The notes beneath the pieces were generated by a model. That model searched no databases and was not told the origin of the DNA. It saw nothing but the letters and a program-made list of their open reading frames with translations. A stretch of DNA of 64,000 nucleotides from a phage. The DNA lies in sequence record OZ413489.1. One strand, 5' to 3'. Positions 1 to 64,000 of this stretch are shown one piece after another; the first letter of the stretch is position 1; each line of letters begins with the position of its first letter. The position numbers and the translations under genes are program-made.

Positions 1-1119
1 AAAACAGCGCTGGATGCTACAATTTCCGATACCAATAAAGCCACTGTGGACCTTATCAACGGCACAGCGTCAGCTATTCGTCAAGAACTTGCTGTTGCTA
101 AGCAGGAGATCATTGATGATGTTGGGGATGTGTCTGAGATCAGGGCTGCAGTAGCTACAACATCTAAGGCTGTAACCGACTTAGAGGGTAAAGTAAATGC
201 TCAATGGGGCACAAAAATACAGGTAGACTCCGCAGGGAATAAATATGTTGCAGGTATTCAGTTGGGGATGGAAGGGTCTGGAGGCCAAGTTCAATCCTAC
301 TTCATGGTTAGCGCAAACAATTTTGCGGTATACAACCCTGGCAATGGAACAGCAACCCTTGCTTTCGCAATCAAGAACAACCAAGCGTTCTTGAAAGACG
401 CTTTTATAGAGAATGGCACGATCTCCTCTGCCAAGATTGCACAAGAAATTTCGTCAAACAACTACGATGGCAACGGGTACCATAAATACGGTTGGTATAT
501 TAACAAGAACGGGCACGCCCAATTTATGGATGTGTGGGTGAAAGGCAACATCAACGCCAGTTCTGGTAACTTCACAGGGGCAGTTAACGCCACTAGTGGT
601 ACCTTCCGTGGGGATGTTTATGCCAATAATGGTAGCTTTAGAGGCACCATAGATGCAACCGGAGGTACCTTCCGTGGTCGTGTAGAAGCTTCTGTTATCC
701 GCGCTAACCAGTTCGAAGGTGCAATTGTTGCACACAGGACTTACGGAGATTGTGCTCCAGTATATAACTCCCAGCAAAGGGTTTGCCGTTGGAGGTGGAG
801 ATACGTAGATAACGTTTCAGGTCAGGGTAAGAACGTAACATTCTTCTTTAAACTGAATGGTACTCTTGCCAGCTCCCAACTGAATGCATGGATAGCTGGT
901 CATCAGATCCTTGCTGGCAAGAAGTATTTTAACGACAACAACGGCATGTGCGCGGTAGGGATAACAGGTCTTGGTGAACAAACTATAGACATTGTTATCG
1001 AGATTTACACACCGTGGTCAACGTCGAGCGTGACAGGTGTCACAATTTCCTGTCCTACTGTGATAGTAAGTCGTTCAAACTCTAGCTTCCAGGGACCTTG
1101 GAACGAGTCTCACGACTAA
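1..1119 (+). CDS. Tail fibre / host-specificity protein, C-terminal part (5' end lies outside the window)
   Basis: Frame is open from position 1 to the stop at 1119. Contains a lambda J/side-fibre-like motif (SYFMVSANNFAVYNPGNG) and short G-x-F-x-G repeats (GNFTGAV, GTFRGDV, GSFRGTI, GTFRGRV). Terminator follows. Confidence 0.7.
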   Translation, partial: KTALDATISDTNKATVDLINGTASAIRQELAVAKQEIIDDVGDVSEIRAAVATTSKAVTDLEGKVNAQWGTKIQVDSAGNKYVAGIQLGMEGSGGQVQSYFMVSANNFAVYNPGNGTATLAFAIKNNQAFLKDAFIENGTISSAKIAQEISSNNYDGNGYHKYGWYINKNGHAQFMDVWVKGNINASSGNFTGAVNATSGTFRGDVYANNGSFRGTIDATGGTFRGRVEASVIRANQFEGAIVAHRTYGDCAPVYNSQQRVCRWRWRYVDNVSGQGKNVTFFFKLNGTLASSQLNAWIAGHQILAGKKYFNDNNGMCAVGITGLGEQTIDIVIEIYTPWSTSSVTGVTISCPTVIVSRSNSSFQGPWNESHD

Positions 1120-1127
1120 CCTTTAAA

Positions 1128-1154
1128 GCCCCGCTTCGGCGGGGTTTATTTTTA
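1128..1154 (+). terminator. Rho-independent terminator
   Basis: GC hairpin gccccgcttcggcgggg followed by tttattttta, directly after the stop at 1119. Confidence 0.7.
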
Positions 1155-1224
1155 TGCTCAGATTGACTATTGTTACAAAATTTGGTAAAATACCTTGTAG
1201 AGATTTTCATACCGGAGGAGTGAC

Positions 1225-2715
1225 GTGGCTAAGTATGGATTGACAGAGGCTGGTTTCGTTATACCAACCCTAAATGACCTAATCGTTGAAACTAAGCAAA
1301 GCCTGATCCGTGCTTTTGGCGAAAACTTCAACGTACAGAGTAACTCCGTTGCAGATAAGCTGACCACTATCTTCAACGAGCGAGAGTATCAACTTATTCT
1401 TATGGCAGCATCTGTATACGCATCACAGACGCTGTATGGGGCAGAAGGTATTTACCTAGATGAGCTTCTTGGAAGACAGGGTATTTACCGAAGAGGCCGT
1501 TCTAAATCATCAGGTACCTGCCAGTTGACAATCAACACAACTGTGCCGTACAATATGATTTATGATTCCAAAACTTATACACTGGATAGTGGCAACTTTG
1601 TTCTTAGCAATGATGTGCAGGTGGCAGGGAATCTTATTGCCCACAGAATAAATGCTCCAGACCTAAGGATTGGTAAATACAACTTTCAAATCACCAACCA
1701 GACAGATGGAAGTATCAAAACAAAAAGTCTGGTTTTAACAGATAAGTCTCTGGACTCTTCTGATCTGCCAAGCTTTTACGGAGAGATTAAGCAGTTCATT
1801 GTCGATAATACAACCCTGTTGAACGACGATTTGATTCAGATCGATATGTTGACAGGAACGTTGTGGATAGGGTACAATTCGAATCTTGATCAAGTTGGAC
1901 TTAATAGTAGGGTAGATTTCAGAGTATCCCCGATTGTAGGGGAAAGAACTATCACACTGGATGTTATCGCTAACGAGGCTGGTGAGCTGTCAAGAGAAGC
2001 AGAAACCGTGACAACAATGTCACCTACTCCTAGTGGATTTATCAAGCTTACCAACCGAGAAAGATTCAATGAGGGCAGGGATGTTGAGAAAGACTCAGAG
2101 TATCGCTTAAGAGCTTCCAGCACAAAACAGTTAACATCTAAGGCTACCCGTCCTGCAATCCTTAGCGCTGTAAGCGAGGTGAAAGGTGTTGAGAAAGTGA
2201 GAGTGTTCTCCAACAACACCGATAAAACTGATGCTAAAGGTATACCTCCTTACAAGTTCCAAGTGGTTGTGTTTGGTGGTGCAACGGAAGACATTTGCCA
2301 AGCACTTTACCAAACTATAGCCTGTACGAACAGGACTTATGGTAATATTTTCTACGATGTCACTACATCTGATGGTCAAACTGAAAGAATTTATTACTCC
2401 AAGGCAAATACCTACCGCCTAGATGTAAGAATTACCTACTCCGGTGCCGCACTTTCCACAACCGAAAAAGATGCCATTGTAGAGGCTCTTTTGCAGGTTG
2501 TTAACGGACTGGATGTTGCAGATACGTTGTATAATATCCAATTGGTCGGCGCTGCATCTGCTGCTGTATCAATAGGCAGATTTAATAGACTGGTAATTCA
2601 AGTTAAACCAGTAGGAGCTTCTGATGAAGCTTACACTACAAACGATATTGTTGCGAACATGACCGAGGTGTTTGACCTCGACGAAAGTAATATAACTTTC
2701 CAACAAACTATTTAA
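1225..2715 (+). CDS. Baseplate J-like protein (putative)
   Basis: 496 aa; RBS ggagg before the GTG start; N- and C-terminal residue patterns resemble P2 gpJ-type baseplate proteins; sits in a tail gene cluster. Confidence 0.5.
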   Translation: MAKYGLTEAGFVIPTLNDLIVETKQSLIRAFGENFNVQSNSVADKLTTIFNEREYQLILMAASVYASQTLYGAEGIYLDELLGRQGIYRRGRSKSSGTCQLTINTTVPYNMIYDSKTYTLDSGNFVLSNDVQVAGNLIAHRINAPDLRIGKYNFQITNQTDGSIKTKSLVLTDKSLDSSDLPSFYGEIKQFIVDNTTLLNDDLIQIDMLTGTLWIGYNSNLDQVGLNSRVDFRVSPIVGERTITLDVIANEAGELSREAETVTTMSPTPSGFIKLTNRERFNEGRDVEKDSEYRLRASSTKQLTSKATRPAILSAVSEVKGVEKVRVFSNNTDKTDAKGIPPYKFQVVVFGGATEDICQALYQTIACTNRTYGNIFYDVTTSDGQTERIYYSKANTYRLDVRITYSGAALSTTEKDAIVEALLQVVNGLDVADTLYNIQLVGAASAAVSIGRFNRLVIQVKPVGASDEAYTTNDIVANMTEVFDLDESNITFQQTI

Positions 2716-2726
2716 GGCGGCGAGAT

Positions 2727-3413
2727 ATGGCAGAGATTAAGTCGGATGTTAACCACATCCACACTCTGCCAGATTTTGTTCAGGGAGGTCTTGACTACCT
2801 GCCTGGAGATTTTCTGGCTGAGAAGGTTAATTTGGTCACATTCTTAACCGTGTACCTTAAAAGGTTGGAGGATGTTGATAAGATGCTGGTAGGTTTGGCT
2901 GAAGGAAGATTGCTTAACAATGCCAGCGGAAGATACCTTGACGAAGTTGGTAATCAACTTGGTATTCTTAGGAATGGACTTTCAGATGCTGATTTTCGTG
3001 CCACACTAATTATTCAGCAGGCCGCAGCATCAAGGGGCGGGACTCGCGAAGATGTCATCTCCACCTTGCGACAATTGTTCGGAAGAAACAATTTCGATAC
3101 GTGGAAAGGAGACAACTTCAGGTTTGACATAAATATTAGAAAAACTTGCTTTGACATATTGCAGTCTATCGATCAGATCTTAGATATGCTACCATTGCCT
3201 TGTCATTTGCGTCTTACAGAATCGCAAGGGCAAGCTTTTGGTTTTGAAGGGGACCATACAGCTCTTGGCTTCGGATCAGTGTGGGAAGAAAACCAATTCG
3301 GAGTTGGTGGGCTGGCTACTTTGCTGTATGTTCCTGACGTAAGACCTGATTGGGACACCACAACCATTTATTGTGAAAGTATTACAGTAAACGCAACTAG
3401 ACAGGAGGGTTAA
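2727..3413 (+). CDS. Baseplate/tail protein, gpI-like (putative)
   Basis: 228 aa; tightly coupled to flanking genes (stop/start overlap at 3413); position after the J-like gene. Confidence 0.4.
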   Translation: MAEIKSDVNHIHTLPDFVQGGLDYLPGDFLAEKVNLVTFLTVYLKRLEDVDKMLVGLAEGRLLNNASGRYLDEVGNQLGILRNGLSDADFRATLIIQQAAASRGGTREDVISTLRQLFGRNNFDTWKGDNFRFDINIRKTCFDILQSIDQILDMLPLPCHLRLTESQGQAFGFEGDHTALGFGSVWEENQFGVGGLATLLYVPDVRPDWDTTTIYCESITVNATRQEG

Positions 3414-5485
3414 TGGCAACAGCTATTTTTAAACCTTACCGTGATTACTCTACAATGGCTGCACGGTTTCATTACCGCACAGTTCAGGATACTGCAGTTC
3501 CTGGTAGGGATTATAATCATGTTGAGGGTGATGTAACTATCCCAATTGGGGCAACCAGTATTGAGATCCCAGTGGAAATTGTTGACAAATTACCCAACAG
3601 GTTGCCAAGAAGCTTCTTTATGGAGTTTTCATCAAAATCTCAAGGGGTGATGATTGGAACACAAAGGGCGAAATGTACAATAGTTTCAGATGAGAATCTT
3701 GACAGGATATCTTGGGATACTGTCGAGGAGAGAATGTTTCACCCAAGATATTGGGTTACATCTACCCAGCAGACTGAAAGCACCTGTATTGTTGCAGATA
3801 ATAACTGTTGTATTAACCGTTTAGTGTCAAGAACATATGGAGGTATGGCTGGGTGCATTTGGGAAACAGTTGACAAGTATGACCATTTCGGTATTGGGTT
3901 TGATGATCATTATGAGATGAGAAATACCAAGCTTTGGTTCAGAATGTCAATAACCAACGCCAGCAACTTCTCCACTCCTGAAAAGATGATTATGACTGTA
4001 GACCTTGTTGATGGCACAATCATCTATGTTCCTTTAGCTCAATATGCTGTCAGCATCTCAGAGGATAAGAATGTTGCAGAAATTCATATTGATTTCGAGG
4101 ACTGCGTCGGGATGGACCAGAACAACAATATGATGGGTGTTGATCCTCGACAGGTGAGAAGGATTTTAATACCGCTTATGCCTAAAGATTGGGTAAGCAA
4201 TAGCACAAACCCAAGAACGGAAAATGTAGAGTGTGAGTTGCGCCTAGATCTGCTTCAGCCAGACACAGGCTGGAAAATGATGCAACTTAACAATATTCAG
4301 GTGAAAGAACACGACGTTGGGATCTGCACAGCATATGACGATATGTGGAACGTGTCTCCTTTAAGGGTGTTGAACAATATCAAGCGTCTGGGCTATACCG
4401 GAACCATAAACCATTATGTTGGTATGAGTCATTATTATGACTACACATGGTCAGGAACTCAATGGTCTATAAACAGAACAGGAGCGCTAAACGCTGCAGC
4501 TTATAAATGGCATGATGATTTTATGTACAATGCCAAACGACATAACTTCGACGTTATGCAATCTGTAAGTTTTGAGCTTTTCAGCGATGCCTGCCCGTTG
4601 GAATGGACCCAAAGAGACTGGAACGATAACTACGCTAAAACAGGGTATACACCTTGTAGCTACCTCCTGTCTCCAACCATTGAAGAGGGTATGAATTTCC
4701 TTACTGCAGTATTTAAGAATTTTGCATCAGCCGCTATGAGAAACAACCTGCCAGTGATTATGCAGGTTGGTGAACCGTGGTGGTGGTACAATACCGATAC
4801 TCGTAGACCTTGTATTTATGATTACCCTACAAAGCAGGCGTTTTATGATGAGACAGGTGAGTATGCATTAGATATTGGGACTATTGACGATCCTAAAACT
4901 GGCGGTGTTTACGACAAGTATGTAGCATTTTGTCGTGGTAAGCTTGGCGCTCGTATTGCGGCTATTTCAAAGGCAATAAAGGCACACGCTGCATCAGCTC
5001 AGATGACAGCTCTACTGTTTTTCCCAACCATTATGGAAACCGAGCTTACGCAAAAGCTTAACCTTGCTGACCAATATAAAAAGGAAGCAGGTGCTCTTGA
5101 TTTCTTCTGCACCGAGTGCTACGATTGGGTGATGCAGGGAGGTATTGAAAAGGCAAAAGAGTCTGTAAACATACCTATCGTTAAGTTAGGTTGGCAACCG
5201 TCTGAAATACAATACCTTGCAGGGTTCGTTCCTAGTAAAGAGCTTGCTCCGGTATATGGTTACGACCCAACCAGGAATTACCAAGAATTTTTATGGAGAT
5301 GTATTTGCGGAAACATGGCAACTATAGAGTATAGATATCCTGAGGTAAAACAGTATGTGTGGGCATACCCGCAAGTAATGTCTGACAGCATCACTGTTAC
5401 CGCTAGAGATTCTACCGTGCTTCATATGGGGCAGGTTGCTCTGAAAGGGTATGTAGAAGATGTTGTCCCGCCAGACTTCTCATAA
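3413..5485 (+). CDS. Tail fibre / baseplate structural protein
   Basis: 690 aa ORF, start overlaps upstream stop (ATGG); within tail module; no recognisable enzymatic motif. Confidence 0.55.
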   Translation: MATAIFKPYRDYSTMAARFHYRTVQDTAVPGRDYNHVEGDVTIPIGATSIEIPVEIVDKLPNRLPRSFFMEFSSKSQGVMIGTQRAKCTIVSDENLDRISWDTVEERMFHPRYWVTSTQQTESTCIVADNNCCINRLVSRTYGGMAGCIWETVDKYDHFGIGFDDHYEMRNTKLWFRMSITNASNFSTPEKMIMTVDLVDGTIIYVPLAQYAVSISEDKNVAEIHIDFEDCVGMDQNNNMMGVDPRQVRRILIPLMPKDWVSNSTNPRTENVECELRLDLLQPDTGWKMMQLNNIQVKEHDVGICTAYDDMWNVSPLRVLNNIKRLGYTGTINHYVGMSHYYDYTWSGTQWSINRTGALNAAAYKWHDDFMYNAKRHNFDVMQSVSFELFSDACPLEWTQRDWNDNYAKTGYTPCSYLLSPTIEEGMNFLTAVFKNFASAAMRNNLPVIMQVGEPWWWYNTDTRRPCIYDYPTKQAFYDETGEYALDIGTIDDPKTGGVYDKYVAFCRGKLGARIAAISKAIKAHAASAQMTALLFFPTIMETELTQKLNLADQYKKEAGALDFFCTECYDWVMQGGIEKAKESVNIPIVKLGWQPSEIQYLAGFVPSKELAPVYGYDPTRNYQEFLWRCICGNMATIEYRYPEVKQYVWAYPQVMSDSITVTARDSTVLHMGQVALKGYVEDVVPPDFS

Positions 5486-5497
5486 TCAGGAGATAAA

Positions 5498-6538
5498 ATG
5501 TCAAAACCTAGTTTTCCATTAGAGATTTGGGCAGAGGAGGATCAGGTTCTGCCTAACACCCACAGACAGAACAGGCTACGCCCGATTGATGATTTGTGGA
5601 GAAAAGGTTGGGATCTTGGTCAAAAGCCCTCATGTGAAGAACTTAACTATATTTTCAATATGCTCGGGACTTGGGCAAAATACATCGCTGACGAGCAGAT
5701 CCCCGCTCAAGAAGGCCGTTATCTGGTACGTGATAATAACTTGAGTGATCTTTTGAACATTCCTGTTGCCCGTAGAAACCTTGGGATTATTACTAAGGAA
5801 GAGGCAGACGCCAGGTATGTAAAAGTTACAGGTGATACAATGACAGGCCCATTGGGTTTGCAACGTATCAACTTTAAAGCTGCCGAGTCAGATAAGGCTT
5901 GGATAGAGACAACTATTGGCCCAGATAAGACAACTCTCGACTTTGGGTTAAGTGATAATACCGGGTCGTTTGATGATGGTGGTACATCTACAGTGGATGC
6001 GTTCCGTTGGAGATTCCAGCCAACTCAGCCGGATATTAATCCAGAGTTCACTTTGATGTACCTTAACGCGATCACGGCTAACCGTGCGCTGTTGAAAGTG
6101 GTAGGCAATGTTGAAGTTGTCGATAACATGAGGTGCAATAACCTTACTATCAGCAATACAGCGACATTCACCAACTGTAATGTGGCTAGTCAGTTGACGG
6201 CTGGGTCAGTGTATGTTAATGGTGGTGCAAGTTGTGACAGTATGGTTGTAAGAAGCCAGCACTGTGTTGTCGGTAACAGAAATGTGGTTCGCTCTGTGAA
6301 CGGAGTGACGGCTAACGGTAACGGTGATGTAACGATCACTATCCCGCAGACAGGTGTGCAAGACATCAGAATCGGTGCAAGACTTGTTGACGGCGTTTCC
6401 GAATCTCCAATTCGCAACGGCTACGTTGTCACAGGCTGGCATTTCGGTGACAAAAAAGAGATGCGTGGTTCAACCTACTGGGCAGGACCTTTACAAAAAC
6501 TTGTAAACGGTCAATGGATCACTGTTAATTATGCATAG
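5498..6538 (+). CDS. Tail fibre protein (receptor-binding candidate), paralogue 1
   Basis: 346 aa; homologous over its full length to 7553-8596; shared C-terminus QKLVNGQWITVNYA; GDTMTGPLGLQRI motif common in tail fibres. Confidence 0.7.
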   Translation: MSKPSFPLEIWAEEDQVLPNTHRQNRLRPIDDLWRKGWDLGQKPSCEELNYIFNMLGTWAKYIADEQIPAQEGRYLVRDNNLSDLLNIPVARRNLGIITKEEADARYVKVTGDTMTGPLGLQRINFKAAESDKAWIETTIGPDKTTLDFGLSDNTGSFDDGGTSTVDAFRWRFQPTQPDINPEFTLMYLNAITANRALLKVVGNVEVVDNMRCNNLTISNTATFTNCNVASQLTAGSVYVNGGASCDSMVVRSQHCVVGNRNVVRSVNGVTANGNGDVTITIPQTGVQDIRIGARLVDGVSESPIRNGYVVTGWHFGDKKEMRGSTYWAGPLQKLVNGQWITVNYA

Positions 6539-6552
6539 ATCGGAGGACTAGC

Positions 6553-7137
6553 ATGAAAATACTTCAAGAGTTTAAACTTTACCAACCGGGATCTGGCGAA
6601 TACCACTCCAACAAGGAAACCAAGGAGCTGACCCCTCAAGAGGTTGAGGATTACACCGCATACACTGGGTATTTTTTACGTAATGATGATGGCGATTGGT
6701 ATGTGCAGTCACGAACATTACGACAAGAAAATCCGGGTTGTATCTTCCTACTTGTTGACGAGAAGGGAATTCTTAAGACATCTACAGAAGAACCTGATGC
6801 CTTATGGCCTGCTCCAGGTCTTCGTGTGGTTATCGCCAAAAAAGAAGAGGTACCAGAAAACATTATGCTTCACCACGACGCTTTGCGTTTAGTTGGTGAT
6901 GAATTTGTCACAGATAATGAATTCTTTGTTCAACAGGCAGAGGGTGTCATAGAGACAGAACTTGCTTGGGCTACTGCTAGAATTGGTGCCTATCAAGACA
7001 TGATTGACCTTGAATATGATCTTACTGATGACCAGAAACGTAACATCAGAGATTTGAAAATGTACAGGGTAAAACTTCTTGAAATAGATACATCTAAAGC
7101 CCCTGACATTTTCTTCCCGGAGCGACCTACCCTCTAA
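6553..7137 (+). CDS. Tail fibre assembly chaperone (Tfa-like)
   Basis: 194 aa; C-terminal motif MYRVKLLEIDTSKAPDIFFPERP matches the conserved Tfa C-terminus (YR..L..iD.S.APDI.WP..P). Confidence 0.75.
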   Translation: MKILQEFKLYQPGSGEYHSNKETKELTPQEVEDYTAYTGYFLRNDDGDWYVQSRTLRQENPGCIFLLVDEKGILKTSTEEPDALWPAPGLRVVIAKKEEVPENIMLHHDALRLVGDEFVTDNEFFVQQAEGVIETELAWATARIGAYQDMIDLEYDLTDDQKRNIRDLKMYRVKLLEIDTSKAPDIFFPERPTL

Positions 7138-7148
7138 GAGGAGGTGTT

Positions 7149-7463
7149 GTGGAGTTGGATTTGGCGGCATTGTACGGTATCTGCATGGGTACCGTTGTCC
7201 CGATCTGTGTATGGGCTTTCAACCAGTGGCACACCAAATGGAAAGGCATTTCCAAGAGGTTGGATGAACTGGAGAAAGACCTCATCTTAGTGAAAAACAG
7301 TATGGTTACAAAAGATAAACTTGATTCCGTTATCGAGACCCGGTTAAGCAAGCTAGAGGCCGATATTAACGACCTTAAGCAGGATGTCAGGACAGATGTC
7401 TCCGGCATCCGAGCTGATGTACAAAAGATTTTGCACATGCTCGTAGAGCATAGTAAAAGGTAA
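7149..7463 (+). CDS. Membrane-anchored coiled-coil protein
   Basis: 104 aa; RBS aagaggagg + GTG start; N-terminal hydrophobic helix (LAALYGICMGTVVPICVWAF) then a heptad-like charged region. Confidence 0.45.
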   Translation: MELDLAALYGICMGTVVPICVWAFNQWHTKWKGISKRLDELEKDLILVKNSMVTKDKLDSVIETRLSKLEADINDLKQDVRTDVSGIRADVQKILHMLVEHSKR

Positions 7464-7552
7464 ACAAAGGTCAGAACGGAAAGGACTCCGTTCTTGCATT
7501 TTGTTCTCTAAAGTGTTAAAATAGTCCTAAGGAATTTTCTCAGGAGAACGTG

Positions 7553-8596
7553 ATGACTAAACCAGTTATCCCTCTTGATATTTGGGCCAATCAGGATGTT
7601 GTGCTTGAAAATACGGGAGAGTTGAATAAATCTCAACCAAAAAAAGAAGAGAGATTGAAAGGTTGGGATATGACACAAAGAGTGGCATGTGAAGTTGTTA
7701 ACTTTGAACTCCACATGCTTTCTGCGTGGTTAAAGCATTTAACAGAAGATGTTGTCCCAGGATGGGATAATAGATTCTTAAGGGTCACTAATAATCTAGC
7801 AGACGTTCCAGACAAAGCTGCTGCACGTCAAGTTCTCAATGTATACTCGCCTGAAGAAATGGACGATCTGTATGTTGACAAGTCTGGAGACATAATGACT
7901 CAGACTCAAACTTTAGGCCTTCAAAGAATCGAGTTTGCATCTGCGTCAACAGACAATGCGGCAATATATACCACCATAACTCCAGACAAGACGACGATGG
8001 ATTTCTGGATTATGGACAACATCGGTGGTGCTGACGGCACAGACCTTGATGATCCTTCTCACCAAATAGACGGGTTCCGTTGGAGATTTCAACCTTCTGG
8101 TGGGCAGCCTGTGTTTTCGGCTATGAAGCTCAATGCTATAACTGCCAACCGTGCAAGACTGGCCATCCAAGGAAATCTTGAATGCAACGATGCAAAAAGT
8201 TCCTCTGCAAATGCCAATGCGGTCACGATACCAAGAGCCACTGTTAACGGACAACAATCCTGCGGAATCGCTCAAATAGGTGGAAGAGTTGATTGTAACG
8301 ATGAAACAGTCAGGGGTCAATATGCAACAGTTGGTGGAAGAAACGTGGTCCGCAGGGTAAATGGTAACGGCGCAGACAGTAGTGGTAACCTTACTATCCC
8401 TATGCCCAGCAGAGGGGTTGATGATGTAAGGATAGCAAACCGTTTCAAAACCACCTACAGAGAGTCAAGAGTCTACCCTGGACATGTGATGTGCTCTGGT
8501 AACTACGCTTATAAACACCCTTATCAAGGTGATTACTGGACAGGTGCTATCCAAAAACTTGTAAATGGTCAATGGATCACTATATCTTATGCTTAA
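7553..8596 (+). CDS. Tail fibre protein (receptor-binding candidate), paralogue 2
   Basis: About 347 aa from the ATG at 7553 (RBS caggag); homologous to 5498-6538; C-terminus QKLVNGQWITISYA. Confidence 0.7.
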   Translation: MTKPVIPLDIWANQDVVLENTGELNKSQPKKEERLKGWDMTQRVACEVVNFELHMLSAWLKHLTEDVVPGWDNRFLRVTNNLADVPDKAAARQVLNVYSPEEMDDLYVDKSGDIMTQTQTLGLQRIEFASASTDNAAIYTTITPDKTTMDFWIMDNIGGADGTDLDDPSHQIDGFRWRFQPSGGQPVFSAMKLNAITANRARLAIQGNLECNDAKSSSANANAVTIPRATVNGQQSCGIAQIGGRVDCNDETVRGQYATVGGRNVVRRVNGNGADSSGNLTIPMPSRGVDDVRIANRFKTTYRESRVYPGHVMCSGNYAYKHPYQGDYWTGAIQKLVNGQWITISYA

Positions 8597-8607
8597 AAAG
8601 AGGGTAA

Positions 8608-8874
8608 ATGAAACTAACTCAGTTTTTATGGGGACTGGTTGCGGCATCTGATGACCCTACGAAAGTGTCCCAAACTAAGCTATGGTCGAACATAGGCATG
8701 GCGGTGATGACTGGGGTGTTTATTCATATGGGGTATAATGATACGCTTCCTGAATGGTATGCGTGGATATACGCGCCTTCAGTAGCTTGCCCCCAGCTTA
8801 TTAGCAAATTCATCTCGCTCCGGTGGGGTTGCCAGCACCCTGACCACGTTAAAAACGAAGAGCAAAAAGCTTAA
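8608..8874 (+). CDS. Small membrane protein
   Basis: 88 aa; hydrophobic segment NIGMAVMTGVFIHMGY; RBS agagggtaa. Confidence 0.4.
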   Translation: MKLTQFLWGLVAASDDPTKVSQTKLWSNIGMAVMTGVFIHMGYNDTLPEWYAWIYAPSVACPQLISKFISLRWGCQHPDHVKNEEQKA

Positions 8875-8883
8875 GGAGAAATC

Positions 8884-10629
8884 ATGGCGCAAGACATGAC
8901 AAGCTTTGAGCAGGCGGTAGATCAAGTAATTGTTGATTCTGAACGTTTGCACCTGATTGTCAACGGTAACGCTGTGGATGAAGTTGTCGTAGAGGATGGG
9001 ACCACCATCCCTACGGTACGAAAAGCCATGCTTGACACCCTTTATTTTAAAACGCCACCGATCCCTTGGGCGTATGGTGCATCCACAACAGTTTTTAACC
9101 AGCTGTACGAGTTTAAAGGGGACACAGGCCCTCAGTGGTGGTACGCTCCCGCAGCATCAAAATCTAACCCGGTTAGAATGCCAGCAGATCCTTCACAATC
9201 TCCAAACTGGAGATTATATACCGATTCTGCAGTAATGGCAAAATACTACGCAAAACTTAACAGTCCGAGGTTCGAAGGTGACCCGCGAGTACCTACGCCT
9301 CCAATGGACGACAAATCCGAGTCTATAGCAAACACAGAGTTTGTTGTTGACTATGTGGATAGCATATTTGAAGCCATGGAGGGAATGAAAGTTACTGTAG
9401 GGTCTTTGGTGGTAAAAGGTCTTACAGAACTTGCTAACACTATAGTTGGTGGCACACTCACCTTACATGGGCCTGTTAATGGAGCAGATTCTACTGCACG
9501 CTTCAGGAACCTAATCCTCACGGCAAATACTTCTACACTTACTTTTGCGTGGAGTGATCCTAAGCATGCAGACTGGAGAAGCACAGAGCTGCAACCTCAT
9601 GAAGTGTCCACCCACAGGGTTATAGCTGACACTATAACTTCTGGGAAACCAGTGGCTAATAATAACGATGTGCATTTTGATGGTCTAGGTAATAACTTTT
9701 TTGACTACGTGTACATTCGTGGTAATGCCATGAAGGCAGCAACCGAACCGACATTGCAGGTAGATGGAACCACCAGGGTTAAGAACCTTGAGGTGACAGG
9801 CACTGTTACAGGGATAACCTACTCTGTCGATGGCACCATGATTTACCCTAGCTATATTGAAAGCACGGGGGACGCATTAATAAATGGTGATTTAGAAGTT
9901 GGCGGATCTGTAGTTATTCGAGGTACAGCCTCTATCCAAAACATAGCTCTGAATACCCTAAGAGTCAATGAGCGTGCAACTTTTGAAGGGGAAGGGCTTA
10001 CAGCCAACAAAGGTGTAATTACCGAGCTGACAACCACTACTTTAACTGCAACAACTGCAAACTCTGAAAACTGCAACGTTACCAGAAACTTGCAGGTAAA
10101 TGGAGATGTTAGTTTAAACGCAGCAGGGACGGGCACCACCTACCTTCACAACCTTGAAATATCCGGCACAGTGACTGGGTGGCTGCCAGACTTCTCTAAT
10201 GTCAACTTTGTTTGTAATGGCATTAACTCCAGTGGCAAGATAACCACCTCTCAAGAAATTGAGGCGGGTAAAACCATTACTGCCCCTACTTTCCACGCAG
10301 GAAAGGTAGATTTTGATTTAGAGGAGGTTGACGCGTCCAGTGGGACATGGACACCTAACGGGCAGGCCAGTATGTATGTTGTCCACGCGAAAGGGGATTT
10401 TACAATAGGACAATGGCCTGGTACATCAGCGGAAGATAAACCTTATCCATTCACTGCGGTTATCTATGTCATTCAGGATGCTGTAGGTCACAACGTGACT
10501 TTGCACGATAAGTATGCTATCCTGTCGGCAACGCCTGTTATTAATAACAAGGCTAATAGTGTTACCTTGCTGCAATTAACATATTGTGGTGTTGGTGATA
10601 TCGTAGACGTAGTAATTGCACAACGTTAA
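8884..10629 (+). CDS. Tail fibre / tailspike-like structural protein
   Basis: 581 aa; RBS aaggagaaatc; T/G/N-rich repetitive beta-type composition; terminator immediately downstream. Confidence 0.55.
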   Translation: MAQDMTSFEQAVDQVIVDSERLHLIVNGNAVDEVVVEDGTTIPTVRKAMLDTLYFKTPPIPWAYGASTTVFNQLYEFKGDTGPQWWYAPAASKSNPVRMPADPSQSPNWRLYTDSAVMAKYYAKLNSPRFEGDPRVPTPPMDDKSESIANTEFVVDYVDSIFEAMEGMKVTVGSLVVKGLTELANTIVGGTLTLHGPVNGADSTARFRNLILTANTSTLTFAWSDPKHADWRSTELQPHEVSTHRVIADTITSGKPVANNNDVHFDGLGNNFFDYVYIRGNAMKAATEPTLQVDGTTRVKNLEVTGTVTGITYSVDGTMIYPSYIESTGDALINGDLEVGGSVVIRGTASIQNIALNTLRVNERATFEGEGLTANKGVITELTTTTLTATTANSENCNVTRNLQVNGDVSLNAAGTGTTYLHNLEISGTVTGWLPDFSNVNFVCNGINSSGKITTSQEIEAGKTITAPTFHAGKVDFDLEEVDASSGTWTPNGQASMYVVHAKGDFTIGQWPGTSAEDKPYPFTAVIYVIQDAVGHNVTLHDKYAILSATPVINNKANSVTLLQLTYCGVGDIVDVVIAQR

Positions 10630-10638
10630 TATATATCT

Positions 10639-10668
10639 AACCGCTCCTGACGGGGCGGTTTTCTTATC
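10639..10668 (+). terminator. Rho-independent terminator
   Basis: Hairpin accgctcc-tgac-ggggcggt followed by tttcttatct. Confidence 0.65.
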
Positions 10669-10679
10669 TGGAGAACACA

Positions 10680-13600
10680 ATGCTTCCAATCCCTTTGCTA
10701 AAACTTGGTCGTCATTTCCTCGATAAGAGGGGTGGAATTAAGGAACTTGCTGTTCTGTCATACCCAATAGACAACAGTGATGGTACAAGCAACACAGTAT
10801 CCTATGTAAATAGCTTAGCTATACTTTTTGATGATGGTCAGCTTAATATTACTGGCTATAATAGGTTCGGAGAGTGTCGGACTGGAGATCTTGATACAAT
10901 AAACTATCCTAATGAGGCAGCTTGGAACGTAGACCATGTTTGGAGAGCTGACCGTGCATTTGTAATCCGCACATTCGATAATAAATTTTTCTATATTGGT
11001 TGCACAGCTGGTCTTATCGGATCGGAGGCAGCAGGTGGAAACGATGTTTGTGTCAGAGAGTGGACACCTTTGCCGGAACAGATCGTAACAGGGTTGCATT
11101 TGGACACCCATCCTGAGAGACTTGTTGAAGTAATGGGTGGCGTAAACAATACAGTGTGGGTAATTGCTGCACCAGAGGCTGATGGTATGCTTCACCTGTA
11201 CGGCTCTGGCAATAATACTTACGGCTCTCTTCATGTTGACAAAAGTCAACACGCTACTCCAGTTAAGATCGGTGAAACATCTGAAAGTCCAGAGACAGGT
11301 CCTTGGAAAAATCCAAGAATTAATTGTGAAGTTCATGACAACTCGGTTATTTTTGGTGGTCCTAACGGATTCTGGATTGCAGGTTACGATTTCTTAAGAA
11401 ATAACAGCAAAAACACACTAGTTTATCCAGCCGAGCATGTGACTCTTGACCAGTTTAAAGGCATCCCGGTGGGCGAGACATGGAAAGGGTTCATGTGTGG
11501 ACCTAATGGTGCAATTATAGCCACAGAAAGGATGCACAAACCTGATGACCAACAGCTTGTTAACGTATTCTACGGGCAAGACGTCTGGGGAGATGACACA
11601 TGGCGTTCCTTAAATATCACCTACACCCATGAGGTGATAATGGCTCGTGGATACGGCACAAGTGGCATTTTCTTCAATAATGGCACTAAACAGTATCGTG
11701 GATTCTCTCGCAACTTGTGTAATGATATTGGTGCACAATCTGCAAACAATAGCCCTAGGGCTAATTTTATCCACTATCAGGCTCTTGCTACAGCTAAATA
11801 TGTTGAGCAACGCCTGCCAGTTAGCTGGACAGAGAGTGTTTATTTCCAAGGCATCCACAGGGAAGGTTTCTTAGGAACCTTTACTGTTGTTAATGGCAAA
11901 CTTTGGTGGTCAGGCATCCCAAGGGGGAGTTTTGCAGGATCTAACAACCTCTTTGGCGGCAGACTTAACAGCCAAGGGTTCACAGAGATTCCGGAGAATT
12001 GGTATAAAAATGTCCCGGTAGATAGCTGGGGTATCGAAGACATCTTTGATGTCAATGGTGTGAGCAATGTTAGCAACATTTACATCGGAGATACTGTCAA
12101 GATGAAATTGAAACCTCAGCCGGAGGGTGCTACGTTCATTATTGACAAGATTGAGTTGGTAAATGCTGCAGGCACTGTTGTTACAGATGCAAACTATCAG
12201 TTCTCCACTAACTGGAACCATGGTGGTGCTAACGAAGTTGTGGTCACCCAGTATAACCGTAACATCAACAGACGTGGTTTGTATTCTATCAAGATCACCT
12301 ACCATGACAAGCATGGCACTGGAAGAACCTGTACGACAAGGACTTTGAACTGGAACACTATAGTTCCTGCGTATCCGTCCAACGGCAAGTGGCATACCGT
12401 TGGTAGAAACAAGCAGTTCCATGTTAACGATACTGTATACTTTGGGCTGAATGGGACCCAGCCTGCAGTAGAAGGGGATACATCGTATATGGTCAGACTC
12501 CACAGAATGGATGCTGGATCAGTCACTTATGATGTGACCCAAGAGATCTACGATCAAAGACGCGCCACGTATGACAATATTGTGAAAACACAAGCCTTGT
12601 GGAAGTTCAATCCTAATGGCAAGGGTGGTAAAATGTTGCAGGTTAATGAGCAGAACGGAACGTCGTTGACTGTTCACGAACACCCAGACCCTTGGCCTGA
12701 TCCTGGAAAACCTCACCCGGGAGCTCGTACACTGAAAATTGTCAGCCATGATGCAGGGTATTTCGGAATACGCTGGGAAGCTACAGTAAGATATGTCGAC
12801 GGGACAACAAACAACATAGGGATTACACTTGGCGGCACTAGTGAAGATAACTCGCTGAAAATTGCCTACACGCCTAGAGGTATCTCTATTGATAATATGG
12901 ATGTTGTTCGCAATGGTTACGGCGATGTGAATGTCAAAGTTACTCTTGGCGAACATCTTGGTGGGGAAAGGATCATCATGTATGCCTTTGATCATGATCC
13001 ACGCACCAATGGAACTTATGCAAATCAGGCATGGAGTTACCTGATAAATGCACCTGAGCCGAATACTAAAGAGTTCTACTATGGTATGAAGCGAGATGTG
13101 TGCAAGAAAACAGGAACACATGACTGGATTGCTATCTGCGTTAAAGATGAGCGCACAGCTTGGGATGAGCCTGTTAACAGATGGTTCATAGGTATTCCTA
13201 CCAGAAGTGATAAGTATGTCGCAGAATATATTGTATGCATGGGCGGTACCAACCTAAACATGTGTTGGAACGAAGATGTAAACAAATACTCTGATTATGA
13301 CTATATGAGGGATTACTCTTGTAATTTGTGGTTTAACCAAACTACAGGTTACCCTCCGCGTCAGGCAAGGGTAAATCCTGCAATCTTTACAGATACGCAG
13401 GTTTTCTTGACAAAACAGGCCAACGAGGTTCAGACCTTCAAGAATAACTATGACCCTAACAAGTGGTTCTACAACTGTTACGGCGCATTTTTCTGGGGAC
13501 CTGGTGAGTTACCTGGTGGAGGATCTTGCTTGAATGAGGCAACTTACGCCAGTGACTACATCATGGGGCAGGTCAAGAAGTATAAGATAATCCCCGGTCC

Positions 13601-16316
13601 TGAGACTCTGGGCAATGCCGTTGACCCTTATATCATCATGACTGCACTGAGATCAAACATGGACGGGACATCCATGTCTATGCAAATTCCGGTAACAAAC
13701 GGGTACAAACGTGTTGTGATGATCATTAAGTGCGATCTGATCGGGAAGCAAGTTCTTGCAGAAAACGGGACATCCACACATCCTTTTGAGATCGCTCTGC
13801 ACTATCAGTTTGCTGACTCACCTTTTGCAGGGGATAAGAGAATATCTGATACAGACGCACAGCGTTGTAAGAAAGTATTGTTGGGTGCAGGTTGGTGGTG
13901 GTATGAGTTTGATTTAACAGACAAATTCACCGACACGTCTAAAGTTGTAACAGGACTTCGTCTAGACCTTGGCGAGAACATGCACAAAGCTGTTTGTGAT
14001 GGCACCTATGGTGACCCTACAATATACCTAAAATATGTTTCTTTTGAGCATCCGGAAGATGTTGTCTACGGTCCAAAACTGAGATTGTTTGGCAGCTGGA
14101 TTGCAAAAGATAGGGTAGGCATGGGTAAGAAGGTAAGAGGGCTCTTGGTTGATGCAGGAACAGAAGACATGCTGGTTAATGCAGTGTGGCCTGAATTACC
14201 TGGGACTCAGTGGGACAACTCAGCCAAATCTATAAACTGGTTTAACATTCATAGGGCCATGTGGACCACTAACTGCTACTTGTGGAGAGAGCTTAACGAT
14301 CAGGCCTTTGGATTCAGCGATGGTAGAAGGATGGCGATCATTTGCTGGACAACACTGCAAAGATGTTATGACCATGACTATGAGATTGGGGGCAGGGCAT
14401 GGAAAAATATCAGGGATAGAATCATAACCAATTTTGCAGACGACAACGGTGGTGGAGCACATAACTTTGGCACAAGCCGACTCATCCATTTGAACGGATC
14501 CTCAGCCTACAAGAAAGAAGGTTACTCTGGGTCTATGATCGAGTGGGGTCTGGTGAAAGATGCTCGCGTATTGATGGGCCAGCAACTTGCTGCCGCAATA
14601 GGTCCCAGCGCAGTGCAGTCGGTTAAACCAGCGTGGTTCGATATTCCATTGTGGTCACCCGGAACACCGGGAACTGCTGCAATCAACCCTACCACTGGGG
14701 ATCTAGAAATCTCCTGGGAGGACTTGAAGCAGGTCGGTGGTTGGGACAAAACAGGGTACCAGGTTCAGTGGTGGAGAGCTGATGGATCTTTAGCTGCTGA
14801 TGAGTTTGTTAAGGACAATTTCTACACTATGTCCTCTGCAAAAGCACAGCAATTATTTGGTCAGGCAACTCCGTCAACGATCACCATGTCTATGTGCTGT
14901 AAAGACAACAGGACTGGAGCTTTGGGGCCAAGGGTTGCTAAAGTTTTCTCAGGTATTAAATGGAATCTACCTGTCCAAAGTATTTCATGGAAGCAAATAG
15001 GTGATAACAAGCTGCTGGTTACCCCTGCCTGTCAGTTCAACGCAACTCTTAACGTTGATCCTGCTGTTGCGGCAAACTCAGCTAAAGCTTCTGACTTCTC
15101 TGTGTCTAACACTGCTATGGCAGATGTGAGGAAGATTGACACGCTGAACGCCAGAATTACCTGTAAAAACACTTATGGCACATTCCAGATCATCAACAAC
15201 TTCACAGATGCTGATTCTAAGGTAGTGAGGACAGCAAGCCAGACTTTGAGTTTAGGAACTCTGGCCTATGCGGCCCTGATCACTGAACAGTCGGCAACAC
15301 TCCAAGGAGGTGGTGTAGGCAAGTCCATTACAACACCTGTGTGGAAGCCAAATGAGTGGGTTGTGTTTGATTTGACTGTGGACTTCTCCAGCGATAATAA
15401 CTGGACATGGGTAAGGAATTGTTTGTCACAGTTGATGGGCGGTCCAAGCTCCGTTAGTGATAGTCACGACTCTACTGACCCGAGTGTGTTCCAGGTAGGT
15501 AAAACTCACCCAGAGACTGGAGAAACGTTGCCTGACAGGAAGTATGCTTTGGTTTGCATCTCTTACGGGAAGGCAGATGTCACCTTCTCAGGGACACACA
15601 CTTATAACGGAACCTACAACTTCTCAAGGAAGTATAGTCTCAAAGCAGGGAACATTATAGACGAGGTTGGTGTGCTGTATAATCCGGGCAACGGCATAGG
15701 GATTGTTGGTGGTAAACTGCAGATGCAGGAACCTTCTATTACCCCTTCCAACGTATCCGGGATTAGAAAGACTTGGGAAAGTAGTAATACCAACATTGCA
15801 ACAGTGGATGCCACCACAGGACTGGTAACATTTAAAGCTACTGGGAATGTCACCATAAAGTTTGTAGTTACAGATGATGCAGGGCGCAAAACGTCTTCAA
15901 CATCTTTTACTGTCAAACAGATGGCACCACAGTGGAGAATGTGGATAGGTACAGCAACAAACGGGGCATACCCTAATCCGGCAGGTACTTCTGGTATGAA
16001 GACTTTCTCTACAAGCAAACCGATGGAGTACGGCAGCGGTCCTAAGGTAGGGCAGATGGTGTACTTTGGTGCGTATATTCCTGAAATTATAGGGCTTCCG
16101 AGAAGTCAGCTTCAGTTGCTGTTTGGGGCTGGTGTTGACGATCTTGCCACTTTCGGGTATAGCGACAACATCGAGGCTGCAAGGAGTTCAGGATGGGTAG
16201 GGTTCAGAATGGAGTCTGGAAAGGAAGGCAGGATTCTAGGGACAGCCTCTATAGGTGTTATGTTCCCTGGTGACCAGCAGTATCGTCTAGAAGCCTACGC
16301 AACCTTTTCTCGTTAA
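10680..16316 (+). CDS. Large virion-associated protein with bacterial Ig-like (Big_2-type) repeat
   Basis: 1878 aa single ORF; near the C-terminus a segment (SNVSGIRKTWESSNTNIATVDATTGLVTFKATGNVTIKFVVTDDAGRKT) has the Big_2 pattern; last gene of the late block. Confidence 0.65.
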   Translation: MLPIPLLKLGRHFLDKRGGIKELAVLSYPIDNSDGTSNTVSYVNSLAILFDDGQLNITGYNRFGECRTGDLDTINYPNEAAWNVDHVWRADRAFVIRTFDNKFFYIGCTAGLIGSEAAGGNDVCVREWTPLPEQIVTGLHLDTHPERLVEVMGGVNNTVWVIAAPEADGMLHLYGSGNNTYGSLHVDKSQHATPVKIGETSESPETGPWKNPRINCEVHDNSVIFGGPNGFWIAGYDFLRNNSKNTLVYPAEHVTLDQFKGIPVGETWKGFMCGPNGAIIATERMHKPDDQQLVNVFYGQDVWGDDTWRSLNITYTHEVIMARGYGTSGIFFNNGTKQYRGFSRNLCNDIGAQSANNSPRANFIHYQALATAKYVEQRLPVSWTESVYFQGIHREGFLGTFTVVNGKLWWSGIPRGSFAGSNNLFGGRLNSQGFTEIPENWYKNVPVDSWGIEDIFDVNGVSNVSNIYIGDTVKMKLKPQPEGATFIIDKIELVNAAGTVVTDANYQFSTNWNHGGANEVVVTQYNRNINRRGLYSIKITYHDKHGTGRTCTTRTLNWNTIVPAYPSNGKWHTVGRNKQFHVNDTVYFGLNGTQPAVEGDTSYMVRLHRMDAGSVTYDVTQEIYDQRRATYDNIVKTQALWKFNPNGKGGKMLQVNEQNGTSLTVHEHPDPWPDPGKPHPGARTLKIVSHDAGYFGIRWEATVRYVDGTTNNIGITLGGTSEDNSLKIAYTPRGISIDNMDVVRNGYGDVNVKVTLGEHLGGERIIMYAFDHDPRTNGTYANQAWSYLINAPEPNTKEFYYGMKRDVCKKTGTHDWIAICVKDERTAWDEPVNRWFIGIPTRSDKYVAEYIVCMGGTNLNMCWNEDVNKYSDYDYMRDYSCNLWFNQTTGYPPRQARVNPAIFTDTQVFLTKQANEVQTFKNNYDPNKWFYNCYGAFFWGPGELPGGGSCLNEATYASDYIMGQVKKYKIIPGPETLGNAVDPYIIMTALRSNMDGTSMSMQIPVTNGYKRVVMIIKCDLIGKQVLAENGTSTHPFEIALHYQFADSPFAGDKRISDTDAQRCKKVLLGAGWWWYEFDLTDKFTDTSKVVTGLRLDLGENMHKAVCDGTYGDPTIYLKYVSFEHPEDVVYGPKLRLFGSWIAKDRVGMGKKVRGLLVDAGTEDMLVNAVWPELPGTQWDNSAKSINWFNIHRAMWTTNCYLWRELNDQAFGFSDGRRMAIICWTTLQRCYDHDYEIGGRAWKNIRDRIITNFADDNGGGAHNFGTSRLIHLNGSSAYKKEGYSGSMIEWGLVKDARVLMGQQLAAAIGPSAVQSVKPAWFDIPLWSPGTPGTAAINPTTGDLEISWEDLKQVGGWDKTGYQVQWWRADGSLAADEFVKDNFYTMSSAKAQQLFGQATPSTITMSMCCKDNRTGALGPRVAKVFSGIKWNLPVQSISWKQIGDNKLLVTPACQFNATLNVDPAVAANSAKASDFSVSNTAMADVRKIDTLNARITCKNTYGTFQIINNFTDADSKVVRTASQTLSLGTLAYAALITEQSATLQGGGVGKSITTPVWKPNEWVVFDLTVDFSSDNNWTWVRNCLSQLMGGPSSVSDSHDSTDPSVFQVGKTHPETGETLPDRKYALVCISYGKADVTFSGTHTYNGTYNFSRKYSLKAGNIIDEVGVLYNPGNGIGIVGGKLQMQEPSITPSNVSGIRKTWESSNTNIATVDATTGLVTFKATGNVTIKFVVTDDAGRKTSSTSFTVKQMAPQWRMWIGTATNGAYPNPAGTSGMKTFSTSKPMEYGSGPKVGQMVYFGAYIPEIIGLPRSQLQLLFGAGVDDLATFGYSDNIEAARSSGWVGFRMESGKEGRILGTASIGVMFPGDQQYRLEAYATFSR

Positions 16317-16328
16317 CAAGGGGGTAAA

Positions 16329-16360
16329 TAAAAAGGGGCCAAACGGCCCCTTTCTTTTTA
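16329..16360. terminator. Bidirectional rho-independent terminator
   Basis: aaaaa-ggggcc-aaac-ggcccc-tttcttttta: hairpin flanked by A-tract and T-tract, between convergent genes ending at 16316 (+) and 16364 (-). Confidence 0.75.
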
Positions 16361-16363
16361 TAG

Positions 16364-16564
16364 TTAGTAATACTCCCAACATGCCCCATCTTCAGACGGC
16401 TTGACGCGCTTACCTTTATGGTCAACATAGGTATAGCCACAACCTTCACAAATAACAGGTGCTGCATAACCTTCCTTCCACTGCTTCTCCGTGATCAATC
16501 CTTTCAGATCTCCGCAGTCACGACCAAACAACTCTTCAGAACAGTCTTTACAAAAATCAGCCAT
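16364..16564 (-). CDS. Small zinc-ribbon protein
   Basis: 66 aa with CxxC ... CxxC pairs (CKDC, CEGC). Confidence 0.5.
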   Translation of the reverse strand: MADFCKDCSEELFGRDCGDLKGLITEKQWKEGYAAPVICEGCGYTYVDHKGKRVKPSEDGACWEYY

Positions 16565-16633
16565 CTCTATCAGTCTCCATATTTAACCAATCTATATTAC
16601 ATATTGCCGAAGAAACAGTATTTCATTTCATTA

Positions 16634-16852
16634 TCACAGATCTCCAACAACTTCCCAAATACCCCAGTGAGCATCTATATCCTTGATAAAGTATCTTTCT
16701 CCACGGTTTGTCCACACACCTATCCCAACTTTACCATCTATCCCATTGTATACATCTGCCTCATACTCTTTGCCCGGTGTAAAGTGTACACCCATCATAA
16801 GGGCTGTTATTCCATTAGGATTTTTAAATTTAACAAATTTTACTTTGCTCAT
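16634..16852 (-). CDS. Hypothetical protein
   Basis: 72 aa ORF; adjacent to the next gene (stop/start 1 bp apart). Confidence 0.45.
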   Translation of the reverse strand: MSKVKFVKFKNPNGITALMMGVHFTPGKEYEADVYNGIDGKVGIGVWTNRGERYFIKDIDAHWGIWEVVGDL

Positions 16853-16853
16853 A

Positions 16854-17183
16854 TTACTTAATCCTTGCAGTTACAGTAGCGCTATACCCCATGTAGTTAT
16901 GAGACATAAAGAATGTAAGCCCTTTAAGTTCAGGATTCTTTCTAAGAAATCGTTTCAATTTTCGAATGCAATTAACACCATGATCATAGTTTGAGAAATT
17001 AAATTTAATACCCTGCTCCATCATAGTGCACACTTCTTCATGGGTATGCCATTGTCTATCGTGGTCACAAAACCAGTAACCAATACCTTCTTTTTCTTGG
17101 ATATGCAATCCCCAAAATACTTTATGCATTGGATATTTTGGTTTTCTACCATGATAATGTAGTTTAATATTCACATGTGCCAT
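16854..17183 (-). CDS. Hypothetical protein (His-rich)
   Basis: 109 aa ORF in a co-directional array. Confidence 0.45.
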   Translation of the reverse strand: MAHVNIKLHYHGRKPKYPMHKVFWGLHIQEKEGIGYWFCDHDRQWHTHEEVCTMMEQGIKFNFSNYDHGVNCIRKLKRFLRKNPELKGLTFFMSHNYMGYSATVTARIK

Positions 17184-17351
17184 TTTTTGTTACTCCGTTC
17201 TGTATCTGTGATAATGAGAATAGCAAACTGGGGTGTGTGCTGTCAACAACATTTTTAAGCGTTTTGGGGAAGTTTTTTGAAAGGTGGGTGTAATCACAAG
17301 AGAGGGTGGAGTTATTGAAGGCACAGGCCTCTTTTGAGGCCTTAAAGTCGA

Positions 17352-17732
17352 TTATGACACTTTGACGTAGCGCTCTGACAGAGCTGGAAAGCCAAAAGCA
17401 GTACCTATACTACCGTATGCTACCCACCATTGAAGTTCATCGTGACACCATTTTCCGATCAGGAAGGTGCTGGGGTAGCGGGTCAGTATTTTGGCATAAG
17501 CTTTAGGGTCTGCATCTTCTGGGATAATGATACTTGGAACATCTTTGTTATGGCCACAGCAGCAGTTTAGAGTTTTCAATCCTGCCGCCCATAGACTCAT
17601 GATAGGCTTAGCCATGCACTTATCAAGGCACACACGTTTTTTGCCGTCACGGAGCTTTTTAGGCACATCAACGATAACATTTTGATGCTTGGCACCTTTC
17701 ACTTTCCAATTATAGGATTTACACTTGCACAT
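17352..17732 (-). CDS. Hypothetical Cys-rich protein
   Basis: 126 aa; several Cys clusters (CKC, CLDKC, CCCGHN) suggest metal binding; function not assignable. Confidence 0.45.
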   Translation of the reverse strand: MCKCKSYNWKVKGAKHQNVIVDVPKKLRDGKKRVCLDKCMAKPIMSLWAAGLKTLNCCCGHNKDVPSIIIPEDADPKAYAKILTRYPSTFLIGKWCHDELQWWVAYGSIGTAFGFPALSERYVKVS

Positions 17733-17762
17733 TTAATCAGTCTCCATCTAGAAAGCAATACT

Positions 17763-17933
17763 TTACTTAAAATCTTTGTCACCTATTACGATTGCACGAA
17801 TCCACTCATTGTGATGTTCAATGGCGGTAAGGTGTAACATAATGCAGTGATTGTCATTACCAAACACGGTGCGGTAAGCTTTAGCAGCACCATGATATAA
17901 CTTCCACATCAGGTAATGATATCTTCGCCTCAT
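17763..17933 (-). CDS. Small hypothetical protein (56 aa)
   Basis: Not in the >=60 aa track; ATG overlaps the upstream TGA stop (ATGA coupling) of the HAD gene. Confidence 0.35.
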   Translation of the reverse strand: MRRRYHYLMWKLYHGAAKAYRTVFGNDNHCIMLHLTAIEHHNEWIRAIVIGDKDFK

Positions 17934-18409
17934 GGCTCTTTCTCCGGTTCAGGATCTGGGTAATCTTCAATAATAAAGGGCCATCCGTTCCGCTTAGCCT
18001 CAGACTTGTACTCAATCTCCTTCATTGCAAACTCTAACTGATTTTTAGCCGGAATACATGCCGGAGAATCATCAACCCAGATATCTGGGTAGATATCAAA
18101 CTGCGCCAGGTAGGCTGCCTTCTGAACACCGCCAGTATAAAACACACCAACATCGAGCTCCTTGCGCCAATACTCAATGTCCACATTGTCTTGAGTAATG
18201 AATCGGAAAGTCACAAGGTATACTGTCCACCCCTCCTTCTTCAGGTCCCTGATCAGGCGGGAGAAGATGAAAGGGCTCGCATTAAACGTTCCATCAAAGT
18301 CAATGGCAATGATGTGCGTGCCGTGGCGAGTCTCATATGGATTGCTTGTGGTAAGATTGCTGTAGTTAAAAGGGACCTCTTCCCCGCAGTAGCTGTAGTC
18401 CATATTCAC
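17930..18409 (-). CDS. HAD-superfamily phosphatase (candidate nucleotidase)
   Basis: 159 aa; HAD motif I IAIDFDGTF (DxDGT) near the N-terminus. Confidence 0.65.
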   Translation of the reverse strand: MNMDYSYCGEEVPFNYSNLTTSNPYETRHGTHIIAIDFDGTFNASPFIFSRLIRDLKKEGWTVYLVTFRFITQDNVDIEYWRKELDVGVFYTGGVQKAAYLAQFDIYPDIWVDDSPACIPAKNQLEFAMKEIEYKSEAKRNGWPFIIEDYPDPEPEKEP

Positions 18410-18681
18410 ACCTTCTCGTTGATAAATTTACGGGCGGTTTGGTGAGTTGTTTCTGCTGTCTTCAGAATAATATTAATTTTATCGTCAAGATCATTCATCT
18501 CAGCAGTTAATTCAGGAATCTCTCCGGCATGCATAGTGAAATCATACATAGACATGCCAAGAATCTCATTGATTCGGCGGTTGCATTCTGCAGCACGCTG
18601 GTTCATTTTCCAAGCTAACACCAGAGCCTCTTGCGTAGCCTCCAGTGCAAAGTCTAATACGTCAGCTTCTTCTTTCGTCAT
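18406..18681 (-). CDS. Hypothetical protein (helical)
   Basis: 91 aa ORF, stop overlaps the next start. Confidence 0.45.
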   Translation of the reverse strand: MTKEEADVLDFALEATQEALVLAWKMNQRAAECNRRINEILGMSMYDFTMHAGEIPELTAEMNDLDDKINIILKTAETTHQTARKFINEKV

Positions 18682-18736
18682 CTCAGTCTCTCTTGTTGTA
18701 TTGTTGGTAGGTGCATGAACACCTTATATCTCACTT

Positions 18737-19303
18737 TTATTCAAACTGCAATAGTAAGTCCACCACCGCGCTAGGTCTGTCAACAAATTCCCCAGGTCCA
18801 CATGCCCACAGAGGGTATCCGTCTACATACCGCCAAATCCAACCTGCGGTGTGGAGTTCGAGCAGGGCAGTGCCGTCCTTACTGTCAACCACTCTTTCCC
18901 ACAGTGTCGGGCAGCGAAGCTTGAGGATCGGATCCCCTCCCTTATACCCATCCATGTAGATACCCATTGCAAAGTTCAGCATCATCTTTTTGTGCACTGA
19001 TCTTTTACTGAGGGTACTCATCACTTCCTCTTTGTGAATGTTTGTAAGCTTCTCCTTGGCTACCCGCAGATCGTTGCAACCATTGTTCAGCAGATCTTCC
19101 AGACACTTGATCCGAAGGTCGTGAATGTCTTTGTCGTGTACCGTTGGCACAGGGTCGTAGCGGTATAGCACTGTTGATACAAGGTTGCTCGGGTGTGGGT
19201 CTGACAGCAACCCATAACCCCAATACTCTTCTGTATCTGAAAGGACAAGACACCCAATGTCTCTGTCAAGCTTTCCTGTGTTGTAAGCCACATTGACCGC
19301 CAT
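18737..19303 (-). CDS. Hypothetical protein
   Basis: 188 aa ORF in the co-directional array. Confidence 0.5.
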   Translation of the reverse strand: MAVNVAYNTGKLDRDIGCLVLSDTEEYWGYGLLSDPHPSNLVSTVLYRYDPVPTVHDKDIHDLRIKCLEDLLNNGCNDLRVAKEKLTNIHKEEVMSTLSKRSVHKKMMLNFAMGIYMDGYKGGDPILKLRCPTLWERVVDSKDGTALLELHTAGWIWRYVDGYPLWACGPGEFVDRPSAVVDLLLQFE

Positions 19304-19305
19304 GA

Positions 19306-19551
19306 CTATAGCTCCACTAGCAAAGTGCTTTCAAAGTGCCGTTCATGCAAACCGTTGTAAGGGACCACTTCTACAACGCCATCACGGACATATGGGGCCA
19401 TCATGGTGGTATAATCTCCAAACGGGTTGGTATTGTCACTAACCACAACCACCTTCTGCCCTTCCTTGGCAGAGTGCCAAATAGATCTGCACTTCATCAG
19501 GTGTTCGAGAGCTCCAGGTAAAATTTTGTTACGTTCTTTACGGGTCTTCAT
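19306..19551 (-). CDS. Hypothetical protein
   Basis: 81 aa ORF, tightly packed. Confidence 0.45.
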   Translation of the reverse strand: MKTRKERNKILPGALEHLMKCRSIWHSAKEGQKVVVVSDNTNPFGDYTTMMAPYVRDGVVEVVPYNGLHERHFESTLLVEL

Positions 19552-19997
19552 AACAGATATAGCTCCTTATGAAAGTGGTCTTTTAATTTCTCACTGAGAA
19601 ACTTCTTGATACCTTCCTCTAAAGTGTTTTCGATGTAGTCCAGCTTAACTGCTTCGATGGACATATCATAGATTGCCAGCTCTAAGCTGTCAAGTCCCAT
19701 CATAGCATGAACCATAAGATTTTCATCTTCAGATACATTCAGGGGACTTCCTATAACATCTGGAGGCAGAATAGTTTCCCAATTATTCTGGGTGGTAGTT
19801 CTCCCGCCATCTACTTTACGGCGCAGTTCGAATGTGTTCTTAGTGTAGAACACTTCATAAGAAACGATACGACTGTCACTCTCATAATAAACGAAGTTCA
19901 GGTAGGAGCCTAGCCGCAGTCGGCAAACTTCCACCCCAAACCATTGTTTCTTATAAGAATTCAGGCTAATGCTGTCGCATTCACGTTTGCTCAACAC
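19548..19997 (-). CDS. Hypothetical protein
   Basis: 149 aa ORF; start overlaps the downstream gene (ATGA). Confidence 0.5.
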   Translation of the reverse strand: MLSKRECDSISLNSYKKQWFGVEVCRLRLGSYLNFVYYESDSRIVSYEVFYTKNTFELRRKVDGGRTTTQNNWETILPPDVIGSPLNVSEDENLMVHAMMGLDSLELAIYDMSIEAVKLDYIENTLEEGIKKFLSEKLKDHFHKELYLL

Positions 19998-20013
19998 GGC
20001 TATCTCCTTTTTG

Positions 20014-20247
20014 TTAATCTTCGTAAATCAGGATTTCTGCTTTAGGTTTTCGTGCTTTCAGATCCAGCTCTATCCAATGCACCATGGCTGTTTCAAGAAA
20101 AACAGCCTGGATGCATCCGTCCTCAGCGTGCCCTACCAACATAACAAGATCTTCACCTTCGTCATCTGCATCACGAACATACAGAATCTCTCCAGATTCA
20201 AAGTCTTTCACAACCTGATTGCTGGATAATTTACGAATTTTTGCCAT
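20014..20247 (-). CDS. Hypothetical small protein
   Basis: 77 aa ORF. Confidence 0.45.
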   Translation of the reverse strand: MAKIRKLSSNQVVKDFESGEILYVRDADDEGEDLVMLVGHAEDGCIQAVFLETAMVHWIELDLKARKPKAEILIYED

Positions 20248-20248
20248 A

Positions 20249-20512
20249 TCAGAAACCCTCTAAAAAGCTCTTGTAGAAAACAATCTCAGTATCCACACCA
20301 GTCACAATCTTGTCGTTCCTGATTTCATCAGTAAGATAGGTGTCAAAACGCAGAACCTGTGTGGTATTGTCGCACATCCACTCAGCTGTGACCATGGCGA
20401 AAATCTTAGCATCCTCATTATCTGGTGTAAATGTTACCACCTCACCACATTTAAATTTTTCGATAGGTTGCGTGTTAGCTTTCGGTTCTGCAATAGTGAT
20501 TTTCGTGGTCAT
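20249..20512 (-). CDS. Hypothetical small protein
   Basis: 87 aa ORF, adjacent to neighbours. Confidence 0.45.
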   Translation of the reverse strand: MTTKITIAEPKANTQPIEKFKCGEVVTFTPDNEDAKIFAMVTAEWMCDNTTQVLRFDTYLTDEIRNDKIVTGVDTEIVFYKSFLEGF

Positions 20513-20769
20513 TACTCTTCCTCCATAGTTTCACCAAATACTTCGATACGAGCATCGAGCTCTGTTGCTTTCAGCTCCCCAACAAAATCTTTTAGTTCTT
20601 TCTCGTCCAGATCGTAAGCCCACACACAAGAAGAACATGCAGATTTCACAATCAGCAGCGTAGATACACGGCCTGACTCTGTGATCATGCTCACAATGGT
20701 TCCCACAGGGAACGTGTTGATAGCTTTTTTAACTGGGCGTTCAGATTTGATTACTACTTCTGTTGCCAT
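20512..20769 (-). CDS. Hypothetical small protein
   Basis: 85 aa ORF. Confidence 0.45.
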   Translation of the reverse strand: MATEVVIKSERPVKKAINTFPVGTIVSMITESGRVSTLLIVKSACSSCVWAYDLDEKELKDFVGELKATELDARIEVFGETMEEE

Positions 20770-20784
20770 AAATAACGTCCTCTC

Positions 20785-22266
20785 TTACTTAGCGTACTCG
20801 ATTAATTCCACAGTTTTCCCAAAGCTCGGGATATAATTTTTATTATACCCTTCGGTGAGAACCCATAAAGTATCGTACTTTTTCCACTTGTTGTCAACAG
20901 CCTTTTGTTCAAAGTTATGCTCAAAGTATAGGTCGGTCAGGACGATGACATCTTTTGCATTTGGTATGTTGGCATCCAGATACTCGAACACGCAAGCAGC
21001 TGTTGTGCCCCATGTTGAGTGGACCTCATAGTTAATCATCTCATCGATGTTACCGCGAGTGTATACTTTAACCTCTCCAACCTCCGTTGACCAACAGAAC
21101 ATAGTAACCTTAAACTCTTTATACAAATTGCACAACCCGGTGATCTCATTGAACATTTTCTTTAAAGTTCTTTGTGAGATCGACCCAGAAACGTCTAAAG
21201 CCACTACAATATCTATAGTGTTTTCCGGATTACGACCAGGAACAATAACGTGTTGATTCTTGTTTATAGCTCCAACTTTTCGCATTGTGGTGGTCAAAGA
21301 CCCAGATCGGCGACCAGGTTTTCTGTAGGTTAACTCAGCCTTTCTTTTAGATAACATACGTTGCTTAATAATATCTATATAATTGATTACAGGCTTGCCT
21401 CTGTTTTTGACAAACTCGCGCACCGCCTCGGGGCAACGACCTCCTGAAGCTTGCATTGCTGCTTCCAACATGTCACCAGAGTCCTGCATGGCCTGATCTT
21501 TGTCAGATTGACTGATTACTGGTTGCGGCTGATCATACCCCATAGCCTTTCCAAGATCATCACTAGTGCCACCGTTCCCGCTCATGTGATCATCGGTTTG
21601 TCGTTTATCTCCTTGGGAGTTCTCACCTTTACCGTTCTTACTTTTACCGTTATTCTGATCTCTTTGCTTATCAAGAACTGCATAGACGTTCTCAGCAATC
21701 CATCCATGAAACCTCATGTCGCAGTAGCAATTAGCTAAGAAGCCAAAAGGCTTACCTTTTACGAACTCAGTGCTTTTCCCCTTCGGGAAGAAAACACAAG
21801 GAGGCTTACTAAAGTCAACCACAAGACCTGTGTTGATAACGTGATCACAAGCAATATTGAACAGTTCCGGCTCAAAGCTTTTACCACGGACCAGATGATC
21901 ACAGATAATATGCCCCACCTCATGTGACAGAAGAAAGGCCACCTCTTTCACAGATTTTGGGGAATAGAAAACCTCAGCCATCTCAAACTGCTTGTCAGTC
22001 AGAGATGCTTTAAGAATGGTTTTACGCTCATCCGCCAACCCCATAATGAACTCAGGGCTGTAGTAGATGCGTTTATGGTCGGTTGCCATGGTGGAGCACC
22101 ATGTGTGGTTTTCTACGAACTGCAACCCTGACAGTAGTGTGCCATAAAACGGCAGCTTTTCAAGGAGATACATACGTGCAGCCTGCAACATTCTCAGGGC
22201 ATCATCTTTCTGTGAGGCAATGATTTCTGAACTTCTGCTATCCATTAAAACTCCAGAAGGGGCCAT
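20785..22266 (-). CDS. VWA-domain protein with N-terminal metallopeptidase-like domain
   Basis: 493 aa; zincin-like motif HEVGHIICDH in the N-terminal half; MIDAS-like VVALDVSGSIS (DxSxS) in the C-terminal half. Confidence 0.7.
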   Translation of the reverse strand: MAPSGVLMDSRSSEIIASQKDDALRMLQAARMYLLEKLPFYGTLLSGLQFVENHTWCSTMATDHKRIYYSPEFIMGLADERKTILKASLTDKQFEMAEVFYSPKSVKEVAFLLSHEVGHIICDHLVRGKSFEPELFNIACDHVINTGLVVDFSKPPCVFFPKGKSTEFVKGKPFGFLANCYCDMRFHGWIAENVYAVLDKQRDQNNGKSKNGKGENSQGDKRQTDDHMSGNGGTSDDLGKAMGYDQPQPVISQSDKDQAMQDSGDMLEAAMQASGGRCPEAVREFVKNRGKPVINYIDIIKQRMLSKRKAELTYRKPGRRSGSLTTTMRKVGAINKNQHVIVPGRNPENTIDIVVALDVSGSISQRTLKKMFNEITGLCNLYKEFKVTMFCWSTEVGEVKVYTRGNIDEMINYEVHSTWGTTAACVFEYLDANIPNAKDVIVLTDLYFEHNFEQKAVDNKWKKYDTLWVLTEGYNKNYIPSFGKTVELIEYAK

Positions 22267-22278
22267 TGGCCCCTGTCA

Positions 22279-23256
22279 TTATTTAACGTGTTTGAAAATA
22301 CCTGCCAACTCGGTCATTGTCATGCGGGTGGTCTTCATAAGATCTGTCATAGCTTTCTCCATAATTGGAGATACTACCATAAAGTTTCCTTTAGTGAAAC
22401 CTTTATTCCAGTCGGTCACCAACAGTGGTTTAAGTCCAGCTCTGAGACGTTCACCAGTTAAAGCACAGCATTTGCGAATATACGAACTCTTAAATTGGCT
22501 GAACGACAGATCAACTTTCATACCTGCATCGTAGAACGTTTGACAATAGAAAGTGTAAGCCTTAGCAATCTCAACATCATCAGGCAGTGCAGGAACCTCT
22601 TCTGCAATCCCCTCTTCGACCTCCTGAGGCTCTTTTTCCTCTTCAGAGTTCTGTTCTTCAACTTCTTCTGTCACAGTCTCGTTCACGATGTCTGAAATGT
22701 GTTTGTTGGCTGCACGATCAGCCATGAAATTTTTAAAGTCCTGCATTGGTGACATATCTTCTTCCTCTTCGTCAAATAGTGCTAGTTTATCTTCTTCTGT
22801 CCCGTATTGCAAGATGAAATCTTCAAAAGTATAATAACCTTTCAATTTCTCCATACGCTCTTCGCTCAGGTGGAGCATCATCTGCTGGACAATTTTTCGA
22901 TCAGTTTTGTCTTTAATCAGGATTGCAGTCTTTTTATCTACCAGACAGTCTTTCAGAGCATTGCACCTCAACCCTACCACACAACAATTGTCAATTGCGT
23001 AAGGACCTTCATCATCTATACGCTCCAAAGATGGGTAGAAAGGATTCCCCAGCCCGTTTTCATCTGTGTGCATGTCAAAAGGTATAAGGGTATAGTCGCA
23101 TACTCCATCTCCTAAAAGTTTTTTACCAAATAGGAGGTATTCTTCCCATGACAGGTCGAACTCTATATCTCGTTTCCGTGCGTTATTCTGTTTGCGTCTA
23201 TATTTTTTGAGCAAGCGCTCTAACTCTTCTGGTGTATAATATTTTTCAAGATTCAT
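22279..23256 (-). CDS. Hypothetical protein with possible HNH-like motif and acidic linker
   Basis: Track ORF runs to 23322, but a minus-strand promoter sits inside its first 60 nt, so the start is more likely the Met of MNLEKYY (about 23256). Segment ERIDDEGPYAIDNCCVVGLRCNALK resembles an HNH core; long E-rich stretch. Confidence 0.45.
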   Translation of the reverse strand: MNLEKYYTPEELERLLKKYRRKQNNARKRDIEFDLSWEEYLLFGKKLLGDGVCDYTLIPFDMHTDENGLGNPFYPSLERIDDEGPYAIDNCCVVGLRCNALKDCLVDKKTAILIKDKTDRKIVQQMMLHLSEERMEKLKGYYTFEDFILQYGTEEDKLALFDEEEEDMSPMQDFKNFMADRAANKHISDIVNETVTEEVEEQNSEEEKEPQEVEEGIAEEVPALPDDVEIAKAYTFYCQTFYDAGMKVDLSFSQFKSSYIRKCCALTGERLRAGLKPLLVTDWNKGFTKGNFMVVSPIMEKAMTDLMKTTRMTMTELAGIFKHVK

Positions 23257-23287
23257 GAGTCGTCTCTCGTGCTCTGTAAGTGAAGAA

Positions 23288-23316
23288 ATCGTATCAATTG
23301 TCTCAACAGATGTCAA
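23288..23316 (-). promoter_or_regulatory. sigma70-type promoter (minus strand)
   Basis: Minus-strand reading TTGACA-17 bp-TACGAT, heading the minus block. Confidence 0.45.
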
Positions 23317-23329
23317 CATCAAAAACGTG

Positions 23330-23358
23330 TTGACTTTACTCTAACTCTACAATATAGT
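23330..23358 (+). promoter_or_regulatory. sigma70-type promoter (plus strand)
   Basis: TTGACT-17 bp-TATAGT, about 40 bp before the ATG at 23399; back-to-back with the minus promoter. Confidence 0.55.
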
Positions 23359-23398
23359 GCACCCATTCGAAAGAAAACTAACATAGGAGCACTTACTT

Positions 23399-24298
23399 AT
23401 GGCAAATCTTAACAGTTTTAGTACGCGGTGGAAACAGGACATAACAACCAATCTTTCAGCTGGGGACATCCTTTCTGCAATTTACGAGGCTTTAGATGAT
23501 AAAGCTACTTCAAAAGCGGTTTGTACCAACCCGCTAATTCCTGTAGTGATGAAGGTTATTGAGCGTAGATTGGTATCTGGGTCTGATAAGTGGACATATT
23601 TAGATAATGAAGGACACACCTATTCCAATGGGTACGTCGATATAAAAGTAGAATACGCGGTATCATACCGCCGGAGCGGTTCTGTAACTTTCAACTTCTC
23701 TGGAGGTTTTCGATCTCTGGCTACCTCACCTTTTGTTTCCTCAGAGGAGAAGTATGAGCTGCCATTTCTTTGGATGATGGCTAACGCGACAGGAAAAACC
23801 CCCGTTAGCATCCGAGTAAAATACAACTACAACGGATCTAGTAAGATCTATGCCGAAAGTGTCTCAGCAAGTTTTTATTTTGTGATGGGGGATGGAATCC
23901 TCAAACATATAAAGATGTGCGATATGCATGATGTTATAAATGAAGTGACTGATAAGAATGTTCTAGTGAAAGACCTCAACAATTTTTATACACCCGGAGA
24001 CTATTACGTCAGCCGTCCACTGTGCATCTTTAATGCCGCACACCCTCTAGGTGAGTATTTGATCGCCAATAGCGATATTGCCAATAACCGCTTCGAGGTA
24101 GCAAGAGTTCAGAATGAGGTATTGACATCTTGCAAGAGCGGTGATAAGTTTACCGAAGAAGAGATGGGTGTTTTAGAAATGATGGGATATAAGTGTAGCC
24201 TTTGGGTAGATGAGGTGTTTAATGATTGCATCTATGGACAGGATATTTACCCATTAAAGAAGTATACTGATACAAGTTTAATTTATGCAAGGGTTTGA
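23399..24298 (+). CDS. Hypothetical protein
   Basis: 299 aa; RBS ataggag; first gene after the divergent promoters. Confidence 0.55.
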   Translation: MANLNSFSTRWKQDITTNLSAGDILSAIYEALDDKATSKAVCTNPLIPVVMKVIERRLVSGSDKWTYLDNEGHTYSNGYVDIKVEYAVSYRRSGSVTFNFSGGFRSLATSPFVSSEEKYELPFLWMMANATGKTPVSIRVKYNYNGSSKIYAESVSASFYFVMGDGILKHIKMCDMHDVINEVTDKNVLVKDLNNFYTPGDYYVSRPLCIFNAAHPLGEYLIANSDIANNRFEVARVQNEVLTSCKSGDKFTEEEMGVLEMMGYKCSLWVDEVFNDCIYGQDIYPLKKYTDTSLIYARV

Positions 24299-24573
24299 CT
24301 ATGATGAAGGCATGTGGTAATGTATATTACGTCGGTGAACATGTTCAGGCAGACAGTGTGTGGAAATCTATTAAGTCCACCACTGACGATGCCTTTCTGA
24401 GTGGACTATGTTTCCCCAATCCGGGAGACATCCTCCCTCATCCTGGAGATTTTGTTGTCAACAAGATGGACGGTTATACCGTGTGCCTGATGGTTGAAAA
24501 AATCTTTTTAGACACTAGACACAATCACCGTCTTGTGTTAAAATTTCAAGAATGTAAAATGACAATTGCCTAA
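24295..24573 (+). CDS. Hypothetical protein
   Basis: 92 aa; start overlaps upstream stop (ATGA). Confidence 0.45.
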   Translation: MTMMKACGNVYYVGEHVQADSVWKSIKSTTDDAFLSGLCFPNPGDILPHPGDFVVNKMDGYTVCLMVEKIFLDTRHNHRLVLKFQECKMTIA

Positions 24574-24586
24574 GGAGACCTTACCG

Positions 24587-24943
24587 ATGTCTAAAGTTAC
24601 TTATCGTGCAGCTATTTACTGCAATGAACACCCAATCAACAATGATGGTCACTGCCTTTTTAAAGAAAATCAGTTGGGATGTATTGTCCTCCCTGATGAA
24701 GGGAAAGGTTATCTGATTGCATTGACAGGGTTTGAACCTGAAGCTCTGGAAGCCAATCTGGACTACCTGGTAGAAGAGGGTGCTGCAGACCTGGTTGCCA
24801 ATGGCTTCTCCATAAGCCTTGACGAAGTGGAGCGCTTCATGGGCAATTACCGTGTAGTGCGTGAGTTTACTATCGAGGTGGAAACTCCAGAGTGGGGTAG
24901 CCATGAAACTAATGCCGAAGAAAAAGAAGAGGAGGTAGAATAA
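24587..24943 (+). CDS. Hypothetical acidic protein
   Basis: Track ORF from 24566; the ATG at 24587 is preceded by RBS aaggag. Confidence 0.45.
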   Translation: MSKVTYRAAIYCNEHPINNDGHCLFKENQLGCIVLPDEGKGYLIALTGFEPEALEANLDYLVEEGAADLVANGFSISLDEVERFMGNYRVVREFTIEVETPEWGSHETNAEEKEEEVE

Positions 24944-25200
24944 TGAAAGTGCAGATCTTGACTAATGCCGAGAAGATGTTTATTGAAGATACACCTTTTG
25001 AAGCTGGTGAGCTCCAGTTCATTTATTTTGTTGACTTAGATAAGGTGTTCCCTGCACTGAATCTTGGTCTGGATGAAGTTCCTCATAAGGTTTTGTGCCA
25101 AGTTGTTCGTGCATTAGCGGCAGATGGGGAGTTCCACACCCTTGAAGATGTCCAGACCTACGGGTATCTTGAACTACAACGAGAAGAAGAGGTGGACTGA
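24943..25200 (+). CDS. Hypothetical protein
   Basis: 85 aa; coupled start (ATGA). Confidence 0.45.
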   Translation: MKVQILTNAEKMFIEDTPFEAGELQFIYFVDLDKVFPALNLGLDEVPHKVLCQVVRALAADGEFHTLEDVQTYGYLELQREEEVD

Positions 25201-25202
25201 TA

Positions 25203-25583
25203 ATGGCCCGGTGGAAGACAACAGTTGACCTTCATGATCAGTGGTTAGGACGCATCACTGAAGACGGGAAGCTAGTGGAGTGGGACAATAAGCATGTTAG
25301 CGAGTTGGCAAGTATTGTGGCTGGCAAGTTACGCTCCAAGTTCCCTGAACAACTGGATCCTGATAGTTCAAAGTTCGATCCTGAGTTGGAGGATGTTGTA
25401 TACTACTTCGACACCGTTGATGACTACGACGCGTGGTTTGCAGCACGGGAGCTTTACCCACAAGGCTCTGCTATGCGTCAGATGGAAGAAGATTATCCTC
25501 CGTGTGAGCAATTCAATAGTGCAATGACTTGCCTCTATGATTGGGCAGATAAGAACCTTGTCTGGATTCGGACTGCATTTTAG
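25203..25583 (+). CDS. Hypothetical protein
   Basis: 126 aa ORF. Confidence 0.45.
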   Translation: MARWKTTVDLHDQWLGRITEDGKLVEWDNKHVSELASIVAGKLRSKFPEQLDPDSSKFDPELEDVVYYFDTVDDYDAWFAARELYPQGSAMRQMEEDYPPCEQFNSAMTCLYDWADKNLVWIRTAF

Positions 25584-25627
25584 TGGGCAGGAATGGCGGC
25601 AAGGATGCTGCTTAAGGAGTAGTAGAG

Positions 25628-25897
25628 ATGTTATACCAGCAATATGAACTTCGTGCAGAAAAAGAGTTAAATTTTGACAAAGATATTCACAGATATTATT
25701 ATGGGAAAGTTAGAGGGCAAGCAAGAAAGTGTACTCCAACACTCTTTTATGCCAGCAGACGACTAGCGCCAGAAGAGGCAACAGCAGAAAGGGTTGCGTA
25801 CAACTGGAGAGTCACGTATGATATTGACAGATCCGATGTGATATCTGTTTTGGAAAACTTTGAAAACACTTACACACAAGTAGAGGACTTTTACTAA
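25628..25897 (+). CDS. Hypothetical protein
   Basis: 89 aa; stop overlaps the ATPase start. Confidence 0.45.
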   Translation: MLYQQYELRAEKELNFDKDIHRYYYGKVRGQARKCTPTLFYASRRLAPEEATAERVAYNWRVTYDIDRSDVISVLENFENTYTQVEDFY

Positions 25898-27081
25898 TGT
25901 CAAGAAACGTATTCGAAAGTGGTCAAATCACTGTCCGTGAGTTGCCAGCTATTATTCAGTTTGCCCAACGTCATAGCCGATCTGTCCTAATTTTGGGACC
26001 AATGGGTGTGGGTAAAAGTCAGGTGATGAAGCAGATCGCTGATAATATGTTCGGTGAGCGAGATGACAACCTTGTTGACGTGCGACTGTCAGATAAAGAT
26101 CCTGCCGACTTATCTGGGCTACCTATCCCTGTAGAGGCGGATGGAACTACACGTACAGTGTTTGCAATTCCAGAATTTTGGCCTGCGGATCCTGACTGGA
26201 GCGGAATTATCTTTCTGGATGAGCTCACTCATGCAGATAACTACCTGCAAAAGGTTGCAATGCAAATTATGCTTGACCACAAGTGCGGTACCTATGCATT
26301 CCCTAAGGGTTCTGTTTTTGTGGCTGCTGGTAACCGTTCTACAGATGGTGCGGTTCTTTCGGCGCTCGAAGCCCCTCTGGCTAACCGTTTTATCATTGTA
26401 GAGGTTACAAGCAATGCAGAGGTGTTTATTGAGGACTACGCATTCCTTAATGGGGTGCACTCCTCTGTAATTGGATATCTGAAAAGAGTTCCATCAGCTA
26501 TCGATAATTATGAGGCCATGGCTGAGATTAATTGTCCATCTTTTGCCACACCGCGATCTTGGGTTGCTGCATCTGATATCTTGCACGATTTTGACAGCGG
26601 TATTATTTCTGACGCTATGGCCCGTGTTCTTCTGCAAGGTGCTATTGGTCACACTGCAGCGGTAGAGATCTGGACATACCACACCAAGAAACGCAATTTA
26701 CCTGAAATCGGTCGGATTATGGCAGGTGGTTGCAAAGAATACGTAGGTCCTAAGCAGCCAGACATTTTGTGGATTCTTGGATCTGAAGGTTGTATCGCTA
26801 TTCGTAATATGATGGAAAATGCAAGTATCTCAGACGAAGATCTTGTCAGCTGCGTGGCAAACTTCCTCGATTTCCTTTGGGAAAACTTCAAGGACGAGAA
26901 CCGAGATTTTGTATTCTCAGTCTTTATGGCGATGATGAAACCTAATGCCTTAGGAAATGCCTTGCTTATCGGCAAAGGGCGTGACAAGATTGTTGCTCAG
27001 CTGATCAAAGCATACCCAAACCTGATGAAGATTGTAAAAGAGTTTGGTGAAGAGTTTAGCGCCATTTTGGCTAAAGCTTAA
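25897..27081 (+). CDS. MoxR-like AAA+ ATPase
   Basis: 394 aa; Walker A LILGPMGVGKSQ, Walker B IIFLDELTHA, and the short single-AAA architecture typical of MoxR/CbbQ-type ATPases. Confidence 0.75.
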   Translation: MSRNVFESGQITVRELPAIIQFAQRHSRSVLILGPMGVGKSQVMKQIADNMFGERDDNLVDVRLSDKDPADLSGLPIPVEADGTTRTVFAIPEFWPADPDWSGIIFLDELTHADNYLQKVAMQIMLDHKCGTYAFPKGSVFVAAGNRSTDGAVLSALEAPLANRFIIVEVTSNAEVFIEDYAFLNGVHSSVIGYLKRVPSAIDNYEAMAEINCPSFATPRSWVAASDILHDFDSGIISDAMARVLLQGAIGHTAAVEIWTYHTKKRNLPEIGRIMAGGCKEYVGPKQPDILWILGSEGCIAIRNMMENASISDEDLVSCVANFLDFLWENFKDENRDFVFSVFMAMMKPNALGNALLIGKGRDKIVAQLIKAYPNLMKIVKEFGEEFSAILAKA

Positions 27082-27090
27082 GGGGGTTGT

Positions 27091-27471
27091 ATGGCTAAAG
27101 TAGGTAAGCGGGGAAACTGCCTGGTGGTATTGACCGAGGAGCCGGAGAAGGAGTACGAATGCAGCTCCACTTGCGTGATCGATATCCGAGAAAAAGATGT
27201 AGATGAAATCTGGTTTAAAATATTGGACGCTTGCGACAGCAGTGATTATTTCTTCATCTATGTCAACGATAAGGCTGGGTTCTTCCATGACGACGGAGAG
27301 TTGCCGTATGAAATCTATGAACTTGTAGAGGCTTGCCATCGTGGAGATGCGGAGTTGTTTGGCTTACGGCTGAAAAGCGGTAAATTCTTCTATCAAGATG
27401 AGTGCATGAATCTTCATAACTTTGTAGAGGGAACTTGCAACGATGGAGAGATTTTGGCACACTATGATTAA
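27091..27471 (+). CDS. Hypothetical protein
   Basis: 126 aa; followed by a terminator. Confidence 0.45.
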   Translation: MAKVGKRGNCLVVLTEEPEKEYECSSTCVIDIREKDVDEIWFKILDACDSSDYFFIYVNDKAGFFHDDGELPYEIYELVEACHRGDAELFGLRLKSGKFFYQDECMNLHNFVEGTCNDGEILAHYD

Positions 27472-27477
27472 TTTCTA

Positions 27478-27512
27478 AGACCTCCCCCGCTTCGGCGGGG
27501 ATTTTCTATTTG
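27478..27512 (+). terminator. Rho-independent terminator
   Basis: Hairpin cccccgcttcggcgggg followed by attttctattt. Confidence 0.7.
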
Positions 27513-27520
27513 GAGTTATT

Positions 27521-28021
27521 GTGAAAATTAAGATCTTTGCTATTATTTTGAGCGCATTTTTATCGCTGCCTGTTGTTGCAGCACCAAAACAAAAAGTATA
27601 CCATACTTGCAAGCCATCAGATACTAAGGAAAACATTCTAGCATGCAATATCTACAGGGAAGCTAGAGGGGATGGCACGATGGGTATGCTGGCATCTGGG
27701 TTTGCCACCCTAAACAGGAAATCTCACCCCAAATACCCAGACACCATAAGAAAGATTGTCTACCAACCTAACCAGTTTTCGTGGACAAACCACGGCAAAA
27801 CTTTTAAGGTGACAGAAAAAGATTCATGGGATCACGCTAAAAGTCTTGCAAAGATGCTTCTAAAGGTCTATAATAACAACCATGTTGCATACATGGCTAT
27901 GGACATAACAGGTGGAGCAACACACTACCATACAACCAAAGTACGACCGAAATGGGCAAAAAAGATGCAGAGGACAGCTCAATTCGGGAGTCATATCTAC
28001 TACAAGGAGCGCAATAAATGA
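27521..28021 (+). CDS. Secreted SleB-like cell-wall hydrolase (candidate lysin)
   Basis: 166 aa; GTG start after RBS tggag; N-terminal signal-like peptide MKIKIFAIILSAFLSLPVVAAP; core residue pattern (YREARGDG ... NQFSW) resembles the SleB/Hydrolase_2 family. Confidence 0.6.
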   Translation: MKIKIFAIILSAFLSLPVVAAPKQKVYHTCKPSDTKENILACNIYREARGDGTMGMLASGFATLNRKSHPKYPDTIRKIVYQPNQFSWTNHGKTFKVTEKDSWDHAKSLAKMLLKVYNNNHVAYMAMDITGGATHYHTTKVRPKWAKKMQRTAQFGSHIYYKERNK

Positions 28022-28563
28022 TTGTAAACAGTAATGAAACTAAAGCAGTACTAACCGGAAATATGGAGGTCACCAGGGGCTCAATTTCTCTGAACAAAGA
28101 GACTTTTGGGCTAATCATTAAAGGGATTTACGAAGATAAGGTGCTGGCAAGCTGCCGTGAACCAATCTTCAATGCTGTGGACTCTCATGTTGAGTCTGGA
28201 CGGGGTGATGTACCGATCATCATTCACTCCCCTACAGACCTTGAACCATACTTCTTTGTGCAGGACGTTGGATTGGGTATGTCAGAAGAGATGGTCCGCA
28301 ACACTTTCATGAACCTCGGGGAGTCAACCAAGCGCAACAGCAACGCTCTGGTAGGTAATAAAGGTGTAGGTTCAAAGGCCCCGTTCAGCATGGTTGACCC
28401 TGCAGATGTGGTTAGTGTGCCATACCAACACAATAGCGCCAAGTGCCGTGCATGCCGCTATGAGATTGTGGTAGCTCCGGAAGCACGCAAAGATGGAGAC
28501 CCTATTGAATATGTAGTTGATCGTGACGGTAACACTATCGACATTCTTTACGAGGAGGCGTAA
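28018..28563 (+). CDS. Short GHKL-superfamily ATPase-domain protein
   Basis: 181 aa; Bergerat-fold motifs: N-box EPIFNAVDS, G1 box VQDVGLGM, G2-like GNKGVGSKAPF; too short to carry a transducer or dimerisation domain. Confidence 0.6.
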   Translation: MIVNSNETKAVLTGNMEVTRGSISLNKETFGLIIKGIYEDKVLASCREPIFNAVDSHVESGRGDVPIIIHSPTDLEPYFFVQDVGLGMSEEMVRNTFMNLGESTKRNSNALVGNKGVGSKAPFSMVDPADVVSVPYQHNSAKCRACRYEIVVAPEARKDGDPIEYVVDRDGNTIDILYEEA

Positions 28564-29933
28564 TGGAAAAAGGGCAGTATGATGTAGGCACAGATGCTGC
28601 CCTCGTTGCAATCATGAGCGGTGAGAATGTCTTCGTTTCAGGACCTGCAGGTTGTGGGAAGACGTATCTCATCAACATGATCCAGTCGATGTATGGAGAC
28701 TCTTGCATAACGGTTGCCCCGACAGGGGTAGCCGCTTTAAACGTTAATGGAGCAACAGCACACCGAACCTTCGATCTTGCAGCAGGTGTGAGCATGGAGT
28801 CAGACTGGACCGCAATAAGGGCAAAAACAGCAAAGCCTTTGAAAAGCAAGGCATTTACCATCCTAATTATCGATGAAATCTCTATGATCCGTGCTGATAA
28901 GTTTATAGAGATGGATAGGAAACTCCGCTTCCTTCGAAAAAATGACAAACCTTTCGGAGGCATACAGGTCATATTGTTTGGCGATTTTTACCAGGCACCT
29001 CCTGTTGTCTCTTCTATGGAGAAGGAAGCCTACTTCAACTTCTACCATACGGACCTGTGTTGCTATACCGAATCTTGGAAAGAGCTTGACCTCCACAACA
29101 TAGCCCTAATAGATCAGTTCCGACAGGAGTCTATTCGATTTGCCACAATGCTCAACTGTGTTCGTGAGGGTCGTCGCATAAAAGAGGTTGTAGCAGAACT
29201 TAATGCTCGCTGTTACAAAGGAGGTGTACCAACAGATGCTCTCACAATTTGCGCCACCAACAAACAAGCAGAGGAAGTGAACAGAAGGTTCTATGATGCC
29301 ATCAACGCCCCAGAGAAGGTATACACTGGTGAAATGAAGGGTAAGTTTCCCTCCACCCTGCCAGTTGAGCAGGAGATGAAGTTGAAAATTGGCATGAAAG
29401 TTATGATAACCGCCAACGATGTTGACCCGACGCACAAAGTACCTTATTATGTTAACGGAACACGTGCCACAATTGTTAAATTTAAGAACAAGGCGGTGGT
29501 GGTAGAGCTTGAAGATGGAACACAGGTTGACATAGAGCAGAGGTTGTGGGAGAATAACGAGTATAAGCCATCTCAGAGATACAACATTGCAGAAAGGAAG
29601 ATGGAGAAGTTTATAGAGAGGGTAGTGATTGGGTCATACAGGCAACTTCCTCTGAAATCTGGGTATGCCGTAACATCTCATAAAAGTCAAGGACTTACGC
29701 TAGATTGTTACAACCTGGACCTTGGAAAGAACGGAGCTTTCTCTCCTGGGATGACGTATGTTGCTTTGAGTCGGGTTAAGACAATACAAGGAATAAACTT
29801 GTTGCGTCCACTAAGAGAAGTTGACATTATTGTTGACCCGCGAGTCGTAGAGTTTTACAATACAACATTCCCTGACTTAGACAAAATTGTCAGGAAAGAT
29901 TTTGAAACCAGAGCCGAAGAGGGGGACGTATGA
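28563..29933 (+). CDS. Dda/RecD/Pif1-like SF1 DNA helicase
   Basis: 456 aa; Walker A GPAGCGKT, Walker B ILIIDEISM, C-terminal SH3-like fold motifs (YAVTSHKSQGLT). Confidence 0.8.
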   Translation: MEKGQYDVGTDAALVAIMSGENVFVSGPAGCGKTYLINMIQSMYGDSCITVAPTGVAALNVNGATAHRTFDLAAGVSMESDWTAIRAKTAKPLKSKAFTILIIDEISMIRADKFIEMDRKLRFLRKNDKPFGGIQVILFGDFYQAPPVVSSMEKEAYFNFYHTDLCCYTESWKELDLHNIALIDQFRQESIRFATMLNCVREGRRIKEVVAELNARCYKGGVPTDALTICATNKQAEEVNRRFYDAINAPEKVYTGEMKGKFPSTLPVEQEMKLKIGMKVMITANDVDPTHKVPYYVNGTRATIVKFKNKAVVVELEDGTQVDIEQRLWENNEYKPSQRYNIAERKMEKFIERVVIGSYRQLPLKSGYAVTSHKSQGLTLDCYNLDLGKNGAFSPGMTYVALSRVKTIQGINLLRPLREVDIIVDPRVVEFYNTTFPDLDKIVRKDFETRAEEGDV

Positions 29934-30271
29934 GTTTGTGGAGAAATATCGTTAACTACGTGTGCGGCAATCCAACTCCTGAAGAGAAGGATGTTGTGAT
30001 TCACGATTTTACTAAAAGATCTCGTGAAAAAGATCTACTGCTAACAAAGGTGACTGATAAAGATCCTGCAGTAGGGGACTGGGCAGGTTTTGCGTTTACA
30101 TCGGACAAATACACCTTTAACAAAGGTGACTACCTTGTTGTGGATTTTAACGAAGACATTGAGGGTGCTGAACCTTACTATCAAACCCTTATTGTTGCAG
30201 GGTGTGTTGATCTCTCTGCAGGCATGCACAGTTTGATTCTTTTTGAGCTTGACTCTGAAGACCTTGAGTAG
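29930..30271 (+). CDS. Hypothetical protein
   Basis: 113 aa; ATGA overlap with the helicase stop. Confidence 0.45.
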   Translation: MSLWRNIVNYVCGNPTPEEKDVVIHDFTKRSREKDLLLTKVTDKDPAVGDWAGFAFTSDKYTFNKGDYLVVDFNEDIEGAEPYYQTLIVAGCVDLSAGMHSLILFELDSEDLE

Positions 30272-30331
30272 TAAGATGTGAGTATAAAGGGGAGGCACTC
30301 CTCCCCACAAAAACTAAGGAAGCACTAAACG

Positions 30332-30634
30332 ATGAAACGTTATAAACCATACACTTTTGAAATCGATTTCGAACTTGACGATATGTTTACTGTGGAAGCT
30401 CAGGCAGTAGTTCAGTTGCCAGATCCGGAGTGCCGGGATTCTGATGTTGACTGTTACGGATTTAGACAAATCACCGATGTGCATGTTTACCACAACGGTG
30501 AAGAGGTGGACTTCCACCAACTGCCAAACGATATGCGCCACTCAATTTACAAACGTGCAGCCCGTGAACTAGAGTCCTATCTGGATGCAGCGACGACAGC
30601 AGCTGCATTTGCTGAAGAAGTGGGAGGTTTCTGA
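30332..30634 (+). CDS. Hypothetical protein
   Basis: 100 aa; RBS aaggaag. Confidence 0.45.
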   Translation: MKRYKPYTFEIDFELDDMFTVEAQAVVQLPDPECRDSDVDCYGFRQITDVHVYHNGEEVDFHQLPNDMRHSIYKRAARELESYLDAATTAAAFAEEVGGF

Positions 30635-31029
30635 TGATTACAGGTGTGAAGATTATCCAATACCACTTAACCAAATTGGAAGATGCTGAAAAAGAGCTTG
30701 CAGAAGTTCTGAATAGTGGATATACTTTACTATCATGCGCCTGCTCAGACACATACGCTGTGTGGACACTTATCCGGAAGGAAGAGCCTGCGTGGATCTT
30801 GGTGCCAAACCCTAAGATCATTAGTGAGGTGGATGACTACGCTCAGGACGGCCTGCCAGAAGGCTGGGAAGTATGGGAAGGTGGTGAAAACCCTGCACCA
30901 GGTAAGTGGGTAAAATACAAACTACGTAGCGGTGCACAGTACGCTGACTACTCTGATGACCTGGACTGGAGTCATTCTTCACCAGGATCATCTGCAAGTT
31001 CATATGATATCGTAGCTTTTCAGGAATAA
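30634..31029 (+). CDS. Hypothetical protein
   Basis: 131 aa; coupled start. Confidence 0.45.
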   Translation: MITGVKIIQYHLTKLEDAEKELAEVLNSGYTLLSCACSDTYAVWTLIRKEEPAWILVPNPKIISEVDDYAQDGLPEGWEVWEGGENPAPGKWVKYKLRSGAQYADYSDDLDWSHSSPGSSASSYDIVAFQE

Positions 31030-31041
31030 GGAGAAGAAGGT

Positions 31042-31524
31042 ATGTCAGATTTTATGTGGAAAGTAGGTTACGCAACCCCTGAAATGTGTGAGGCTTGCTT
31101 TGTTAAAATAGGCCGCGAGGATATCGACAAAGTGATCCTTAAGTTTCGTGATGTGGCTGTAATCGGCAACCGAGTGCTTAAGCACTTAAAGAATCTGAAG
31201 CTCACCAAAAAGAAGTTCTTTGGACTTTTCGAAGAGAAGGTTGATGCTTGGACCCATTGCATTCAGGAAGCTAAATCTCACTACAGTGCCATCGTTACTC
31301 CAGAACGGGTAGCAAAGATGGAAGGATTCATCAACAGCACAGAATTTGAGTGCCTAAAGGCTGCCCTTGATAGCTATCCAAAGTGCCTCAAACACCTTGA
31401 CAAGTATGCAGAAAAGGATGGTGAAATGTATCTCACCCTGGACGCATATTATGAGATGCAAGAAATTTTAAATTTAGATTTGACATTGGTATCCACCGAG
31501 TATACAATAGGTATCCGGGTTTAA
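31042..31524 (+). CDS. Hypothetical protein
   Basis: 160 aa; RBS aaggagaag; terminator follows. Confidence 0.5.
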   Translation: MSDFMWKVGYATPEMCEACFVKIGREDIDKVILKFRDVAVIGNRVLKHLKNLKLTKKKFFGLFEEKVDAWTHCIQEAKSHYSAIVTPERVAKMEGFINSTEFECLKAALDSYPKCLKHLDKYAEKDGEMYLTLDAYYEMQEILNLDLTLVSTEYTIGIRV

Positions 31525-31530
31525 CACTAG

Positions 31531-31557
31531 GCCCTGCCCGAAAGGGTGGGGCTTTTT
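31531..31557 (+). terminator. Rho-independent terminator (repeated hairpin, copy 1)
   Basis: gccctgcccgaaagggtggggc + ttttt; the same hairpin recurs at 42528. Confidence 0.65.
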
Positions 31558-32340
31558 GCATTAGGAGACAGCAAATTGAAATTTATCTACAAAGAACACT
31601 ACCACAAAGGTGTTGTGTGGAGTCTATTTGACGGGTCTGGTGGTGCAGTCATTGACTGGGCAAAAGCTGGGTACCTGTGCCTGTGCTTTAATGCAGAAGG
31701 TGCTGATCACGGCAGTTATGCAGAGGTTATAACCGATCATCCCAACATTCACTATGTGGATTATTGGATTGACCCATGGTTCCCTCAGGAAACTTTTTGC
31801 ATGTACCCAGCTCCAGACTTTATTCTTGCATTTCCTCCGTGCACGCATTTAGCGGTATCAGGTGCTGCACATTTTAAGAAAAAGCTGGCTAAGGACCCCA
31901 TGATCCAAATTAATGCTGTAAAGGATGCTCGGGTTGCGGAAGAGCTGGGAGAGATTTACGATTGCCCGTGGCATGTAGAGAATCCTGTGGGTGTTATGTC
32001 CACACTGTGGCGTAAACCTGATTACCGTTTTCATCCTTCTGACTATGGTGGGTATTTACCGGAGGATGATGTAAACCCTTGGTTTCCTGAATTTATAGCT
32101 CCACGTGATGCCTATCCAAAAATAACTTGCGGCTGGATAGGTAATGGATTTATAATCCCGCCCACAAAACCTGTCCCGCAAATAGTTGACGCGGTTAGCG
32201 GGTATTCCATGCAACACGCCAAGCTGGGTGGAAAGAGTGCAAGAACGAAGATGATTCGAAGCCTCACACCACGTGGCTGGGCAAAAGCCGTATTCTTAGC
32301 AAACGAGCCTGTAGTAAGGAGCAGAATTAATGGGAAGTAA
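31546..32340 (+). CDS. DNA (cytosine-5)-methyltransferase
   Basis: About 260 aa; motif I LFDGSGG, motif IV FPPC (catalytic PC), motif VI HVENPVG (ENV). Track start at 31546 lies in the terminator hairpin; a TTG at 31576 after RBS aggaga is the more likely start. Confidence 0.7.
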   Translation: MGLFALGDSKLKFIYKEHYHKGVVWSLFDGSGGAVIDWAKAGYLCLCFNAEGADHGSYAEVITDHPNIHYVDYWIDPWFPQETFCMYPAPDFILAFPPCTHLAVSGAAHFKKKLAKDPMIQINAVKDARVAEELGEIYDCPWHVENPVGVMSTLWRKPDYRFHPSDYGGYLPEDDVNPWFPEFIAPRDAYPKITCGWIGNGFIIPPTKPVPQIVDAVSGYSMQHAKLGGKSARTKMIRSLTPRGWAKAVFLANEPVVRSRINGK

Positions 32341-34408
32341 ATTTATGGCATCTGCATACAACCGTTTCGGTGAGCCAAACCCGAAAGCAACTAAGTATAA
32401 AAGTGGGGGAAGTGTGAAACGAGACTATCGTGATGAAAAAGAGATTGAAACTGTAGAGACTGTTTTAGAAAATACTAAAATCGTCCCTGTCCCACAACAA
32501 AATATCGGTCTGATGGCTGCACAATATTTTGGTGTGCGATCAGCATTGTCCCAAGAAGACGGTGTGACAGTTACTGCAACATATTTCCCATATTACGACC
32601 GCTACGGGAATCTGTCCGGTTTCAAAAAGCGTGACTGGACGATTCCTAAAGAGCAAAGGGGCCATTTCTCCGTTGTTGGCATAGTAAAGGCCAACTCCCA
32701 GATGTTTGGTCAAAAGCTGTGTGCATCTTCCAACAACCGTAAGCAGATTAACGTTTGTGAGGGGGAAGGTGATGTTATTGCAGCATGGCAGGCTGCATAT
32801 CAGATACAAGTAAAAGGGATTCTCACCAACGCTAAAGCCCCGGCAAAGGTGAAGCAGTGGGCTAAAGAAGTCCAGGACGGGATCGATGCAGTTATCAACG
32901 GTGGTGATCTGGCAGGAAAACCATGCCTGCCTTTTGTTGGAATTAACTGTGGATGTGCAAACGCAGTAGATACTTTTGCAAACAATGAGAAGTTTATCCG
33001 TAGCTATGGAACAGTTGTGCTGGCAATGGATAACGATGCAGCTAACGAGGTAGAGAAGCAAAAACACGTCATTAAAGGTGTTGAGGCCACGCACAATATC
33101 GCAGCATTTTTGATGGCTGATAACGTTTACCACGTAGAATACCCTGGTGAAGTAAACGACCCTGACGGTGTAAAAGATATCCGAGACATGCTGAAGGCTA
33201 AAAAGCTGGAAGATATTGTCAACATGTTCCGGCATCCTGTTAAATATGTGCCTGATGCGGTGTCGGATTTAGAAGACTTCTCTATCGAGTCTTTGCGGAA
33301 AAAGACTTCCAACGGGGTAGATATCAGCGCAGAGTTCCCAAAACTGCAAAAAATGCTAAAAGGCTTGCACAAAGGGACACTCGTAATGCTTACAGGTCCA
33401 TCAGGTGGCGGTAAAACAACCGTAGCTAAAAAACTGGAACACTGTATTGCAAGATACCTAATGGACCCGACATGCCCGAAGGCTGATGACTATGAAGAGG
33501 ATGATCGTCTATGTATGATCCATCTTGAGGAGGACCCAGAGGAAGCAATTAACTCCTTGTATGCAAACCAGTTAGGGTTTGATGTTAAAGAGTTTGTTGA
33601 AGATCCTAGCCAGTTTTTAACTGATCAAGAACACGCAGAGATTCACCAATCATGGGCAAAAGCTGGAAAAATCAAAGTGTTCAAACATTTCGGGTCTATT
33701 CCGGTGGATGAGTTGATTACCAAGCTTAAGCAAATGGTTTGCCTGTACCATTGCCGTTATATTGTGCTGGATCACCTGTCCATGGTAATTTCAGGGCTTA
33801 ATGTTAAGGATGAGCGAAAAGAACTGGACATGGCTATGACTCAGCTGGCTGCGTTTTGTAAGCAGTTTAACGTGTTTATCTTGGTGATCGCTCACCTCAA
33901 ACGTACAGAGATTGTGCCTCCTAAGGACAAGGATGGTAACCCGTTACCTTTCTGGTATCCTGTGCGAAAAGAGAATTTGCGAGGATCGGCGGGGCTTGAA
34001 CAGTTGAGTTGGGTAGTCATAGGTGTCGAGGCCGAAGAAATGGTGGATCGTTCTCGTGGACGTGTCCGTCTGGTAGGTCTTAAAAACCGTCCAGCAAAAA
34101 CTCTAGGTATTGCTGACACTTTGGTTATGGACCCGCACACAGGTAAGTTCCATGATGCCAGTAATTGGTACTGGGACAAAGAAATGCAGATGTTTACAGA
34201 CGGAGAAGGTGGGGAGGTTGTTTGGAGACCTCAGGCCATGTTTGAGGACCAAGAGCATGCAGTTGTAGAAACACCTATGGGCAAGGTTGTAGCCGATAAG
34301 GTTGTAACTCCTACTATTAAGCCTGTTGACACGCAGGAAGACCTCCAGTACGATGATCCATCCTCTGATCCGGTCCCCGGTTTTGAGGATGATGAAACAC
34401 CTTTTTAA
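32330..34408 (+). CDS. Primase-helicase (TOPRIM + DnaB-like)
   Basis: 692 aa; TOPRIM-like VLAMDNDAANE; Walker A LTGPSGGGKTT; Walker B-like VLDHLS in the C-terminal half. Confidence 0.8.
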   Translation: MGSKFMASAYNRFGEPNPKATKYKSGGSVKRDYRDEKEIETVETVLENTKIVPVPQQNIGLMAAQYFGVRSALSQEDGVTVTATYFPYYDRYGNLSGFKKRDWTIPKEQRGHFSVVGIVKANSQMFGQKLCASSNNRKQINVCEGEGDVIAAWQAAYQIQVKGILTNAKAPAKVKQWAKEVQDGIDAVINGGDLAGKPCLPFVGINCGCANAVDTFANNEKFIRSYGTVVLAMDNDAANEVEKQKHVIKGVEATHNIAAFLMADNVYHVEYPGEVNDPDGVKDIRDMLKAKKLEDIVNMFRHPVKYVPDAVSDLEDFSIESLRKKTSNGVDISAEFPKLQKMLKGLHKGTLVMLTGPSGGGKTTVAKKLEHCIARYLMDPTCPKADDYEEDDRLCMIHLEEDPEEAINSLYANQLGFDVKEFVEDPSQFLTDQEHAEIHQSWAKAGKIKVFKHFGSIPVDELITKLKQMVCLYHCRYIVLDHLSMVISGLNVKDERKELDMAMTQLAAFCKQFNVFILVIAHLKRTEIVPPKDKDGNPLPFWYPVRKENLRGSAGLEQLSWVVIGVEAEEMVDRSRGRVRLVGLKNRPAKTLGIADTLVMDPHTGKFHDASNWYWDKEMQMFTDGEGGEVVWRPQAMFEDQEHAVVETPMGKVVADKVVTPTIKPVDTQEDLQYDDPSSDPVPGFEDDETPF

Positions 34409-34423
34409 TGTTTAACAAAGAGT

Positions 34424-34452
34424 GGGAGGGGTAGTACAACCGCCTCCCCTTT
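34424..34452 (+). terminator. Possible weak terminator / hairpin
   Basis: gggagg...cctccc hairpin followed by a short T run; weak. Confidence 0.3.
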
Positions 34453-34466
34453 AAGGAGAACTGTAT

Positions 34467-36896
34467 ATGAGCATGTGGTCGTTCGACTTTGAGTCATCCG
34501 GTTTGCTGGAAGACCCAGATCTTTATTATCACTGCGGCCTGTTTAAAGAGCTGAATAAGAACCGTTTTATGCTGTTCCTTCCTCTAAATGACCGCACACA
34601 CTACTCCGAGGAGGATATAGAAAAGGCTAAGAACTTCATTCTGGCAAAGAAAACTCTTTATAAAGATTTTGAAGTTCGCATAGCAGATTTTTCAGAGTTG
34701 GAAGGTTGGCTTACAGGAAATTCTGACTGGTCACCAACAGCTTTGAACTGCCATAACTGCTACAGTTATGACTTTATGCTGATGGAAAGATTATCTGGTA
34801 TTCATTTTGATATGTTCCGTGATCCTAAATGTATGGGGACTATCAACGATCACCAGGTTAACCTGTTTGATACGTTGGCGATGAGCCGAATCTTGTGGCC
34901 TGATCGCCCTTTACCAAAAGGTTGTCCGGACTCTGTATTCAACCCGGTTACTAAGAAAATGCAGCCTGTTGGTCCTCACGGCCTTATGGCATGGGGCTAC
35001 GCCCTTGGTAACCAGAAAGTTCAAATTGATGACTGGCGCGATCTTCCGTTGTGGAAGTATGTGGATCGTGTATTCGAGGACGTTATCATCCAGGAGCTGC
35101 TCTGGAAAGAGCTGGTAGCGGAATCAAAAGGTGTATTCTACGGCAAATCTGACATGCAGAACTTTATGTACGATCCGGCCAAAGAGAAGCCGAAAGGGTT
35201 CAAGAAGATCACCTGGAAGAACGCATTACGTCGAGGCATGCTGCAGCACTTCCTGATGGAGCTGCAGGCCCGTCAGGGTGTATACTTCGACATAGATGGA
35301 GCTATTGCTTTACGTGACCGTTGCGATGCGTGGATGAAAGAAATCGCTGATCGTGTTGAACCACAACTACCTTTAAAAGAGCTGTCAATGTCTCAGCGGC
35401 CCAAGTTCCCTGAAAAGCCGTTTAACCAAGACGGGACAATCTCTAATAATGGTTGGAAATGGTTAAAAGATAAGCTTGGCTATCCTGTAGACATGAGTGC
35501 TTTAGAGTTCAAAGCCCTGCCTAAGCGAGCATTTACCTCTACAGGAGATGTCAGCAAGATGGGGATAAAATGGTGTGAAGAGATGGGCTGCAAAGACCCC
35601 GATAAGATGGCTGATTTCTTGAGAGGCTATATTAAGGGCACCTCCACACCACAACCCTTACCTAAAGAGCTGATGGATCAGGCAATAAGTGATCTGCAGC
35701 AGAAGCGAATGCCTGACTGCAAGATACCTATGAAAATCAGCAATCAGGACGACATCAAGCGATACCTAATCAGTGCTGGTTGGCTCCCAACAATGTGGAG
35801 AACTAAAGATGTAACTAAAGACAGCAAGAAGAAAGCTTTACCTGATGCAGATGTTGATGCACGAGTATATGCATATATGGACGAGCTTTTGGAGTCAGAG
35901 TATTGTGACCTAATTATCAACTTCTGGAACAAAACTGATGCTAAGTTCCAGACAACCGTGCACAAGTTCCGAAGCTTTCCTAACTCCGAAAGGATTAAAA
36001 AGGAAGTATTCGGGAAAATACGTAGAAAAGCCAGGGCACTTATTACTTCTCCGCAACTGAAAGATACGTTTGGACACCTATGCCCAAATCTTGAAAAATT
36101 GAACGGAGAGATGGCTAAAGATATCGTCTTGTGGTTATCATTGCGAAACCGCAGATCGGTCCTTGATCCAATCAAGGAGGATAAGGTTGATACTGGTCTT
36201 CTTAATCACCCACGTTTGAAGATTGACCATAAGCTTCCTGCTAAAAGCTCTGGATTAACAAACACTTCCAGACAGAAACACAGTATTTGTGCAAACATGC
36301 CTAAACCATCTCCTAAAGTAGTTATGGGTAAAGAGATGCGTAGTCTGTGGGGTGTTCCTCCAGGATACTTTGAGATCGGTATTGACGGGTCCAACTTAGA
36401 GCAGCTCATCGGGGCTTGGGGTGCCTTTGAGTTCGACAACGGCTTGTATTATGATGTTGTAAGTAACGGAGACGCACACCAAAACAATGCTGAGGCATAT
36501 ACAAAAGTGGCAGGCAGAGAGGTGTCCCGTAACGACGGTAAACCTATCACGTATGGGGTTATGTACGGGGCACAAAAAGATAAAGTTGCAGATATGCTGG
36601 ACATCTCCCCAGAGTTGGGACAAAGGGTAATCGATGCACTCTGGGATGCCAACCCAGGTCTTAAGGGGCGCAAAGAGGATCTGGAGAAATTCTGGGAAGC
36701 AACAGGTAAGAAGTTTATCTACTCTTTTGATGGTCATGCTATCTGGACCCGATCTAAACACTCTTTACTTAATGCATACCAACAAAATGGCGGTGCATCG
36801 TTGTGTGACTTAGTTGGAATACTCATGCACCACCAGATGGTGAAGCGTGGGTGGTACGATGAAGGTGTTCGTCGTATTATTTATTACCATAAATAA
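34467..36896 (+). CDS. Family A DNA polymerase
   Basis: 809 aa; RBS aaggagaac; exonuclease-like segment (LFDTLAMSR); palm motifs DGSNLEQL (motif A-like) and KPITYGVMYG (motif B-like). Confidence 0.8.
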   Translation: MSMWSFDFESSGLLEDPDLYYHCGLFKELNKNRFMLFLPLNDRTHYSEEDIEKAKNFILAKKTLYKDFEVRIADFSELEGWLTGNSDWSPTALNCHNCYSYDFMLMERLSGIHFDMFRDPKCMGTINDHQVNLFDTLAMSRILWPDRPLPKGCPDSVFNPVTKKMQPVGPHGLMAWGYALGNQKVQIDDWRDLPLWKYVDRVFEDVIIQELLWKELVAESKGVFYGKSDMQNFMYDPAKEKPKGFKKITWKNALRRGMLQHFLMELQARQGVYFDIDGAIALRDRCDAWMKEIADRVEPQLPLKELSMSQRPKFPEKPFNQDGTISNNGWKWLKDKLGYPVDMSALEFKALPKRAFTSTGDVSKMGIKWCEEMGCKDPDKMADFLRGYIKGTSTPQPLPKELMDQAISDLQQKRMPDCKIPMKISNQDDIKRYLISAGWLPTMWRTKDVTKDSKKKALPDADVDARVYAYMDELLESEYCDLIINFWNKTDAKFQTTVHKFRSFPNSERIKKEVFGKIRRKARALITSPQLKDTFGHLCPNLEKLNGEMAKDIVLWLSLRNRRSVLDPIKEDKVDTGLLNHPRLKIDHKLPAKSSGLTNTSRQKHSICANMPKPSPKVVMGKEMRSLWGVPPGYFEIGIDGSNLEQLIGAWGAFEFDNGLYYDVVSNGDAHQNNAEAYTKVAGREVSRNDGKPITYGVMYGAQKDKVADMLDISPELGQRVIDALWDANPGLKGRKEDLEKFWEATGKKFIYSFDGHAIWTRSKHSLLNAYQQNGGASLCDLVGILMHHQMVKRGWYDEGVRRIIYYHK

Positions 36897-37163
36897 CATT
36901 GTGGCTTCATAGAGTAATCTATGTCGAATAACCTCTTTAACTGCGGGAAGCCTAAACCTTATGGCAAGGTAATCCGCAACGAAGCGCTCAAAAGAGCGAA
37001 CGCTCAGAGGCCATTCCGAAAGGAAGTAGACCAGCAAGTGCGGTCGAAATGGGAGGATTCCTGTGGTTGCTTATCATAGGAATATGAGATGGTCCGATCC
37101 TACGTGAAAACGTATGGCTATGCACGTAATGGTGCGGGGTAGCTTAACGACCTACCTGAACTA

Positions 37164-37520
37164 TTGGATGAGTACCAACTTCAAGTGCCTGACACACCGA
37201 AGTATAAGACTGTGTACACCTTCGACACAATTGAAGAACTGGAAGCATTTAAGGCAGAGCAGGAAGCCAAACTTCATGTGTTCGACGGTCATAAGTACAA
37301 AAAGGCACGCAAGGATGAGGACGGAAACGAAGTGGTTGACAGAGACGGAAACACGGTGTACGATCCTATCCTGAACGATGACGGAAAGCTTGAACTTATC
37401 TGGAGCCCTGTGGGTGAAATGGTGGTACATTGCTTCTGGCAAGCTTCTAAAATGATGGGAGTCCCGTTCCAGATCACAGGTGAATACTTGTGTGGTCGTA
37501 ATTGGGGTGATTGTCACTAA
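37164..37520 (+). CDS. Hypothetical acidic protein
   Basis: 118 aa; TTG start in the track with a weak RBS, start uncertain; preferred over the overlapping 37114-37374 frame on composition. Confidence 0.4.
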   Translation: MDEYQLQVPDTPKYKTVYTFDTIEELEAFKAEQEAKLHVFDGHKYKKARKDEDGNEVVDRDGNTVYDPILNDDGKLELIWSPVGEMVVHCFWQASKMMGVPFQITGEYLCGRNWGDCH

Positions 37521-37569
37521 TGTAAACTATCAACACATGGAAGTGTTGTTGAGCAAAGAGGAGACTTTT

Positions 37570-37854
37570 ATGGTAGTAGAACCAACAAAAACATTTACAT
37601 CCATGACTATCCCTGTTATTATGCAGGTGGAGTGTGTTCAGGTATCTCAAGTGTGGCCTGGCACCAAAATCCCAACAGGGCCTGATTTCTTTCAGGTTGG
37701 GAAAGTGTACAATGTCTGGAAGGCACCAGATTGTTACCCTTTCATTAAAGATGACCGTGGGATGCTGTGGTACCTTGGAAATGACTTGACACTGCACCTT
37801 GGGAATACTATTATTGCAGTATTCAGACTTAACAAGAAGGAGACCGATCAATGA
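37570..37854 (+). CDS. Small protein, KDD-G-x-W paralogue family
   Basis: Track ORF from 37480; strong RBS aagaggag before the in-frame ATG at 37570; motif FIKDDRGMLWYL. Confidence 0.5.
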   Translation: MVVEPTKTFTSMTIPVIMQVECVQVSQVWPGTKIPTGPDFFQVGKVYNVWKAPDCYPFIKDDRGMLWYLGNDLTLHLGNTIIAVFRLNKKETDQ

Positions 37855-38078
37855 CGACTTTGGTTAAAGCTACCTTTGTAGAAGAAAAGATGACAGACCT
37901 GTCATTCTTTAAAGAAGGAAAGACCTACGAGGTTTATTACGATAAAGCTCGTGCAAACAAAATGATTAAAGACGAGGAAGGGGTTGCCTGGTATATCTCT
38001 CACCTGGCAAACGGTGAGTATCATATCTACGGAACCACTTTGCTTGCCAAGTTTGTAGTTGTTGAAGAGGACCTATGA
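37851..38078 (+). CDS. Small protein, KDD-G-x-W paralogue family
   Basis: 75 aa; motif IKDEEGVAWYI; ATGA overlap. Confidence 0.5.
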   Translation: MTTLVKATFVEEKMTDLSFFKEGKTYEVYYDKARANKMIKDEEGVAWYISHLANGEYHIYGTTLLAKFVVVEEDL

Positions 38079-38269
38079 AAGTAAAGTATCTTGCTGAAGG
38101 TATGAATAGGTATTTTACCCTTGGTGAAGAATATTGGCCCTTTACAAACAACGGCGATGTCTACGTGAAAGATAATTTCGGCACGCCGTGGTTTCTGCAC
38201 TCTAATGGGCTGGGATACTCCATTTACTGCGGTGCAGTGAACAACACAACTCTTGCAGAGTTCGTTTAG
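38075..38269 (+). CDS. Small protein, KDD-G-x-W paralogue family
   Basis: 64 aa; motif VKDNFGTPWFL; ATGA overlap. Confidence 0.5.
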   Translation: MKVKYLAEGMNRYFTLGEEYWPFTNNGDVYVKDNFGTPWFLHSNGLGYSIYCGAVNNTTLAEFV

Positions 38270-38279
38270 AGGAGGTAGG

Positions 38280-38651
38280 ATGTTAGTAAAAGGTACCCAC
38301 ACAGTCAAACAACGTATTGAAGTTGAGATTGATGATTGTGAGCTGAAGCATATTTTACGGTCATGCTCCAACGTTTTGCTCCTTAGTATTCTTCAGGAGC
38401 GAGCGGAGAACGAGTTCTTAAATGCATTGGCAGGCCGTCCCGGTGACTTCTGTGTGCGTAAGCGTGGTGACAACAAGTCGTGGTTGTGGGAGATCGATGC
38501 CGACTGGGATTACCACAAAAATGAGGGTATAGATGAGCCTATTCGTGAACTGACGGACAAAGAGATTCAGATGTACAATGAAGTTTGTCATTGGGCAACA
38601 CGCCAACAAATTTACCTAGACCCTGTGTGGCTGATTGAAAATAGTCGTTGA
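38280..38651 (+). CDS. Hypothetical protein
   Basis: Track ORF from 38253; ATG at 38280 after RBS agaggaggtagg. Confidence 0.5.
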   Translation: MLVKGTHTVKQRIEVEIDDCELKHILRSCSNVLLLSILQERAENEFLNALAGRPGDFCVRKRGDNKSWLWEIDADWDYHKNEGIDEPIRELTDKEIQMYNEVCHWATRQQIYLDPVWLIENSR

Positions 38652-38676
38652 CAAGAAGTAAGGCTAGATGTAAGAT
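38648..38676 (+). promoter_or_regulatory. sigma70-type promoter
   Basis: TTGACA-17 bp-TAAGAT upstream of 38728. Confidence 0.55.
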
Positions 38677-38727
38677 ACTCCCCACAAACAGAGTATTGAT
38701 TGTTAAATAATTAAGGAGACCTCTAAG

Positions 38728-38982
38728 ATGAAAATCATGTTGAAACCAGAATGCGTTGCAAACGACCGAGCTTTTAAAGATTGCACACTTGGCGCTACTT
38801 ATGAAGCAGAGTTTTGTGAGAACCCTTTGGTAAAAGCCCTTTTGGAAGAAGGGGCCCCTCTATCACAAGAAGAGCTTGATGAGCTGGAAAACTCAGCACA
38901 GTGCCTTACCTTTAAAGATGATGAAGGAGACTCTGTCTGGTGCACTGTTAATGAAGTAGTTTTTGTAAAACCTGAACATTAA
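38728..38982 (+). CDS. Small protein, KDD-G-x-W paralogue family
   Basis: 84 aa; RBS taaggagac; motif FKDDEGDSVWC. Confidence 0.5.
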   Translation: MKIMLKPECVANDRAFKDCTLGATYEAEFCENPLVKALLEEGAPLSQEELDELENSAQCLTFKDDEGDSVWCTVNEVVFVKPEH

Positions 38983-38985
38983 TAC

Positions 38986-39014
38986 TTGACAACAGTGATG
39001 GGGCCTAATATAAT
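38986..39014 (+). promoter_or_regulatory. sigma70-type promoter
   Basis: TTGACA-17 bp-TATAAT; falls inside the track ORF 38986-39306, which argues for a downstream start. Confidence 0.55.
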
Positions 39015-39045
39015 GGCCCTATCAAAACGAAAGGGGACCACAGCA

Positions 39046-39306
39046 ATGACCAAACAATATCAACGAATTAAAGCCAAGGTTAAGCCAGACTATCTGGAGA
39101 AAGACTCTGCTTTTCGGGACTGCACAGCCGACAAAGTTTACACAGGGGCTGTCCTGTTGAACGATAAACTTGAAGTAGATGTGCTGGGTAAAGAGGCCGT
39201 TATCGAGGATGACAACGGTGACTGGGTTTTCTGCACCACACGAGAGCTAGAAGTCTTAGAATATTTCGGTGAAATCTTCAACTCCTTAGACGACGAGGAA
39301 GCGTGA
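39046..39306 (+). CDS. Small protein, KDD-G-x-W paralogue family
   Basis: ATG at 39046 with RBS aaagggga; motif IEDDNGDWVFC; homologous to 38728-38982. Confidence 0.5.
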   Translation: MTKQYQRIKAKVKPDYLEKDSAFRDCTADKVYTGAVLLNDKLEVDVLGKEAVIEDDNGDWVFCTTRELEVLEYFGEIFNSLDDEEA

Positions 39307-39695
39307 TGAAAAATATTTGGGATATCGATATCTTTGAAGCCTCTAAGCTTGACGGTGCTGATGGAGTGATTATGGTGTCTGATGGCAAGGCAACACTAAC
39401 TTCCGGAGATATCATCTATGCCTTGGACGAGCTGGCGCTTCTGAAATCTACCGGTAACACTTTGGAGGAGCGTCTTCAAGGATTCGCTTTCAAAGAAGGT
39501 ACAAATACAGCCATGATGTGCACCACACGGACAGTTCAGGTTGGTAACGGTGTCTATATGATTATTGCTGTGTGTCCTAAATTCAGCAACGTCAACAAAG
39601 ATGATGCTGACGCGGTCAACGATGTGGTTGTTCTCTTCGTGGGTGACGCTATGGCAGATCTGATGAATGCAGGAGAAGCAGCAAATGAAGACTGA
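39303..39695 (+). CDS. Hypothetical protein
   Basis: 130 aa; ATGA overlap. Confidence 0.45.
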   Translation: MMKNIWDIDIFEASKLDGADGVIMVSDGKATLTSGDIIYALDELALLKSTGNTLEERLQGFAFKEGTNTAMMCTTRTVQVGNGVYMIIAVCPKFSNVNKDDADAVNDVVVLFVGDAMADLMNAGEAANED

Positions 39696-39987
39696 AAACA
39701 TCACCCCAGCAGGGTTCTTAAAAGTATACCGTGAACTGCTATATACTACAGAGGACAGTGTTCTAGAGTATCCAGAATATCTTTTGCTGTATAAGTATCT
39801 GCAGGAGGCTGGTGAAAATCTGCCAGTTAGTGCAGAAGGTGGTCCAAACTGGATATACAGCGCATGGAGAAAGGTTGACATTCTCCCAGACCCAGGTAAA
39901 GATATGGTAGTTTGGCAGCTTATCAACAACATCGGGATTCCAATCTTTGATGAAGCTGTTAAAATCTATTTTGAACTTGACGATTAA
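39685..39987 (+). CDS. Hypothetical protein
   Basis: Track ORF from 39667; ATG at 39685 follows RBS aggagaag. Confidence 0.45.
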   Translation: MKTENITPAGFLKVYRELLYTTEDSVLEYPEYLLLYKYLQEAGENLPVSAEGGPNWIYSAWRKVDILPDPGKDMVVWQLINNIGIPIFDEAVKIYFELDD

Positions 39988-40004
39988 TATCAGGAGACCT
40001 TAAG

Positions 40005-40250
40005 ATGACTGAAGCAGTTGCTCGCGCAGGACAGAAAGTACGTTGTGTTGAAGTAGGTTTTGGTGGCAAAGGGTGTCAAAACTTGACTCAAGGTAAGGAA
40101 TACGCTGTTATCTCTGGGGGTGGAGACGAAAGTATTGTGTTCGAGGGCCACATCCTGGATGCTGAAAACTTTGAAATCTTTGACGACGATGGGGACCCGA
40201 TCACCTGCCTGCTGGACGGGAATTGGGGAACTTTCGAAGTGATTGGCTAA
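40005..40250 (+). CDS. Small protein, KDD-G-x-W paralogue family
   Basis: 81 aa; RBS caggagac; motif FDDDGDPITC. Confidence 0.5.
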   Translation: MTEAVARAGQKVRCVEVGFGGKGCQNLTQGKEYAVISGGGDESIVFEGHILDAENFEIFDDDGDPITCLLDGNWGTFEVIG

Positions 40251-40333
40251 CAAATACCTATTGTAATTTACAGAAGGGGATGCTAAAATAGTGTCTCCTT
40301 CTATGTTGTTCAAATAAAATCGGAGATTCCATA

Positions 40334-40699
40334 ATGGAACAAATGAACGATCAAGCGTCGGTTGCGATGAACGAGCAAGAACAACCTCAAGAATTTTTCT
40401 TAGGGTTAAGTAAAGATCAAGTGTCTCTTCTGCTAGTGCTTTCTTCTTTCATGGGAAGACTTCAGGAGCTTACACAACAGCCAGAGGCTGAACAATTATT
40501 CCAGGCTCTGCGTGAAGAAGAAAAATATCGTCGTTTGGACTATGCCTTAGGTTGGGTAGCTCAACAACGAGATATGCTGATGGCCCTCTCTGGGACCACA
40601 AGTTTTGCAATGGGCCTGTTGGCTCAAGTTCAGGACAAATTAATTCAAGCAGGGTTTGCACACACGGCAAACACTAACGAAGAACAAGGAGATAAATAA
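40334..40699 (+). CDS. Hypothetical helical protein
   Basis: 121 aa; RBS ggagatt; stop overlaps the next ATG. Confidence 0.45.
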   Translation: MEQMNDQASVAMNEQEQPQEFFLGLSKDQVSLLLVLSSFMGRLQELTQQPEAEQLFQALREEEKYRRLDYALGWVAQQRDMLMALSGTTSFAMGLLAQVQDKLIQAGFAHTANTNEEQGDK

Positions 40700-41925
40700 T
40701 GAGCGTTATTCAACAATTCGCTAACCCGATGAATCCGCGTGAAACTGTTTTACTAGCTCACGGCATGATTAAACGTGTCAGCATCAAGCCTATCAAAGGT
40801 GCTGATCCTACAACAGGTATTAAAACCACTGTGTGGCAAGGTAAGAAAATTGAATCCAGCCACACCATCTCTTTACTGATTTCTGAACTGGATTCCTCTG
40901 ATAACCTACTTCAAGGTGGTGAAGAAGTTTGGATCAGTATGGGCGATAAGCTGCTTAAACCAGGTCATCAAGACTCTGTCTCTGTTAAAATTGATGACAA
41001 GTGGGAAACCGTAACGCCAGGATGGATCGTAAATATCCCTTTGAAGGCAAACGAGCATAACGGTAAGACCTACTACAAAGGCTCACTGGCTAAGATGGTT
41101 AAGCTGGGTGCAGGAGAGGCTCCAGCAGCGACTCAGCAGCAAAAACAGCAACAAGGTGCACAATCACAAGGCCAGAAGCAGAAACCTCAGCAGAATGCCA
41201 ATCAGGACGTTTTACGCATCTATGGTGATGTGACTCAGATTGTTGGCAACGTGGTTACTGTTAATGACCACAAGATTGGCGAAGGTGCTATGGTTGTCAC
41301 TGATGAGCAGCTTAAAGACCTGGTGGTAGGTGGTCGTGTTGCAGCCATTGTTGACAAAGACACCGGAAACATTATCAGTGGCTTCAAGGCCTATCCTCCT
41401 AAGGCAGAGAACGGCACTCAAGGCTCTGGTGGCAAGCGTAAATCCTCTTACGACCCTATCGGTGTGGAGACGGGACATAGCATCAATGCGTTGCAGATCA
41501 TCCTGGATCGCGGGTTTAAGGTGGACGACCCACTAGGCGTGGCTAAAACACTGCACGTAGTCACCATTGAGCTTAAGAAAGAGTATGCTCAAGCCACCAA
41601 CCGAACTGAAGATGAAGTAGGTGCCAGTGTCGGCAATGCGGTGTTGAACGCTTGTCGCCGTATTGACAAGAAAACGAAAGTTGATGATTTTGCAGCGGCA
41701 ATTACTGCAGAAGCAAAAGATGTCTTGACTAATCTGGCTGAGCCGTTGTACGATTGGATCAAGAACGGTGCTGGGTCCACTGACCATCAAGAACCTCAAG
41801 CTGCCAAACAGGAAGCAGCTCCACAGCAAAACACTGTAGACGCTCCTCCTGTAAATGACGAGGAAGATGACCCGATGGATCAGAATCCAGCACAGTATGA
41901 GTTCGATGACTCGATCCCTTTCTGA
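40699..41925 (+). CDS. Single-stranded DNA-binding protein-like
   Basis: 408 aa; Q-rich low-complexity linker (QQQKQQQGAQSQGQKQKPQQ) and an acidic C-terminal tip ...YEFDDSIPF resembling the SSB C-terminal interaction motif (DDDIPF). Confidence 0.55.
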   Translation: MSVIQQFANPMNPRETVLLAHGMIKRVSIKPIKGADPTTGIKTTVWQGKKIESSHTISLLISELDSSDNLLQGGEEVWISMGDKLLKPGHQDSVSVKIDDKWETVTPGWIVNIPLKANEHNGKTYYKGSLAKMVKLGAGEAPAATQQQKQQQGAQSQGQKQKPQQNANQDVLRIYGDVTQIVGNVVTVNDHKIGEGAMVVTDEQLKDLVVGGRVAAIVDKDTGNIISGFKAYPPKAENGTQGSGGKRKSSYDPIGVETGHSINALQIILDRGFKVDDPLGVAKTLHVVTIELKKEYAQATNRTEDEVGASVGNAVLNACRRIDKKTKVDDFAAAITAEAKDVLTNLAEPLYDWIKNGAGSTDHQEPQAAKQEAAPQQNTVDAPPVNDEEDDPMDQNPAQYEFDDSIPF

Positions 41926-41933
41926 GGTCAGTT

Positions 41934-42512
41934 ATGAAATGCAAACGTTGTGGAGAGGACAAGGAGGCCTCCGACTTCTACACCAGTAACAAATCAACGT
42001 GCAAAGAGTGTTGCAAGAAGGCCAGCAGGGAGGCTGACCAATTTGCTAAAGACTCTTCAGAAAAAGGTGTAATACGTGTGTTGTACAAGGCTCAAAAGTG
42101 CAACAGCAAGCAAAGAGGTCACCCTCCTCCGACTTACACCAAAAAAGAGTTTAAGGAGTGGCTATACCTTAACGGTTACAAAGAGTTGTATGATCAGTGG
42201 GTAGCCAGCGGATACGACAAAAGGAAAAAGCCTTCTTGTGACAGGATAGATGATTTCAAAGGGTACTCTTTTGATAATATCCGTTTAACGACTTGGGGAG
42301 AAAATAAAGACAAGCAGACAGAGGATATTCTGTTACATAGAAGCACCAGCGGTAGACGGTGCAAAAATGTAAGGAGGTTGGACATGAATGGTAACGTTCT
42401 TAAAGAATGGGTATCTCACAACTCTTGTAGCAGAGAAACCGGAATATATATTGGTTACTACATTCATGAAAAAATTCCAGCTCCAGATGGATACTTATAC
42501 GAATACTTTTAA
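41934..42512 (+). CDS. HNH-family homing endonuclease
   Basis: 192 aa; N-terminal CxxC...F...CxxCC zinc motif (KCKRCGEDKEASDFY...CKECCK) and an HNH-like core (SCDRIDDFKGYSFDNIRLTTWGEN). Confidence 0.6.
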   Translation: MKCKRCGEDKEASDFYTSNKSTCKECCKKASREADQFAKDSSEKGVIRVLYKAQKCNSKQRGHPPPTYTKKEFKEWLYLNGYKELYDQWVASGYDKRKKPSCDRIDDFKGYSFDNIRLTTWGENKDKQTEDILLHRSTSGRRCKNVRRLDMNGNVLKEWVSHNSCSRETGIYIGYYIHEKIPAPDGYLYEYF

Positions 42513-42527
42513 CACATAACTAACATA

Positions 42528-42556
42528 GCCCTGCCCGAAAGGGTGGGGCATTTTTG
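42528..42556 (+). terminator. Rho-independent terminator (repeated hairpin, copy 2)
   Basis: gccctgcccgaaagggtggggc + atttttgtat; same hairpin as at 31531. Confidence 0.65.
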
Positions 42557-42574
42557 TATAAGGAGATCTGAAAA

Positions 42575-42991
42575 ATGACATTAGAAGATATCATTGTTAA
42601 ACCTGAGAACTATGACCAATACAACCTGTCAACTCAATCTGTAGACCTTGGATGCGCCACAGTTAGTGCGTGGCTGGTTAATGGAAAAGAGCTGGACAAG
42701 TGCTTAGAAGCTCACATGTCTGTTAACAAGTTTCTGGATGAAAATACTCACTGGCTTGAGGGTGCTGGAGTATATGCTTCATGGTTGGAGAGCATGGGCT
42801 TTGACTATCAATCTGATGAAGGGTGGTGGAGCTATCTGGCTATCTGTCCAGAAACACTGCAATGCTTCATGAAATACTCTGAAGATCTTGAGTACCGAGC
42901 GGTGGTTGATAGTGCTATTGCCCGTTATAGCCGTAAACCTTTTTCCCATGACATTAAAACTGTGGAAGAATTTGTTGAAGTTTTCTGTTGA
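42575..42991 (+). CDS. Hypothetical protein
   Basis: 138 aa; RBS taaggagatc. Confidence 0.5.
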   Translation: MTLEDIIVKPENYDQYNLSTQSVDLGCATVSAWLVNGKELDKCLEAHMSVNKFLDENTHWLEGAGVYASWLESMGFDYQSDEGWWSYLAICPETLQCFMKYSEDLEYRAVVDSAIARYSRKPFSHDIKTVEEFVEVFC

Positions 42992-43087
42992 CACAGGTTG
43001 AAAGGTGTGCAATTATAACTTCATAAAACGGGAGGACGCGATGAACGAAGAAAACTGGGATGTATAACTAACAGGAGACCACTGCCC

Positions 43088-43285
43088 ATGATTTATCGAA
43101 TCCGTGTAAGAGAAGATGCACCAGGCTGTTACTTTGACTGGCGTGGGTGGTGGTTTCTCCACCCGATGGATGGACTCACAGATAGAATGCTGGATGCTGC
43201 CCTTTATACAGATACCGACATAGAATATAATCTTTATCTGAAGGACGGTATAGATAACGGCCTATTTGAAGCAATTCCTGTGTAA
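43088..43285 (+). CDS. Hypothetical small protein
   Basis: 65 aa; RBS caggagacc. Confidence 0.45.
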   Translation: MIYRIRVREDAPGCYFDWRGWWFLHPMDGLTDRMLDAALYTDTDIEYNLYLKDGIDNGLFEAIPV

Positions 43286-43353
43286 GAGACTGCGATAGCC
43301 ATGTTTTATGATCTTCCTGTAGCACCACCACCTATTGAACCCGGAGAACCAAG

Positions 43354-43773
43354 ATGATCTATGAAATGCCAAAATTGATCCGTGACGATGCCCAAAACCA
43401 CACCATTATTATGGGTAAACGCATGAATATCCTTTGCCGTAACGATTTCTGTGGTGGAGAATACGTTGCAGACTACTTCGGTGAGAATGGTAAACACCCT
43501 GTTCAGTTCTTCCTTGACCATGAGGATAACATTATCTGGGAGTTTGAAACTGAAGATATCCGCAACCTCTTCATCTTCCTCGGTGTCAAGGTTAAGGCCA
43601 ATTTCGCAGAAGGTGAGTGCGACGATTGTGGATTTTATGAGGTGACAGACTTTTATCTCCCGAGTGGCAAGAACCTTTACTATGAGAGTCACTTCGGAAA
43701 CACCAACATGCCTCAAAGCTGGGAAGAATTTTTCAGTATCGTAGAAGAGGAGCTGGCATACCGTGATTATTGA
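43354..43773 (+). CDS. Hypothetical Cys-containing protein (coupled to macro-domain gene)
   Basis: 139 aa; RBS ggagaacc; Cys pairs (CRNDFC, CDDC); 3' end overlaps the macro-domain start. Confidence 0.5.
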   Translation: MIYEMPKLIRDDAQNHTIIMGKRMNILCRNDFCGGEYVADYFGENGKHPVQFFLDHEDNIIWEFETEDIRNLFIFLGVKVKANFAEGECDDCGFYEVTDFYLPSGKNLYYESHFGNTNMPQSWEEFFSIVEEELAYRDY

Positions 43774-44221
43774 TACTGTAAAGGGAGATTTAATCTCCCT
43801 TTTTAAGAGCGGTGCTGGTCACCTGATCCACGGTTGTAACTGCTTCCACACAATGGGTAAAGGTATAGCAAAACAGATTGCCCGTGAGTTCCCTCAAGCA
43901 TTGGCAGCCGACAAAGAGACGAGACACGGTTGCCTAAGTAAACTGGGTGCGTTCTCCCGATGGGAGCACTTATCTCCGATAGGTATTGTCTACGGAATCA
44001 ATCTGTATACTCAGTTCTACCCAGGGCCTAATGCTGAATATTTCTCAATCCTGAAAGGCTTTGAGCTAGTCAATGAGGTATTCAAGGGATCGACTTTACC
44101 ATTCTACATCCCTAAGATCGGGTGCGGCATAGGCGGTTTGAAGTGGGAGCACGTAGAGGACGTTATTAACCTCGCCACTTTTGATATAGATATTATCGTG
44201 GTGGAGTACAAAGAGTGTTGA
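43763..44221 (+). CDS. Macro-domain (ADP-ribose-binding/processing) protein
   Basis: 152 aa; GTG start overlapping the upstream gene; macro signatures HGCNCFHTMGKGIA and IPKIGCGIGGL. Confidence 0.65.
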   Translation: MIIDTVKGDLISLFKSGAGHLIHGCNCFHTMGKGIAKQIAREFPQALAADKETRHGCLSKLGAFSRWEHLSPIGIVYGINLYTQFYPGPNAEYFSILKGFELVNEVFKGSTLPFYIPKIGCGIGGLKWEHVEDVINLATFDIDIIVVEYKEC

Positions 44222-44246
44222 CAGCTGGCTTTTGAGATGGTATAGT
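44218..44246 (+). promoter_or_regulatory. sigma70-type promoter
   Basis: TTGACA-17 bp-TATAGT overlapping the macro gene stop. Confidence 0.5.
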
Positions 44247-44274
44247 CACCACAACGATTGAGAGAGGGAGCACT

Positions 44275-44475
44275 ATGGAGACTAAAATCTTAATTCTGGC
44301 TGTGATAGATACGACCGAAGGGGCCGTGTTCGAATCTGCAGGAGGGTATTTCTACCTGCCCTACGGAAAAAGAACTTCCGAACCGAGTAAAGATTCAATC
44401 CTTAAAGTGTTCCCTTGTGCTTTCTGGCTGGAGATTCTGGTAGAAGATTGCAGAGGATTGGGGAGAGAATTATGA
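44275..44475 (+). CDS. Hypothetical small protein
   Basis: 66 aa; RBS gagggag. Confidence 0.45.
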   Translation: METKILILAVIDTTEGAVFESAGGYFYLPYGKRTSEPSKDSILKVFPCAFWLEILVEDCRGLGREL

Positions 44476-44666
44476 GAAACAAGAAAGAGCTTTACTCTGG
44501 CGAGTGGATCAACGATCAACAGGTCGGAGAGGTAACCTGCTTCCGATGTTTTACCAGGTACAATCTTAAAACTGCACCAAAAAGTGTTCCAAAGACTGAT
44601 GGTTATTATATAAAAGAACCTCATTGCCCAAAATGTAAATGCCGATTGTACTGGAGCAATCTGTAA
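44472..44666 (+). CDS. Small zinc-ribbon protein
   Basis: Track ORF from 44415; ATG at 44472 with RBS ggggagag and ATGA coupling; CxxC...CxxC (CFRC, CPKC). Confidence 0.45.
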   Translation: MRNKKELYSGEWINDQQVGEVTCFRCFTRYNLKTAPKSVPKTDGYYIKEPHCPKCKCRLYWSNL

Positions 44667-44670
44667 GAGG

Positions 44671-44698
44671 TTGACATCTGAAAACTGCAGTGTATAAT
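44671..44698 (+). promoter_or_regulatory. sigma70-type promoter (extended -10)
   Basis: TTGACA-16 bp-TGtTATAAT. Confidence 0.55.
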
Positions 44699-44729
44699 AT
44701 ACGCATAAACTAACAGAGAGCGATGTATT

Positions 44730-44921
44730 ATGGTAATTTTTAACCGGGATGGTATCATAGTTAGACAGCACCCGTTCCTTGAATACTATCAAATTGAGCA
44801 ATGGTGCTACGGGGATTGCAGTCACTCCTATGGGCAAAGTTGGGGATACCGTACAGTTTTTGAATCCACAGACCTTGACAAAGTAAGACAGAAAGTTTTA
44901 GAACTTATTAACAACAAGTGA
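44730..44921 (+). CDS. Hypothetical small protein
   Basis: 63 aa ORF downstream of the promoter. Confidence 0.4.
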   Translation: MVIFNRDGIIVRQHPFLEYYQIEQWCYGDCSHSYGQSWGYRTVFESTDLDKVRQKVLELINNK

Positions 44922-44928
44922 GTATGAT

Positions 44929-45261
44929 ATGGTAACATTAGAAAGACGTAAAGCTATTGCCGCCACACTGGCAGACATCTTTTGGGATTGTAATTTAAAA
45001 TCTACCCGAAATTGTGGCGCATCTGTAGATGTATTATTCCCACGGCCTACTATTGTTGCAATGGGCAACCTTCTTGATGTGGTATATGGAGCATGGGACA
45101 AGGAAGGTGGATTCTATATCTGGCAACCTGACTACGGGACTTGGAAAGAGGTTAGTGGTTCTACGGACTTCACTCCTGCAGTGGCTAAAATGGATGGCTG
45201 GAAAATCTATGTCGGTAACGACATGGAACTGAAAGGCGAAATTGTTTACTGGTTACCTTAA
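44929..45261 (+). CDS. Hypothetical protein
   Basis: 110 aa. Confidence 0.45.
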   Translation: MVTLERRKAIAATLADIFWDCNLKSTRNCGASVDVLFPRPTIVAMGNLLDVVYGAWDKEGGFYIWQPDYGTWKEVSGSTDFTPAVAKMDGWKIYVGNDMELKGEIVYWLP

Positions 45262-45282
45262 GAGAATGCAGGAGATAAAGTT

Positions 45283-45528
45283 ATGAACAAAGGGTGGACA
45301 TTTGTAGACGGCGTTAAAAACATGCCTCTAGGAAAGTATATTGTAGCCATGGCTGATGAGGATGGCAATGTGGATTTCGGAGCTTGCGAGGTTGTTCTTG
45401 CAGGATCTGGTAACTATGTGGACAAAACCGGGATAATTAACGGTCAGTTCTACTTTGATCACAACCCTGTTGTAGCGTATATGGCTATGCCAGAGTTTAA
45501 GTTCCCAAAGGATGGTGCTGATGTTTAA
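45283..45528 (+). CDS. Hypothetical protein
   Basis: 81 aa; RBS caggagat. Confidence 0.45.
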   Translation: MNKGWTFVDGVKNMPLGKYIVAMADEDGNVDFGACEVVLAGSGNYVDKTGIINGQFYFDHNPVVAYMAMPEFKFPKDGADV

Positions 45529-45718
45529 GCTTAAATCCGCATGGAGCATTGCTGTGGGTGATGAGATCCGTATCCCCGGTGGGAAGACCATTATGAAGAT
45601 ATCTCGTATTGAGTACGAAGGTGACCGTGTATTCCACATCTTCGCAGAAGATGGTCGAGAAATTTATATACAGGCAGGTTCTCACATTTATATCCGTAAG
45701 AAAGGGGACGACAAATGA
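45512..45718 (+). CDS. Hypothetical small protein
   Basis: 68 aa; overlaps neighbours at both ends. Confidence 0.4.
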   Translation: MVLMFKLKSAWSIAVGDEIRIPGGKTIMKISRIEYEGDRVFHIFAEDGREIYIQAGSHIYIRKKGDDK

Positions 45719-46044
45719 CAGAAATCATCATTTCAACTGCAGGGTATGTGTTCCTGACAATCATTGCACTGACTATTTTGGTGACAGTGTATGGGTTTGT
45801 TATCCTTCCTATCCTTGAGACATTTAGTTTGTGTCGGTGTTGGAGAAAAGCTTACGGTCCACAACCATGGAAGGACTGGCCCCACCTGGTGCGCTTAGCG
45901 TTCTCTTATGCTTACGATCACTCCAGTAGTGCATGCATAACCGGATACCACGCCCACAACTGGAGCTGGGAAGGGTTGAGGAAATGGAATGTTACAAAGA
46001 CCATACCTCTGCGCATGTACAAACCTAAAAACAAAGACAACTGA
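45715..46044 (+). CDS. Membrane protein
   Basis: 109 aa; N-terminal hydrophobic helix (GYVFLTIIALTILVTVYGFVILPIL). Confidence 0.5.
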   Translation: MTEIIISTAGYVFLTIIALTILVTVYGFVILPILETFSLCRCWRKAYGPQPWKDWPHLVRLAFSYAYDHSSSACITGYHAHNWSWEGLRKWNVTKTIPLRMYKPKNKDN

Positions 46045-46079
46045 TACTTGAAAATTCTTGGCATATCAAGTATAAGGGG

Positions 46080-46560
46080 GATTTCTAAAATGGATTTCCT
46101 CCTTTTGATATTTCACCGGGCCGGATATTTTAAAATTCTTAGAAAATCAGAAAATGGATCGAAAACTAAAATGGATTTTTCAGAGTAGGCGCGACAAGCT
46201 GAATAACTCATCCTATCGTTTGCACCATATTCCAGGCCACCATTATAGATTTCCCACACATGCTAACCTCCCTCTACTAGAACTTCCTCCACTTACCCTT
46301 GACCTTCTATGGTAACAATCTAACCGCTATCTTGAAGTTGCTGTGCAGCTTTCCAGGTACTCGATCTACTTTTCATTTCAGGGCTTGGATTTTCTGAAAA
46401 TTTTTCTCGATAAATTTCTCAGTACTCGATCTGTTTTTCGTTTTCTGAATCGGATTTTCTGGAAATCGTTCCGGCTCTCGACCTGAAATTTTTGGGGACG
46501 AAATCGATTTTTCGTTTTCAGAAATGGATTTTTAAAATTTCTATATGGGAATATTTTATG
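46080..46560. repeat. Iteron-rich AT-rich non-coding region (candidate origin / protein-binding array)
   Basis: Repeated words: aaaatggat(t/c) x4, gtactcgatct x2, ggattttctg(a/g)aaat x2, tttcgttttc x2; no convincing ORF. Confidence 0.5.
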
Positions 46561-46646
46561 GGATACTGTTTTATAGGAAATTGTTACGGAGGGTAATTAG
46601 CGTGCTAATTAAATTTATTAAATGCGAGGAGTTCTCATTTAGAATT

Positions 46647-46665
46647 TTGAATGATAATCATTCTC
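46647..46665. promoter_or_regulatory. Fur-box-like operator, copy A
   Basis: ttgAATGATAATCATTcTC: 15/19 to the Fur consensus GATAATGATAATCATTATC (15/16 over the core). Confidence 0.5.
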
Positions 46666-46677
46666 GTTTGCAGAATA

Positions 46678-46722
46678 ACGGGCAGGCCCGGTGATTGTCT
46701 CCCGGCCCCTACTGCCCCGGCT
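46678..46722 (+). other. Conserved hairpin element, copy A (core ggcaggcccggtgattgtctccc)
   Basis: GGGCAG-GCCCGG-loop-CCGGCCC-CTGCCC hairpin followed by ttgttatt; the 23-nt core recurs at 46822 and, inverted, at 54121. Confidence 0.4.
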
Positions 46723-46782
46723 TGTTATTATAGTATCACACAGGACAAAGAAAGCAAGGATTTTTTGCATAAATTTTTAAAT

Positions 46783-46801
46783 GATAATGATAACCGTTCT
46801 C
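46783..46801. promoter_or_regulatory. Fur-box-like operator, copy B
   Basis: GATAATGATAAcCgTTcTC: 16/19 to the Fur consensus; TTGCAT lies 16 bp upstream. Confidence 0.5.
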
Positions 46802-46807
46802 ATTTTA

Positions 46808-46858
46808 TGCAGCGCCCATCCCCGGTGGTTGTCTCCCCCGTCACCGGTGCCTGCCGTC
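46808..46858 (+). other. Conserved hairpin element, copy B (core ccggtggttgtctccc)
   Basis: CCGGTG...CACCGG stem around the loop gttgtctccccc; same core motif as copy A. Confidence 0.4.
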
Positions 46859-47060
46859 CTTTCGATAGGTATATCGTGCCACCTGGCGGGGCCGCTGTCA
46901 ACACTTTTCAAAAAATTTTTCTAACCTGATGCGCTAACCGCTGCAACCTGGCGGGGTCAGCCTGGCAGGACCTAACTGACCGGGTAGGAGAGAATGAAGG
47001 CTTGTAAACCTGGTGGGCCTATGCTACAGGATAGGTAACAATTGAAGAGGAGGTACAAAA

Positions 47061-47228
47061 ATGAAAGGTAATATGATCCCCCTAGAAAATGTAGCTATTA
47101 ATGACGCTGAGGCTATCGCCCTGGTTGAAAAGGCTATGGCGGGAGCGTTGGAACATAAAGAAGAGTACGAAAAATGGTGGTTAACCTGGCGGGGGCGGCA
47201 GGTGGATTCTATCATAAAAATAATTTAA
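47061..47228 (+). CDS. Small hypothetical protein (55 aa)
   Basis: Strong RBS gaagaggaggt, 7 nt before the ATG; not in the >=60 aa track. Confidence 0.45.
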   Translation: MKGNMIPLENVAINDAEAIALVEKAMAGALEHKEEYEKWWLTWRGRQVDSIIKII

Positions 47229-47235
47229 AATAGTC

Positions 47236-47265
47236 GTTGACAACAAGGTTAATCATGGTATTATT
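47236..47265 (+). promoter_or_regulatory. sigma70-type promoter
   Basis: TTGACA-17 bp-ATTATT (or TATTAT at an 18-bp spacer). Confidence 0.5.
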
Positions 47266-47314
47266 ACCCTACAAGGTGAACAACACCGCACTAACCAGTA
47301 AAGAGGATAAATTT

Positions 47315-47512
47315 ATGAACGCATACGGGATCAAAGTACGTCGCAACACTCGCCAGGTGGTCACCAATCAAGTGATTTGCCGGGTGGATGTAACCATCAA
47401 CAACGGGCAAGGCCTTTATAAATTTCGTCGCGGTCATAGCTATACCCTGCAACAGCTTAATCGTTGCGCCCTGACAAAAGGTCAGATCAACCATTGGTTT
47501 AATAAAAAATAA
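47315..47512 (+). CDS. Hypothetical small basic protein
   Basis: Track ORF 47237-47512 begins inside the promoter; ATG at 47315 with RBS aaagaggat. Confidence 0.45.
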   Translation: MNAYGIKVRRNTRQVVTNQVICRVDVTINNGQGLYKFRRGHSYTLQQLNRCALTKGQINHWFNKK

Positions 47513-47515
47513 GTA

Positions 47516-47544
47516 TTGACATACAGTCCGACACCAAATACACT
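47516..47544 (+). promoter_or_regulatory. sigma70-type promoter
   Basis: TTGACA-17 bp-TACACT. Confidence 0.5.
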
Positions 47545-47576
47545 AAAAGCACAAAAGACACTAAGAGGATAAAATC

Positions 47577-47975
47577 ATGAAAACCACTACCTTTAATTTT
47601 GATAATGCAGACTTTTCTTTTTCTGATGTCAAGAACTGCCGCCGTGATCGTGGATTTTACAAGGCTTATAATCTGGTGGGCCTGGACGATGACAATAATT
47701 TGCACGAAGTAGCTGAGATCCGGTATTATGCCGCCGCCAGCGGTAACACTAACTACTGCGTTTTTTGGATACACGACAACAAGAACAATAAGTACGGTTA
47801 TACTGGTGGCAAGGCTAGCGGTCACGGTTATGATAAAGCCAACGCTGCACTTGAAAGCGCATTAAATGCCATGGGAATCACTGCCGACGGCTGGATCTAT
47901 GAAGAAGAGTTTTTGGCGGCACTTGCTGCCCACCTGGGCTATAAAAAGCACATTGTAACATGCGCCCACGAATAA
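47577..47975 (+). CDS. Hypothetical protein
   Basis: 132 aa; RBS taagaggat. Confidence 0.5.
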   Translation: MKTTTFNFDNADFSFSDVKNCRRDRGFYKAYNLVGLDDDNNLHEVAEIRYYAAASGNTNYCVFWIHDNKNNKYGYTGGKASGHGYDKANAALESALNAMGITADGWIYEEEFLAALAAHLGYKKHIVTCAHE

Positions 47976-47986
47976 AAAAAAAATTA

Positions 47987-48014
47987 TTGACACGCTGCAA
48001 AATTCAAGTAAACT
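47987..48014 (+). promoter_or_regulatory. sigma70-type promoter
   Basis: TTGACA-16 bp-TAAACT, followed by a 5'-UTR hairpin. Confidence 0.5.
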
Positions 48015-48024
48015 AGGCACAAAA

Positions 48025-48043
48025 GGCGGGAATGTTTCCCGCC
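48025..48043 (+). promoter_or_regulatory. 5'-UTR stem-loop
   Basis: ggcggg-aatgttt-cccgcc between the promoter and the RBS of 48063. Confidence 0.45.
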
Positions 48044-48062
48044 AACACGAAGGAAAAAGATC

Positions 48063-48458
48063 ATGAATAAAAACGTACGCCGCATCATGAACGAACTGGC
48101 AAACGATGAAAAAATTATTGATATGCATTTGGTCAACATTTGCCGCCGTTGTGTAACATATAACAACCGCGCCGCAAAAGCGCGTGAGATGAACGCAAAA
48201 GGCACCTTAAAGCCCTTTCAGGTGGTTGTAAAATCTATGACCAGTGCAGCAGGCCAGGCGCATGACCACAACAACGGGAGCACTAATATTGATCCATCTT
48301 ACGTAATGAAACGGATCCGGACTTGCAAGAATAAAGAGCAGGTGTATAACGTCATAGATTGGCTGGACTCCCTGGGTGACGTGGTTTACAATAGGTTTTC
48401 TGCAGCTATTGAAATTCAGTTAGACAGGTTGGACGGGAAAGTACTGAAAACTTACTGA
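48063..48458 (+). CDS. Hypothetical protein
   Basis: 131 aa; RBS aaggaaaaag. Confidence 0.5.
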   Translation: MNKNVRRIMNELANDEKIIDMHLVNICRRCVTYNNRAAKAREMNAKGTLKPFQVVVKSMTSAAGQAHDHNNGSTNIDPSYVMKRIRTCKNKEQVYNVIDWLDSLGDVVYNRFSAAIEIQLDRLDGKVLKTY

Positions 48459-48460
48459 GT

Positions 48461-48506
48461 TTATTTTTAGATGGCCTTGACTCCAGGGCCATCAATAAAG
48501 TAAACT
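48461..48506 (+). promoter_or_regulatory. Repeated 46-bp promoter/palindrome element, copy 1
   Basis: ttatttttaGATGGCCttgactccaGGGCCATCaataaagtaaact: a TTGACT -35 inside an inverted repeat, TAAACT at -10 spacing; near-identical copies at 49089 and 52803. Confidence 0.5.
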
Positions 48507-48538
48507 AATCCCAGTTAAGCGAAAAAGGAGGCTTGAAG

Positions 48539-48658
48539 ATGAGCACTACACGCCAGCACACAAAGGTAACTATTATCGTTTGCATCATTGGTTATATCCT
48601 GGCGCAAATGTTGATGGGTAGCGCTAACGGTGTCGCAAAATTTTTCTTAAACTTTTAA
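48539..48658 (+). CDS. Small hydrophobic peptide (39 aa)
   Basis: RBS aaaggagg, 8 nt before the ATG; one predicted TM helix (TIIVCIIGYILAQMLMG). Confidence 0.45.
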   Translation: MSTTRQHTKVTIIVCIIGYILAQMLMGSANGVAKFFLNF

Positions 48659-48686
48659 TTGACAAGCTAACTTAGATCAGTATACT
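48659..48686 (+). promoter_or_regulatory. sigma70-type promoter
   Basis: TTGACA-16 bp-TATACT. Confidence 0.55.
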
Positions 48687-48698
48687 AAACACATAAAC

Positions 48699-48711
48699 GG
48701 GAAAACTTCCC
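48699..48711 (+). promoter_or_regulatory. 5'-UTR stem-loop
   Basis: ggg-aaaactt-ccc between the promoter and RBS aaaggagaaaac. Confidence 0.4.
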
Positions 48712-48735
48712 AGAACACCAAAAGGAGAAAACATT

Positions 48736-49086
48736 ATGAATACTTCCATCACTATGACCGCCGAAGAAAAAGCCCTGCAGATCGCCGCTCTGAAAAAACA
48801 GATTGCAGAACTTGAAGACAAGATCGACAATTTTGAAATCGACGAAGACAAATACGACGATAAATATGATGAATGGTTGGACGAGATCTACGGCGAAATT
48901 ATGATCGGAAACATTTCTTTTCTTCCGTCGCGTATCCTCAAGGAGCTAGATCCTATCGCTTACCGCTGCGGATTTAGCGACTACATCGACAGCCTGGATA
49001 TTGAGGACGATGAAGAATACCAGGAATTGCAGACAGAGCTTGAAGAAGTGAAAGAAGAGCTTGCAGAACTGGAAGAAAACGAGTAA
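48736..49086 (+). CDS. Hypothetical acidic coiled-coil protein
   Basis: 116 aa; heptad-like N and C termini; very acidic. Confidence 0.5.
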   Translation: MNTSITMTAEEKALQIAALKKQIAELEDKIDNFEIDEDKYDDKYDEWLDEIYGEIMIGNISFLPSRILKELDPIAYRCGFSDYIDSLDIEDDEEYQELQTELEEVKEELAELEENE

Positions 49087-49088
49087 GA

Positions 49089-49134
49089 TTATTTTTAGAT
49101 GGCCTTGACTCCAGGGCCATCAATAAAGTAAACT
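49089..49134 (+). promoter_or_regulatory. Repeated 46-bp promoter/palindrome element, copy 2
   Basis: Identical core to copy 1, directly after the stop at 49086. Confidence 0.5.
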
Positions 49135-49175
49135 TTATACTGTTAACACTGAACTAATGCATAGGAGTTAAAACC

Positions 49176-49421
49176 ATGGCAGCACTAATCACCAAATATT
49201 ATGCCCCTACCAACACCAAAAGCGCCCGTATCATGGTAAAAGGCTTCGGACGTAAAAAGGTTTACACTTGGGATTATTCCCTAGACATGGAAGACAACTA
49301 CACCAACGCGATGACCGATTTTATTAATGAACTAAATAAGCAGATCTTAACCAATTATAAGGTGACCGACATCGCCTATGTTGGGGAAGGTGGGATCTGT
49401 TTTGTCGGTATTGTCAAATAA
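49176..49421 (+). CDS. Hypothetical protein
   Basis: 81 aa; RBS ataggagtt. Confidence 0.5.
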   Translation: MAALITKYYAPTNTKSARIMVKGFGRKKVYTWDYSLDMEDNYTNAMTDFINELNKQILTNYKVTDIAYVGEGGICFVGIVK

Positions 49422-49496
49422 GCTGTTTTTTCGGTGGTCCTGGTGGCAGGGCCATCTATAAAGATAGTTTATTAACACCATGAAAGGAGAAAGTAC

Positions 49497-49850
49497 ATGA
49501 TCAGCGGGGCTAGTTTTATTATTGGCGCTATTGCTACAGCTTTAATTGTAAACAAGATCCAGGATAAAAAGGAAAGAGGAAGTACCGCCCTTGCAGAATA
49601 TCCATTTTGGACATTCAACGATAACGAAGATTATATTATAAAGTATAAAAATAAAGAAGGTGACCAAGTAACACCGCGACCGATCCCGGCTTACAAGATG
49701 CAGGAAACACTATACCGCTTGGAGGCAGGGGGCGCAAAAATTGTGGACTTTTGGGGATACGATCACACAGATCAGGAAGTTATAAAGCGCCGTATCCGGG
49801 CTATTCAGGCCAATATTGAAGTTAGCAAGGGGGGAATATATGAAGATTAA
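49497..49850 (+). CDS. Hypothetical protein with N-terminal hydrophobic segment
   Basis: 117 aa; RBS aaaggagaaag; N-terminal TM-like helix. Confidence 0.5.
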   Translation: MISGASFIIGAIATALIVNKIQDKKERGSTALAEYPFWTFNDNEDYIIKYKNKEGDQVTPRPIPAYKMQETLYRLEAGGAKIVDFWGYDHTDQEVIKRRIRAIQANIEVSKGGIYED

Positions 49851-50037
49851 TTTTGAGAAAATTGTAAAGCGATCTCATGATTCCGAAGAGCTGCCGGAAC
49901 GCCGCCAGCGTAACAATAAACTGAATAAGCCAAAAAGATTTGGGAAGATCTGGCGGAATCATTATGATCGTAAATTGCCGGGCCTCCTTTTGGAACGTGA
50001 ACGGCAGGCGGAACGATACCGCCACAAAGGCAACTAA
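49840..50037 (+). CDS. Hypothetical small basic protein
   Basis: Track ORF from 49816; ATG at 49840 after RBS aagggggg. Confidence 0.4.
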   Translation: MKINFEKIVKRSHDSEELPERRQRNNKLNKPKRFGKIWRNHYDRKLPGLLLERERQAERYRHKGN

Positions 50038-50044
50038 CAACCAA

Positions 50045-50073
50045 CGCCCCGCCATCGTGCGGGGCTTTTTATT
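50045..50073 (+). terminator. Rho-independent terminator
   Basis: gccccgc-catcgt-gcggggc + tttttattt. Confidence 0.75.
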
Positions 50074-50195
50074 TCTACCCTACGAATAGCGCCCCTGGTT
50101 GGCCCCACAACGCCCTAAAAGCCCCCTACCCATGCAATCCCATTTCTTAACCTGAAAACATCGTCAAAGGCTGTTTTAAAGCGTTAAAAATATTG

Positions 50196-50223
50196 TTGAC
50201 ATCTAAAATATTCTAGATATACT
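50196..50223 (+). promoter_or_regulatory. sigma70-type promoter
   Basis: TTGACA-16 bp-TATACT. Confidence 0.55.
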
Positions 50224-50258
50224 AATCACATCAAAGCGAGAAGTAAGGAGTAAACGCC

Positions 50259-50519
50259 ATGCGTAAATTAAAAAATTTTGATAAAGTTGATATTGTCCTG
50301 AATAATTTTTACTACTGCAATAACAAGGCCGTTTGGTGGCGTGATAGTTCCACCGATAAAGTCAAGGCGCGCTTTCTCCAGGGGCACTGGCAAGGCCGCC
50401 CAGTGATTAAAATCATGGGGCAATTGGTAGCGTTTAAAAATTGCCGCCGTGTTGATGACGTTGAAGAGATTTTAAACATTTTGCGCCACAATAATTTAAA
50501 AAATAGTGTTGACAAGTAA
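50259..50519 (+). CDS. Hypothetical protein
   Basis: 86 aa; RBS taaggagtaaac. Confidence 0.5.
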   Translation: MRKLKNFDKVDIVLNNFYYCNNKAVWWRDSSTDKVKARFLQGHWQGRPVIKIMGQLVAFKNCRRVDDVEEILNILRHNNLKNSVDK

Positions 50520-50536
50520 ATCTCAATAAGTATAAT
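50509..50536 (+). promoter_or_regulatory. sigma70-type promoter
   Basis: TTGACA-16 bp-TATAAT overlapping the stop of 50259-50519. Confidence 0.6.
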
Positions 50537-50546
50537 TAAAAACACA

Positions 50547-50565
50547 GGCGGGAAAACTTCCCGCC
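50547..50565 (+). promoter_or_regulatory. 5'-UTR stem-loop
   Basis: ggcggg-aaaactt-cccgcc, then RBS acaggagaaaat. Confidence 0.45.
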
Positions 50566-50593
50566 ACTAACAAAGAAAACAGGAGAAAATATC

Positions 50594-51217
50594 ATGACCA
50601 CCGTTAACATTACCACAGGTTACAATTTATCTTTCGACGTGCTGACCGACGAACAAAAAGAAAAAGCCGTGGAAATGGTCCGCGAAAGAGAAGAACACAG
50701 CGGGGATAACTTTTTTGCAGAAAGTGTAATTGAGTACTATAAAGAATATGTTTTTCCAGAGTACGGCCTTGAAGATACCGATGTACATTGGTCAGGCTTT
50801 TGGTGCCAGGGTGACGGCGCGTCAATCAGTGCGGAAAACGTGGATTTAGAAAAATTCTTGCGTAAAGTCAAGTCTCTGACTAAATTCCGCTCAATTCGTC
50901 ACTTGTTCGGCACAATGCACGATGGCGAGTTATCCGCAAGTGTTGAGCGTGATCCATATAGCCGCTATAGTCACGAAAACACTGTAAACGGATACATCGA
51001 TACTACATGGCTAGACCTGACCACCAAACAAGAAAACAAAGTGGAAGATCTGGAAGAGCTGATCACCGAGACGGTACGGGAGTTATCCCGCAAGGTTTAC
51101 GTAGACCTGGAGGAGGCCTATCTTGAACAATTCACCGCCGAAAACTTGATCGGCCTTATCGAGGCCAATGATTGGCGGTTTGATGTCGATGAACACGGTA
51201 AGATGACTTTTTCATAA
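50594..51217 (+). CDS. Hypothetical protein
   Basis: 207 aa. Confidence 0.55.
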   Translation: MTTVNITTGYNLSFDVLTDEQKEKAVEMVREREEHSGDNFFAESVIEYYKEYVFPEYGLEDTDVHWSGFWCQGDGASISAENVDLEKFLRKVKSLTKFRSIRHLFGTMHDGELSASVERDPYSRYSHENTVNGYIDTTWLDLTTKQENKVEDLEELITETVRELSRKVYVDLEEAYLEQFTAENLIGLIEANDWRFDVDEHGKMTFS

Positions 51218-51225
51218 ATAAAGTG

Positions 51226-51253
51226 TTGCAATAACCTAAAAACCTGCTATATT
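51226..51253 (+). promoter_or_regulatory. sigma70-type promoter
   Basis: TTGCAA-16 bp-TATATT, followed by a 5'-UTR hairpin. Confidence 0.45.
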
Positions 51254-51262
51254 AAAACTCAA

Positions 51263-51281
51263 GGGGCAAGACGTTTGCCCC
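51263..51281 (+). promoter_or_regulatory. 5'-UTR stem-loop
   Basis: ggggcaa-gacgt-ttgcccc, then RBS aaagaggtaaac. Confidence 0.45.
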
Positions 51282-51305
51282 ACACAAAACAAAGAGGTAA
51301 ACATT

Positions 51306-51686
51306 ATGAAAAACACTACTAAAGCTATTGACACCGTTATGTTTAACCTGGTTACATTCCGTGAAGATATGAAAGATCTTCCACGTGAAACAGTGTGCGA
51401 TCACATTGAAAACTATCGCAAACTAATCAAAGAGTTGCCTTTAAAACGTGACCAGTATGCGGCTAACGCTATGCTTAACGCCATGATCAAAAAGATGATT
51501 CAGTGTGATTTAACTCTGGCCTATGATTATGCAGGTGGTCGTTTTGCAGTATACAATCAGCCCGTGCCTGGTATGAGCACCACCGAAGAATTGCACGCGT
51601 TAAATCTGAAACAAGATGTATGGGATAACATGCCCCGCGTGGTGGTGTGGGCAGAAAGCGGAAAGATTTACGGCGATAATTTTTAA
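51306..51686 (+). CDS. Hypothetical protein
   Basis: 126 aa. Confidence 0.5.
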   Translation: MKNTTKAIDTVMFNLVTFREDMKDLPRETVCDHIENYRKLIKELPLKRDQYAANAMLNAMIKKMIQCDLTLAYDYAGGRFAVYNQPVPGMSTTEELHALNLKQDVWDNMPRVVVWAESGKIYGDNF

Positions 51687-51696
51687 TCAGGTAACA

Positions 51697-51722
51697 GGCG
51701 GCATATTTGCCGCCTTATTGTT
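51697..51722 (+). terminator. Rho-independent terminator
   Basis: ggcggc-atattt-gccgcc + ttattg. Confidence 0.55.
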
Positions 51723-51750
51723 AAACAGAACTGCAAAAGAGGTACATAGA

Positions 51751-52122
51751 ATGGAATTTATTATTTTGGCTGTAGTAGTTGCCTTGTTCAACGCCTGGAT
51801 CGCTGGCAAGATAGGTAGATCCGCTTTTCTATGGTTTGTTATATCTATTTTCCTGGGAGTGGTTGCAACTATTGTATTGGTTATCCTTGCAATTGTTGAC
51901 AAGGGCGATAATAGAAAGGGTAAAGTGTTTTCCGACCTGTATGACGCACAAACGTTTGTCAACGCCTATTATAGTGATCTTCCAGTCTCCCTACGCTGCA
52001 GCCTGGCACAACAGGTTTTTGATGAGGCTAAAACCAGAGACCAAGCCCATGAGATATGTTTAACTGAAGCGGATCGCCTATTTGAGAGGAATAGAAAATA
52101 TGTGGACCAGCCGTTTAAATAA
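51751..52122 (+). CDS. Membrane protein (two predicted TM helices)
   Basis: Track ORF from 51616 overlaps the upstream gene and terminator; ATG at 51751 follows RBS aaaagaggtac; begins MEFIILAVVVALFNAWIAG. Confidence 0.5.
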   Translation: MEFIILAVVVALFNAWIAGKIGRSAFLWFVISIFLGVVATIVLVILAIVDKGDNRKGKVFSDLYDAQTFVNAYYSDLPVSLRCSLAQQVFDEAKTRDQAHEICLTEADRLFERNRKYVDQPFK

Positions 52123-52321
52123 CGCCACGTTAATTAATCCCTTTAGTGAAGATTTGAAGCCAGCCGCCTGGCGTGACGGATTCAATAACGAACGCTTTAT
52201 TTTCAGGCCTGATCTTGAGGAATTTTATAACAATGGATCGAACAACAGCGGAGATAATTTTTCTTGTGGTGTGCGTGGTGATAGGACTCCTGGGGGCCAT
52301 TGTAAACCACGTCACTACTAA
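52100..52321 (+). CDS. Hypothetical small protein (uncertain frame)
   Basis: ATG with RBS gagaggaa; overlaps an alternative-frame peptide (52233-52358) that has a clear TM helix, so one of the two is probably spurious. Confidence 0.3.
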   Translation: MWTSRLNNATLINPFSEDLKPAAWRDGFNNERFIFRPDLEEFYNNGSNNSGDNFSCGVRGDRTPGGHCKPRHY

Positions 52322-52341
52322 CAGGAGGGAAGGGGGAGACG

Positions 52342-52461
52342 ATGACAACCAAAGATAAGCCATGCGCTGATAAGGTGCGCCGTGTTATGGTATGGCTTGA
52401 GATTATCGCCCTTGAAATATTGTTAGGCGTAGGGATGTACTTTATCGCTGTAAGTAACTAA
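52342..52461 (+). CDS. Small hydrophobic peptide (39 aa)
   Basis: RBS gggggaga before the ATG; TM helix VMVWLEIIALEILLGVGMYFIAV; terminator follows. Confidence 0.45.
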   Translation: MTTKDKPCADKVRRVMVWLEIIALEILLGVGMYFIAVSN

Positions 52462-52463
52462 GA

Positions 52464-52496
52464 GCGGCCCCCGATCATGGGGGCCTATCTTTTAAA
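52464..52496 (+). terminator. Rho-independent terminator
   Basis: ggccccc-gatcat-gggggcc + tatcttttaaaaaattttt. Confidence 0.65.
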
Positions 52497-52515
52497 AAAT
52501 TTTTCTTCCGGGGTG

Positions 52516-52544
52516 TTGCAATCCGGTCCGGAATGTGGATAATA
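52516..52544 (+). promoter_or_regulatory. sigma70-type promoter
   Basis: TTGCAA-17 bp-ATAATA; the -10 region contains TGTGGATAA. Confidence 0.5.
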
Positions 52545-52599
52545 ACAATCAACGGGGAGCTAATCCCCACCACCACAAAAACCAGAAAGGAGAAACAAA

Positions 52600-52800
52600 A
52601 TGAGCAACAATATCCGCGTTATTAACTTCAAAAAAGAAGAAAAAATTGCCGTGCTGATTGACGGTCAAGAAATCTTCAAGGGCGACTATGAAGATCATCA
52701 AACGGCGATTAGTATCACTCGCGTGATTGGTTATCATAATTTCTACCCCCAAGGCGCTGAGGCAGCAGTTAAACGAATCAAAGAGATTGTAGGCCTGTAA
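52600..52800 (+). CDS. Hypothetical small protein
   Basis: 66 aa; RBS aaaggagaaac. Confidence 0.5.
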   Translation: MSNNIRVINFKKEEKIAVLIDGQEIFKGDYEDHQTAISITRVIGYHNFYPQGAEAAVKRIKEIVGL

Positions 52801-52802
52801 AA

Positions 52803-52848
52803 TTTATTTTTAGATGGCCTTGACTTCAGGGCCATCGATAAAGTAAAT
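52803..52848 (+). promoter_or_regulatory. Repeated 46-bp promoter/palindrome element, copy 3
   Basis: aatttatttttagatggccttgacttcagggccatcgataaagtaaatt; two substitutions relative to copies 1 and 2. Confidence 0.5.
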
Positions 52849-52893
52849 TTAAACCCTGTTAAAATACCACGCAGTTAACAAGGAGTGATAGAC

Positions 52894-53193
52894 ATGTTTA
52901 TCCAGGCTAATAATCTTTATTTCTTTGATGGTCAGATCGTAGATGGTGTGGAAGTGGAGATCACCGGGTGCCCTGGCGGTCAGGCTATGACTTTTCGGAA
53001 TAATGCCTTTGATGATTCTCATATCGTTATAAGAATGGAAGTTACGAAGCTGGACGACAAGAAAACACTTATTGACTATTCTGTGAAAGATCATCCAGAC
53101 TACCGCATGATCCATGGTGATTTGTGCATTGTTGACCGTGACAAGGTGGGCGGCATTGTGATCGCTATTGTGAACGATGTTTTCTCAAACTAA
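52894..53193 (+). CDS. Hypothetical protein
   Basis: Track ORF from 52885; in-frame ATG about 9 nt in, after RBS aacaaggagtg. Confidence 0.5.
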   Translation: MFIQANNLYFFDGQIVDGVEVEITGCPGGQAMTFRNNAFDDSHIVIRMEVTKLDDKKTLIDYSVKDHPDYRMIHGDLCIVDRDKVGGIVIAIVNDVFSN

Positions 53194-53210
53194 TTTCAGC
53201 AGGCGATTTT

Positions 53211-53561
53211 ATGAAAGTCAAACTATATTACCTTAATGAGCTTAACCCCCTTGCCCAGGTCCGCGCCCTAGCTAATACCTTGATTTGTGAGAAATCTGTA
53301 TATTGTGTTGAGCTTAACGCCATGCGTGAACGTCTCAAAGGTGGTTACTTTGACATCCATGCTGCAATCAACGGCCTGAATATGGAATTTATACGCTTAC
53401 GTAACAGCCGCCGGAATCTGGCAAGAATGGAACAAGATCCGGCCCACCTTCGTAAACTGGTTATTGAAAATCATCTGATGTTTAATGCCGAGGGGGATTA
53501 TTACCATTTTCACCGCAAACGCTGGTACCGTGGCGGCAATACAGGCAAGAATGCAAAATAA
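53211..53561 (+). CDS. Hypothetical basic protein
   Basis: 116 aa ORF. Confidence 0.5.
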   Translation: MKVKLYYLNELNPLAQVRALANTLICEKSVYCVELNAMRERLKGGYFDIHAAINGLNMEFIRLRNSRRNLARMEQDPAHLRKLVIENHLMFNAEGDYYHFHRKRWYRGGNTGKNAK

Positions 53562-53597
53562 GGCCCCTAGCAGGGCCTGCAGCAATATAATCACATA

Positions 53598-53631
53598 AAG
53601 GCCATGCGGTTGCATGGCCTTTATTATTTTG
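53598..53631 (+). terminator. Rho-independent terminator
   Basis: aaaggccatgc-ggtt-gcatggccttt + attatttt. Confidence 0.7.
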
Positions 53632-53678
53632 GCGTTACAACGGCATACGGGGCGCTTAAAAAATTTTTAAAGAAGTAC

Positions 53679-53707
53679 TTGCATCATTCCCGACAATATG
53701 GATAATA
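53679..53707 (+). promoter_or_regulatory. sigma70-type promoter
   Basis: TTGCAT-17 bp-ATAATA; same -10 context (tgGATAATAa) as the promoter at 52516. Confidence 0.5.
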
Positions 53708-53770
53708 AGAGTTGTCGAGGGGGAGGCCCCCAATCGTTGACCAGATAGATAGGAGTTAAAATCATGGCTA

Positions 53771-54034
53771 TTGTTACCGCTGGCTATCTTCAAAGATGCG
53801 GAAGCAAAACAACGCCGGATCTCAATACATGAGATCATCAACCTTAACGCTGGAGGCACACCATACCGCCCAGGACCTGGCCGTGAGATGGACAATACGC
53901 TAGCGATCCTGAAGATACGCCGTAAACGGTCCTCCCTTACTCTGGACTCATTACACACAATGCAGCCTCCGTTCCAGGTGACCGGGAAACGGATCGCCAG
54001 GTCCTGGACAAAGGCCAATGATCGGACCGTATAA
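53771..54034 (+). CDS. Possible gene with aberrant start (candidate frameshifted gene or non-coding transcript)
   Basis: 87-codon ORF with only a TTG start; a well-placed RBS (taggagttaaaatc) precedes an ATG at about 53764 in another frame that stops after 22 codons. Confidence 0.25.
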   Translation: MLPLAIFKDAEAKQRRISIHEIINLNAGGTPYRPGPGREMDNTLAILKIRRKRSSLTLDSLHTMQPPFQVTGKRIARSWTKANDRTV

Positions 54035-54120
54035 ATAAAAGTGTTTTGGTACTGATTTTGGGGTTGACTTGTTCGGCCCCTTTTGCTATTCTTATTAAAC
54101 GGGCGGCACTTGGGAACAGG

Positions 54121-54143
54121 GGGAGACAATCACCGGGCCTGCC
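54121..54143 (-). other. Conserved hairpin-core motif, copy C (inverted)
   Basis: Minus-strand ggcaggcccggtgattgtctccc, identical over 23 nt to copy A at 46681. Confidence 0.4.
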
Positions 54144-54168
54144 TGTCATATAAGAACTATAAAAACCG

Positions 54169-54197
54169 TTGACATCTGCCATGGGGTGGGGTAACAT
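54169..54197 (+). promoter_or_regulatory. sigma70-type promoter
   Basis: TTGACA-17 bp-TAACAT upstream of 54252. Confidence 0.45.
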
Positions 54198-54251
54198 TTA
54201 TCTTGAAGGGGCAAAAGTGCCCACACAACAACCAAGAGAGAGGAAAACACT

Positions 54252-54524
54252 ATGTCAAACTGGATTAATCAAGAAGTCGAATCACGTTTTAATGCTATTT
54301 GGGATCTCATCGAAAAAGAAGACGGCACATCAAGCCCCTACCTCAACAATTTGGAATTCCATTTTGTGGAAGCGATGAACGCAGAACATGATCACGAAGG
54401 TGGCGCGGATGAGTTCGCTAAAGGTTATGGCTTTAACAATGCCAACGAAATGATCGAGGCGGTAGTACTCCAGGCTGAGGAAGATTATCAACTAAAAACG
54501 CTTGAATTCTGCCGCCGCAAGTAA
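54252..54524 (+). CDS. Hypothetical acidic protein
   Basis: 90 aa; RBS agagagaggaaaac. Confidence 0.5.
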   Translation: MSNWINQEVESRFNAIWDLIEKEDGTSSPYLNNLEFHFVEAMNAEHDHEGGADEFAKGYGFNNANEMIEAVVLQAEEDYQLKTLEFCRRK

Positions 54525-54530
54525 TAAGAT
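54502..54530 (+). promoter_or_regulatory. sigma70-type promoter
   Basis: TTGAAT-17 bp-TAAGAT at the end of the upstream gene; a 5'-UTR hairpin gggccaaaaggccc (about 54539-54552) follows. Confidence 0.45.
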
Positions 54531-54584
54531 AATGACACGGGCCAAAAGGCCCACTAATCAGAACCGCACAAAGAGGTAAACATC

Positions 54585-54848
54585 ATGAAACGTCTTGATC
54601 AGCTCAAATTAGTTCAATATATGGCTTATCGTGTTCTTGAAGTCCAGAAAGGTAGCAAAAAAGAGGTTTGCGAGAAAGCTTATAAGATCTTCACTCGCAA
54701 AAAAGATGACTGGATGCTACGCCAGACTAAAAAGGCTGACATCTTGGGGTACCTGGAAGAAGAGATCCGCCTTGAAGAGCAAGAAGAGATCCGCCGTAGT
54801 GAGGCAGATTATCAGGCAGCTTGGGAAAACTGGATGAGCAACAAATAA
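54585..54848 (+). CDS. Hypothetical protein
   Basis: 87 aa; RBS aaagaggtaaac; last plus-strand gene before the non-coding region. Confidence 0.5.
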   Translation: MKRLDQLKLVQYMAYRVLEVQKGSKKEVCEKAYKIFTRKKDDWMLRQTKKADILGYLEEEIRLEEQEEIRRSEADYQAAWENWMSNK

Positions 54849-54867
54849 TACAACAAGGTGCACGGTC

Positions 54868-54893
54868 AGGGGCTTAAAGCCCCTTTCTTTTTG
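54868..54893 (+). terminator. Rho-independent terminator
   Basis: aggggc-ttaa-agcccct + ttctttttgtct. Confidence 0.75.
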
Positions 54894-55770
54894 TCTCCTC
54901 TTTTCCTACCACAAATGGCCCCGCCTGGCAAATGGAATAATCAACAAGCCAGCAATTAACCCCACTGTACAAACATACATATAAAATAACTATTGCATAA
55001 TTTTTCATTGTGTGGTAGCAGTGCCATTTTTACACGTTTTTCCTTCCAAAATTGCACGTAATGCAGCATTTGCACAAAATTTAACCTGATGCATATCTTC
55101 AATAGCTTGTCAACAACTAAAAATCTTTATAAGTCATACACTTACATAACTACAAAAACGTTTTCTACGTGAAAAATCGAGTATAACTATAGCCGCCAGA
55201 TCTCAGAATTTACGTACGCTCGCCATTCTATAGCCTGCTAAGCATTTATTCCAACCATAGAATAACGGAATAGTCAATACCTGCATAAAATAATTATTCG
55301 TGTAAACTGCATAACATAAATCGGCCCAGGTGTCAACATTTTTCGTAAACAGTCTGGAATTGTCACGTTAGGTTACCATAAGCAGAGAAATCTTTAGTCG
55401 TCTAATGTTTACTGTACATTACTATACTGACTGGAATCATTAGATGACTAAGAGAAAGATAAGAAATAATTAATAATGTAATTATTTTACCTGTAACAAT
55501 AAGGCAACTATGCAAACGAATGGCATGGCGCGACGGAGTCGCGACATAATATAAAAGCAGTAACCATCACCCCCGTGATAGTTTGTCTGCAAACTATTAA
55601 TCAGATCATAGTTGCCTTGTATTTAGTTAATCATGACATGACAAGCAAGGCAACTATAGATCTGCTAATAGTTGCCCTGCTTTTATATTATGTCATGCTA
55701 ATTATAATCAGTGCGATTATTGTCATGTATAATTATTGTCATGCAAACGAATGGCATGGCTGATTATCGG

Positions 55771-55860
55771 TGTGTAAACAGTCAATCATGTAAATGGTTA
55801 GCATGTGAACAATCAGGAATGTAAACAATCCAGTGTGTAAACTAATAGGTGTGTAAAAGT
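55771..55860. repeat. TGTAAAC-type iteron cluster
   Basis: gtgtaaaca, atgtaaatg, atgtaaaca, gtgtaaact, gtgtaaaag within about 90 bp. Confidence 0.45.
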
Positions 55861-56001
55861 GTCATGTTGTGTCAGTTAGGTCACATTATGTCAGACAAGT
55901 TTTTCTCCTCTTTGTCAAGTGCTGCATGAAAAATTTACAAGCTTGTATGGTAGCATTTTTGCGGCCCTGTTTACATTCAGTAATGTATGTATAATCCTTG
56001 T

Positions 56002-56165
56002 TGTGTGGGCGTTTAGACGTCTAGACGGTTGGAAGTCCACAGGTCAATATCTAATCTATCGGCTGCTAACTATATCCCACACATGTGTGGGCGTTTAGAC
56101 GTCTAGACGGTTGGAAGTCCACAGGTCAATATCTAATCTATCGGCTGCTAACTATATCCCACACA
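56002..56165. repeat. Perfect tandem duplication, 2 x 82 bp
   Basis: The unit tgtgtgggcgtttagacgtctagacggttggaagtccacaggtcaatatctaatctatcggctgctaactatatcccaca occurs twice head-to-tail with no mismatch seen; each copy contains the palindrome TAGACGTCTA; the junction forms CCCACACATGTGTGGG. Confidence 0.8.
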
Positions 56166-57461
56166 AATAGTAAGAAATATGATTGTTATATGCGTAAACT
56201 GTAACTCATGTTATCAATCCCTGTATGGATCGCCAGTGGTGCGCATAATAGGTATTATGTTAAATTGCCCGTAATGATAACAGTTCTCACAATGATAGGT
56301 ATTCTCATTCATCCACACAAAATAGGTTGCAAATGTTGTGCCACTGTGTGAACGGCCTGGCCTATTAATTTCTCTCACTGCCTCGATATTTGAGAATTGT
56401 TATAAGAATGAGAAGTATTCCCATTCCGTCCGCCTGGCAGCACTCCTGTAGGTCCTGCAAGGACTCTAGCTGAAAGCTAGACCCTTCGGGCCTCCCTGTA
56501 GGTCAGGTCAAAATCGTGGTAGAATTGGGCCTGTTCAGATATTTCTGGCTGACTCTTCAGGTCTGTGTGGGAAAAGCCAACCTCTCCGGCGGGGCAGGGG
56601 GTCATGACGGGAAAATTGCAGGTCAATTAAAAAATTTACGTGGTGTATGAAGCGCTCTTCAGGTAAGGCATGTATTATGGGATGAAACCCTCTTCAGGCA
56701 ATGATATTTGTGGGTGTGATATTTGCTGGAAAGCCAGATATGACGGGACTCCCGGCGGGGATGGGGTAGTACAGACAGGGAAAATATGAGAATGTAGTTG
56801 GGGAAATTGATCAGACAGGTAGAGTATGGAATATGTTACAAGTATGTTAAATATGGAGGTTGAATATCTGTAGGATTTGTGTGTAAAATCAAAGACTTAA
56901 GGGGTGTTGTGGTATTTTCTATAAATAATTCAAGTTTAATAGGCAATATTTGTCTCTATCCGCTTTGTGTGGTAAACAGATTCAGATTAGATTGGTTTAC
57001 AAGTGTATACATAATATACAAATTAAAGATACAAGAAACCCCCCTCCCCCTTCGGCTACCATTCACCTTTTCCTCTGACTGGTACTTAAACACTTATTCA
57101 GACTCTTCAGGTTATCACCCATATATCATATGGCAGTGACTGGTGTCCTCCGGCCCCTCTTTCGTCACCCGTCCGCTTCGCCATGCTAATGCCATAGCCA
57201 ATGGTTCGGTTGTTCACTCTGTTCACTCAGGTGTATCTCCATACCCCTTCAAACCGAAGAGAACAGAAAACCCGAATTACTCGGTAAAAGAAAAGAGAAG
57301 AACTTAATTTTATCAGGATAGGCAAGAATGTCAAGGCATGACTGCTCACTAAACAAGCAAACAGTCATGTGTGGAAGGTAAGTGATTGTGGTGGTGGGAA
57401 ATTTAGTTGAAAGATGTGTTATAGGTGCTCCCAGCACTTTAGCCGGGTAGCTAATTGTGTG

Positions 57462-57743
57462 TCAGTCCAGTGGTTCATCACCTACTTCACTGAAATCAAT
57501 GTTCATGGTCTCCTCCCAACCATCAATCTCAGCACCAGAGTAGAGATCTTTAGGACTTACTCCCAAAGCATCAGCAACAGAGTCCATATTTAACACCTCT
57601 GGCAGGTATGATTCATCGAATTCAAGGTAAATCAGGCCACGAGTGTTGTCAGCTCCACCAAATATTTCTATCTTCATGAAATCTCCTCTGGGAATGAGAG
57701 TGTGAACAGGGTTTATACGTTCCAATGCGCTGGAATTATGCAC
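57462..57743 (-). CDS. Hypothetical acidic protein
   Basis: 93-aa track ORF; possible true start at the internal Met (MKIEIFGG). Confidence 0.45.
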   Translation of the reverse strand: MHNSSALERINPVHTLIPRGDFMKIEIFGGADNTRGLIYLEFDESYLPEVLNMDSVADALGVSPKDLYSGAEIDGWEETMNIDFSEVGDEPLD

Positions 57744-57797
57744 GTTTGCCTCTTCAGGCCATGCTTCAGCATGAGGAACCTGTGTGGGCTCGGTGCT

Positions 57798-58010
57798 TCA
57801 TAGTCTACCACCCCTGAACTCTTCGTGCTCAGGCATAATAGAGAACCAGATATCTACGATGTCTTCCCACGTCAGGTCATCAGCCTCAGGATCTACCTGG
57901 AGCGAAGATGAAGAATCTTCAGAATCGAAGTTTTCCTCTTGCACTGGCTCAGTCAAGGGACATATAGTCACTCCTTTGGATGTCTCTTCAGATGCATGTG
58001 TGTTTATCAT
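57798..58010 (-). CDS. Hypothetical acidic protein
   Basis: 70 aa; ATG overlaps the stop of the upstream micro-ORF. Confidence 0.45.
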   Translation of the reverse strand: MINTHASEETSKGVTICPLTEPVQEENFDSEDSSSSLQVDPEADDLTWEDIVDIWFSIMPEHEEFRGGRL

Positions 58011-58096
58011 GTTCCACCCGTGAGTATTCCGGCAACAGCTGCTATGGACGTAATGATCATCAGGATCACCACTAAAACTTCGGACAATGTTCTCAT
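58007..58096 (-). CDS. Small hydrophobic peptide (29 aa)
   Basis: Minus-strand ATG after RBS tggag; MRTLSEVLVVILMIITSIAAVAGILTGGT; sits downstream of the minus-strand promoter at 58129-58158. Confidence 0.4.
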   Translation of the reverse strand: MRTLSEVLVVILMIITSIAAVAGILTGGT

Positions 58097-58128
58097 TGTG
58101 TACTCCATATTCTACAAACTATGTGTGG

Positions 58129-58158
58129 ATACTATCACTGGATCGGTAATGTGTCAAC
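58129..58158 (-). promoter_or_regulatory. sigma70-type promoter (minus strand)
   Basis: Minus-strand reading TTGACA-17 bp-TAGTAT. Confidence 0.5.
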
Positions 58159-58312
58159 AGAAACGCCGCGAGGGTTTGGTTAAAATCCGAGCGTATGGTG
58201 ATTTGGGTCAAAACGGACGTGCGTTCTCGCTACGCTCGAAATATGGAGTTGTTTGTAGGGAGCTCTTAAACGCTCTGTAATGAAATTAACTACCCAAGGT
58301 ATGCAATCGTGC

Positions 58313-58346
58313 ACCAGACAAAGAAAAGGACGCCACAGAGCGTCCT
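58313..58346 (-). terminator. Rho-independent terminator (minus strand)
   Basis: Minus-strand hairpin ggacgctctgtggcgtcc followed by ttttctttgtct, downstream of the gene ending at 58371. Confidence 0.65.
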
Positions 58347-58370
58347 AGGTGTCTTAAATTTGATATTTTG

Positions 58371-58682
58371 CTATACCCACGAGGGCTTATCAAGGTTGGA
58401 GTAGCTGAAAGGTGTCAAAAGGTGACTGTCAAAATCTCTCAAACTATCCAAATCTTTTTCCTCGTCCTGACACCATCTGTGCCTACATTTGTTGTTGTAG
58501 TGCATGGAATGCATAGCGTTCTGCAACTTAACAGGCACAAGTGATTCAGGAGTAGATAGTATTGTTGGGTATGCCAGAACCACCTCAAACAGTGGAAACA
58601 CATCGAAACTAAAGTCTACCTCTGCAGAGGTTGATGGCATATAGGAGTATTTAGCCGCCTTTGTAGACATAATCCACCTCAC
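58371..58682 (-). CDS. Hypothetical protein
   Basis: 103 aa; start overlaps the upstream stop. Confidence 0.5.
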   Translation of the reverse strand: MRWIMSTKAAKYSYMPSTSAEVDFSFDVFPLFEVVLAYPTILSTPESLVPVKLQNAMHSMHYNNKCRHRWCQDEEKDLDSLRDFDSHLLTPFSYSNLDKPSWV

Positions 58683-59011
58683 ACAGGTTTGATAATACCT
58701 TCACCGAATAGCTCTTCGTATCTAATCTTGTCCGGATCCCACTCCTGTATAATTTCGAAGACAATATCCAACCCAGGAACAATCACTTCTCCAGTGTCAA
58801 GCTTAGCAAGAACAAAACCGGAAGGTTGAATGGTTTCCCAGTTACGGCGATCAGAATAAAATACTTCGAAAATATCACCAACCTCAATCCGTTTCTGTTG
58901 CTCAAGATGCTGAAGGTTCTCTTTCATACGGATGCAGCGTATTTTTCGTGCAGGCCATAGACCACCTGCATCACGTTCATTCAATTCTTTTACAGTGATC
59001 GGTATACCCAT
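58679..59011 (-). CDS. Hypothetical protein
   Basis: 110 aa; RBS gaaggagac. Confidence 0.5.
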   Translation of the reverse strand: MGIPITVKELNERDAGGLWPARKIRCIRMKENLQHLEQQKRIEVGDIFEVFYSDRRNWETIQPSGFVLAKLDTGEVIVPGLDIVFEIIQEWDPDKIRYEELFGEGIIKPV

Positions 59012-59023
59012 CTCAAGTCTCCT

Positions 59024-59056
59024 TCATGGATAGTAAAAAGAGGGGCCTAAGCCCCC
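59024..59056. terminator. Hairpin terminator (functional on minus strand, possibly bidirectional)
   Basis: agaggggcctaagcccccctct flanked by aaaa / ttt tracts; lies after the minus gene ending at 59067. Confidence 0.55.
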
Positions 59057-59066
59057 CTCTTTGTCA

Positions 59067-59372
59067 TTATTCTACAGAGCGTTTGAACAGAATGTCTGCC
59101 TCAGACATGTGCTCAACCTCTTCTTCGATTTTAGCTCGACGTTTTTCAGCCTCATATCGAATATCGAACTCGGTAGCCACCAGAGATTTGATGAATTTAG
59201 GAGAATACAGATGATCCTGCTTCTCAACAAGAATGATATCCTTGATGGCATCTTTCAAATCTTTAATCTGAAGCTGGAGTTCCACCAGTTCTTCAATTGT
59301 TTTGCGAAGGCGATCACGTTCTGCAGTGTCAGAAGGAAGAGAGGTGAACAGTTCAACTTTAGATTTAGCCAT
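59067..59372 (-). CDS. Hypothetical coiled-coil protein
   Basis: 101 aa; RBS taaggagac; charged heptad-like sequence. Confidence 0.5.
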   Translation of the reverse strand: MAKSKVELFTSLPSDTAERDRLRKTIEELVELQLQIKDLKDAIKDIILVEKQDHLYSPKFIKSLVATEFDIRYEAEKRRAKIEEEVEHMSEADILFKRSVE

Positions 59373-59400
59373 AGTAAGAGTCTCCTTATGTTGTTTTAAA

Positions 59401-59652
59401 TTAACGTTCTACAAAAATACCGTTCAGTTCAATAACCAGGAATTTCTGGTCTTCACTATCGTCTCGTGCCAGCACCTCACAGACGTATCGGTCATCCCCA
59501 TCATCATCGCAGTCAAATACAAGACTGAGGACTTTATCATGGTAAACCTTCGCCACTACCGCCTCGTAAGTATTGCCGATTGTGAATCCAAGATAATCTC
59601 CGATGCATTTGACAACAACATGGTCTCCAGCATTTAAGTCAATCTTCGTCAT
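59401..59652 (-). CDS. Hypothetical protein
   Basis: Track ORF to 59718; RBS aaggag precedes the internal Met (MTKIDLNAGDHVV) at about 59652. Confidence 0.45.
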   Translation of the reverse strand: MTKIDLNAGDHVVVKCIGDYLGFTIGNTYEAVVAKVYHDKVLSLVFDCDDDGDDRYVCEVLARDDSEDQKFLVIELNGIFVER

Positions 59653-59779
59653 TACTGCGCTCCTTGGGTAATAATACTGTATGTAAAACTTTAACCAGAG
59701 ATGTGAATAACGCCCCAAAACACACCGATAGCGCTAAAACAGACAAGGCCATCATTAAAGCTTCAGTAAAATCCGTCAT
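59642..59779 (-). CDS. Small membrane peptide (45 aa)
   Basis: Minus-strand ATG after RBS gaggtgagga; TM helix ALMMALSVLALSVCFGALF; overlaps the next start. Confidence 0.4.
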
Positions 59780-59807
59780 TCCTCACCTCTTGTTAGTCAC
59801 TATACTA

Positions 59808-60071
59808 TCATTTATCCTTGTCGTCAAGAACTTTTTTAAATCTTTCAGGGATATCTCCCGTTCTTAGATAGTTCATGACCTCGCAAGGTTCCCACTTGAA
59901 TTTCTTACAGAGCAGGGCGGCTGAGATTGTTTCATTGCGAAAAGAAAGGATATTAATATCCCACTCTGAGAACCCCAACTTCCGAAGGGTAGCTACAGAA
60001 ATCCTCACCGCAACCCAGCAGCAAAAACATGCAACAAACGCCACTGCTACAACCCACATCAGGATGTTCAT
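59808..60071 (-). CDS. Membrane protein
   Basis: 87 aa; N-terminal TM helix ILMWVVAVAFVACFCCWVAV. Confidence 0.5.
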   Translation of the reverse strand: MNILMWVVAVAFVACFCCWVAVRISVATLRKLGFSEWDINILSFRNETISAALLCKKFKWEPCEVMNYLRTGDIPERFKKVLDDKDK

Positions 60072-60160
60072 ATAAGCACCTTACTGAAATACAAGACACA
60101 GTGTTAAGGTTACTGACCAGCAAATAATTAACAGTGCCGTTGCAACCTTGGCAAGATTTA

Positions 60161-60448
60161 TCATAGTGCCTCTAAGATTTCATATCCTTCGGGTCGGAAT
60201 ACAAGCCACTCCGTGGCTCCGTTTGGTCGATACGCTTTATACAGAACAACCTGATCTCGGCACATGCACATGGCTACATAGTTTTCATCCACACCTGCAG
60301 CCTGCATTGCATCTTCTTCTCCGGCAACCGCTTTGCTTACAACTTCCTTGGTAGGCAGGTGTGCGATCAGCTCGTCACCATCATTAATTCCAAAATGGCT
60401 GAGTTCTCCATTGGTATCTTTGATCTTAATCTTAACCAGATCTTTCAT
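60161..60448 (-). CDS. Hypothetical protein
   Basis: 95 aa; start overlaps the upstream stop. Confidence 0.5.
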   Translation of the reverse strand: MKDLVKIKIKDTNGELSHFGINDGDELIAHLPTKEVVSKAVAGEEDAMQAAGVDENYVAMCMCRDQVVLYKAYRPNGATEWLVFRPEGYEILEAL

Positions 60449-60777
60449 TAGTCTTTCTCCAGGTTCAAAGGTCCTAAGATTTCATATGCCAGATTAGAAG
60501 TTACAAGAGGGTCTTCTGCGTCTTTAGTATTATACCACCCGTGAATAACCAGAGTCCCACTTTGTTTCATGTCCAACTGTAACTCTTCTGCCGTTTCCTC
60601 ATCCAGCTCCAAGATTTCCATAAGGTATTTGATGTTAGGGAGGTATGCAGCTGTTACAGTCCCCTCTACCAGACCTTCAGGCCAACCTACATCTGGATGA
60701 CAAGTAGGAACCAGGTTGGTCAGCTTAATGGTGTACGCTTTTTCTGCACGAGCCTTCAGTAACGGGTCAATCTTCAT
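60448..60777 (-). CDS. Hypothetical acidic protein
   Basis: 109 aa; ATGA coupling. Confidence 0.5.
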   Translation of the reverse strand: MKIDPLLKARAEKAYTIKLTNLVPTCHPDVGWPEGLVEGTVTAAYLPNIKYLMEILELDEETAEELQLDMKQSGTLVIHGWYNTKDAEDPLVTSNLAYEILGPLNLEKD

Positions 60778-61127
60778 TATTCGTCCTCCTCTTCGGTACC
60801 TGCTTCCAGTAATAAGTTAAGAATATCTTCTGCACAAGGCTCATAGAACTCTTGGCCTTCATTATCGATGATTTTATAGTCATCTCCACGAATAATCAGG
60901 GGATCACTCTCAAAATTATCGAGACCTTTAACAACGACAACACGATCGATTGCCATCATTGTAAGAACTTTATCGACATCTTCCTCTGCTACACCATACT
61001 GCAGCAGAATGTCTTTGGTAGGAGGAACAGCATCCACCACAACGCCGTTACCAAAACCTTCTGGAAGTTTAGCTAAAATATCTTCCGGAACCACATTCAC
61101 ATCAAAACCGGTAATTTCTACTTTCAT
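60777..61127 (-). CDS. Small acidic protein, tandem paralogue family
   Basis: 116 aa; begins MKVEITGF; Asp/Glu-rich; resembles 61128-61388 and 62552-62821 in start and composition. Confidence 0.5.
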   Translation of the reverse strand: MKVEITGFDVNVVPEDILAKLPEGFGNGVVVDAVPPTKDILLQYGVAEEDVDKVLTMMAIDRVVVVKGLDNFESDPLIIRGDDYKIIDNEGQEFYEPCAEDILNLLLEAGTEEEDE

Positions 61128-61388
61128 TTACAGCACCTCTTCGTCAACTACTTCATAAAAATGGCCTGGGATTGCAATAGCGTTCTCACCTTCACCTACA
61201 AACACAGTTCCGTCAAGAATCAACATCATAAGAATTTCTGTAATATCCTCTTCCGGAACGTTGCCAAAACCTTTAATCAGCTCGTAGGTTGGAATATTTA
61301 CCTCTAAGATGTCACCATCTTTAGAACGGAAATCAACACCGTCCTGAATCTCTGCCGTTTCAAGGTTTTTCAATTTAATCTTCATCAA
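61128..61388 (-). CDS. Small acidic protein, tandem paralogue family
   Basis: 86 aa; begins MMKIKLKNLETAEI. Confidence 0.5.
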   Translation of the reverse strand: MMKIKLKNLETAEIQDGVDFRSKDGDILEVNIPTYELIKGFGNVPEEDITEILMMLILDGTVFVGEGENAIAIPGHFYEVVDEEVL

Positions 61389-61464
61389 TCGGTCTCCTGT
61401 CTTGTTAAGATGAAGGTATTATTTCACACAGGGTTGGCGTTGTCAACACCTGTGTGCAAGAAAA

Positions 61465-61860
61465 TTACTGAAACAGTGCGGATAAATTACCTTCTGGTGG
61501 GAACTTATCTGCCAAAAACGGTGTTAGCACAGTAGCCCTCTGAAGATCTGGGGTCCACTCGTTGTTCAGAACATCCCAGTAGTACGCAATGTTGCTGTGT
61601 GGGTGCCGCATTACGAACTTTTTCCCTTCGTAGTCATCTGAAACCTCTACAGAAGAAATAACAACAGAATCTTCAAGGGTTTCTTCATAGAAAGATCCAC
61701 CTTCAAATTTCCAACGAGATGCAAGAGCCCCTGCCTTGAACGCTGCAGATAACGGACTGTCGGCAAGAACATACATTTCTTGCACTCTGTCGCTGCGATC
61801 TTTGCTTCTTACGTTGTATACAGTATCTGAGCTATACTCAACACGGTATAGGCTTACCAT
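61465..61860 (-). CDS. Hypothetical protein (paralogue of 63667-64000)
   Basis: 131 aa; shares KKFVMRHPHSNIAYYWDVLNNEWTP with KVFVIVHPDSRVKHYWNARTKTWTP of the gene at 63667. Confidence 0.5.
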   Translation of the reverse strand: MVSLYRVEYSSDTVYNVRSKDRSDRVQEMYVLADSPLSAAFKAGALASRWKFEGGSFYEETLEDSVVISSVEVSDDYEGKKFVMRHPHSNIAYYWDVLNNEWTPDLQRATVLTPFLADKFPPEGNLSALFQ

Positions 61861-62192
61861 TACCGAACCTCCTCAATAACTTCCACATCTGAACCTACCA
61901 CAAATGCAAAAGGACAGGTTTCATGAAAGATATCCGGATCGCCGCCAAGCTTGCTAACAATTTCTCCACCACTAATAAACACAAGCTCACCGATATTCAT
62001 CAGATTGCTGAAATAGTACCCATAATGATTAAAGAATGCAGCAGGGTCAGGTAGACTAGTAGCCTCAAGCACTACATCGGTTGAGGTTACTTTCTTATCA
62101 TAACCTCTCGCCTTTTGAGATGCAAGATCTGCAGAATCCTCAGGCGACCGGAGATGCACAGGAATTGTTTCACCAATAAAGCGTACTTTCAT
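61860..62192 (-). CDS. Hypothetical protein
   Basis: Track ORF to 62219 overlaps the upstream gene by 22 nt; the internal Met (MKVRFIGE) at about 62192 is immediately after the upstream stop. Confidence 0.45.
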   Translation of the reverse strand: MKVRFIGETIPVHLRSPEDSADLASQKARGYDKKVTSTDVVLEATSLPDPAAFFNHYGYYFSNLMNIGELVFISGGEIVSKLGGDPDIFHETCPFAFVVGSDVEVIEEVR

Positions 62193-62196
62193 ATTA

Positions 62197-62460
62197 TCAC
62201 CCAACAACCATAGCTTCAAAAGGAGTCATGAACGAATAAACGGCATCATCATCTGCTTCAGGGAATGCTCCCAAAGACTTCATATCTGAGCCCTTGACAA
62301 ATACAAGGTTTTGATCAAAGGCTTCTTGGGGGTCAATCCGATACATATTTCGTAAAATATCGCTTACCTCCTCATCAAGAGGTGAGTATGCTGTGCACGT
62401 TTTTCCGATCAAGCTTTGAGAATCAGGGTATCCACCTGAAGTTTTAAAATAAACAATCAT
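62197..62460 (-). CDS. Hypothetical protein
   Basis: 87 aa. Confidence 0.45.
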   Translation of the reverse strand: MIVYFKTSGGYPDSQSLIGKTCTAYSPLDEEVSDILRNMYRIDPQEAFDQNLVFVKGSDMKSLGAFPEADDDAVYSFMTPFEAMVVG

Positions 62461-62551
62461 ATAGTATCACCTCTGGTAAGAGATTGGGACTCCTTTCCCA
62501 CAAATAATTACAAATCTTCCTTAGCGAGGAAGTATGCTAATCCAAGCAGGA

Positions 62552-62821
62552 TTATTCCTCTACAATCTCATACACATCAGGAGTTACAATCAACTCTTCT
62601 CCGTTACCCGGTGCAACAAACACCACCAAACCTTCAGGTGTGTGCTTTTTAGCCATCTCGATAACATCTTCTCGCAGAGCTGGCTCCATCAGATCAAAAC
62701 CTTCACCTAGGGCATCACGAACCACCTTCATATAGTCCACTGGTTGTGCTTCAACAATCATGCCTTCAACCAGTCCACAATTTTTGTCTGCCAGCTCAGT
62801 TTGGAATAATTTAATTTTCAT
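62552..62821 (-). CDS. Small acidic protein, tandem paralogue family
   Basis: 89 aa; begins MKIKLFQTELADK. Confidence 0.5.
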   Translation of the reverse strand: MKIKLFQTELADKNCGLVEGMIVEAQPVDYMKVVRDALGEGFDLMEPALREDVIEMAKKHTPEGLVVFVAPGNGEELIVTPDVYEIVEE

Positions 62822-62958
62822 TTAGAGGTCTCCTCAATTATTTGATATTAATAGCCGTAACCTAACACATTAACTACAACTGCGATTGCAAACATAATTT
62901 CAAAGCATGCAATCTCTACATTTGGGACTAATTTCTTAATCACACCCATTGTAGCACC

Positions 62959-63276
62959 TCATTCTCCAAAGTCAATCTTTACTTTGCCTTTCCCCTTACC
63001 TTTCTTTCCACCGCATTTAGCCAGCTGACGTGCTGCAACATCTACCATACGGTCAGTTGCCTCGTAAGCATCACTGCCTTTAGCCTTGGCAATAACTTCT
63101 TTTCCAGAATTGTCAAAAATGAACGCCATAACTTCCTGGTGATCATTTTCAACTTTTACACTCACACGTGCATAGTTGGCAGAGGGATGCAAACGCTCCA
63201 ACTTAGACATTTTGTGGGAAATGAAAGACACCATACCTTCAGTGATTTCTACGTTGCCAGTGATTTCAATTTGCAT
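62959..63276 (-). CDS. hpf: Ribosome hibernation promoting factor / RaiA-like (short HPF family)
   Basis: 105 aa; aligns along its length with short HPF/YfiA proteins (MQIEITGNVEITEG ... VSVKVE ... AKAKGSDAYEATDRMVDVAARQLAK); Lys/Gly-rich tail. Confidence 0.7.
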   Translation of the reverse strand: MQIEITGNVEITEGMVSFISHKMSKLERLHPSANYARVSVKVENDHQEVMAFIFDNSGKEVIAKAKGSDAYEATDRMVDVAARQLAKCGGKKGKGKGKVKIDFGE

Positions 63277-63323
63277 AACGTGTTCCTTTTAAAGAAGAGG
63301 GAACCGAACCCTCTTTGAAAACA

Positions 63324-63353
63324 ATGATACTAAATCTGAAGCGTTGTGTCAAC
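63324..63353 (-). promoter_or_regulatory. sigma70-type promoter for the HPF-like gene
   Basis: Minus-strand reading TTGACA-17 bp-TATCAT, then 5'-UTR hairpin agagggttcggttccctct and RBS aaaaggaac. Confidence 0.55.
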
Positions 63354-63358
63354 AGTTT

Positions 63359-63649
63359 TTACAGATTGTTGTCGATAGTTTTTAAAATATCCACAGCAAG
63401 ATCTGCCATTTTTCGAACATACTCTGCAAACTCAACAGGATCCTTGATCAAAGAATTCACAGGGTCGTACCCTAGAGCGTTCAAAATGGCTGCAGCATCT
63501 ACAACCTTCTCATCATTTGCGAAGATCTCTCCATCAAACTTGTAGGTCCATTTTGAGTCAATCTTGGCAGGGAATGATTGGTCAACGCTTGTTACACCAT
63601 CCTTTTTAAACGCTCCGGTGTTATCAGTGTCTAGAACTAAATCCATCAT
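63359..63649 (-). CDS. Hypothetical protein
   Basis: 96 aa. Confidence 0.5.
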   Translation of the reverse strand: MMDLVLDTDNTGAFKKDGVTSVDQSFPAKIDSKWTYKFDGEIFANDEKVVDAAAILNALGYDPVNSLIKDPVEFAEYVRKMADLAVDILKTIDNNL

Positions 63650-63666
63650 GTTAGTACCTCACCGTT

Positions 63667-64000
63667 TCAGTTTAGCTTTTCTTCAACAACCCCATAGCTC
63701 GGGACAGAGTCAAGAGCTTTCTGGTTTAAAAGTGGTGTAGCAGAATCTGCAAACGGTGTCCAAGTTTTTGTTCTGGCGTTCCAGTAATGCTTCACTCTGG
63801 AATCTGGATGCACTATAACAAAAACTTTTTCACTTGTCAACACATTAATTTCTTCCACACCCCTGCTGATAATTTCTCCGTCATATCCCCCGGTCTGGTA
63901 TCCTTCGTACCAGGTTCTTGCATAGGCATAGCCAGCCTGCCAGCATGCAGCCTCCTCCGAGGTGGAGACTACGTAGAAGTCTTTCTCAAATTCTGGGATA
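63667..64000 (-). CDS. Hypothetical protein, 5' end outside window (paralogue of 61465-61860)
   Basis: Minus-strand frame stays open to the window edge beyond the GTG the track used at 63858; conserved HYWNARTKTWTP segment. Confidence 0.45.
   Translation of the reverse strand, partial: IPEFEKDFYVVSTSEEAACWQAGYAYARTWYEGYQTGGYDGEIISRGVEEINVLTSEKVFVIVHPDSRVKHYWNARTKTWTPFADSATPLLNQKALDSVPSYGVVEEKLN

Follow-up and report, generated by a model that had tools for sequence, protein, structure and literature searches.

A probable free-standing homing endonuclease with a PacI-type active site encoded behind the SSB-like gene of an rV5-like coliphage

Between the SSB-like gene and the next early gene of an rV5-like coliphage (record OZ413489.1) lies an open reading frame (ORF) of 192 codons plus stop (41934..42512, plus strand), which raises the question of whether it is a mobile nuclease gene, of which type, and what it recognizes. 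The analysis was carried out on a stretch of 64,000 nt, hereafter the window. The first-pass annotation had proposed a free-standing HNH homing endonuclease with an N-terminal zinc motif, inserted as a mobile element, coupled to the SSB-like gene and followed by a terminator, with a possible degraded second copy at 36921-37080. The ORF was found to be real and the gene to be an optional, mobile and free-standing nuclease gene. Its 192-aa product is very probably a homing endonuclease, belonging to a large family not curated by Pfam, with a PacI-type active site and spread by homing.

The gene whose 3′ end adjoins the insertion, taken as its 'host' gene, is located at 40699..41925 (plus strand) and encodes an SSB-like protein of 408 aa, in which a beta-rich OB-like N-terminal part is followed by a Q-rich disordered linker, a helical domain and a disordered acidic tail with DDSIPF as its last residues. 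The OB-fold signal came only from the fold search, and a sequence search of this protein against the PDB gave no match. The endonuclease ORF starts 8 nt past the SSB-like stop and has its own Shine-Dalgarno-like motif, read from the sequence as GAGG (41924..41927, plus strand), located 6 nt upstream of the ATG and sharing bases with the SSB-like TGA. Upstream promoter-like sites were no commoner than in shuffles, and no RNA structure masking the ribosome-binding site was found in the window-type junction (z -0.2). Downstream, a short variable spacer delimited by the alignment of filled and empty alleles (42513..42527, plus strand) forms the right junction, from the endonuclease stop to an intrinsic terminator-like hairpin (42528..42555, plus strand) with a 9-bp stem, a GAAA loop and a T run (-19.5 kcal/mol, z -2.6). 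Since the gene is inserted precisely between the SSB-like stop and this terminator, it would act as a promoter-less cassette that shares the transcript of the SSB-like gene but relies on its own GAGG for translation, in agreement with the coupling suspected from the first reading. The hairpin is near-identical in empty alleles (0-1 substitution), where it directly adjoins the SSB-like stop. As the same terminator is thus present in alleles that lack the insertion, it was not imported with it, but is ancestral to the SSB-like gene and now closes the SSB-like plus endonuclease transcript; the terminator initially noted behind the gene does exist, although not as part of the mobile element.

The locus was found in ~117 phage records of close relatives, 52 of which had the gene, while the others showed a clean empty site in which the codons for DDDIPF and the stop are joined straight to the terminator. 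The gene is therefore absent from more than half of the close relatives, opposite to what would be expected of a gene kept at this site in all of them with a non-nuclease fold, an outcome that the nuclease fold described below also contradicts. The polymorphism extends within a species (SYGMH1 filled, FV3 empty), and gene presence has no phylogenetic signal on the tree of the flanks (6 Fitch steps, where random labels give 5.7 and the minimum is 1). The copy of phage V18, which has lost its start codon and first Cys pair, is in decay. Intact copies, in contrast, show purifying selection, with dN/dS values of 0.01-0.13, and no stop was found in the 170 shared codons (residues 23-192) of any of nine full-length alleles compared. 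Moreover, the window gene is identical to that of phage nom (579/579), and every informative site from 41898 to 42520 is nom-like, which delimits a minimal donor-derived patch (41898..42520, plus strand) comprising the endonuclease gene and short co-converted flanks and ending before 42661. The right flank (42701-44600), in contrast, is 98.4% identical to the empty phage MaxTheCat and 90.8% to nom. The window is thus an 'empty-type' MaxTheCat/A6-1-like backbone with a donor-like patch, that is, a recent transfer into this genome. Because rV5-like phages recombine heavily, ordinary recombination might in principle also produce a scattered distribution and a mosaic tract, with no help from an endonuclease. 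Nevertheless, the mobile insertion first suspected from a single genome was supported by every test run, including the empty alleles, the mosaic tract and the polymorphism. The IMG/VR loci fetched through the downstream gene were uninformative on the insertion site, as 24 of the 26 belonged to unrelated ~40-kb elements that had nothing but this gene in common.

Regarding the protein, the predicted domain order is an N-terminal Cys4 zinc ribbon, a helical insert, a PacI-type ββα-metal (His-Me finger) core and a C-terminal I-HmuI/NUMOD-like DNA-binding domain. The zinc motif of the earlier reading was confirmed as a four-Cys zinc-ribbon module (C3, C6, C23 and C26; 41940..42011, plus strand), which aligns to PacI residues 4-27 with its cysteines on the CxxC...CxxC pairs. 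The four cysteines were invariant in the A2 alignment and present in at least 120 of 124 representatives; the module appears homologous to the first Cys4 site of PacI and is predicted to bind metal. The same module is found in the endonuclease of phage KE23, fused there to a canonical HNH core. The nuclease core spans residues 100-134, PSCDRIDDFKGYSFDNIRLTTWGENKDK (42231..42335, plus strand), as delimited by the AF2 secondary structure (E100-104, E116-120, H121-134) and the alignment to PacI D92/R93/Y100/N104/N113, and shows the two antiparallel strands followed by a helix that define the ββα-metal fold. Among the diverse representatives, S101, D103, R104 and Y111 were conserved in 124/124, N124 in 122/124 and N115 in 120/124. 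In particular, D103, N115 and N124 align to the metal-ligand or structural Asn positions of PacI (D92, N104 and N113, respectively), and Y111 aligns to PacI Y100, the loop tyrosine within D-R-x-D...G-Y-S. The putative C-terminal domain (residues ~145-192; 42366..42509, plus strand) was placed by the family profile, which aligns through I-HmuI residues 73-171 (E 2.4e-3), and PF22083 was found in 16 of 37 relatives, the query alone falling below threshold.

The position of the catalytic histidine, at the end of strand 1, is occupied by R104, which is invariant in 37/37 relatives and in the 124/124 representatives. A canonical H-N-H motif is absent from the 192-aa protein, and Pfam HNH models matched neither the query nor the 37 relatives. 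Against Pfam and NCBIfam the query matched no curated nuclease family, PHROGs alone giving a match, and on its own it was below threshold for every Pfam DNA-binding or nuclease model. The family counts >2,000 clusters (50% identity, E ≤ 1e-30). With its catalytic His replaced and an active site of the PacI tyrosine type, the protein merits the label 'HNH' at the superfamily level only: the nuclease fold implied by that name was recovered, but as a His-less PacI-type variant. By homology to PacI, D103 and N124 would hold one divalent metal on the scissile phosphate, and Y111, in the inter-strand loop, would replace the missing histidine as general base or nucleophile, with R104 at the canonical His position. 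The active-site chemistry of PacI, including the role of its loop tyrosine, has been described (PMC5714182, PMC4081073; also PMC3384342). The structural analogy is incomplete, since the second zinc site of PacI is missing: its HCGYCG segment has no counterpart in the alignment, and T120/E123 stand at the positions of PacI C109/C112.

The same His-to-Arg change could mean that activity was lost and that the protein is a catalytically dead HNH relic acting as a DNA-binding protein or regulator. Such a reading would fit the lack of a histidine at the canonical position and of any Pfam HNH match, the inactivity of some His-less groups of the His-Me finger superfamily (PMC5714182), and the single PacI-like Skunavirus enzyme tested, which is not reported as excluding phage in the parts of that study drawn on here (PMC12724721). 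However, in PacI, a functional restriction enzyme, the same D-R...Y...N...N constellation forms the active site, and the conservation of these residues (D103, R104 and Y111 at 124/124, N124 at 122/124) is hard to explain for a non-catalytic scaffold. Furthermore, a dead protein would not yield the population pattern of a mobile element, and this explanation is considered very unlikely.

The neighbourhood of the gene bears on its role. In a genomic-context survey covering about 90 contexts, adjacency to an SSB gene was seen in 10 of 11 contexts found through protein look-ups and in 10 of the 10 closest IMG/VR relatives, and the overall association in IMG/VR was 13/64, compared with 3/479 control ORF ends (p 1e-10). 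The upstream genes were of the Pfam SSB type, of the DUF736 type with the tip, or of the 400-aa OB-fold type. No SSB linkage was found in more distant family members, so the inference of a target is limited to this clade. From this context, the clade appears to be specialised on DNA encoding the conserved SSB C-terminal tip (D-D-x-I-P-F-stop), and GAYGAYGAYATHCCNTTYTAA is the putative recognition-site sequence.

The repeated adjacency to SSB or helicase genes in unrelated phages, the predicted co-transcription with the SSB-like gene and the strong purifying selection could also be read as the marks of a domesticated accessory nuclease, kept beside SSB genes for its function and not by homing, and aiding the SSB-like protein in replication or recombination through branch or junction processing. 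The name endonuclease VII, attached to phrog_1035 and to many GenBank records, points in the same direction. T4 endonuclease VII (PF02945) is likewise a member of the broad His-Me finger superfamily with a zinc-binding N-terminus, but its motif is another one, and the gene described here is non-essential with nothing marking it as a junction resolvase. The Endonuclease_7 model (PF02945) matched neither the query (E up to 1) nor the 37 relatives (E up to 0.1), and the name looks like an annotation carry-over. Moreover, the gene is dispensable, more than half of the near-identical phages lacking it at a clean site, and one copy has decayed. The divergence between filled and empty alleles is limited to the junction, the predicted DNA-binding tail is of the sequence-specific I-HmuI type that is typical of homing enzymes, and the donor patch of the window is predicted by homing, not by a fixed functional partnership, all of which makes domestication very unlikely. 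Finally, a restriction-like phage weapon that attacks short sites in host or competitor DNA but does not insert its own gene where it cuts is highly improbable: although the closest solved relative is the restriction enzyme PacI and viral PacI homologs have been speculated to be 'viral restrictases' (PMC5714182), PacI works as a homodimer of 142-aa subunits that each hold two zinc sites, the protein found here has no second site and a predicted I-HmuI-like tail of the monomer type, the single precise insertion site at a conserved coding sequence, the empty alleles, the recoded junctions and the conversion tract are features of homing, and the marker exclusion of competitors is a by-product of homing anyway (PMC2988022).

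Under the preferred reading, homing, the junction should carry the trace of a target. The last 30 nt of the SSB-like gene (41896..41925, plus strand) were found to be recoded, the tail before the stop being QYEFDDSIPF in the window vs. QYAFDDDIPF in empty alleles. Divergence between filled and empty alleles was 0.308 in these 30 nt (0.375 for window-type alleles) and 0.04-0.06 in every more distant bin; to the right of the insertion it was 0.121 in the first 30 nt vs. 0.02-0.05 further out. The spike is 6- to 8-fold and confined to ≤30 nt of the junction. The stretch 41896..41925 is probably a disrupted (immune) version of the endonuclease target, although part of the recoding may stem from differences between ancestral SSB tails and not from selection for immunity, because the rV5-type junction has a whole alternative tail that is also present in endonuclease-free SSBs. 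Two tail types were distinguished, the short DDSIPF and a long one (…IPFAPVGLQYGKSRIHAL). The latter corresponds to a 15-aa APxGLQY...H.. extension found in rV5-type alleles and in many SSBs without the endonuclease. Its interpretation as read-through into the inserted DNA, a by-product of an overlapping endonuclease start, was rejected, since the same tail occurs in SSBs with no downstream endonuclease (HK75, phiV039C and inny) and in L067, where no overlap exists.

By analogy with the classical intronless homing of T-even phages, in a mixed infection with an empty relative the enzyme would cut or nick the empty allele at or near the SSB-like 3′ end. We infer the cleavage activity, the place of the cut and its nature, either a nick or a double-strand break, from this analogy and the homology to PacI. 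Recombinational repair from the carrier genome would then copy the gene together with tens to hundreds of bases of flank, and carrier genomes would be protected from their own enzyme by the recoding of the final ~30 nt of their SSB-like gene and of the spacer at the junction. A broader version, which is possible but offered tentatively, is that the clade homes to SSB-tip DNA and jumps between non-homologous genes, since unrelated replisome proteins share the short tip coding sequence. The range of such jumps would include Pfam SSBs, the 400-aa OB-fold SSB-like protein of Vequintavirinae and the DUF736 protein, as well as, for a sister clade, DnaB-type helicases ending in EEVPF. The element might carry a donor C-terminal tail along, possibly the 15-aa extension of rV5-type alleles, and the shared zinc ribbon, which in KE23 is fused to a canonical HNH core at the same kind of site, might be the target-recognition part.

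Several known systems share parts of this architecture. PacI (PDB 3LDY/3M7K; His-Me finger 'group 20', Jablonska et al. 2017) has the D-R...Y...N...N site and the first Cys4 site in common, but it is a type IIP restriction enzyme that acts as a homodimer, carries a second Cys4 site (HCGYCG plus C109/C112) and lacks a separate DNA-binding domain. In contrast, the phage protein has a helical insert in place of the second site, a putative C-terminal I-HmuI-like domain and the behaviour of a mobile gene; the extra tail, as recognized by profile, argues for a binding mode unlike that of PacI. I-HmuI (PDB 1U3E) and the HNH_3/NUMOD enzymes combine a ββα-metal core with a NUMOD/helix-turn-helix tail, as predicted for the present protein, and likewise occur in the neighbourhood of phage replication genes. 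However, I-HmuI is an intron-encoded, strand-specific nickase with a canonical D-H general base, whereas the present gene is free-standing, with Arg/Tyr for His and an added N-terminal zinc ribbon. T4 SegG and the free-standing enzymes of T-even phages are also promoter-less cassettes in a replication cluster beside an SSB gene (SegG lies beside gene 32 and cuts it), with the same presence/absence polymorphism, flank co-conversion and marker exclusion logic (PMC2988022). On the other hand, SegG is a GIY-YIG enzyme, T4 gp32 has no DDIPF tip, and the cut made by T4 free-standing enzymes is often hundreds of bases away from the insertion, while the divergence footprint observed here lies within ~30 nt. 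A similar description concerns the 'PacI-like' free-standing HNH genes of lactococcal Skunavirus, which are likewise optional, have PacI as best HHpred match and were read as homing endonucleases (PMC12724721, 2025). In the parts of that study drawn on here, these genes were rare (2/268), the two genes named as reducing plaquing in vivo were I-HmuI-like, the PacI-like enzyme tested not being among them, and the account includes no analysis of active-site substitutions and no link to SSB genes.

The gene would add one more free-standing homing endonuclease to a phage group already full of them, and several GenBank records already name it 'putative homing endonuclease'. Its large family is not covered by any Pfam nuclease model, and its members widely go under the wrong name "endonuclease VII"; as the active site is of the rare tyrosine-for-histidine PacI type, annotation pipelines based on H-N-H will miss it. 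The steady position behind SSB genes of unrelated phages offers a concrete candidate target in the bases that encode the SSB acidic tip. If the element did jump between non-homologous genes and take donor tails along, a homing endonuclease would be a vehicle by which phages exchange the C-terminal interaction tails of their replication proteins. Furthermore, this naturally occurring collection of PacI-type enzymes, whose sites are long and presumably asymmetric, could help to study tyrosine-for-histidine one-metal nucleases.

The supposed second copy at 36921-37080 was rejected. A tblastn search of the 192-aa protein against the six frames of the window returned only the gene itself, and blastp of the 52-aa 'remnant' peptide against the 192-aa protein gave no match. 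The segment is instead the RNA core of an ORF-less group I intron of 276 nt (36891..37166, plus strand; Rfam RF00028, 64.7 bits, E 4e-14, cutoff 50), which is not part of the endonuclease element and splits the family-A DNA polymerase gene into exon 1 (34467-36890) and exon 2 (37167-37520), both based on the intron-less allele of nom. The intron ends were set by this intron-less polymerase and by the ORF-containing allele of FFH2, and the phrog_8888 match is split over both polymerase ORFs. Removal of the intron at the junction CAT|...TTG|GAT restores IIYYH|DEYQ in frame, with an exon U at the 5′ splice site and a terminal G. Splicing is predicted here, and it does occur in the polymerase introns of phage CB7, a relative (PMC7344957). 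In some relatives, the polymerase intron carries its own canonical I-HmuI-like HNH gene. In the window and in records of the same allele type (e.g. rV5 and MaxTheCat), exon 2 appears as a CDS of its own or under the name 'hypothetical protein', which is likely a mis-annotation.

The window derives from an rV5-like Escherichia phage of the subfamily Vequintavirinae (genus Vequintavirus), and the ~2.5 kb around the endonuclease gene were 96-98% identical to the phages nom, WalterGehring, navn, rV5 and many others. The endonuclease gene (41934-42512, + strand, ATG to TAA, 192 aa) was preceded by a GAGG motif 6 nt before its ATG and separated by 8 nt from the TGA stop of the upstream gene (40699-41925, + strand, 408 aa), which is plausibly an SSB. 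Downstream, a terminator-like hairpin was found at 42528-42555 (9-bp GC-rich stem, GAAA loop and T run). Since promoter-like sites around the endonuclease gene were not more frequent than in shuffled sequence, it looks like a promoter-less cassette ending the transcription unit of the upstream gene. Free-standing homing endonucleases are classical in phages. Abundant HNH genes are a known trait of the Vequintavirinae (PMC7344957), and BASEL records already call this gene a "putative homing endonuclease". On the other side of the hairpin lies the next gene (42575-42991, phrog_8967). Homologs with ~66% identity occurred in two dozen IMG/VR elements that were ~40 kb long and had no SSB-like gene; these could be prophages or unrelated phages having that single gene in common.

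The first-pass annotation had proposed a free-standing endonuclease inserted as a mobile element between the SSB-like gene and the next one. The finding is real and this main interpretation is right. The gene was present in only 52 of the 117 phage records holding the locus, with precise empty sites, a scattered distribution on flank trees and a donor patch in the window. The comparison with relatives lacking the insertion, suggested at that stage, yielded clean empty alleles (MaxTheCat, FV3, Gotham, A6-1, FFH2, ECP32, YP-6 and Murica), and the locus spanned 1914 bp without the gene versus 2501 bp with it. In the empty alleles, the SSB-like gene ended in …GATGATGACATCCCATTCTAA (…DDDIPF-stop) and its 3' end directly abutted the same terminator as in the window; therefore, the element is inserted exactly at the junction of the SSB-like stop codon and that gene's own terminator. 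The terminator that had been noted behind the endonuclease gene is thus present, but it was not brought by the insertion. Two types of filled alleles were found. The window type (192 aa; nom, bov10K2, PMBT16 and others) kept the stop immediately after IPF, while the rV5 type (207 aa) differed from it over the first ~110 nt and had lost the SSB-like stop, so that the SSB-like protein was extended (…IPF-APVGLQYGKSRIHAL-stop) and overlapped the endonuclease start. The 3' end of the empty YP-6 allele (QYEFCDDIPF-stop) was closer to the rV5-type filled alleles than to the other empty ones, which could mean either that the element was lost precisely or that this empty site is resistant. Separately, sixteen GenBank 'Campylobacter phage' records (MG0656xx, host Campylobacter jejuni) were 96-97% identical at the locus to E. 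coli rV5-like phages, an identity that suggests mislabelled hosts or coliphages contaminating that data set.

A total of 17 alleles, each with 1.5-kb flanks, were aligned. The divergence between filled and empty alleles was 0.308 at the 3' end of the SSB-like gene (last 30 nt) and 0.121 just downstream (first 30 nt), and equalled the within-group diversity in the other bins to ~1 kb on either side (0.02-0.08; 0.04-0.06 on the left) as well as past ~1 kb on the right (up to ~0.10-0.12). On neighbour-joining trees of the flanks, presence or absence of the gene required 6 changes, compared to a mean of 5.7 for random labels and a minimum of 1, and filled/empty sister pairs included the window with A6-1/MaxTheCat, JES2013 with FFH2 and WM with YP-6. 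Moreover, both states occurred within one ICTV species (SYGMH1 filled, FV3 empty). In phage V18, a ~44-nt deletion (approximately window 41927-41970) had removed the start codon along with the first pair of Cys residues, leaving the remaining 170 codons open, and no full-length endonuclease CDS was annotated; this copy is decaying. A comparison of nine full-length alleles across their 170 shared codons (residues 23-192) gave pairwise dN/dS of 0.01-0.13 and no stop in any of them.

The window locus itself is a mosaic. Its right flank (1.9 kb) was 98.4% identical to the empty MaxTheCat allele but just 90.8% to nom; on the left, too, the majority of informative sites were MaxTheCat-like, whereas the endonuclease gene was identical to that of nom at 579 of 579 positions and all informative sites between 41898 and 42520 were nom-like. 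The donor patch ended before 42661 on the right and faded between ~41400 and ~41900 on the left. A gene with short co-converted flanks is the pattern left by a homing event; ordinary recombination is a formal alternative for the mosaic, as rV5-like phages recombine heavily. Some 1 kb past the endonuclease gene, the dense block 43375-43781 (ORF 43354-43773, 139 aa) showed ~90 differences in 400 bp between window/MaxTheCat and nom, with 2-5% in its surroundings, and may be a replaced allele or a further recombination hot spot.

Regarding the enzyme class, no Pfam match to an HNH domain was obtained for the query or for any of its 37 homologs (34-90% identity). In their alignment, C3, C6, C23 and C26 were invariant, as was the block P-S-x-D-R-[IL]-D-D-x-K-G-Y-S-x-x-N-I-x-L-x-T-W-x-x-N, which looks HNH-like except for an Arg at the position of the general-base His. 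The HNH designation of the first-pass annotation thus holds at the level of the superfamily, but not for the catalytic His or a recognizable Pfam domain. The restriction endonuclease PacI was the top match in every structure-aware search, the homing endonuclease I-HmuI being the other specific one: the family profile against all PDB sequences matched PacI from the N-terminal ribbon through VDRSDSFEGYSPQNARL…CN (E 3.8e-4) and I-HmuI over the core and C-terminal domain (E 2.4e-3), hhalign gave PacI 92% probability (E 5.5e-7), and Foldseek with the AF2 model (pLDDT 92.2) gave probabilities of 1.00 and 0.97 for PacI and I-HmuI, respectively. PacI is the textbook exception in its superfamily, lacking the histidine, with a Tyr of the inter-strand loop placed as general base or nucleophile and a single metal ion held by one Asp and one Asn (PMC5714182, PMC3384342, PMC4081073). 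Residues D103, R104, Y111, N115 and N124 aligned to PacI D92, R93, Y100, N104 and N113, respectively, and the predicted active site is PacI-type and unusual. An exhaustive profile search (50%-identity clusters) found 2,034 family representatives at E ≤ 1e-30. In the 124 full-length ones, S101, D103, R104 and Y111 were conserved in all, N124 in 122, N115 in 120 and each ribbon Cys in at least 120, and His never appeared at the canonical position. Unlike PacI, the 192-aa protein has a helical insert in place of the second Cys4 site and a probable I-HmuI/NUMOD-type C-terminal domain; PF22083 was found in 16 and NUMOD1 in 12 of the 37 relatives. In PHROGs, the query matched phrog_1035 "endonuclease VII" (E 2.7e-32) and, weakly, HNH phrogs; no support was found for the name "endonuclease VII". 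Among Skunavirus phages, free-standing "PacI-like" HNH genes were described in 2025 as a rare class (PMC12724721).

The association with SSB genes extended beyond this locus. In other Vequintavirinae-like contigs (SSB-like protein 75%, 65% and 38% identical), the endonuclease lay directly behind the SSB-like gene even with different downstream genes, and in unrelated smaller phages it followed canonical SSBs of 157-173 aa, for most of which PF00436 was recorded or confirmed. These ended in …DEDSIPF, …DDSEIPF, …EEDQIPFNEAK, …EDEIPFNEVQ and …DDKIPFN, each followed by the stop. The exception was the most distant homolog (37% identity), from a crAss-like phage. Among 80 IMG/VR loci, the ten that were most closely related (full length, ≥41% identity) all lay behind a gene with the C-terminal tip (D-D-x-I-P-F-stop), and the tip motif appeared at 13 of 64 upstream genes versus 3 of 479 other ORF ends of the same loci (Fisher p 1e-10). 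More distant family members were located elsewhere, one sub-cluster behind DnaB-type helicases ending in …EEVPF. Because the sole feature common to the upstream genes was the short tip-coding DNA (GAnGAn…ATHCCnTTY-stop), we infer that this would be the recognition region of the endonuclease clade, and a target in the SSB tip-coding sequence is probable. T4 SegG lies next to the T4 SSB gene, which it cuts, although it is a GIY-YIG enzyme (PMC2988022). In the literature searched, neither the link to the SSB tip nor this family's size and uniform active site turned up in any report, and the finding would gain interest if cross-gene homing on the tip were demonstrated. Apparent strong hairpins were seen by eye in five small-SSB contexts (L052 3941-4000, L054 1304-1367, L056 2426-2500, L057 2446-2500 and L060 2450-2500), occupying the 50-80 nt from SSB stop to endonuclease start, while the window-type junction had none; some covered the endonuclease Shine-Dalgarno, which would recall the translational control of T4 homing endonucleases.

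The tail of the rV5-type SSB-like protein was also found elsewhere, as tblastn with …DDIPFAPVGLQYGKSRIHAL matched 238 phage records, including annotated SSBs of Vibrio phages, lambdoid HK75/mEpX2 and Justusliebigvirus phage inny, plus primase/helicases. Its consensus, ~15 aa past the SSB tip (…DDDIPF-APxGLQYxxxx[HY]x[ILF]-stop), shifts IPF off the C-terminus. The tail appeared in unrelated phages with or without a downstream endonuclease (rV5, L046 2826-2871; L067; L144-L147), not in the window allele; HK75, phiV039C and inny carried it with no downstream endonuclease, and L067 kept it at the protein level on different DNA without overlapping the endonuclease ORF. The 15-aa extension is not junk, and the simplest, if unproven, reading is a natural alternative SSB C-terminus which, along with the endonuclease, reached the rV5-type allele from a donor SSB gene. 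Furthermore, the Seunavirus KE23, a Salmonella phage, had a 151-aa endonuclease (L147 1253-1705) behind a primase/helicase that also carries this tail. It had only the N-terminal zinc-ribbon module in common with the family of the 192-aa protein (E 4.5e-15), followed by a canonical CxxC/HNH core, an arrangement suggestive of domain shuffling between endonucleases at the same kind of site.

Finally, a degraded second copy had been wrongly supposed at 36921-37080, after the DNA polymerase gene; that peptide is a group I intron core read as protein, with no similarity to the 192-aa protein, and in FFH2 its frame ended after 8 codons. As judged by its PHROG matches, the polymerase is split (phrog_8888 positions 1-185 in ORF 34467-36896 and 185-295 in ORF 37164-37520), and the Rfam match to a group I intron covered 36881-37116 (64.7 bits, E 4e-14). 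The intron-less allele of nom reads …ATTATCTATTACCAT/GACGAATATCAG…, and therefore the intron spans 36891-37166 (276 nt); it is preceded by U and ends in G, and its removal restores …IIYYH/DEYQ…. It is thus an ORF-less group I intron in a family-A DNA polymerase gene (+ strand; exons 34467-36890 and 37167-37520). Three main states occurred in relatives: the region spanned 1125 bp without the intron, 1401 bp with the ORF-less intron as in the window and 1967 bp where a loop of the intron holds a canonical HNH gene of 169 aa (e.g. FFH2), while a few larger alleles reached ~2.9-3.0 kb (241Ecol014PP and WM). In records with the ORF-less intron, such as rV5 and MaxTheCat, exon 2 was annotated as a separate CDS or a hypothetical protein.

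Follow-up and report, generated by a model that had tools for sequence, protein, structure and literature searches.

About 41% of myoviruses carry a macro domain (Iyer et al. 2022). In phage T4, a transposon screen and a clean knockout of tk.4 specifically sensitised the phage to DarTG2, and the gene product, which is needed for growth on DarTG2 hosts, was named AdfM, for anti-DarT factor (bioRxiv 10.1101/2025.11.20.689424). The same name is borne by gp104 of the Chimallivirus PhiKZ, a stand-alone phage macrodomain that counters DarTG2 and removes T-ADPr from DNA in vitro (Cell Rep 2026, PMC13309987), and that is imported into the phage nucleus. SCO6735, a cellular protein of Streptomyces coelicolor, is a proven hydrolase of the thymidine-ADPr link in DNA; it neutralises DarT and rescues cells that are exposed to the toxin, and activity is lost in the Q85A/E mutants and nearly lost in N27S (PMC9411070). 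The human enzyme TARG1/OARD1 (4J5Q-S) is eukaryotic and hydrolyses ADP-ribosylation of nucleic acids as well as the Glu-linked ADP-ribosylation of proteins. The substrate can also be a small molecule, as for the Adpp of Vibrio phage Gary, which is encoded in the NARP1-AP operon, turns ADPR-1P into ADPR and is required to overcome aRES (bioRxiv 10.64898/2026.01.28.702374).

We analysed a stretch of 64,000 nucleotides (OZ413489.1; hereafter the window), whose source is a Vequintavirus, an rV5-like E. coli myophage. According to the ORF list and the sequence, ORF1 (43354..43773, plus strand; 139 aa) begins with an ATG and ends with the TGA at 43771-43773. It is followed on the same strand by a stand-alone macro-domain gene (43763..44221; 152 aa) whose GTG start lies inside the 3' end of ORF1. 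The overlap reported in the preliminary description, between this start and the stop of the 139-aa protein, is thus real and measures 11 nt. The GAGGAG Shine-Dalgarno of the macro gene (43747..43752, plus strand) is also within the 3' end of ORF1 and is separated from the GTG by 10 nt, and both this element and the junction sequence are invariant in four aligned Vequintaviruses. The GTG start is further supported by the alignment with T4 Tk.4, which begins at residue 1. We take the two genes to be real rather than chance ORFs for three reasons. First, both have full-length PHROG matches, ORF1 to phrog_8157 (E 6e-62) and the macro protein to phrog_335 (E 3.9e-60). Second, the annotation of relatives gives identical boundaries for both. 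Third, substitutions relative to phage HdK5 are in excess at third codon positions (21/17/51 at positions 1/2/3 in ORF1, 6/1/14 in the macro gene). An antisense ORF (43306..43716) was set aside because these codon-position statistics favour coding on the plus strand.

The presumed transcription unit starts with a 65-aa early ORF (43088..43285, plus strand; phrog_9903) that is annotated in relatives. A consensus scan places a sigma-70-like promoter candidate (TTGACA-17-AATTAT with TG) at 42988..43016 on the plus strand, which may be the start of a unit made of these three genes, the 65-aa ORF, ORF1 and the macro gene; on the upstream side the unit would be bounded by a terminator-like hairpin at 42528-42549. 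A strong sigma-70-like promoter predicted by consensus scan (TTGACA-17-TATAGT with TG, 11/12 matches; 44218..44246, plus strand) overlaps the macro stop codon and is probably where the next early unit begins.

The 152-aa product had been called a macro-domain protein from two motifs, HGCNCFHTMGKGIA (residues 23-36) and IPKIGCGIGGL (residues 116-126). Both are present and the call is borne out by several lines of evidence. The protein passes the gathering cut-off of Pfam Macro PF01661 (28.3 bits against 22, E 1.8e-6), an entry precomputed on many of its listed homologues. A profile of 53 homologues matches BT1257 (E 9e-18), SCO6735 (2.4e-16) and the macro domain of M. tuberculosis DarG (5.7e-16), as well as TARG1 and Poa1p, and the DarG models of NCBIfam and PADLOC match residues 4-147 (E 6e-13 and 1e-13, respectively). 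The AF2 model (pLDDT 96.3, pTM 0.91) and its Foldseek matches display the three-layer alpha/beta/alpha macro fold: the best match is TARG1 (TM 0.78-0.85, E 3e-10), DarG, Poa1p, BT1257 and SCO6735 all follow at E<=1e-6, and there are 179 macrodomain-type matches in the PDB at E<=1e-3.

The residues expected around the ligand are conserved. Conservation among homologues and alignments with SCO6735 and DarG delimit the H23-G-C-N26-C27 motif (codons at 43829..43843, plus strand); its N26 corresponds to the Asn that all macro domains conserve (SCO6735 N27, TaqDarG N22) and is present in 117/117 homologues, and H23 is found in 116 of them. HMMER alignments place Q84, within the N-L-Y-T-Q motif (Q84 codon at 44012..44014, plus strand), where DarG (K80) and TARG1 (K84) have their catalytic Lys and SCO6735 has Q85; Gln occupies this position in 116/117 homologues. 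The loops G32-x-G34 and G120-C-G-I-G-G125, the latter being the diphosphate-binding loop (44120..44137, plus strand), are conserved among homologues and align with the matching loops of DarG, SCO6735 and TARG1. Across the 117 homologues, H23, N26, G34, A36, D50, N80, Q84, G120 and G125 vary little or not at all. Judged by sequence and model, this is a real macro domain of the ALC1/TARG1-like class with an intact predicted ADP-ribose site.

Its alignments place the gene in the T4 Tk.4/AdfM family, phrog_335. The T4 and RB49 Tk.4 proteins are likewise stand-alone, of about 152-155 aa and members of PHROG 335, and they share with the window protein the motifs HGCNCFHTMG, NLYTQFxPGPN and P-x-IG-x-GIG, the Gln at the Lys site and the short loop. 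The family signature, H-G-C-N-C followed by N-L-Y-T-Q and a short P-G-P-N loop, is identical in the window, RB49 and T4. BLASTP against T4 Tk.4 covers residues 1-150 of 152 (39% identity, E 5e-41), and identity to RB49 Tk.4 reaches 68.9%. Among 120 sequences examined, the short loop is present in 83, and TQ in 113 of the 117 that carry the motif. The genes resemble each other in character too: like tk.4 in T4, the Vequintavirus gene is non-essential and lies in a gene-dense region of small ORFs without known function. Their immediate contexts differ: tk.4 sits between vs and tk and overlaps vs in T4 and RB49, whereas the window gene follows ORF1, within a run of small Vequintavirus genes. In phage Bas54, the counterparts of ORF1 and of the macro gene by position and size, bas54_0091 and bas54_0092, both tolerate transposon insertions on E. 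coli K-12, and some relatives have copies that are truncated, frameshifted or fused. The macro gene is in this sense accessory. Near-identical phages already annotate it, variously as a macro domain, a phosphatase or Poa1p-like.

The best profile matches in the PDB are two cellular proteins, SCO6735 (5E3B, E 2e-16) and BT1257 of Bacteroides (2FG1/2AFC, E 9e-18), with only about 22-24% identity to the window protein. They belong to the same ALC1/TARG1-like class and share its Gln at the catalytic-Lys site, its positioning Asn and the His that precedes it; Q85 and N27 of SCO6735 pair with Q84 and N26, and Val25 is replaced by Gly24. The mobile loop of SCO6735 is about 5-6 residues longer and carries K89 and K94, whereas the window protein has the short QFYPGPN; HMMER shows this 5-6 residue insertion in both SCO6735 and BT1257 relative to the phage profile. 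The macrodomain of DarG (T. aquaticus 5M31/5M3E, M. tuberculosis 5M3I) has the same fold and class and a second loop that is also of GGL type, and is the best single-sequence match in the PDB (E 4.5e-7). It differs in two respects. First, its catalytic K80, in a P-T-K motif, corresponds to Q84 in both single-sequence and profile alignments. Second, the window protein ends at residue 152, with no C-terminal DarT-binding domain and no adjacent darT. We therefore rejected membership in DarG itself on score, catalytic Lys and architecture: the protein scores 48.8 bits against the 250 of the NCBIfam equivalog NF048014 and covers model positions 2-143 of 338 only. TARG1 shares the compact fold, at a size of about 150 aa, and its catalytic dyad K84/D125 corresponds to Q84/G124. 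The PhiKZ AdfM is only 20% identical (26.6 bits) and of the Lys type (FPTK), like DarG; it is a separate macrodomain recruitment under the same name. These alignments show that the T4-type AdfM family is, as far as sequence can tell, mechanistically of the Gln (SCO6735-like) kind and not of the Lys (DarG-like) kind.

The suggestion that the macro protein might counter ADP-ribosylating host defences gains support from its homology to T4 Tk.4/AdfM (bioRxiv 10.1101/2025.11.20.689424), and counter-defence is the best-supported function. The explanation that we regard as probable, if by no great distance, is that this AdfM-family macrodomain reverses the DNA marks of DarT2 and lets the phage escape DarTG2, ORF1 being a separate gene. 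The macro protein would be made early in infection and would bind the ADP-ribose that the host toxin DarT2 puts on thymidines of single-stranded phage DNA. It would then hydrolyse the bond between base and ribose, releasing ADP-ribose and restoring replicable DNA, and it is through this restoration that the phage would escape the defence. Catalysis would be lysine-independent, as in SCO6735, with Q84, held by N26, positioning the distal ribose. The analysis itself shows the gene structure, the macro fold, the family, the conserved active-site residues and the lack of conserved linkage to ORF1; the DNA substrate, the DarT2 target and the early expression are inferred. SCO6735 acts on DNA with the same Gln (PMC9411070), and DarT2 marks are removed in vitro even by the more distant, Lys-type gp104 of PhiKZ (PMC13309987).

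Some observations count against this reading. The identity to the tested T4 protein is only 39%, and what T4 Tk.4 contributes is genetics. The DarG catalytic Lys is missing, and the NCBIfam DarG score is far under the threshold. The phage protein is without the long Lys-bearing mobile loop that the authors of the SCO6735 study tied to DNA binding. The literature that we searched holds no report of DarTG2 acting on Vequintaviruses or of their resistance to it, nor a DarTG2 condition for Bas54. Should the assignment hold, rV5-like phages, which are of interest as candidates in phage therapy and biocontrol, would come equipped against DarTG2, and the gene would help to predict host range on DarTG2-positive E. 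coli. None of this will surprise specialists: macro domains are common in myoviruses and this one is already annotated as macro.

The main rival function is that of an ADP-ribose-1''-phosphate phosphatase (Poa1p/Adpp-like) with a small-molecule substrate. Such an enzyme could detoxify or recycle the ADPR-1''P that arises from RES-type NAD+ phosphorylase defences (aRES), or clear a by-product of NAD+-dependent RNA repair. The PHROG and RefSeq labels of the family, 'phosphatase' or 'Poa1p-like', point in this direction, and yeast Poa1p (6LFQ-6LFU), which we grouped with Adpp among the closest known systems, is among the best structural and profile matches; H23 and T30 fall on the positions mutated in the Poa1p H23A and S30A structures (T30 being Ser in Poa1p). 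There is also a homologue in Vibrio phage Bennett. This Adpp-type protein is 35% identical, has the H-x-C-N-C motif and the Gln, and is encoded between Adps and Namat. The same macro clade thus contains the ADPR-1''P phosphatase Adpp, and its enzymes may act on small molecules, because this Adps-phosphatase-Namat arrangement is like the NARP1-AP operon of phage Gary. It has also been argued that phage macro domains target mostly soluble ADPr derivatives (Iyer et al. 2022), and HdK5 encodes a cluster of polynucleotide kinase (Pnk), RNA ligase A and an NAD-dependent deacylase (sirtuin) into which an RNA-repair role would fit. However, that cluster is ~85 kb from the macro gene in HdK5. With the Bennett Adps and Namat as queries, tblastn (E<=1) gave no homologues in the window, in HdK5 6941-70000 and 95000-139328, or in MaxTheCat 54837-97617, and without NARP1 dephosphorylation of ADPR-1P restores no NAD+. 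In sequence, too, the macro protein resembles T4 Tk.4 (122 bits) far more than it does the Adpp type (69 bits for the Bennett protein): it shares TQ and the short loop with T4, whereas Bennett has GQ and a 7-residue loop insertion, and the phenotype of T4 Tk.4 is specific to DarTG2. On this balance we find the phosphatase function unlikely, if the most serious competitor. With the T4-type family being of the Gln kind and its clade including Adpp, the labels 'phosphatase' and 'AdfM' each cover proteins that may differ in substrate.

The macro protein could alternatively be the antitoxin-like or regulatory partner of an enzyme of the phage itself, reversing or tuning ADP-ribosylation by a phage-encoded ADP-ribosyltransferase or sirtuin, a partnership with a transferase having been raised in the preliminary description. 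Phage ART-macro and sirtuin-macro pairs do exist (Iyer et al. 2022), and the Vequintavirus HdK5 is annotated with an NAD-dependent deacylase. Yet this sirtuin is far from the macro gene, in the RNA-repair cluster, and no ART is annotated in the stretches of HdK5 and MaxTheCat that we read. The neighbourhood in the window speaks the same way: none of the ten ORFs tested between 40699 and 46044 matches ART, sirtuin, NADAR, Tpt1 or Nudix families, and the only proteins recognised among them are an EndoVII/HNH-like homing endonuclease and a Phage_zn_bind_2 protein. We thus rejected an ADP-ribosylation partner among the neighbours. Moreover, Alt, ModA and ModB are ARTs of T4, yet knocking out tk.4 in this phage gives a phenotype specific to DarTG2 and the gene is otherwise non-essential. 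A role as partner of a phage enzyme is the least probable of the readings considered here.

There is also the gene that precedes the macro gene to account for. ORF1 and the macro gene could, as the preliminary description suggests, form a translationally coupled two-component module, in which ORF1 would be a new ADP-ribosylation-related partner, such as a DarT-binding inhibitor (a split mimic of DarG), a regulator or a substrate adaptor. DarG itself combines a macro domain with a toxin-binding domain (PMC11825919). ORF1 is acidic (pI about 4.4), like many phage inhibitor proteins, the overlap with its internal Shine-Dalgarno is invariant in the four aligned Vequintavirus junctions, gene order is identical in the relatives examined, and both ORF1 and a closely related macro gene are common to Vequintavirus and Krischvirus. 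But the linkage breaks down outside Vequintavirus. In the Krischvirus RB49 the ORF1 homologue, RB49ORF064c, is upstream of dam, which it overlaps, and 9 kb from tk.4, and in a third ORF1 lineage (L006) an 8.1-kb locus (6 kb upstream, 1.7 kb downstream) has no macro gene. Among phage records, about 2,794 carry the macro gene and only 177 carry ORF1, so that >93% of macro-carrying records are without it. These counts, together with RB49 and the third lineage, led us to reject a conserved ORF1-macro linkage. The T4 AdfM works without any ORF1 homologue, its gene overlapping vs instead. Nor is the overlap unusual, gene overlaps being routine in this type of genome: in the closest relative 25 of 90 adjacent same-strand pairs overlap (28%), and in three of these the overlap is exactly 11 nt. 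Evolution is about five times faster in ORF1 than in the macro gene, a deletion in one relative fuses the N-terminal part of ORF1 to the C-terminal part of the macro protein, and another relative has a homing-endonuclease fusion in an ORF1-family gene. A coupled module is, on this evidence, improbable. The best explanation is that ORF1 is a separate, fast-evolving, acidic early gene, which in Vequintavirus merely precedes and overlaps the macro gene.

The ORF1 protein has a narrow distribution, its homologues being confined to Vequintavirus, Krischvirus and a small number of uncultured phages. Among 5.8 billion sequences searched there were four matches, or ten with a profile, and an exhaustive HMMER search over 1.84 billion representatives gave 11; P0135, a repetitive surface protein of 1189 aa (E 7.7e-4), was judged a chance match. 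Profile and structure searches that recovered macro domains and macro folds for the 152-aa protein found for ORF1 no ART, NADAR, Tpt1, DarG-C-terminal or other match, by profile or by fold, and its proposed place in an ADP-ribosylation module is not supported. A more novel reading, very improbable in our view, makes ORF1 the first of a new family of acidic early proteins of phages, narrow in distribution, built on a C-x-x-C...H-F-G-N core and with no recognisable fold. ORF1 could then be an independent anti-defence or host-takeover factor, and in Vequintavirus it may have been set in translational register with AdfM so that both act against DarTG-type systems, for instance as a DarT binder standing in for the missing C-terminal domain of DarG.

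Conservation in ORF1 is concentrated in the C-terminal half (about residues 64-133), with an invariant C89-D-x-C92-G...L-P-x-G...H113-F-G-N pattern, and the N-terminal half is variable. Two Cys pairs had been pointed out, CRNDFC (residues 28-33) and CDDC (residues 89-92). Both are present, but only CDDC (codons at 43618..43629, plus strand) is conserved in the alignments: of the two Cys in CRNDFC, the second is replaced by Trp in all three other sequences of Vequintavirus type that we retrieved, and the first is missing from the Krischvirus homologues. In the secondary structure of the model, CDDC is at the turn of a predicted beta-hairpin (E81-89 / E93-101). A zinc-binding Cys-pair protein would call for four conserved ligands; since C28 and C33 are not conserved, the only invariant potential metal ligands in the alignments are C89, C92 and H113, and a Cys2-His-plus-acid metal site is possible.

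The window is a stretch of an rV5-like Vequintavirus genome: 124 phage records match bases 42500-45300, with Escherichia phages MaxTheCat (Bas57) and A6-1 at the top (96.7% identity). The preliminary description placed two overlapping ORFs here, and we recovered both on the + strand, together with all four of the peptide strings it cited: ORF1 (43354-43773, ATG start, 139 aa) and the macro ORF (43763-44221, GTG start, 152 aa). The GTG, preceded by GAGGAG (43747-43752), lies inside ORF1 by 11 nt. These are real genes because 1) each matches a PHROG over its full length; 2) their boundaries are identical in the annotations of relatives; 3) the sequence of their junction is unchanged across four Vequintaviruses; and 4) differences from the related phage HdK5 are richest at third codon positions (21/17/51 by position for ORF1, 6/1/14 for the macro gene). 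They belong to a run of small + strand genes interspersed with sigma-70-like promoter candidates at 42988, 44218 and 44671 and a terminator-like hairpin at 42528-42549; going by these consensus matches, the arrangement is consistent with early transcription.

That the 152-aa product is a macro-domain protein was borne out by Pfam (Macro, 28.3 bits against a threshold of 22), by a homologue profile and by an AlphaFold model. The profile drew on 53 of the protein's 121 database homologues; at E-values of 1e-14 to 1e-18 it finds BT1257, SCO6735, the macrodomains of DarG, TARG1 and Poa1p. The model (pLDDT 96.3) superposes best on TARG1 (TM 0.78-0.85), then on Poa1p, DarG, BT1257 and SCO6735, which puts the protein in the ALC1/TARG1-like macrodomain class. 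Invariant or nearly so in 117 homologues are H23-G-(C/A)-N26-C27, M31-G-x-G34-x-A36, D50, N80-x-Y-T-Q84 and P117-x-I-G-x-G-x-x-G125. Where DarG and TARG1 have their catalytic lysine (K80 and K84), this protein has Q84, and SCO6735 (Q85) and BT1257 likewise have Gln. SCO6735 strips ADP-ribose off thymidine-ADP-ribosylated DNA and shields cells from DarT; Q85A/E abolishes its activity and N27S nearly does (PMC9411070). Since an enzyme with the same Gln is active and loses activity when it is replaced, the Gln is a hallmark of a lysine-independent subgroup and does not signal loss of catalysis.

The proposal that this protein counters ADP-ribosylating host defences is supported, and can be sharpened to the family of the T4 macro protein Tk.4. 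Homologues occur in 2,794 of 50,697 phage records (tblastn), among them tk.4 of T4 (39% identity over 150 of 152 residues) and of the Krischvirus RB49 (69%). BLASTP against T4 Tk.4 gives an E-value of 5e-41 with all signature motifs in common, including NLYTQFxPGPN, and phrog_335 contains both proteins. According to the HIDEN-SEQ preprint, tk.4 was the sole significant T4 hit on a DarTG2-expressing host, and a clean knockout made T4 sensitive to DarTG2; the gene is called adfM there (anti-DarT factor; bioRxiv 10.1101/2025.11.20.689424). The same name was given to gp104 of the chimallivirus PhiKZ, which in vitro clears DNA of DarT2 marks (PMC13309987). Yet gp104 is of the Lys (FPTK) type and only 20% identical to the macro protein, so the two AdfM proteins are independent recruitments of a macrodomain.

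Near-identical Vequintavirus records already label the gene variously as 'macro domain protein', 'phosphatase' or 'Poa1p-like'. Adpp, the macro protein associated with NARP1, is an ADPR-1''-phosphate phosphatase that allows phages to rebuild NAD+ following attack by aRES defences (bioRxiv 10.64898/2026.01.28.702374). The main rival reading is that the macro protein shares this activity: Adpp falls within its clade, and H23 and T30 occupy the positions of Poa1p H23 and S30. The Adps-phosphatase-Namat arrangement also occurs in Vibrio phage Bennett, whose macro protein is 35% identical to ours. However, our protein scores 122 bits to Tk.4 against 69 to the Bennett protein, and it shares with T4 a TQ motif and a short loop; in Bennett the motif is GQ and the loop carries a 7-residue insertion. 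Moreover, searches of the window and of roughly 80% of the HdK5 genome turned up no homologue of Adps or Namat. For these reasons we favour the Tk.4/AdfM assignment and regard the phosphatase as unlikely. The macro protein is, on balance, a Gln-type macrodomain of the Tk.4/AdfM family that probably reverses DarT2 thymidine ADP-ribosylation of phage DNA. It belongs to a known, recently characterised kind, whose macro domain public records already annotate.

ORF1 had been suggested as a new component of a module with the macro protein, but the evidence speaks against it. Its homologues occur in only 177 of the 2,794 records carrying the macro gene. In RB49 the homologue RB49ORF064c (39% identity; RB49 40734-41165, positions 3001-3432 of locus L003) ends exactly at the start of dam (DNA adenine methylase), with a 1-nt overlap, and lies 9 kb from tk.4, itself flanked by vs and tk. 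ORF1-family proteins are therefore packed tightly against differing downstream genes in differing phages. The macro gene is absent from the 8.1-kb locus of a third, uncultured ORF1 lineage, and in T4 it overlaps vs, not an ORF1 homologue. Overlaps of start and stop codons are common in this phage; in MaxTheCat they involve 25 of 90 adjacent same-strand gene pairs, three of which overlap by 11 nt. ORF1 also evolves about five times as fast as the macro gene, and ten flanking ORFs between 40699 and 46044 gave no match to ART, NADAR, Tpt1 or Nudix families. Both genes fit the pattern of accessory genes: their counterparts by position and size in phage Bas54 (bas54_0091, bas54_0092) accept transposon insertions in E. 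coli K-12, one relative has an ORF1-macro deletion fusion (P0004), the macro protein is truncated in others (P0023, P0041, P0065), and in phage Alma a T-run has lost one base.

ORF1 itself remains an ORFan of unknown function. Its sole match is phrog_8157, also of unknown function, with nothing significant in Pfam, NCBIfam, PADLOC or PDB sequence profiles; the family numbers 10 clusters in 5.8 billion proteins and 11 representatives in 1.84 billion. Every member is acidic (pI 4.3-4.5). Of the two Cys pairs noted previously, only C89/C92 is invariant, together with H113; C28/C33 is not kept, C28 being missing from Krischvirus homologues and C33 replaced by Trp in all three other Vequintavirus-type sequences retrieved. 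Sixteen 'Campylobacter phage' records (MG0656xx, host C. jejuni) contain this Vequintavirus region, with 73-75% amino-acid identity to our ORF1 in representatives; apparently these are E. coli rV5-like phages that were deposited as Campylobacter ones.

Upstream, a 408-aa protein of unknown function (40699-41925, phrog_4477) is rich in Gln and Lys across a low-complexity centre and ends in an acidic tail; bas54_0087, at the same position in Bas54, is in the essential class in HIDEN-SEQ. Between this gene and the terminator lies a 192-aa EndoVII/HNH-like homing endonuclease (41934-42512, phrog_1035, no Pfam hit), missing in MaxTheCat and A6-1, the closest relatives, and found in inoa, HeinrichReichert and Bas54. 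The element is mobile within this neighbourhood, since another phage (P0132) has the N-terminus of a related endonuclease joined to the C-terminus of an ORF1-family protein. Downstream, a 64-aa CxxC...CxxC protein (44472-44666; Phage_zn_bind_2, PF23903, E 8e-23) is directly followed by a perfect sigma-70 consensus promoter (44671-44698, TTGACA-16-TATAAT).

The window as a whole has no tRNA genes. Its + strand and - strand gene blocks are separated by about 2.6 kb of gene-poor sequence (54866-57462), which is conserved less well than the flanks (93-96%, with rearranged pieces). Judging by the matching MaxTheCat layout, this sequence seems to be the counterpart of a roughly 2-kb Bas54 intergenic region for which the HIDEN-SEQ preprint recorded no transposon insertions and proposed an important function (bioRxiv 10.1101/2025.11.20.689424). 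Beyond the window, HdK5 encodes a polynucleotide kinase, phosphoesterase, RNA ligase A and NAD-dependent deacylase (sirtuin) cluster (99258-101821; L009 4259-6822), of the NAD+-linked RNA-repair type treated by Iyer et al. 2022. Two segments of MaxTheCat are absent from the window: about 2.3 kb at ~53777-53784, which contains some ten small hypothetical genes (approximately bas57_0118 to 0127), and about 2.6 kb of rIIA and rIIB. The latter loss leaves a 181-aa ORF (28018-28563) joining the rIIA N-terminus in-frame to the rIIB C-terminus at ~28389-28420, where the two BLAST pieces share 32 bp, which suggests deletion between short repeats. The junction is contiguous in none of 120 related phage records. 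The fusion resembles classical rII deletions such as T4 r1589, and it may be the sign of a variant that arose in the laboratory or of an unusual natural one.

Follow-up and report, generated by a model that had tools for sequence, protein, structure and literature searches.

Results

A repeat array in a gene-free gap of an rV5-like phage

The window, i.e. the whole stretch of 64,000 nucleotides analysed here, contains a gap of 1016 bp (46045-47060) that carries a repeat array and no consistently called gene; the small ORFs annotated within it differ from record to record. An upstream ORF (45715-46044) ends directly before the gap, and the neighbours are small + strand genes whose functions remain unassigned after inspection of the ORF list and Pfam and PHROGs scans. 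The original prediction of about 480 bp without a credible ORF holds with respect to coding potential (+ strand ORFs reach at most 53 aa) but understated the size of the gene-free gap. A 55-aa ORF right after the gap (47061-47228) shows frame-breaking indels among relatives (21 gapped columns) and is possibly not a gene; without it, the non-coding region would reach the promoter at 47237. In the annotation tables of Escherichia phage EdH4, the only gaps noticed that measure 0.5 kb or more are the array gap and that of the terminal region at ~55-57 kb, and the two divergent-transcription junctions of this phage measure only ~80-120 bp each.

The region 45700-47300 matches 122 phage records. As the best match is EdH4 (98.5% local identity), the window is assigned by sequence to a Vequintavirus, an rV5-like myophage with a genome of ~136 kb. 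The phage encodes a T7-gp4-like primase-helicase (32330-34408) and a DNA polymerase whose intron-interrupted gene starts at 34467. The group I intron (36881-37116, Rfam RF00028, 64.7 bits) starts shortly upstream of the stop codon of the DNA polymerase ORF (34467-36896, 809 aa); in EdH4 the polymerase is annotated as a single continuous CDS.

The repeats exceed chance and are specific to the locus

A check of the sequence located the predicted repeats within 46080-46560. Four copies of the 9-mer AAAATGGAT had been proposed; this number is correct for the 8-mer AAATGGAT, which has a fourth copy at 46522, but the 9-mer itself occurs only three times (46087, 46151 and 46168). The other repeats are present twice each, GTACTCGATCT at 46357 and 46422, GGATTTTCTG(A/G)AAAT at 46387 and 46452, and TTTCGTTTTC at 46436 and 46510. 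A repeat search shows that these motifs form parts of three tandem units of 65-74 bp with 70-74% identity (46347-46393, 46412-46458 and 46486-46532). We observed 22 repeated 9-mers compared to 1.8 ± 1.9 expected from 1000 dinucleotide shuffles, none of which reached the observed number, and the outcome is unchanged for k = 7, 8 and 10. The excess of repeats is not due to chance. Within the 64-kb window only the stretch at ~55.4-56.2 kb is more repetitive than the array.

In the EdH4 genome (136,031 bp) the array holds both copies of GTACTCGATCT and of TTTTCGTTTTC, four of the nine copies of AAATGGAT and four of the seven copies of TTTTCWGRAA. Among relatives there is one such locus per genome, and apparent matches at a second place proved to be off-register BLAST self-matches of the tandem units. 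A search of 5,426 E. coli genomes for satellites or plasmids with the same repeats revealed none, the sole "plasmid" match being a whole phage genome. This record (CP057073.1), a 137.6-kb "non-mobilizable plasmid" from an E. coli culture of pooled cattle faeces, contains the array at 92.9% identity and appears to be a whole Vequintavirus genome assembled together with its host. When the degenerate core pattern of the B units described below was searched in IMG/VR, mostly single chance matches were obtained, and the loci with multiple matches were Vequintavirinae-like fragments.

The description of the locus as an AT-rich island applies moderately to the repeat blocks (GC 0.33-0.39) and fully to 46500-46650, where GC in 100-bp windows is 0.26-0.29 and lies below the window's 1st percentile, but not to the spacer at 46200-46350, which lies at the genome average (0.44-0.46). 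In the second repeat block (block B), the AA/TT periodicity of 11 bp ranks at the 99th percentile, with many periods tested, and suggests bent DNA.

Architecture of the gap

Directly 3' of the stop codon of the upstream gene lies an 11-bp inverted repeat (46041-46076) that can form a hairpin and is not followed by a T-run. Block A (46082-46180), almost invariant in Vequintavirus, comprises AAATGGAT at 46088, 46152 and 46169 and GATATTT at 46107 and 46124; it matches, in order, the blocks of GATATTTG (three copies, 12-bp spacing) and AAATGGTTTTC (two to four copies) of other genera. The variable spacer V (46181-46355) is the least conserved segment, with 1-2-nt indels and no conserved ORF. Unit B1 (46354-46418) is composed of the core GTACTCGATCT (46357-46367), TTTTC and a 6-1-6 palindrome, ATTTTC-T-GAAAAT (46389-46401), and carries TCGATAAATT at 46407, an exact match to the H-NS high-affinity consensus. 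Unit B2 (46419-46485) has the same core (46422-46432), followed by TTTTCGTTTTC and the near-palindrome ATTTTCTGGAAAT (46454-46466), and unit B3 (46486-46545) consists of the degenerate core GACGAAATCGAT, TTTTCGTTTTC (46509-46519) and GTTTTCAGAAATGGATTTTT. The AT-richest stretch of this part of the genome (46500-46650) lies between the B units and a Fur-box-like palindrome and is a candidate DNA-unwinding element.

Several promoter-like sites are found to the right of the array. A weak leftward site on the - strand (46580-46608, TTAGCA-17-AACAAT, 8/12), read by eye, would be aimed into B3; better counterparts occur in other genera, for example TTGACA-18-TG-GAAAAT in Seunavirus. A rightward site on the + strand (46647-46676, TTGAAT-18-CAGAAT), whose spacer is formed by the Fur-box-like palindrome GATAATCATTCTC (46653-46665), is kept in all genera examined. 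It is followed on the + strand by a conserved element, GGGCAGGCCCGGTGATTGTCTCC (46680-46702), which recurs at 46824-46836 and, inverted, at 54122-54134, and is the only part of the gap that blastn finds in other genera. A second leftward site (46730-46757, - strand, TTGCTT-16-(TG)-TACTAT) scores 7/12 plus an extended -10 and is below the scan threshold; in position it matches a site conserved in six other genera (TTGxxx-16/17-TATATT/TATTAT), the spacer of which is variable in sequence and fixed in length. The second Fur-box-like unit (46773-46900, + strand) contains GATAACCGTTCTC at 46789-46801. As phage AlexBoehm has only one of these units, the other being deleted, the presence of both copies is not essential. 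Finally, the downstream gene block begins with a canonical sigma-70 promoter (47237-47264, + strand, TTGACA-16-(TG)-TATTAT), which carries a promoter annotation in rV5 and has TTGACG-17-TACTAT/TATTAT as its equivalent in other genera. In these other genera, three leftward promoter-like sites conserved in position are aimed into the array. A leftward site there faces the rightward Fur-box-overlapping one, so that the 5' ends of the two transcripts would overlap.

The composite of promoter-like site and overlapping Fur-box-like palindrome (GATAATCATTCTC in the window, GAGAATCATTCTC in other genera), followed by the conserved element GGCAGGCCCGGTGATTGTCTCC, occurs three times in the window (46647-46702, 46780-46836 and, on the minus strand, 54105-54150) compared to 0.16 copies expected. 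The third copy is inverted and has its own -10-like TATATG. These composites may represent a family of small RNAs, possibly regulated by iron.

The repeat blocks are constrained within Vequintavirus

For the analysis of constraint within the genus, the window was aligned with eight Vequintavirus relatives and the mean pairwise difference was calculated per block. The upstream gene shows a difference of 0.103, with substitutions chiefly at third codon positions, and the central spacer (46181-46355) one of 0.282. The values are 0.059 for block A (46082-46180), 0.042 for the B units (46356-46545; 91% invariant columns) and 0.010-0.025 for the two Fur-box-like units. Within Vequintavirus the variation of the two repeat blocks is therefore 2-7 times lower than that of the gene and spacer next to them, and they are evidently under purifying selection. 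At least 80% of the array is kept in all 117 matching Vequintavirus records.

The order of elements is conserved across genera

Outside the genus, blastn detects only 46609-46766, i.e. the Fur-box-like palindrome and the sequence after it. We compared the homologous gaps of six phages from Phapecoctavirus, Certrevirus, Seunavirus (two phages), Mydovirus and Henunavirus, all of which have a gap of 0.8-1.3 kb with few or no annotated genes at the corresponding place. In the five Vequintavirinae phages among them (Certrevirus, both Seunavirus, Mydovirus and, in diverged form, Henunavirus) the order of elements is the same as in the window: GATATTT(G) repeats, AAATGG(A/T)TTT repeats, three B units, the AT-rich stretch and the Fur-box-like palindrome. 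The series begins with GATATTTG repeats (at least three copies at 12-13-bp spacing in GAP31, Mydo and KaOmega, fewer in the others) and continues with AAATGGTTTTC repeats, for which there are one or two exact matches, more by eye and none in Certrevirus. At the position of spacer V, one to three copies of TATCTCAA are present except in two phages, Certrevirus and the second Seunavirus. Three units spaced 63-78 bp apart follow, GGGTWCTCGATCGnTTTTTC..CGTATTTT..GAAAAAATTTTT, with a diverged core in Henunavirus, and the series ends with the AT-rich stretch and the palindrome GAGAATCATTCTC. Across genera the core of the B units reads GGKWCTCGATC..TTTTTC. Phapecoctavirus has kept the gap, the TATCTCAA repeats and the palindrome, but its long repeats are different and the CTCGATC core is absent. 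Conservation of the repeats in related genomes thus extends from the 117 Vequintavirus records to other genera, and the original prediction passes the conservation check that had been proposed with it.

None of the 15 ORFs flanking the gap in the window gave a tblastn match (E ≤ 0.01) within 2.5 kb on either side of the gaps of other genera. Conservation of the non-coding element therefore exceeds that of the genes surrounding it. Vequintavirus lacks a homologue of the ~275-aa protein that other genera encode next to the gap. In Henunavirus and one Seunavirus, a gene for an HNH homing endonuclease is located directly upstream of the conserved gap (L013 1426-1992; L014 1393-1980).

The array marks a boundary between two composition domains

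All genes between the array and the left end of the genome are transcribed toward that end. In this terminal block (47061-54950) the GC content at four-fold sites is 0.47-0.49, compared to 0.28-0.41 in every other 4-kb bin and ~0.33 in the rest of the genome, and the coding-strand GC skew at these sites is -0.19, compared to +0.06 to +0.08 left of the gap. The rise in four-fold-site GC across the gap recurs in five of the six other genera, though the genes differ. Based on this recurrence the array is a conserved boundary of two domains. The terminal block may represent an immediate-early, host-adapted class of genes; scans of 12 of its ORFs against Pfam and PHROGs yielded no annotated function, T5 pre-early or otherwise.

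The genome end lies in a second non-coding region

The terminal redundancy of EdH4 has been reported as 458 bp (Korf et al., PMC6563267), and in the record the first 459 bp are identical to the last 459 bp. This repeat maps to ~55894-56434 of the window, and in EdH4 the B units lie 11.7-11.9 kb (8.6-8.7% of the genome) from the left physical end. In Klebsiella phage KPP-1 a terminal repeat of 514 bp has been defined from sequence coverage and PhageTerm. It is located at 116,316-116,829 in the homologous convergent non-coding region, and the B units are ~8.5-9 kb away from it (9.0-9.1 kb, or 6.3%, from the corresponding edge).

In the window this second large non-coding region spans ~54950-57050, where two transcription units converge. 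It includes the terminal repeat, the stretch of lowest GC in the window (55381-55520), GTGTGTAAAC and CTCTTCAGG repeats, further Fur-box-like sequences and a perfect 82-bp tandem duplication (56002-56165), which according to the BLAST offset is apparently present as one copy in EdH4. GATATTT(G) occurs here at 56385, 56538, 56703 and 56718; together with 46107 and 46124, six of the ten + strand copies in the window thus fall into the two non-coding regions, so a single protein may recognise both.

Breaks inside the array gap occur in four public records, namely EC152 (PP681140.1), R7, phiWec189 and ETEC-TG. Enterobacter phage EC152 ends inside the B1 core and lacks the 8 nt TACTCGAT relative to GAP31. 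The records of Salmonella phage R7 and of phiWec189 start in the B3 tail and in the second Fur-box-like unit, respectively, and that of ETEC-TG apparently in the spacer region, as inferred from match coordinates. Because the positions differ, the breaks look like an effect of assembly and not like a defined end. They could reflect unusual read coverage at the gap.

Candidate functions tested and rejected

A protein-coding repeat or small gene was rejected based on unit periods of 63-78 bp that are not multiples of 3, inconsistent annotations and frame-breaking indels. A 17-aa micro-ORF on the minus strand, although preceded by a strong ribosome-binding site, is truncated or lost in relatives. 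Rfam searches of the gap in the window and of those in six other phages gave nothing meaningful at gathering or permissive thresholds (E ≤ 10), and a tRNA/tmRNA scan of the window gave no match. The fold stability of the blocks relative to shuffles ranges from z = -2.3 to +1.6, which we took as not significant (DNA fold, z = -1.1), and RNAalifold found a single compensatory pair in the region after the Fur-box-like palindrome.

We also discarded a tandem cluster of sigma-70 promoters, as no site is present on either strand of 46080-46560 and the B-unit consensus has no -35/-10 pair at 16-18 bp spacing. Perfect DnaA boxes (TTWTNCACA) are absent from the gap in the window, and none is conserved in position across 8 genomes, which argues against a DnaA-box cluster; boxes with one mismatch occur at 4 per kb in the gap compared to a background of 2.7 per kb. 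The Fis consensus is absent from the B units. GATC (Dam) sites are enriched in four genera, but clustering of these sites is not a defining feature, with only two in block B of the window and none in Hena1. The array is not the genome terminus, as the 459-bp terminal repeat lies elsewhere. Pfam and PHROGs scans of the neighbours, of the surroundings of the primase-helicase and of those of the gaps in other genera revealed no initiator-like protein; around the primase-helicase and the other genera's gaps only families without assigned function and HNH endonucleases were matched.

Discussion

Uniqueness to the locus, a constraint exceeding that of the neighbouring gene and an order kept across genera strongly support the view that the array is a cis-acting platform for the binding of protein at multiple sites, as the original prediction had proposed in its more general form. 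For its more specific form, a replication origin, the picture is mixed: the anatomy fits, but the claim is unproven, with no conserved DnaA boxes, no initiator found nearby and no origin indicated by the proposed skew check, since the published GC/AT-skew analysis of rV5 shows only transcription-linked changes and no inflection at this locus (PMC3606486). Our best single guess, ranked first and held tentatively, is nevertheless that the array may be the replication origin, or one of the origins, of rV5-type phages. The ranking follows from the anatomy, in which phased repeats lead to an AT-rich stretch and flanking promoters.

Clustered direct repeats at one locus with an adjoining AT-rich stretch count in favour of an origin, as do the promoter-like sites that flank this stretch at conserved positions and are aimed into the array in other genera, and the fact that, of the gaps noticed in the EdH4 annotation tables, only this one and that of the terminal region reach 0.5 kb. 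On the other side, the coding-strand GC skew at four-fold sites is lower on the right of the gap than on its left, the reverse of what a simple leading-strand model predicts for a bidirectional origin, and the gene layout implies that a fork from the array would meet transcription head-on over most of the genome. In the window's own genus the leftward promoter-like sites score below threshold, and the injection stop region of T5 is equally origin-like. Iterons, an AT-rich element and a nearby promoter make up the anatomy of lambda ori, the iteron origins of plasmids, the primary origin of T7 and T4 oriE, oriF and oriG. In a working model of initiation, a conserved protein of the phage or its host would bind the helically phased repeats in block A as well as the three composite B units, and bend the array DNA. 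The adjoining 150-bp AT-rich stretch (46500-46650) would then melt, aided by transcription from the promoters on its right side, of which the Fur-box-overlapping one would fire away from the stretch and the leftward promoter-like sites into it. Primase-helicase (32330-34408) and DNA polymerase (from 34467) could then load.

A somewhat unlikely explanation is transcriptional control. Here the repeats would bind a regulator or roadblock protein that parts the upstream replication-gene unit from the terminal block, and would regulate or halt transcription arising from the promoter cluster at 46580-47264, the Fur-box-like promoters among them. The position of the array exactly at the conserved shift in synonymous-site composition fits two expression classes, a canonical sigma-70 promoter is found within 100-700 bp of it, as are Fur-box-overlapping promoter-like sites, and the palindromes of the B units resemble the sites of dimeric regulators. 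In addition, the leftward promoter-like sites of other genera run antisense into the array, and transcription from them would need to be stopped before the upstream genes. However, the repeats overlap no promoter-like hexamers and the B units are devoid of a Fis consensus. Four motif families over ~480 bp are far beyond the needs of known operators, and regulator sites tend to diverge between genera, whereas the array persists where flanking genes do not. The same leftward sites, conserved in position, could instead produce one or more non-coding RNAs or a long leader encoded by the array, a reading that we consider improbable. The + strand RNA of block B is slightly more stably folded than its shuffles (z = -2.3), but the minus-strand RNA, which these promoters would produce, is no more structured than shuffles (z = +0.3 for block B and +1.5 for block A), and no Rfam family is matched even at E ≤ 10. 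Moreover, the perfect 6-1-6 palindrome is unable to form a hairpin, and the inverted A/T tracts are 1 nt apart here and ~8 nt apart in other genera, pointing to a feature of the DNA and not of an RNA.

The T5 injection stop region provides a further explanation, which is unlikely: the first-entering ~9-12 kb would pause, be held or be set apart, such that the terminal block of small genes is expressed first. In T5 this region is ~1.2-1.7 kb of untranslated sequence at 7.9% from the left end, with an order of repeats that is the same in almost all relatives, and it is more conserved than nearby ORFs; despite its origin-like appearance it is not regarded as an origin. The left end of the EdH4 genome has been located, and the B units lie at 8.6-8.7% from it, and in KPP-1 at 6.3% from the corresponding edge of the terminal repeat, compared to 7.9% for the T5 signal. 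The T5 region is likewise untranslated and contains repeats and palindromes, and its pattern of conservation is the one seen in the array. The stretch from the array to the end has a composition found nowhere else in the genome, with a step that recurs in five of six other genera, and the promoter-like sites are all on the end-proximal side of the array. Against this, the terminal repeat measures 459 bp and not ~10 kb, the paired DnaA boxes typical of the T5 region are absent, and 12 ORFs of the terminal block gave no annotated function with Pfam and PHROGs profiles. Two-step transfer is known only from T5-like siphoviruses and from no myovirus. By analogy it is rather unlikely, though conceivable, that Vequintavirinae, with their contractile tails, follow a T5-like two-stage infection in which the left 9-12 kb, i.e. 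small unassigned genes with host-like synonymous-site composition, would enter first and the array would act in cis as a stop or checkpoint holding back the rest. A packaging or terminus signal, with pac- or cos-like repeats bound by terminase, is very improbable. Three repeated units beside a cleavage site would resemble lambda cosB, in which repeated units lie next to the cleavage site, and the four records broken inside the gap might be taken to indicate such a site. Each of these breaks is at a different position, so that together they define no end, and the terminal repeat is ~9-12 kb away in both genera in which it has been determined.

Phages of the rV5 type are isolated in many places, serve in the typing of E. 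coli O157 and have been considered for therapy. Literature searches on an origin or non-coding region in these phages returned nothing beyond the skew analysis in the rV5 genome paper, which failed to locate an origin, and the genome map therein shows an unnamed "non-coding" box (PMC3606486). The present analysis singles out one non-coding element whose conservation exceeds that of the surrounding genes, and provides its exact motifs and boundaries. EdH4 can be edited using Cas13a counter-selection (PMC9712115), so that three questions become directly addressable: the site at which replication begins, a possible staging of the entry or expression of the terminal block, and the identity of the protein that recognises the repeats. 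The array also illustrates that origin-like repeat arrays are not diagnostic of origins, as the T5 injection stop region looks alike.

Comparison with known systems

Like the T5 injection stop (Repeat Region 3 in the left terminal repeat), the array gap comprises ~1 kb of untranslated DNA located ~8% of the genome length from the left end; in both, conservation exceeds that of the small ORFs nearby, and a block of small genes without assigned function borders on the region. In T5, however, the 10-kb terminal repeat contains the stop region, whereas here the terminal repeat of 459 bp is 9-12 kb away from the array, and the paired DnaA boxes of T5 have no conserved counterpart in the array gap. 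T5 is a siphovirus with demonstrated two-step transfer, while the likeness of Vequintavirus is one of sequence position and conservation.

With the primary origin of T7 and with T4 oriF and oriG, the array shares an intergenic location between co-oriented gene classes and promoters beside an AT-rich segment, and the phage shares with T7 a T7-gp4-like primase-helicase. The distance from the genome end is 6-9% of the length for the array compared to ~15% for the T7 origin. The T7 and T4 origins need only a promoter and an AT-rich or unwinding element and lack the elaborate repeats of the array, the promoters of which are consensus matches only and weak in the window's genus.

The iteron-type origins, i.e. 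lambda ori, those of the plasmids P1, R6K and RK2, and T4 oriE, differ from the array in that there is no sequence similarity and in that the array has no recognised initiator gene overlapping or adjoining it, four motif families instead of one and units of 63-78 bp. As in the array, however, they contain short direct repeats, partly helically phased and each with dyad symmetry inside it, phased A/T tracts suggestive of a bend, an adjoining AT-rich stretch and close promoters, all at one locus per genome. With no earlier description found in the literature searched, the array is, judged by its sequence features, best filed as a sequence-unrelated addition to the iteron-type cis elements.
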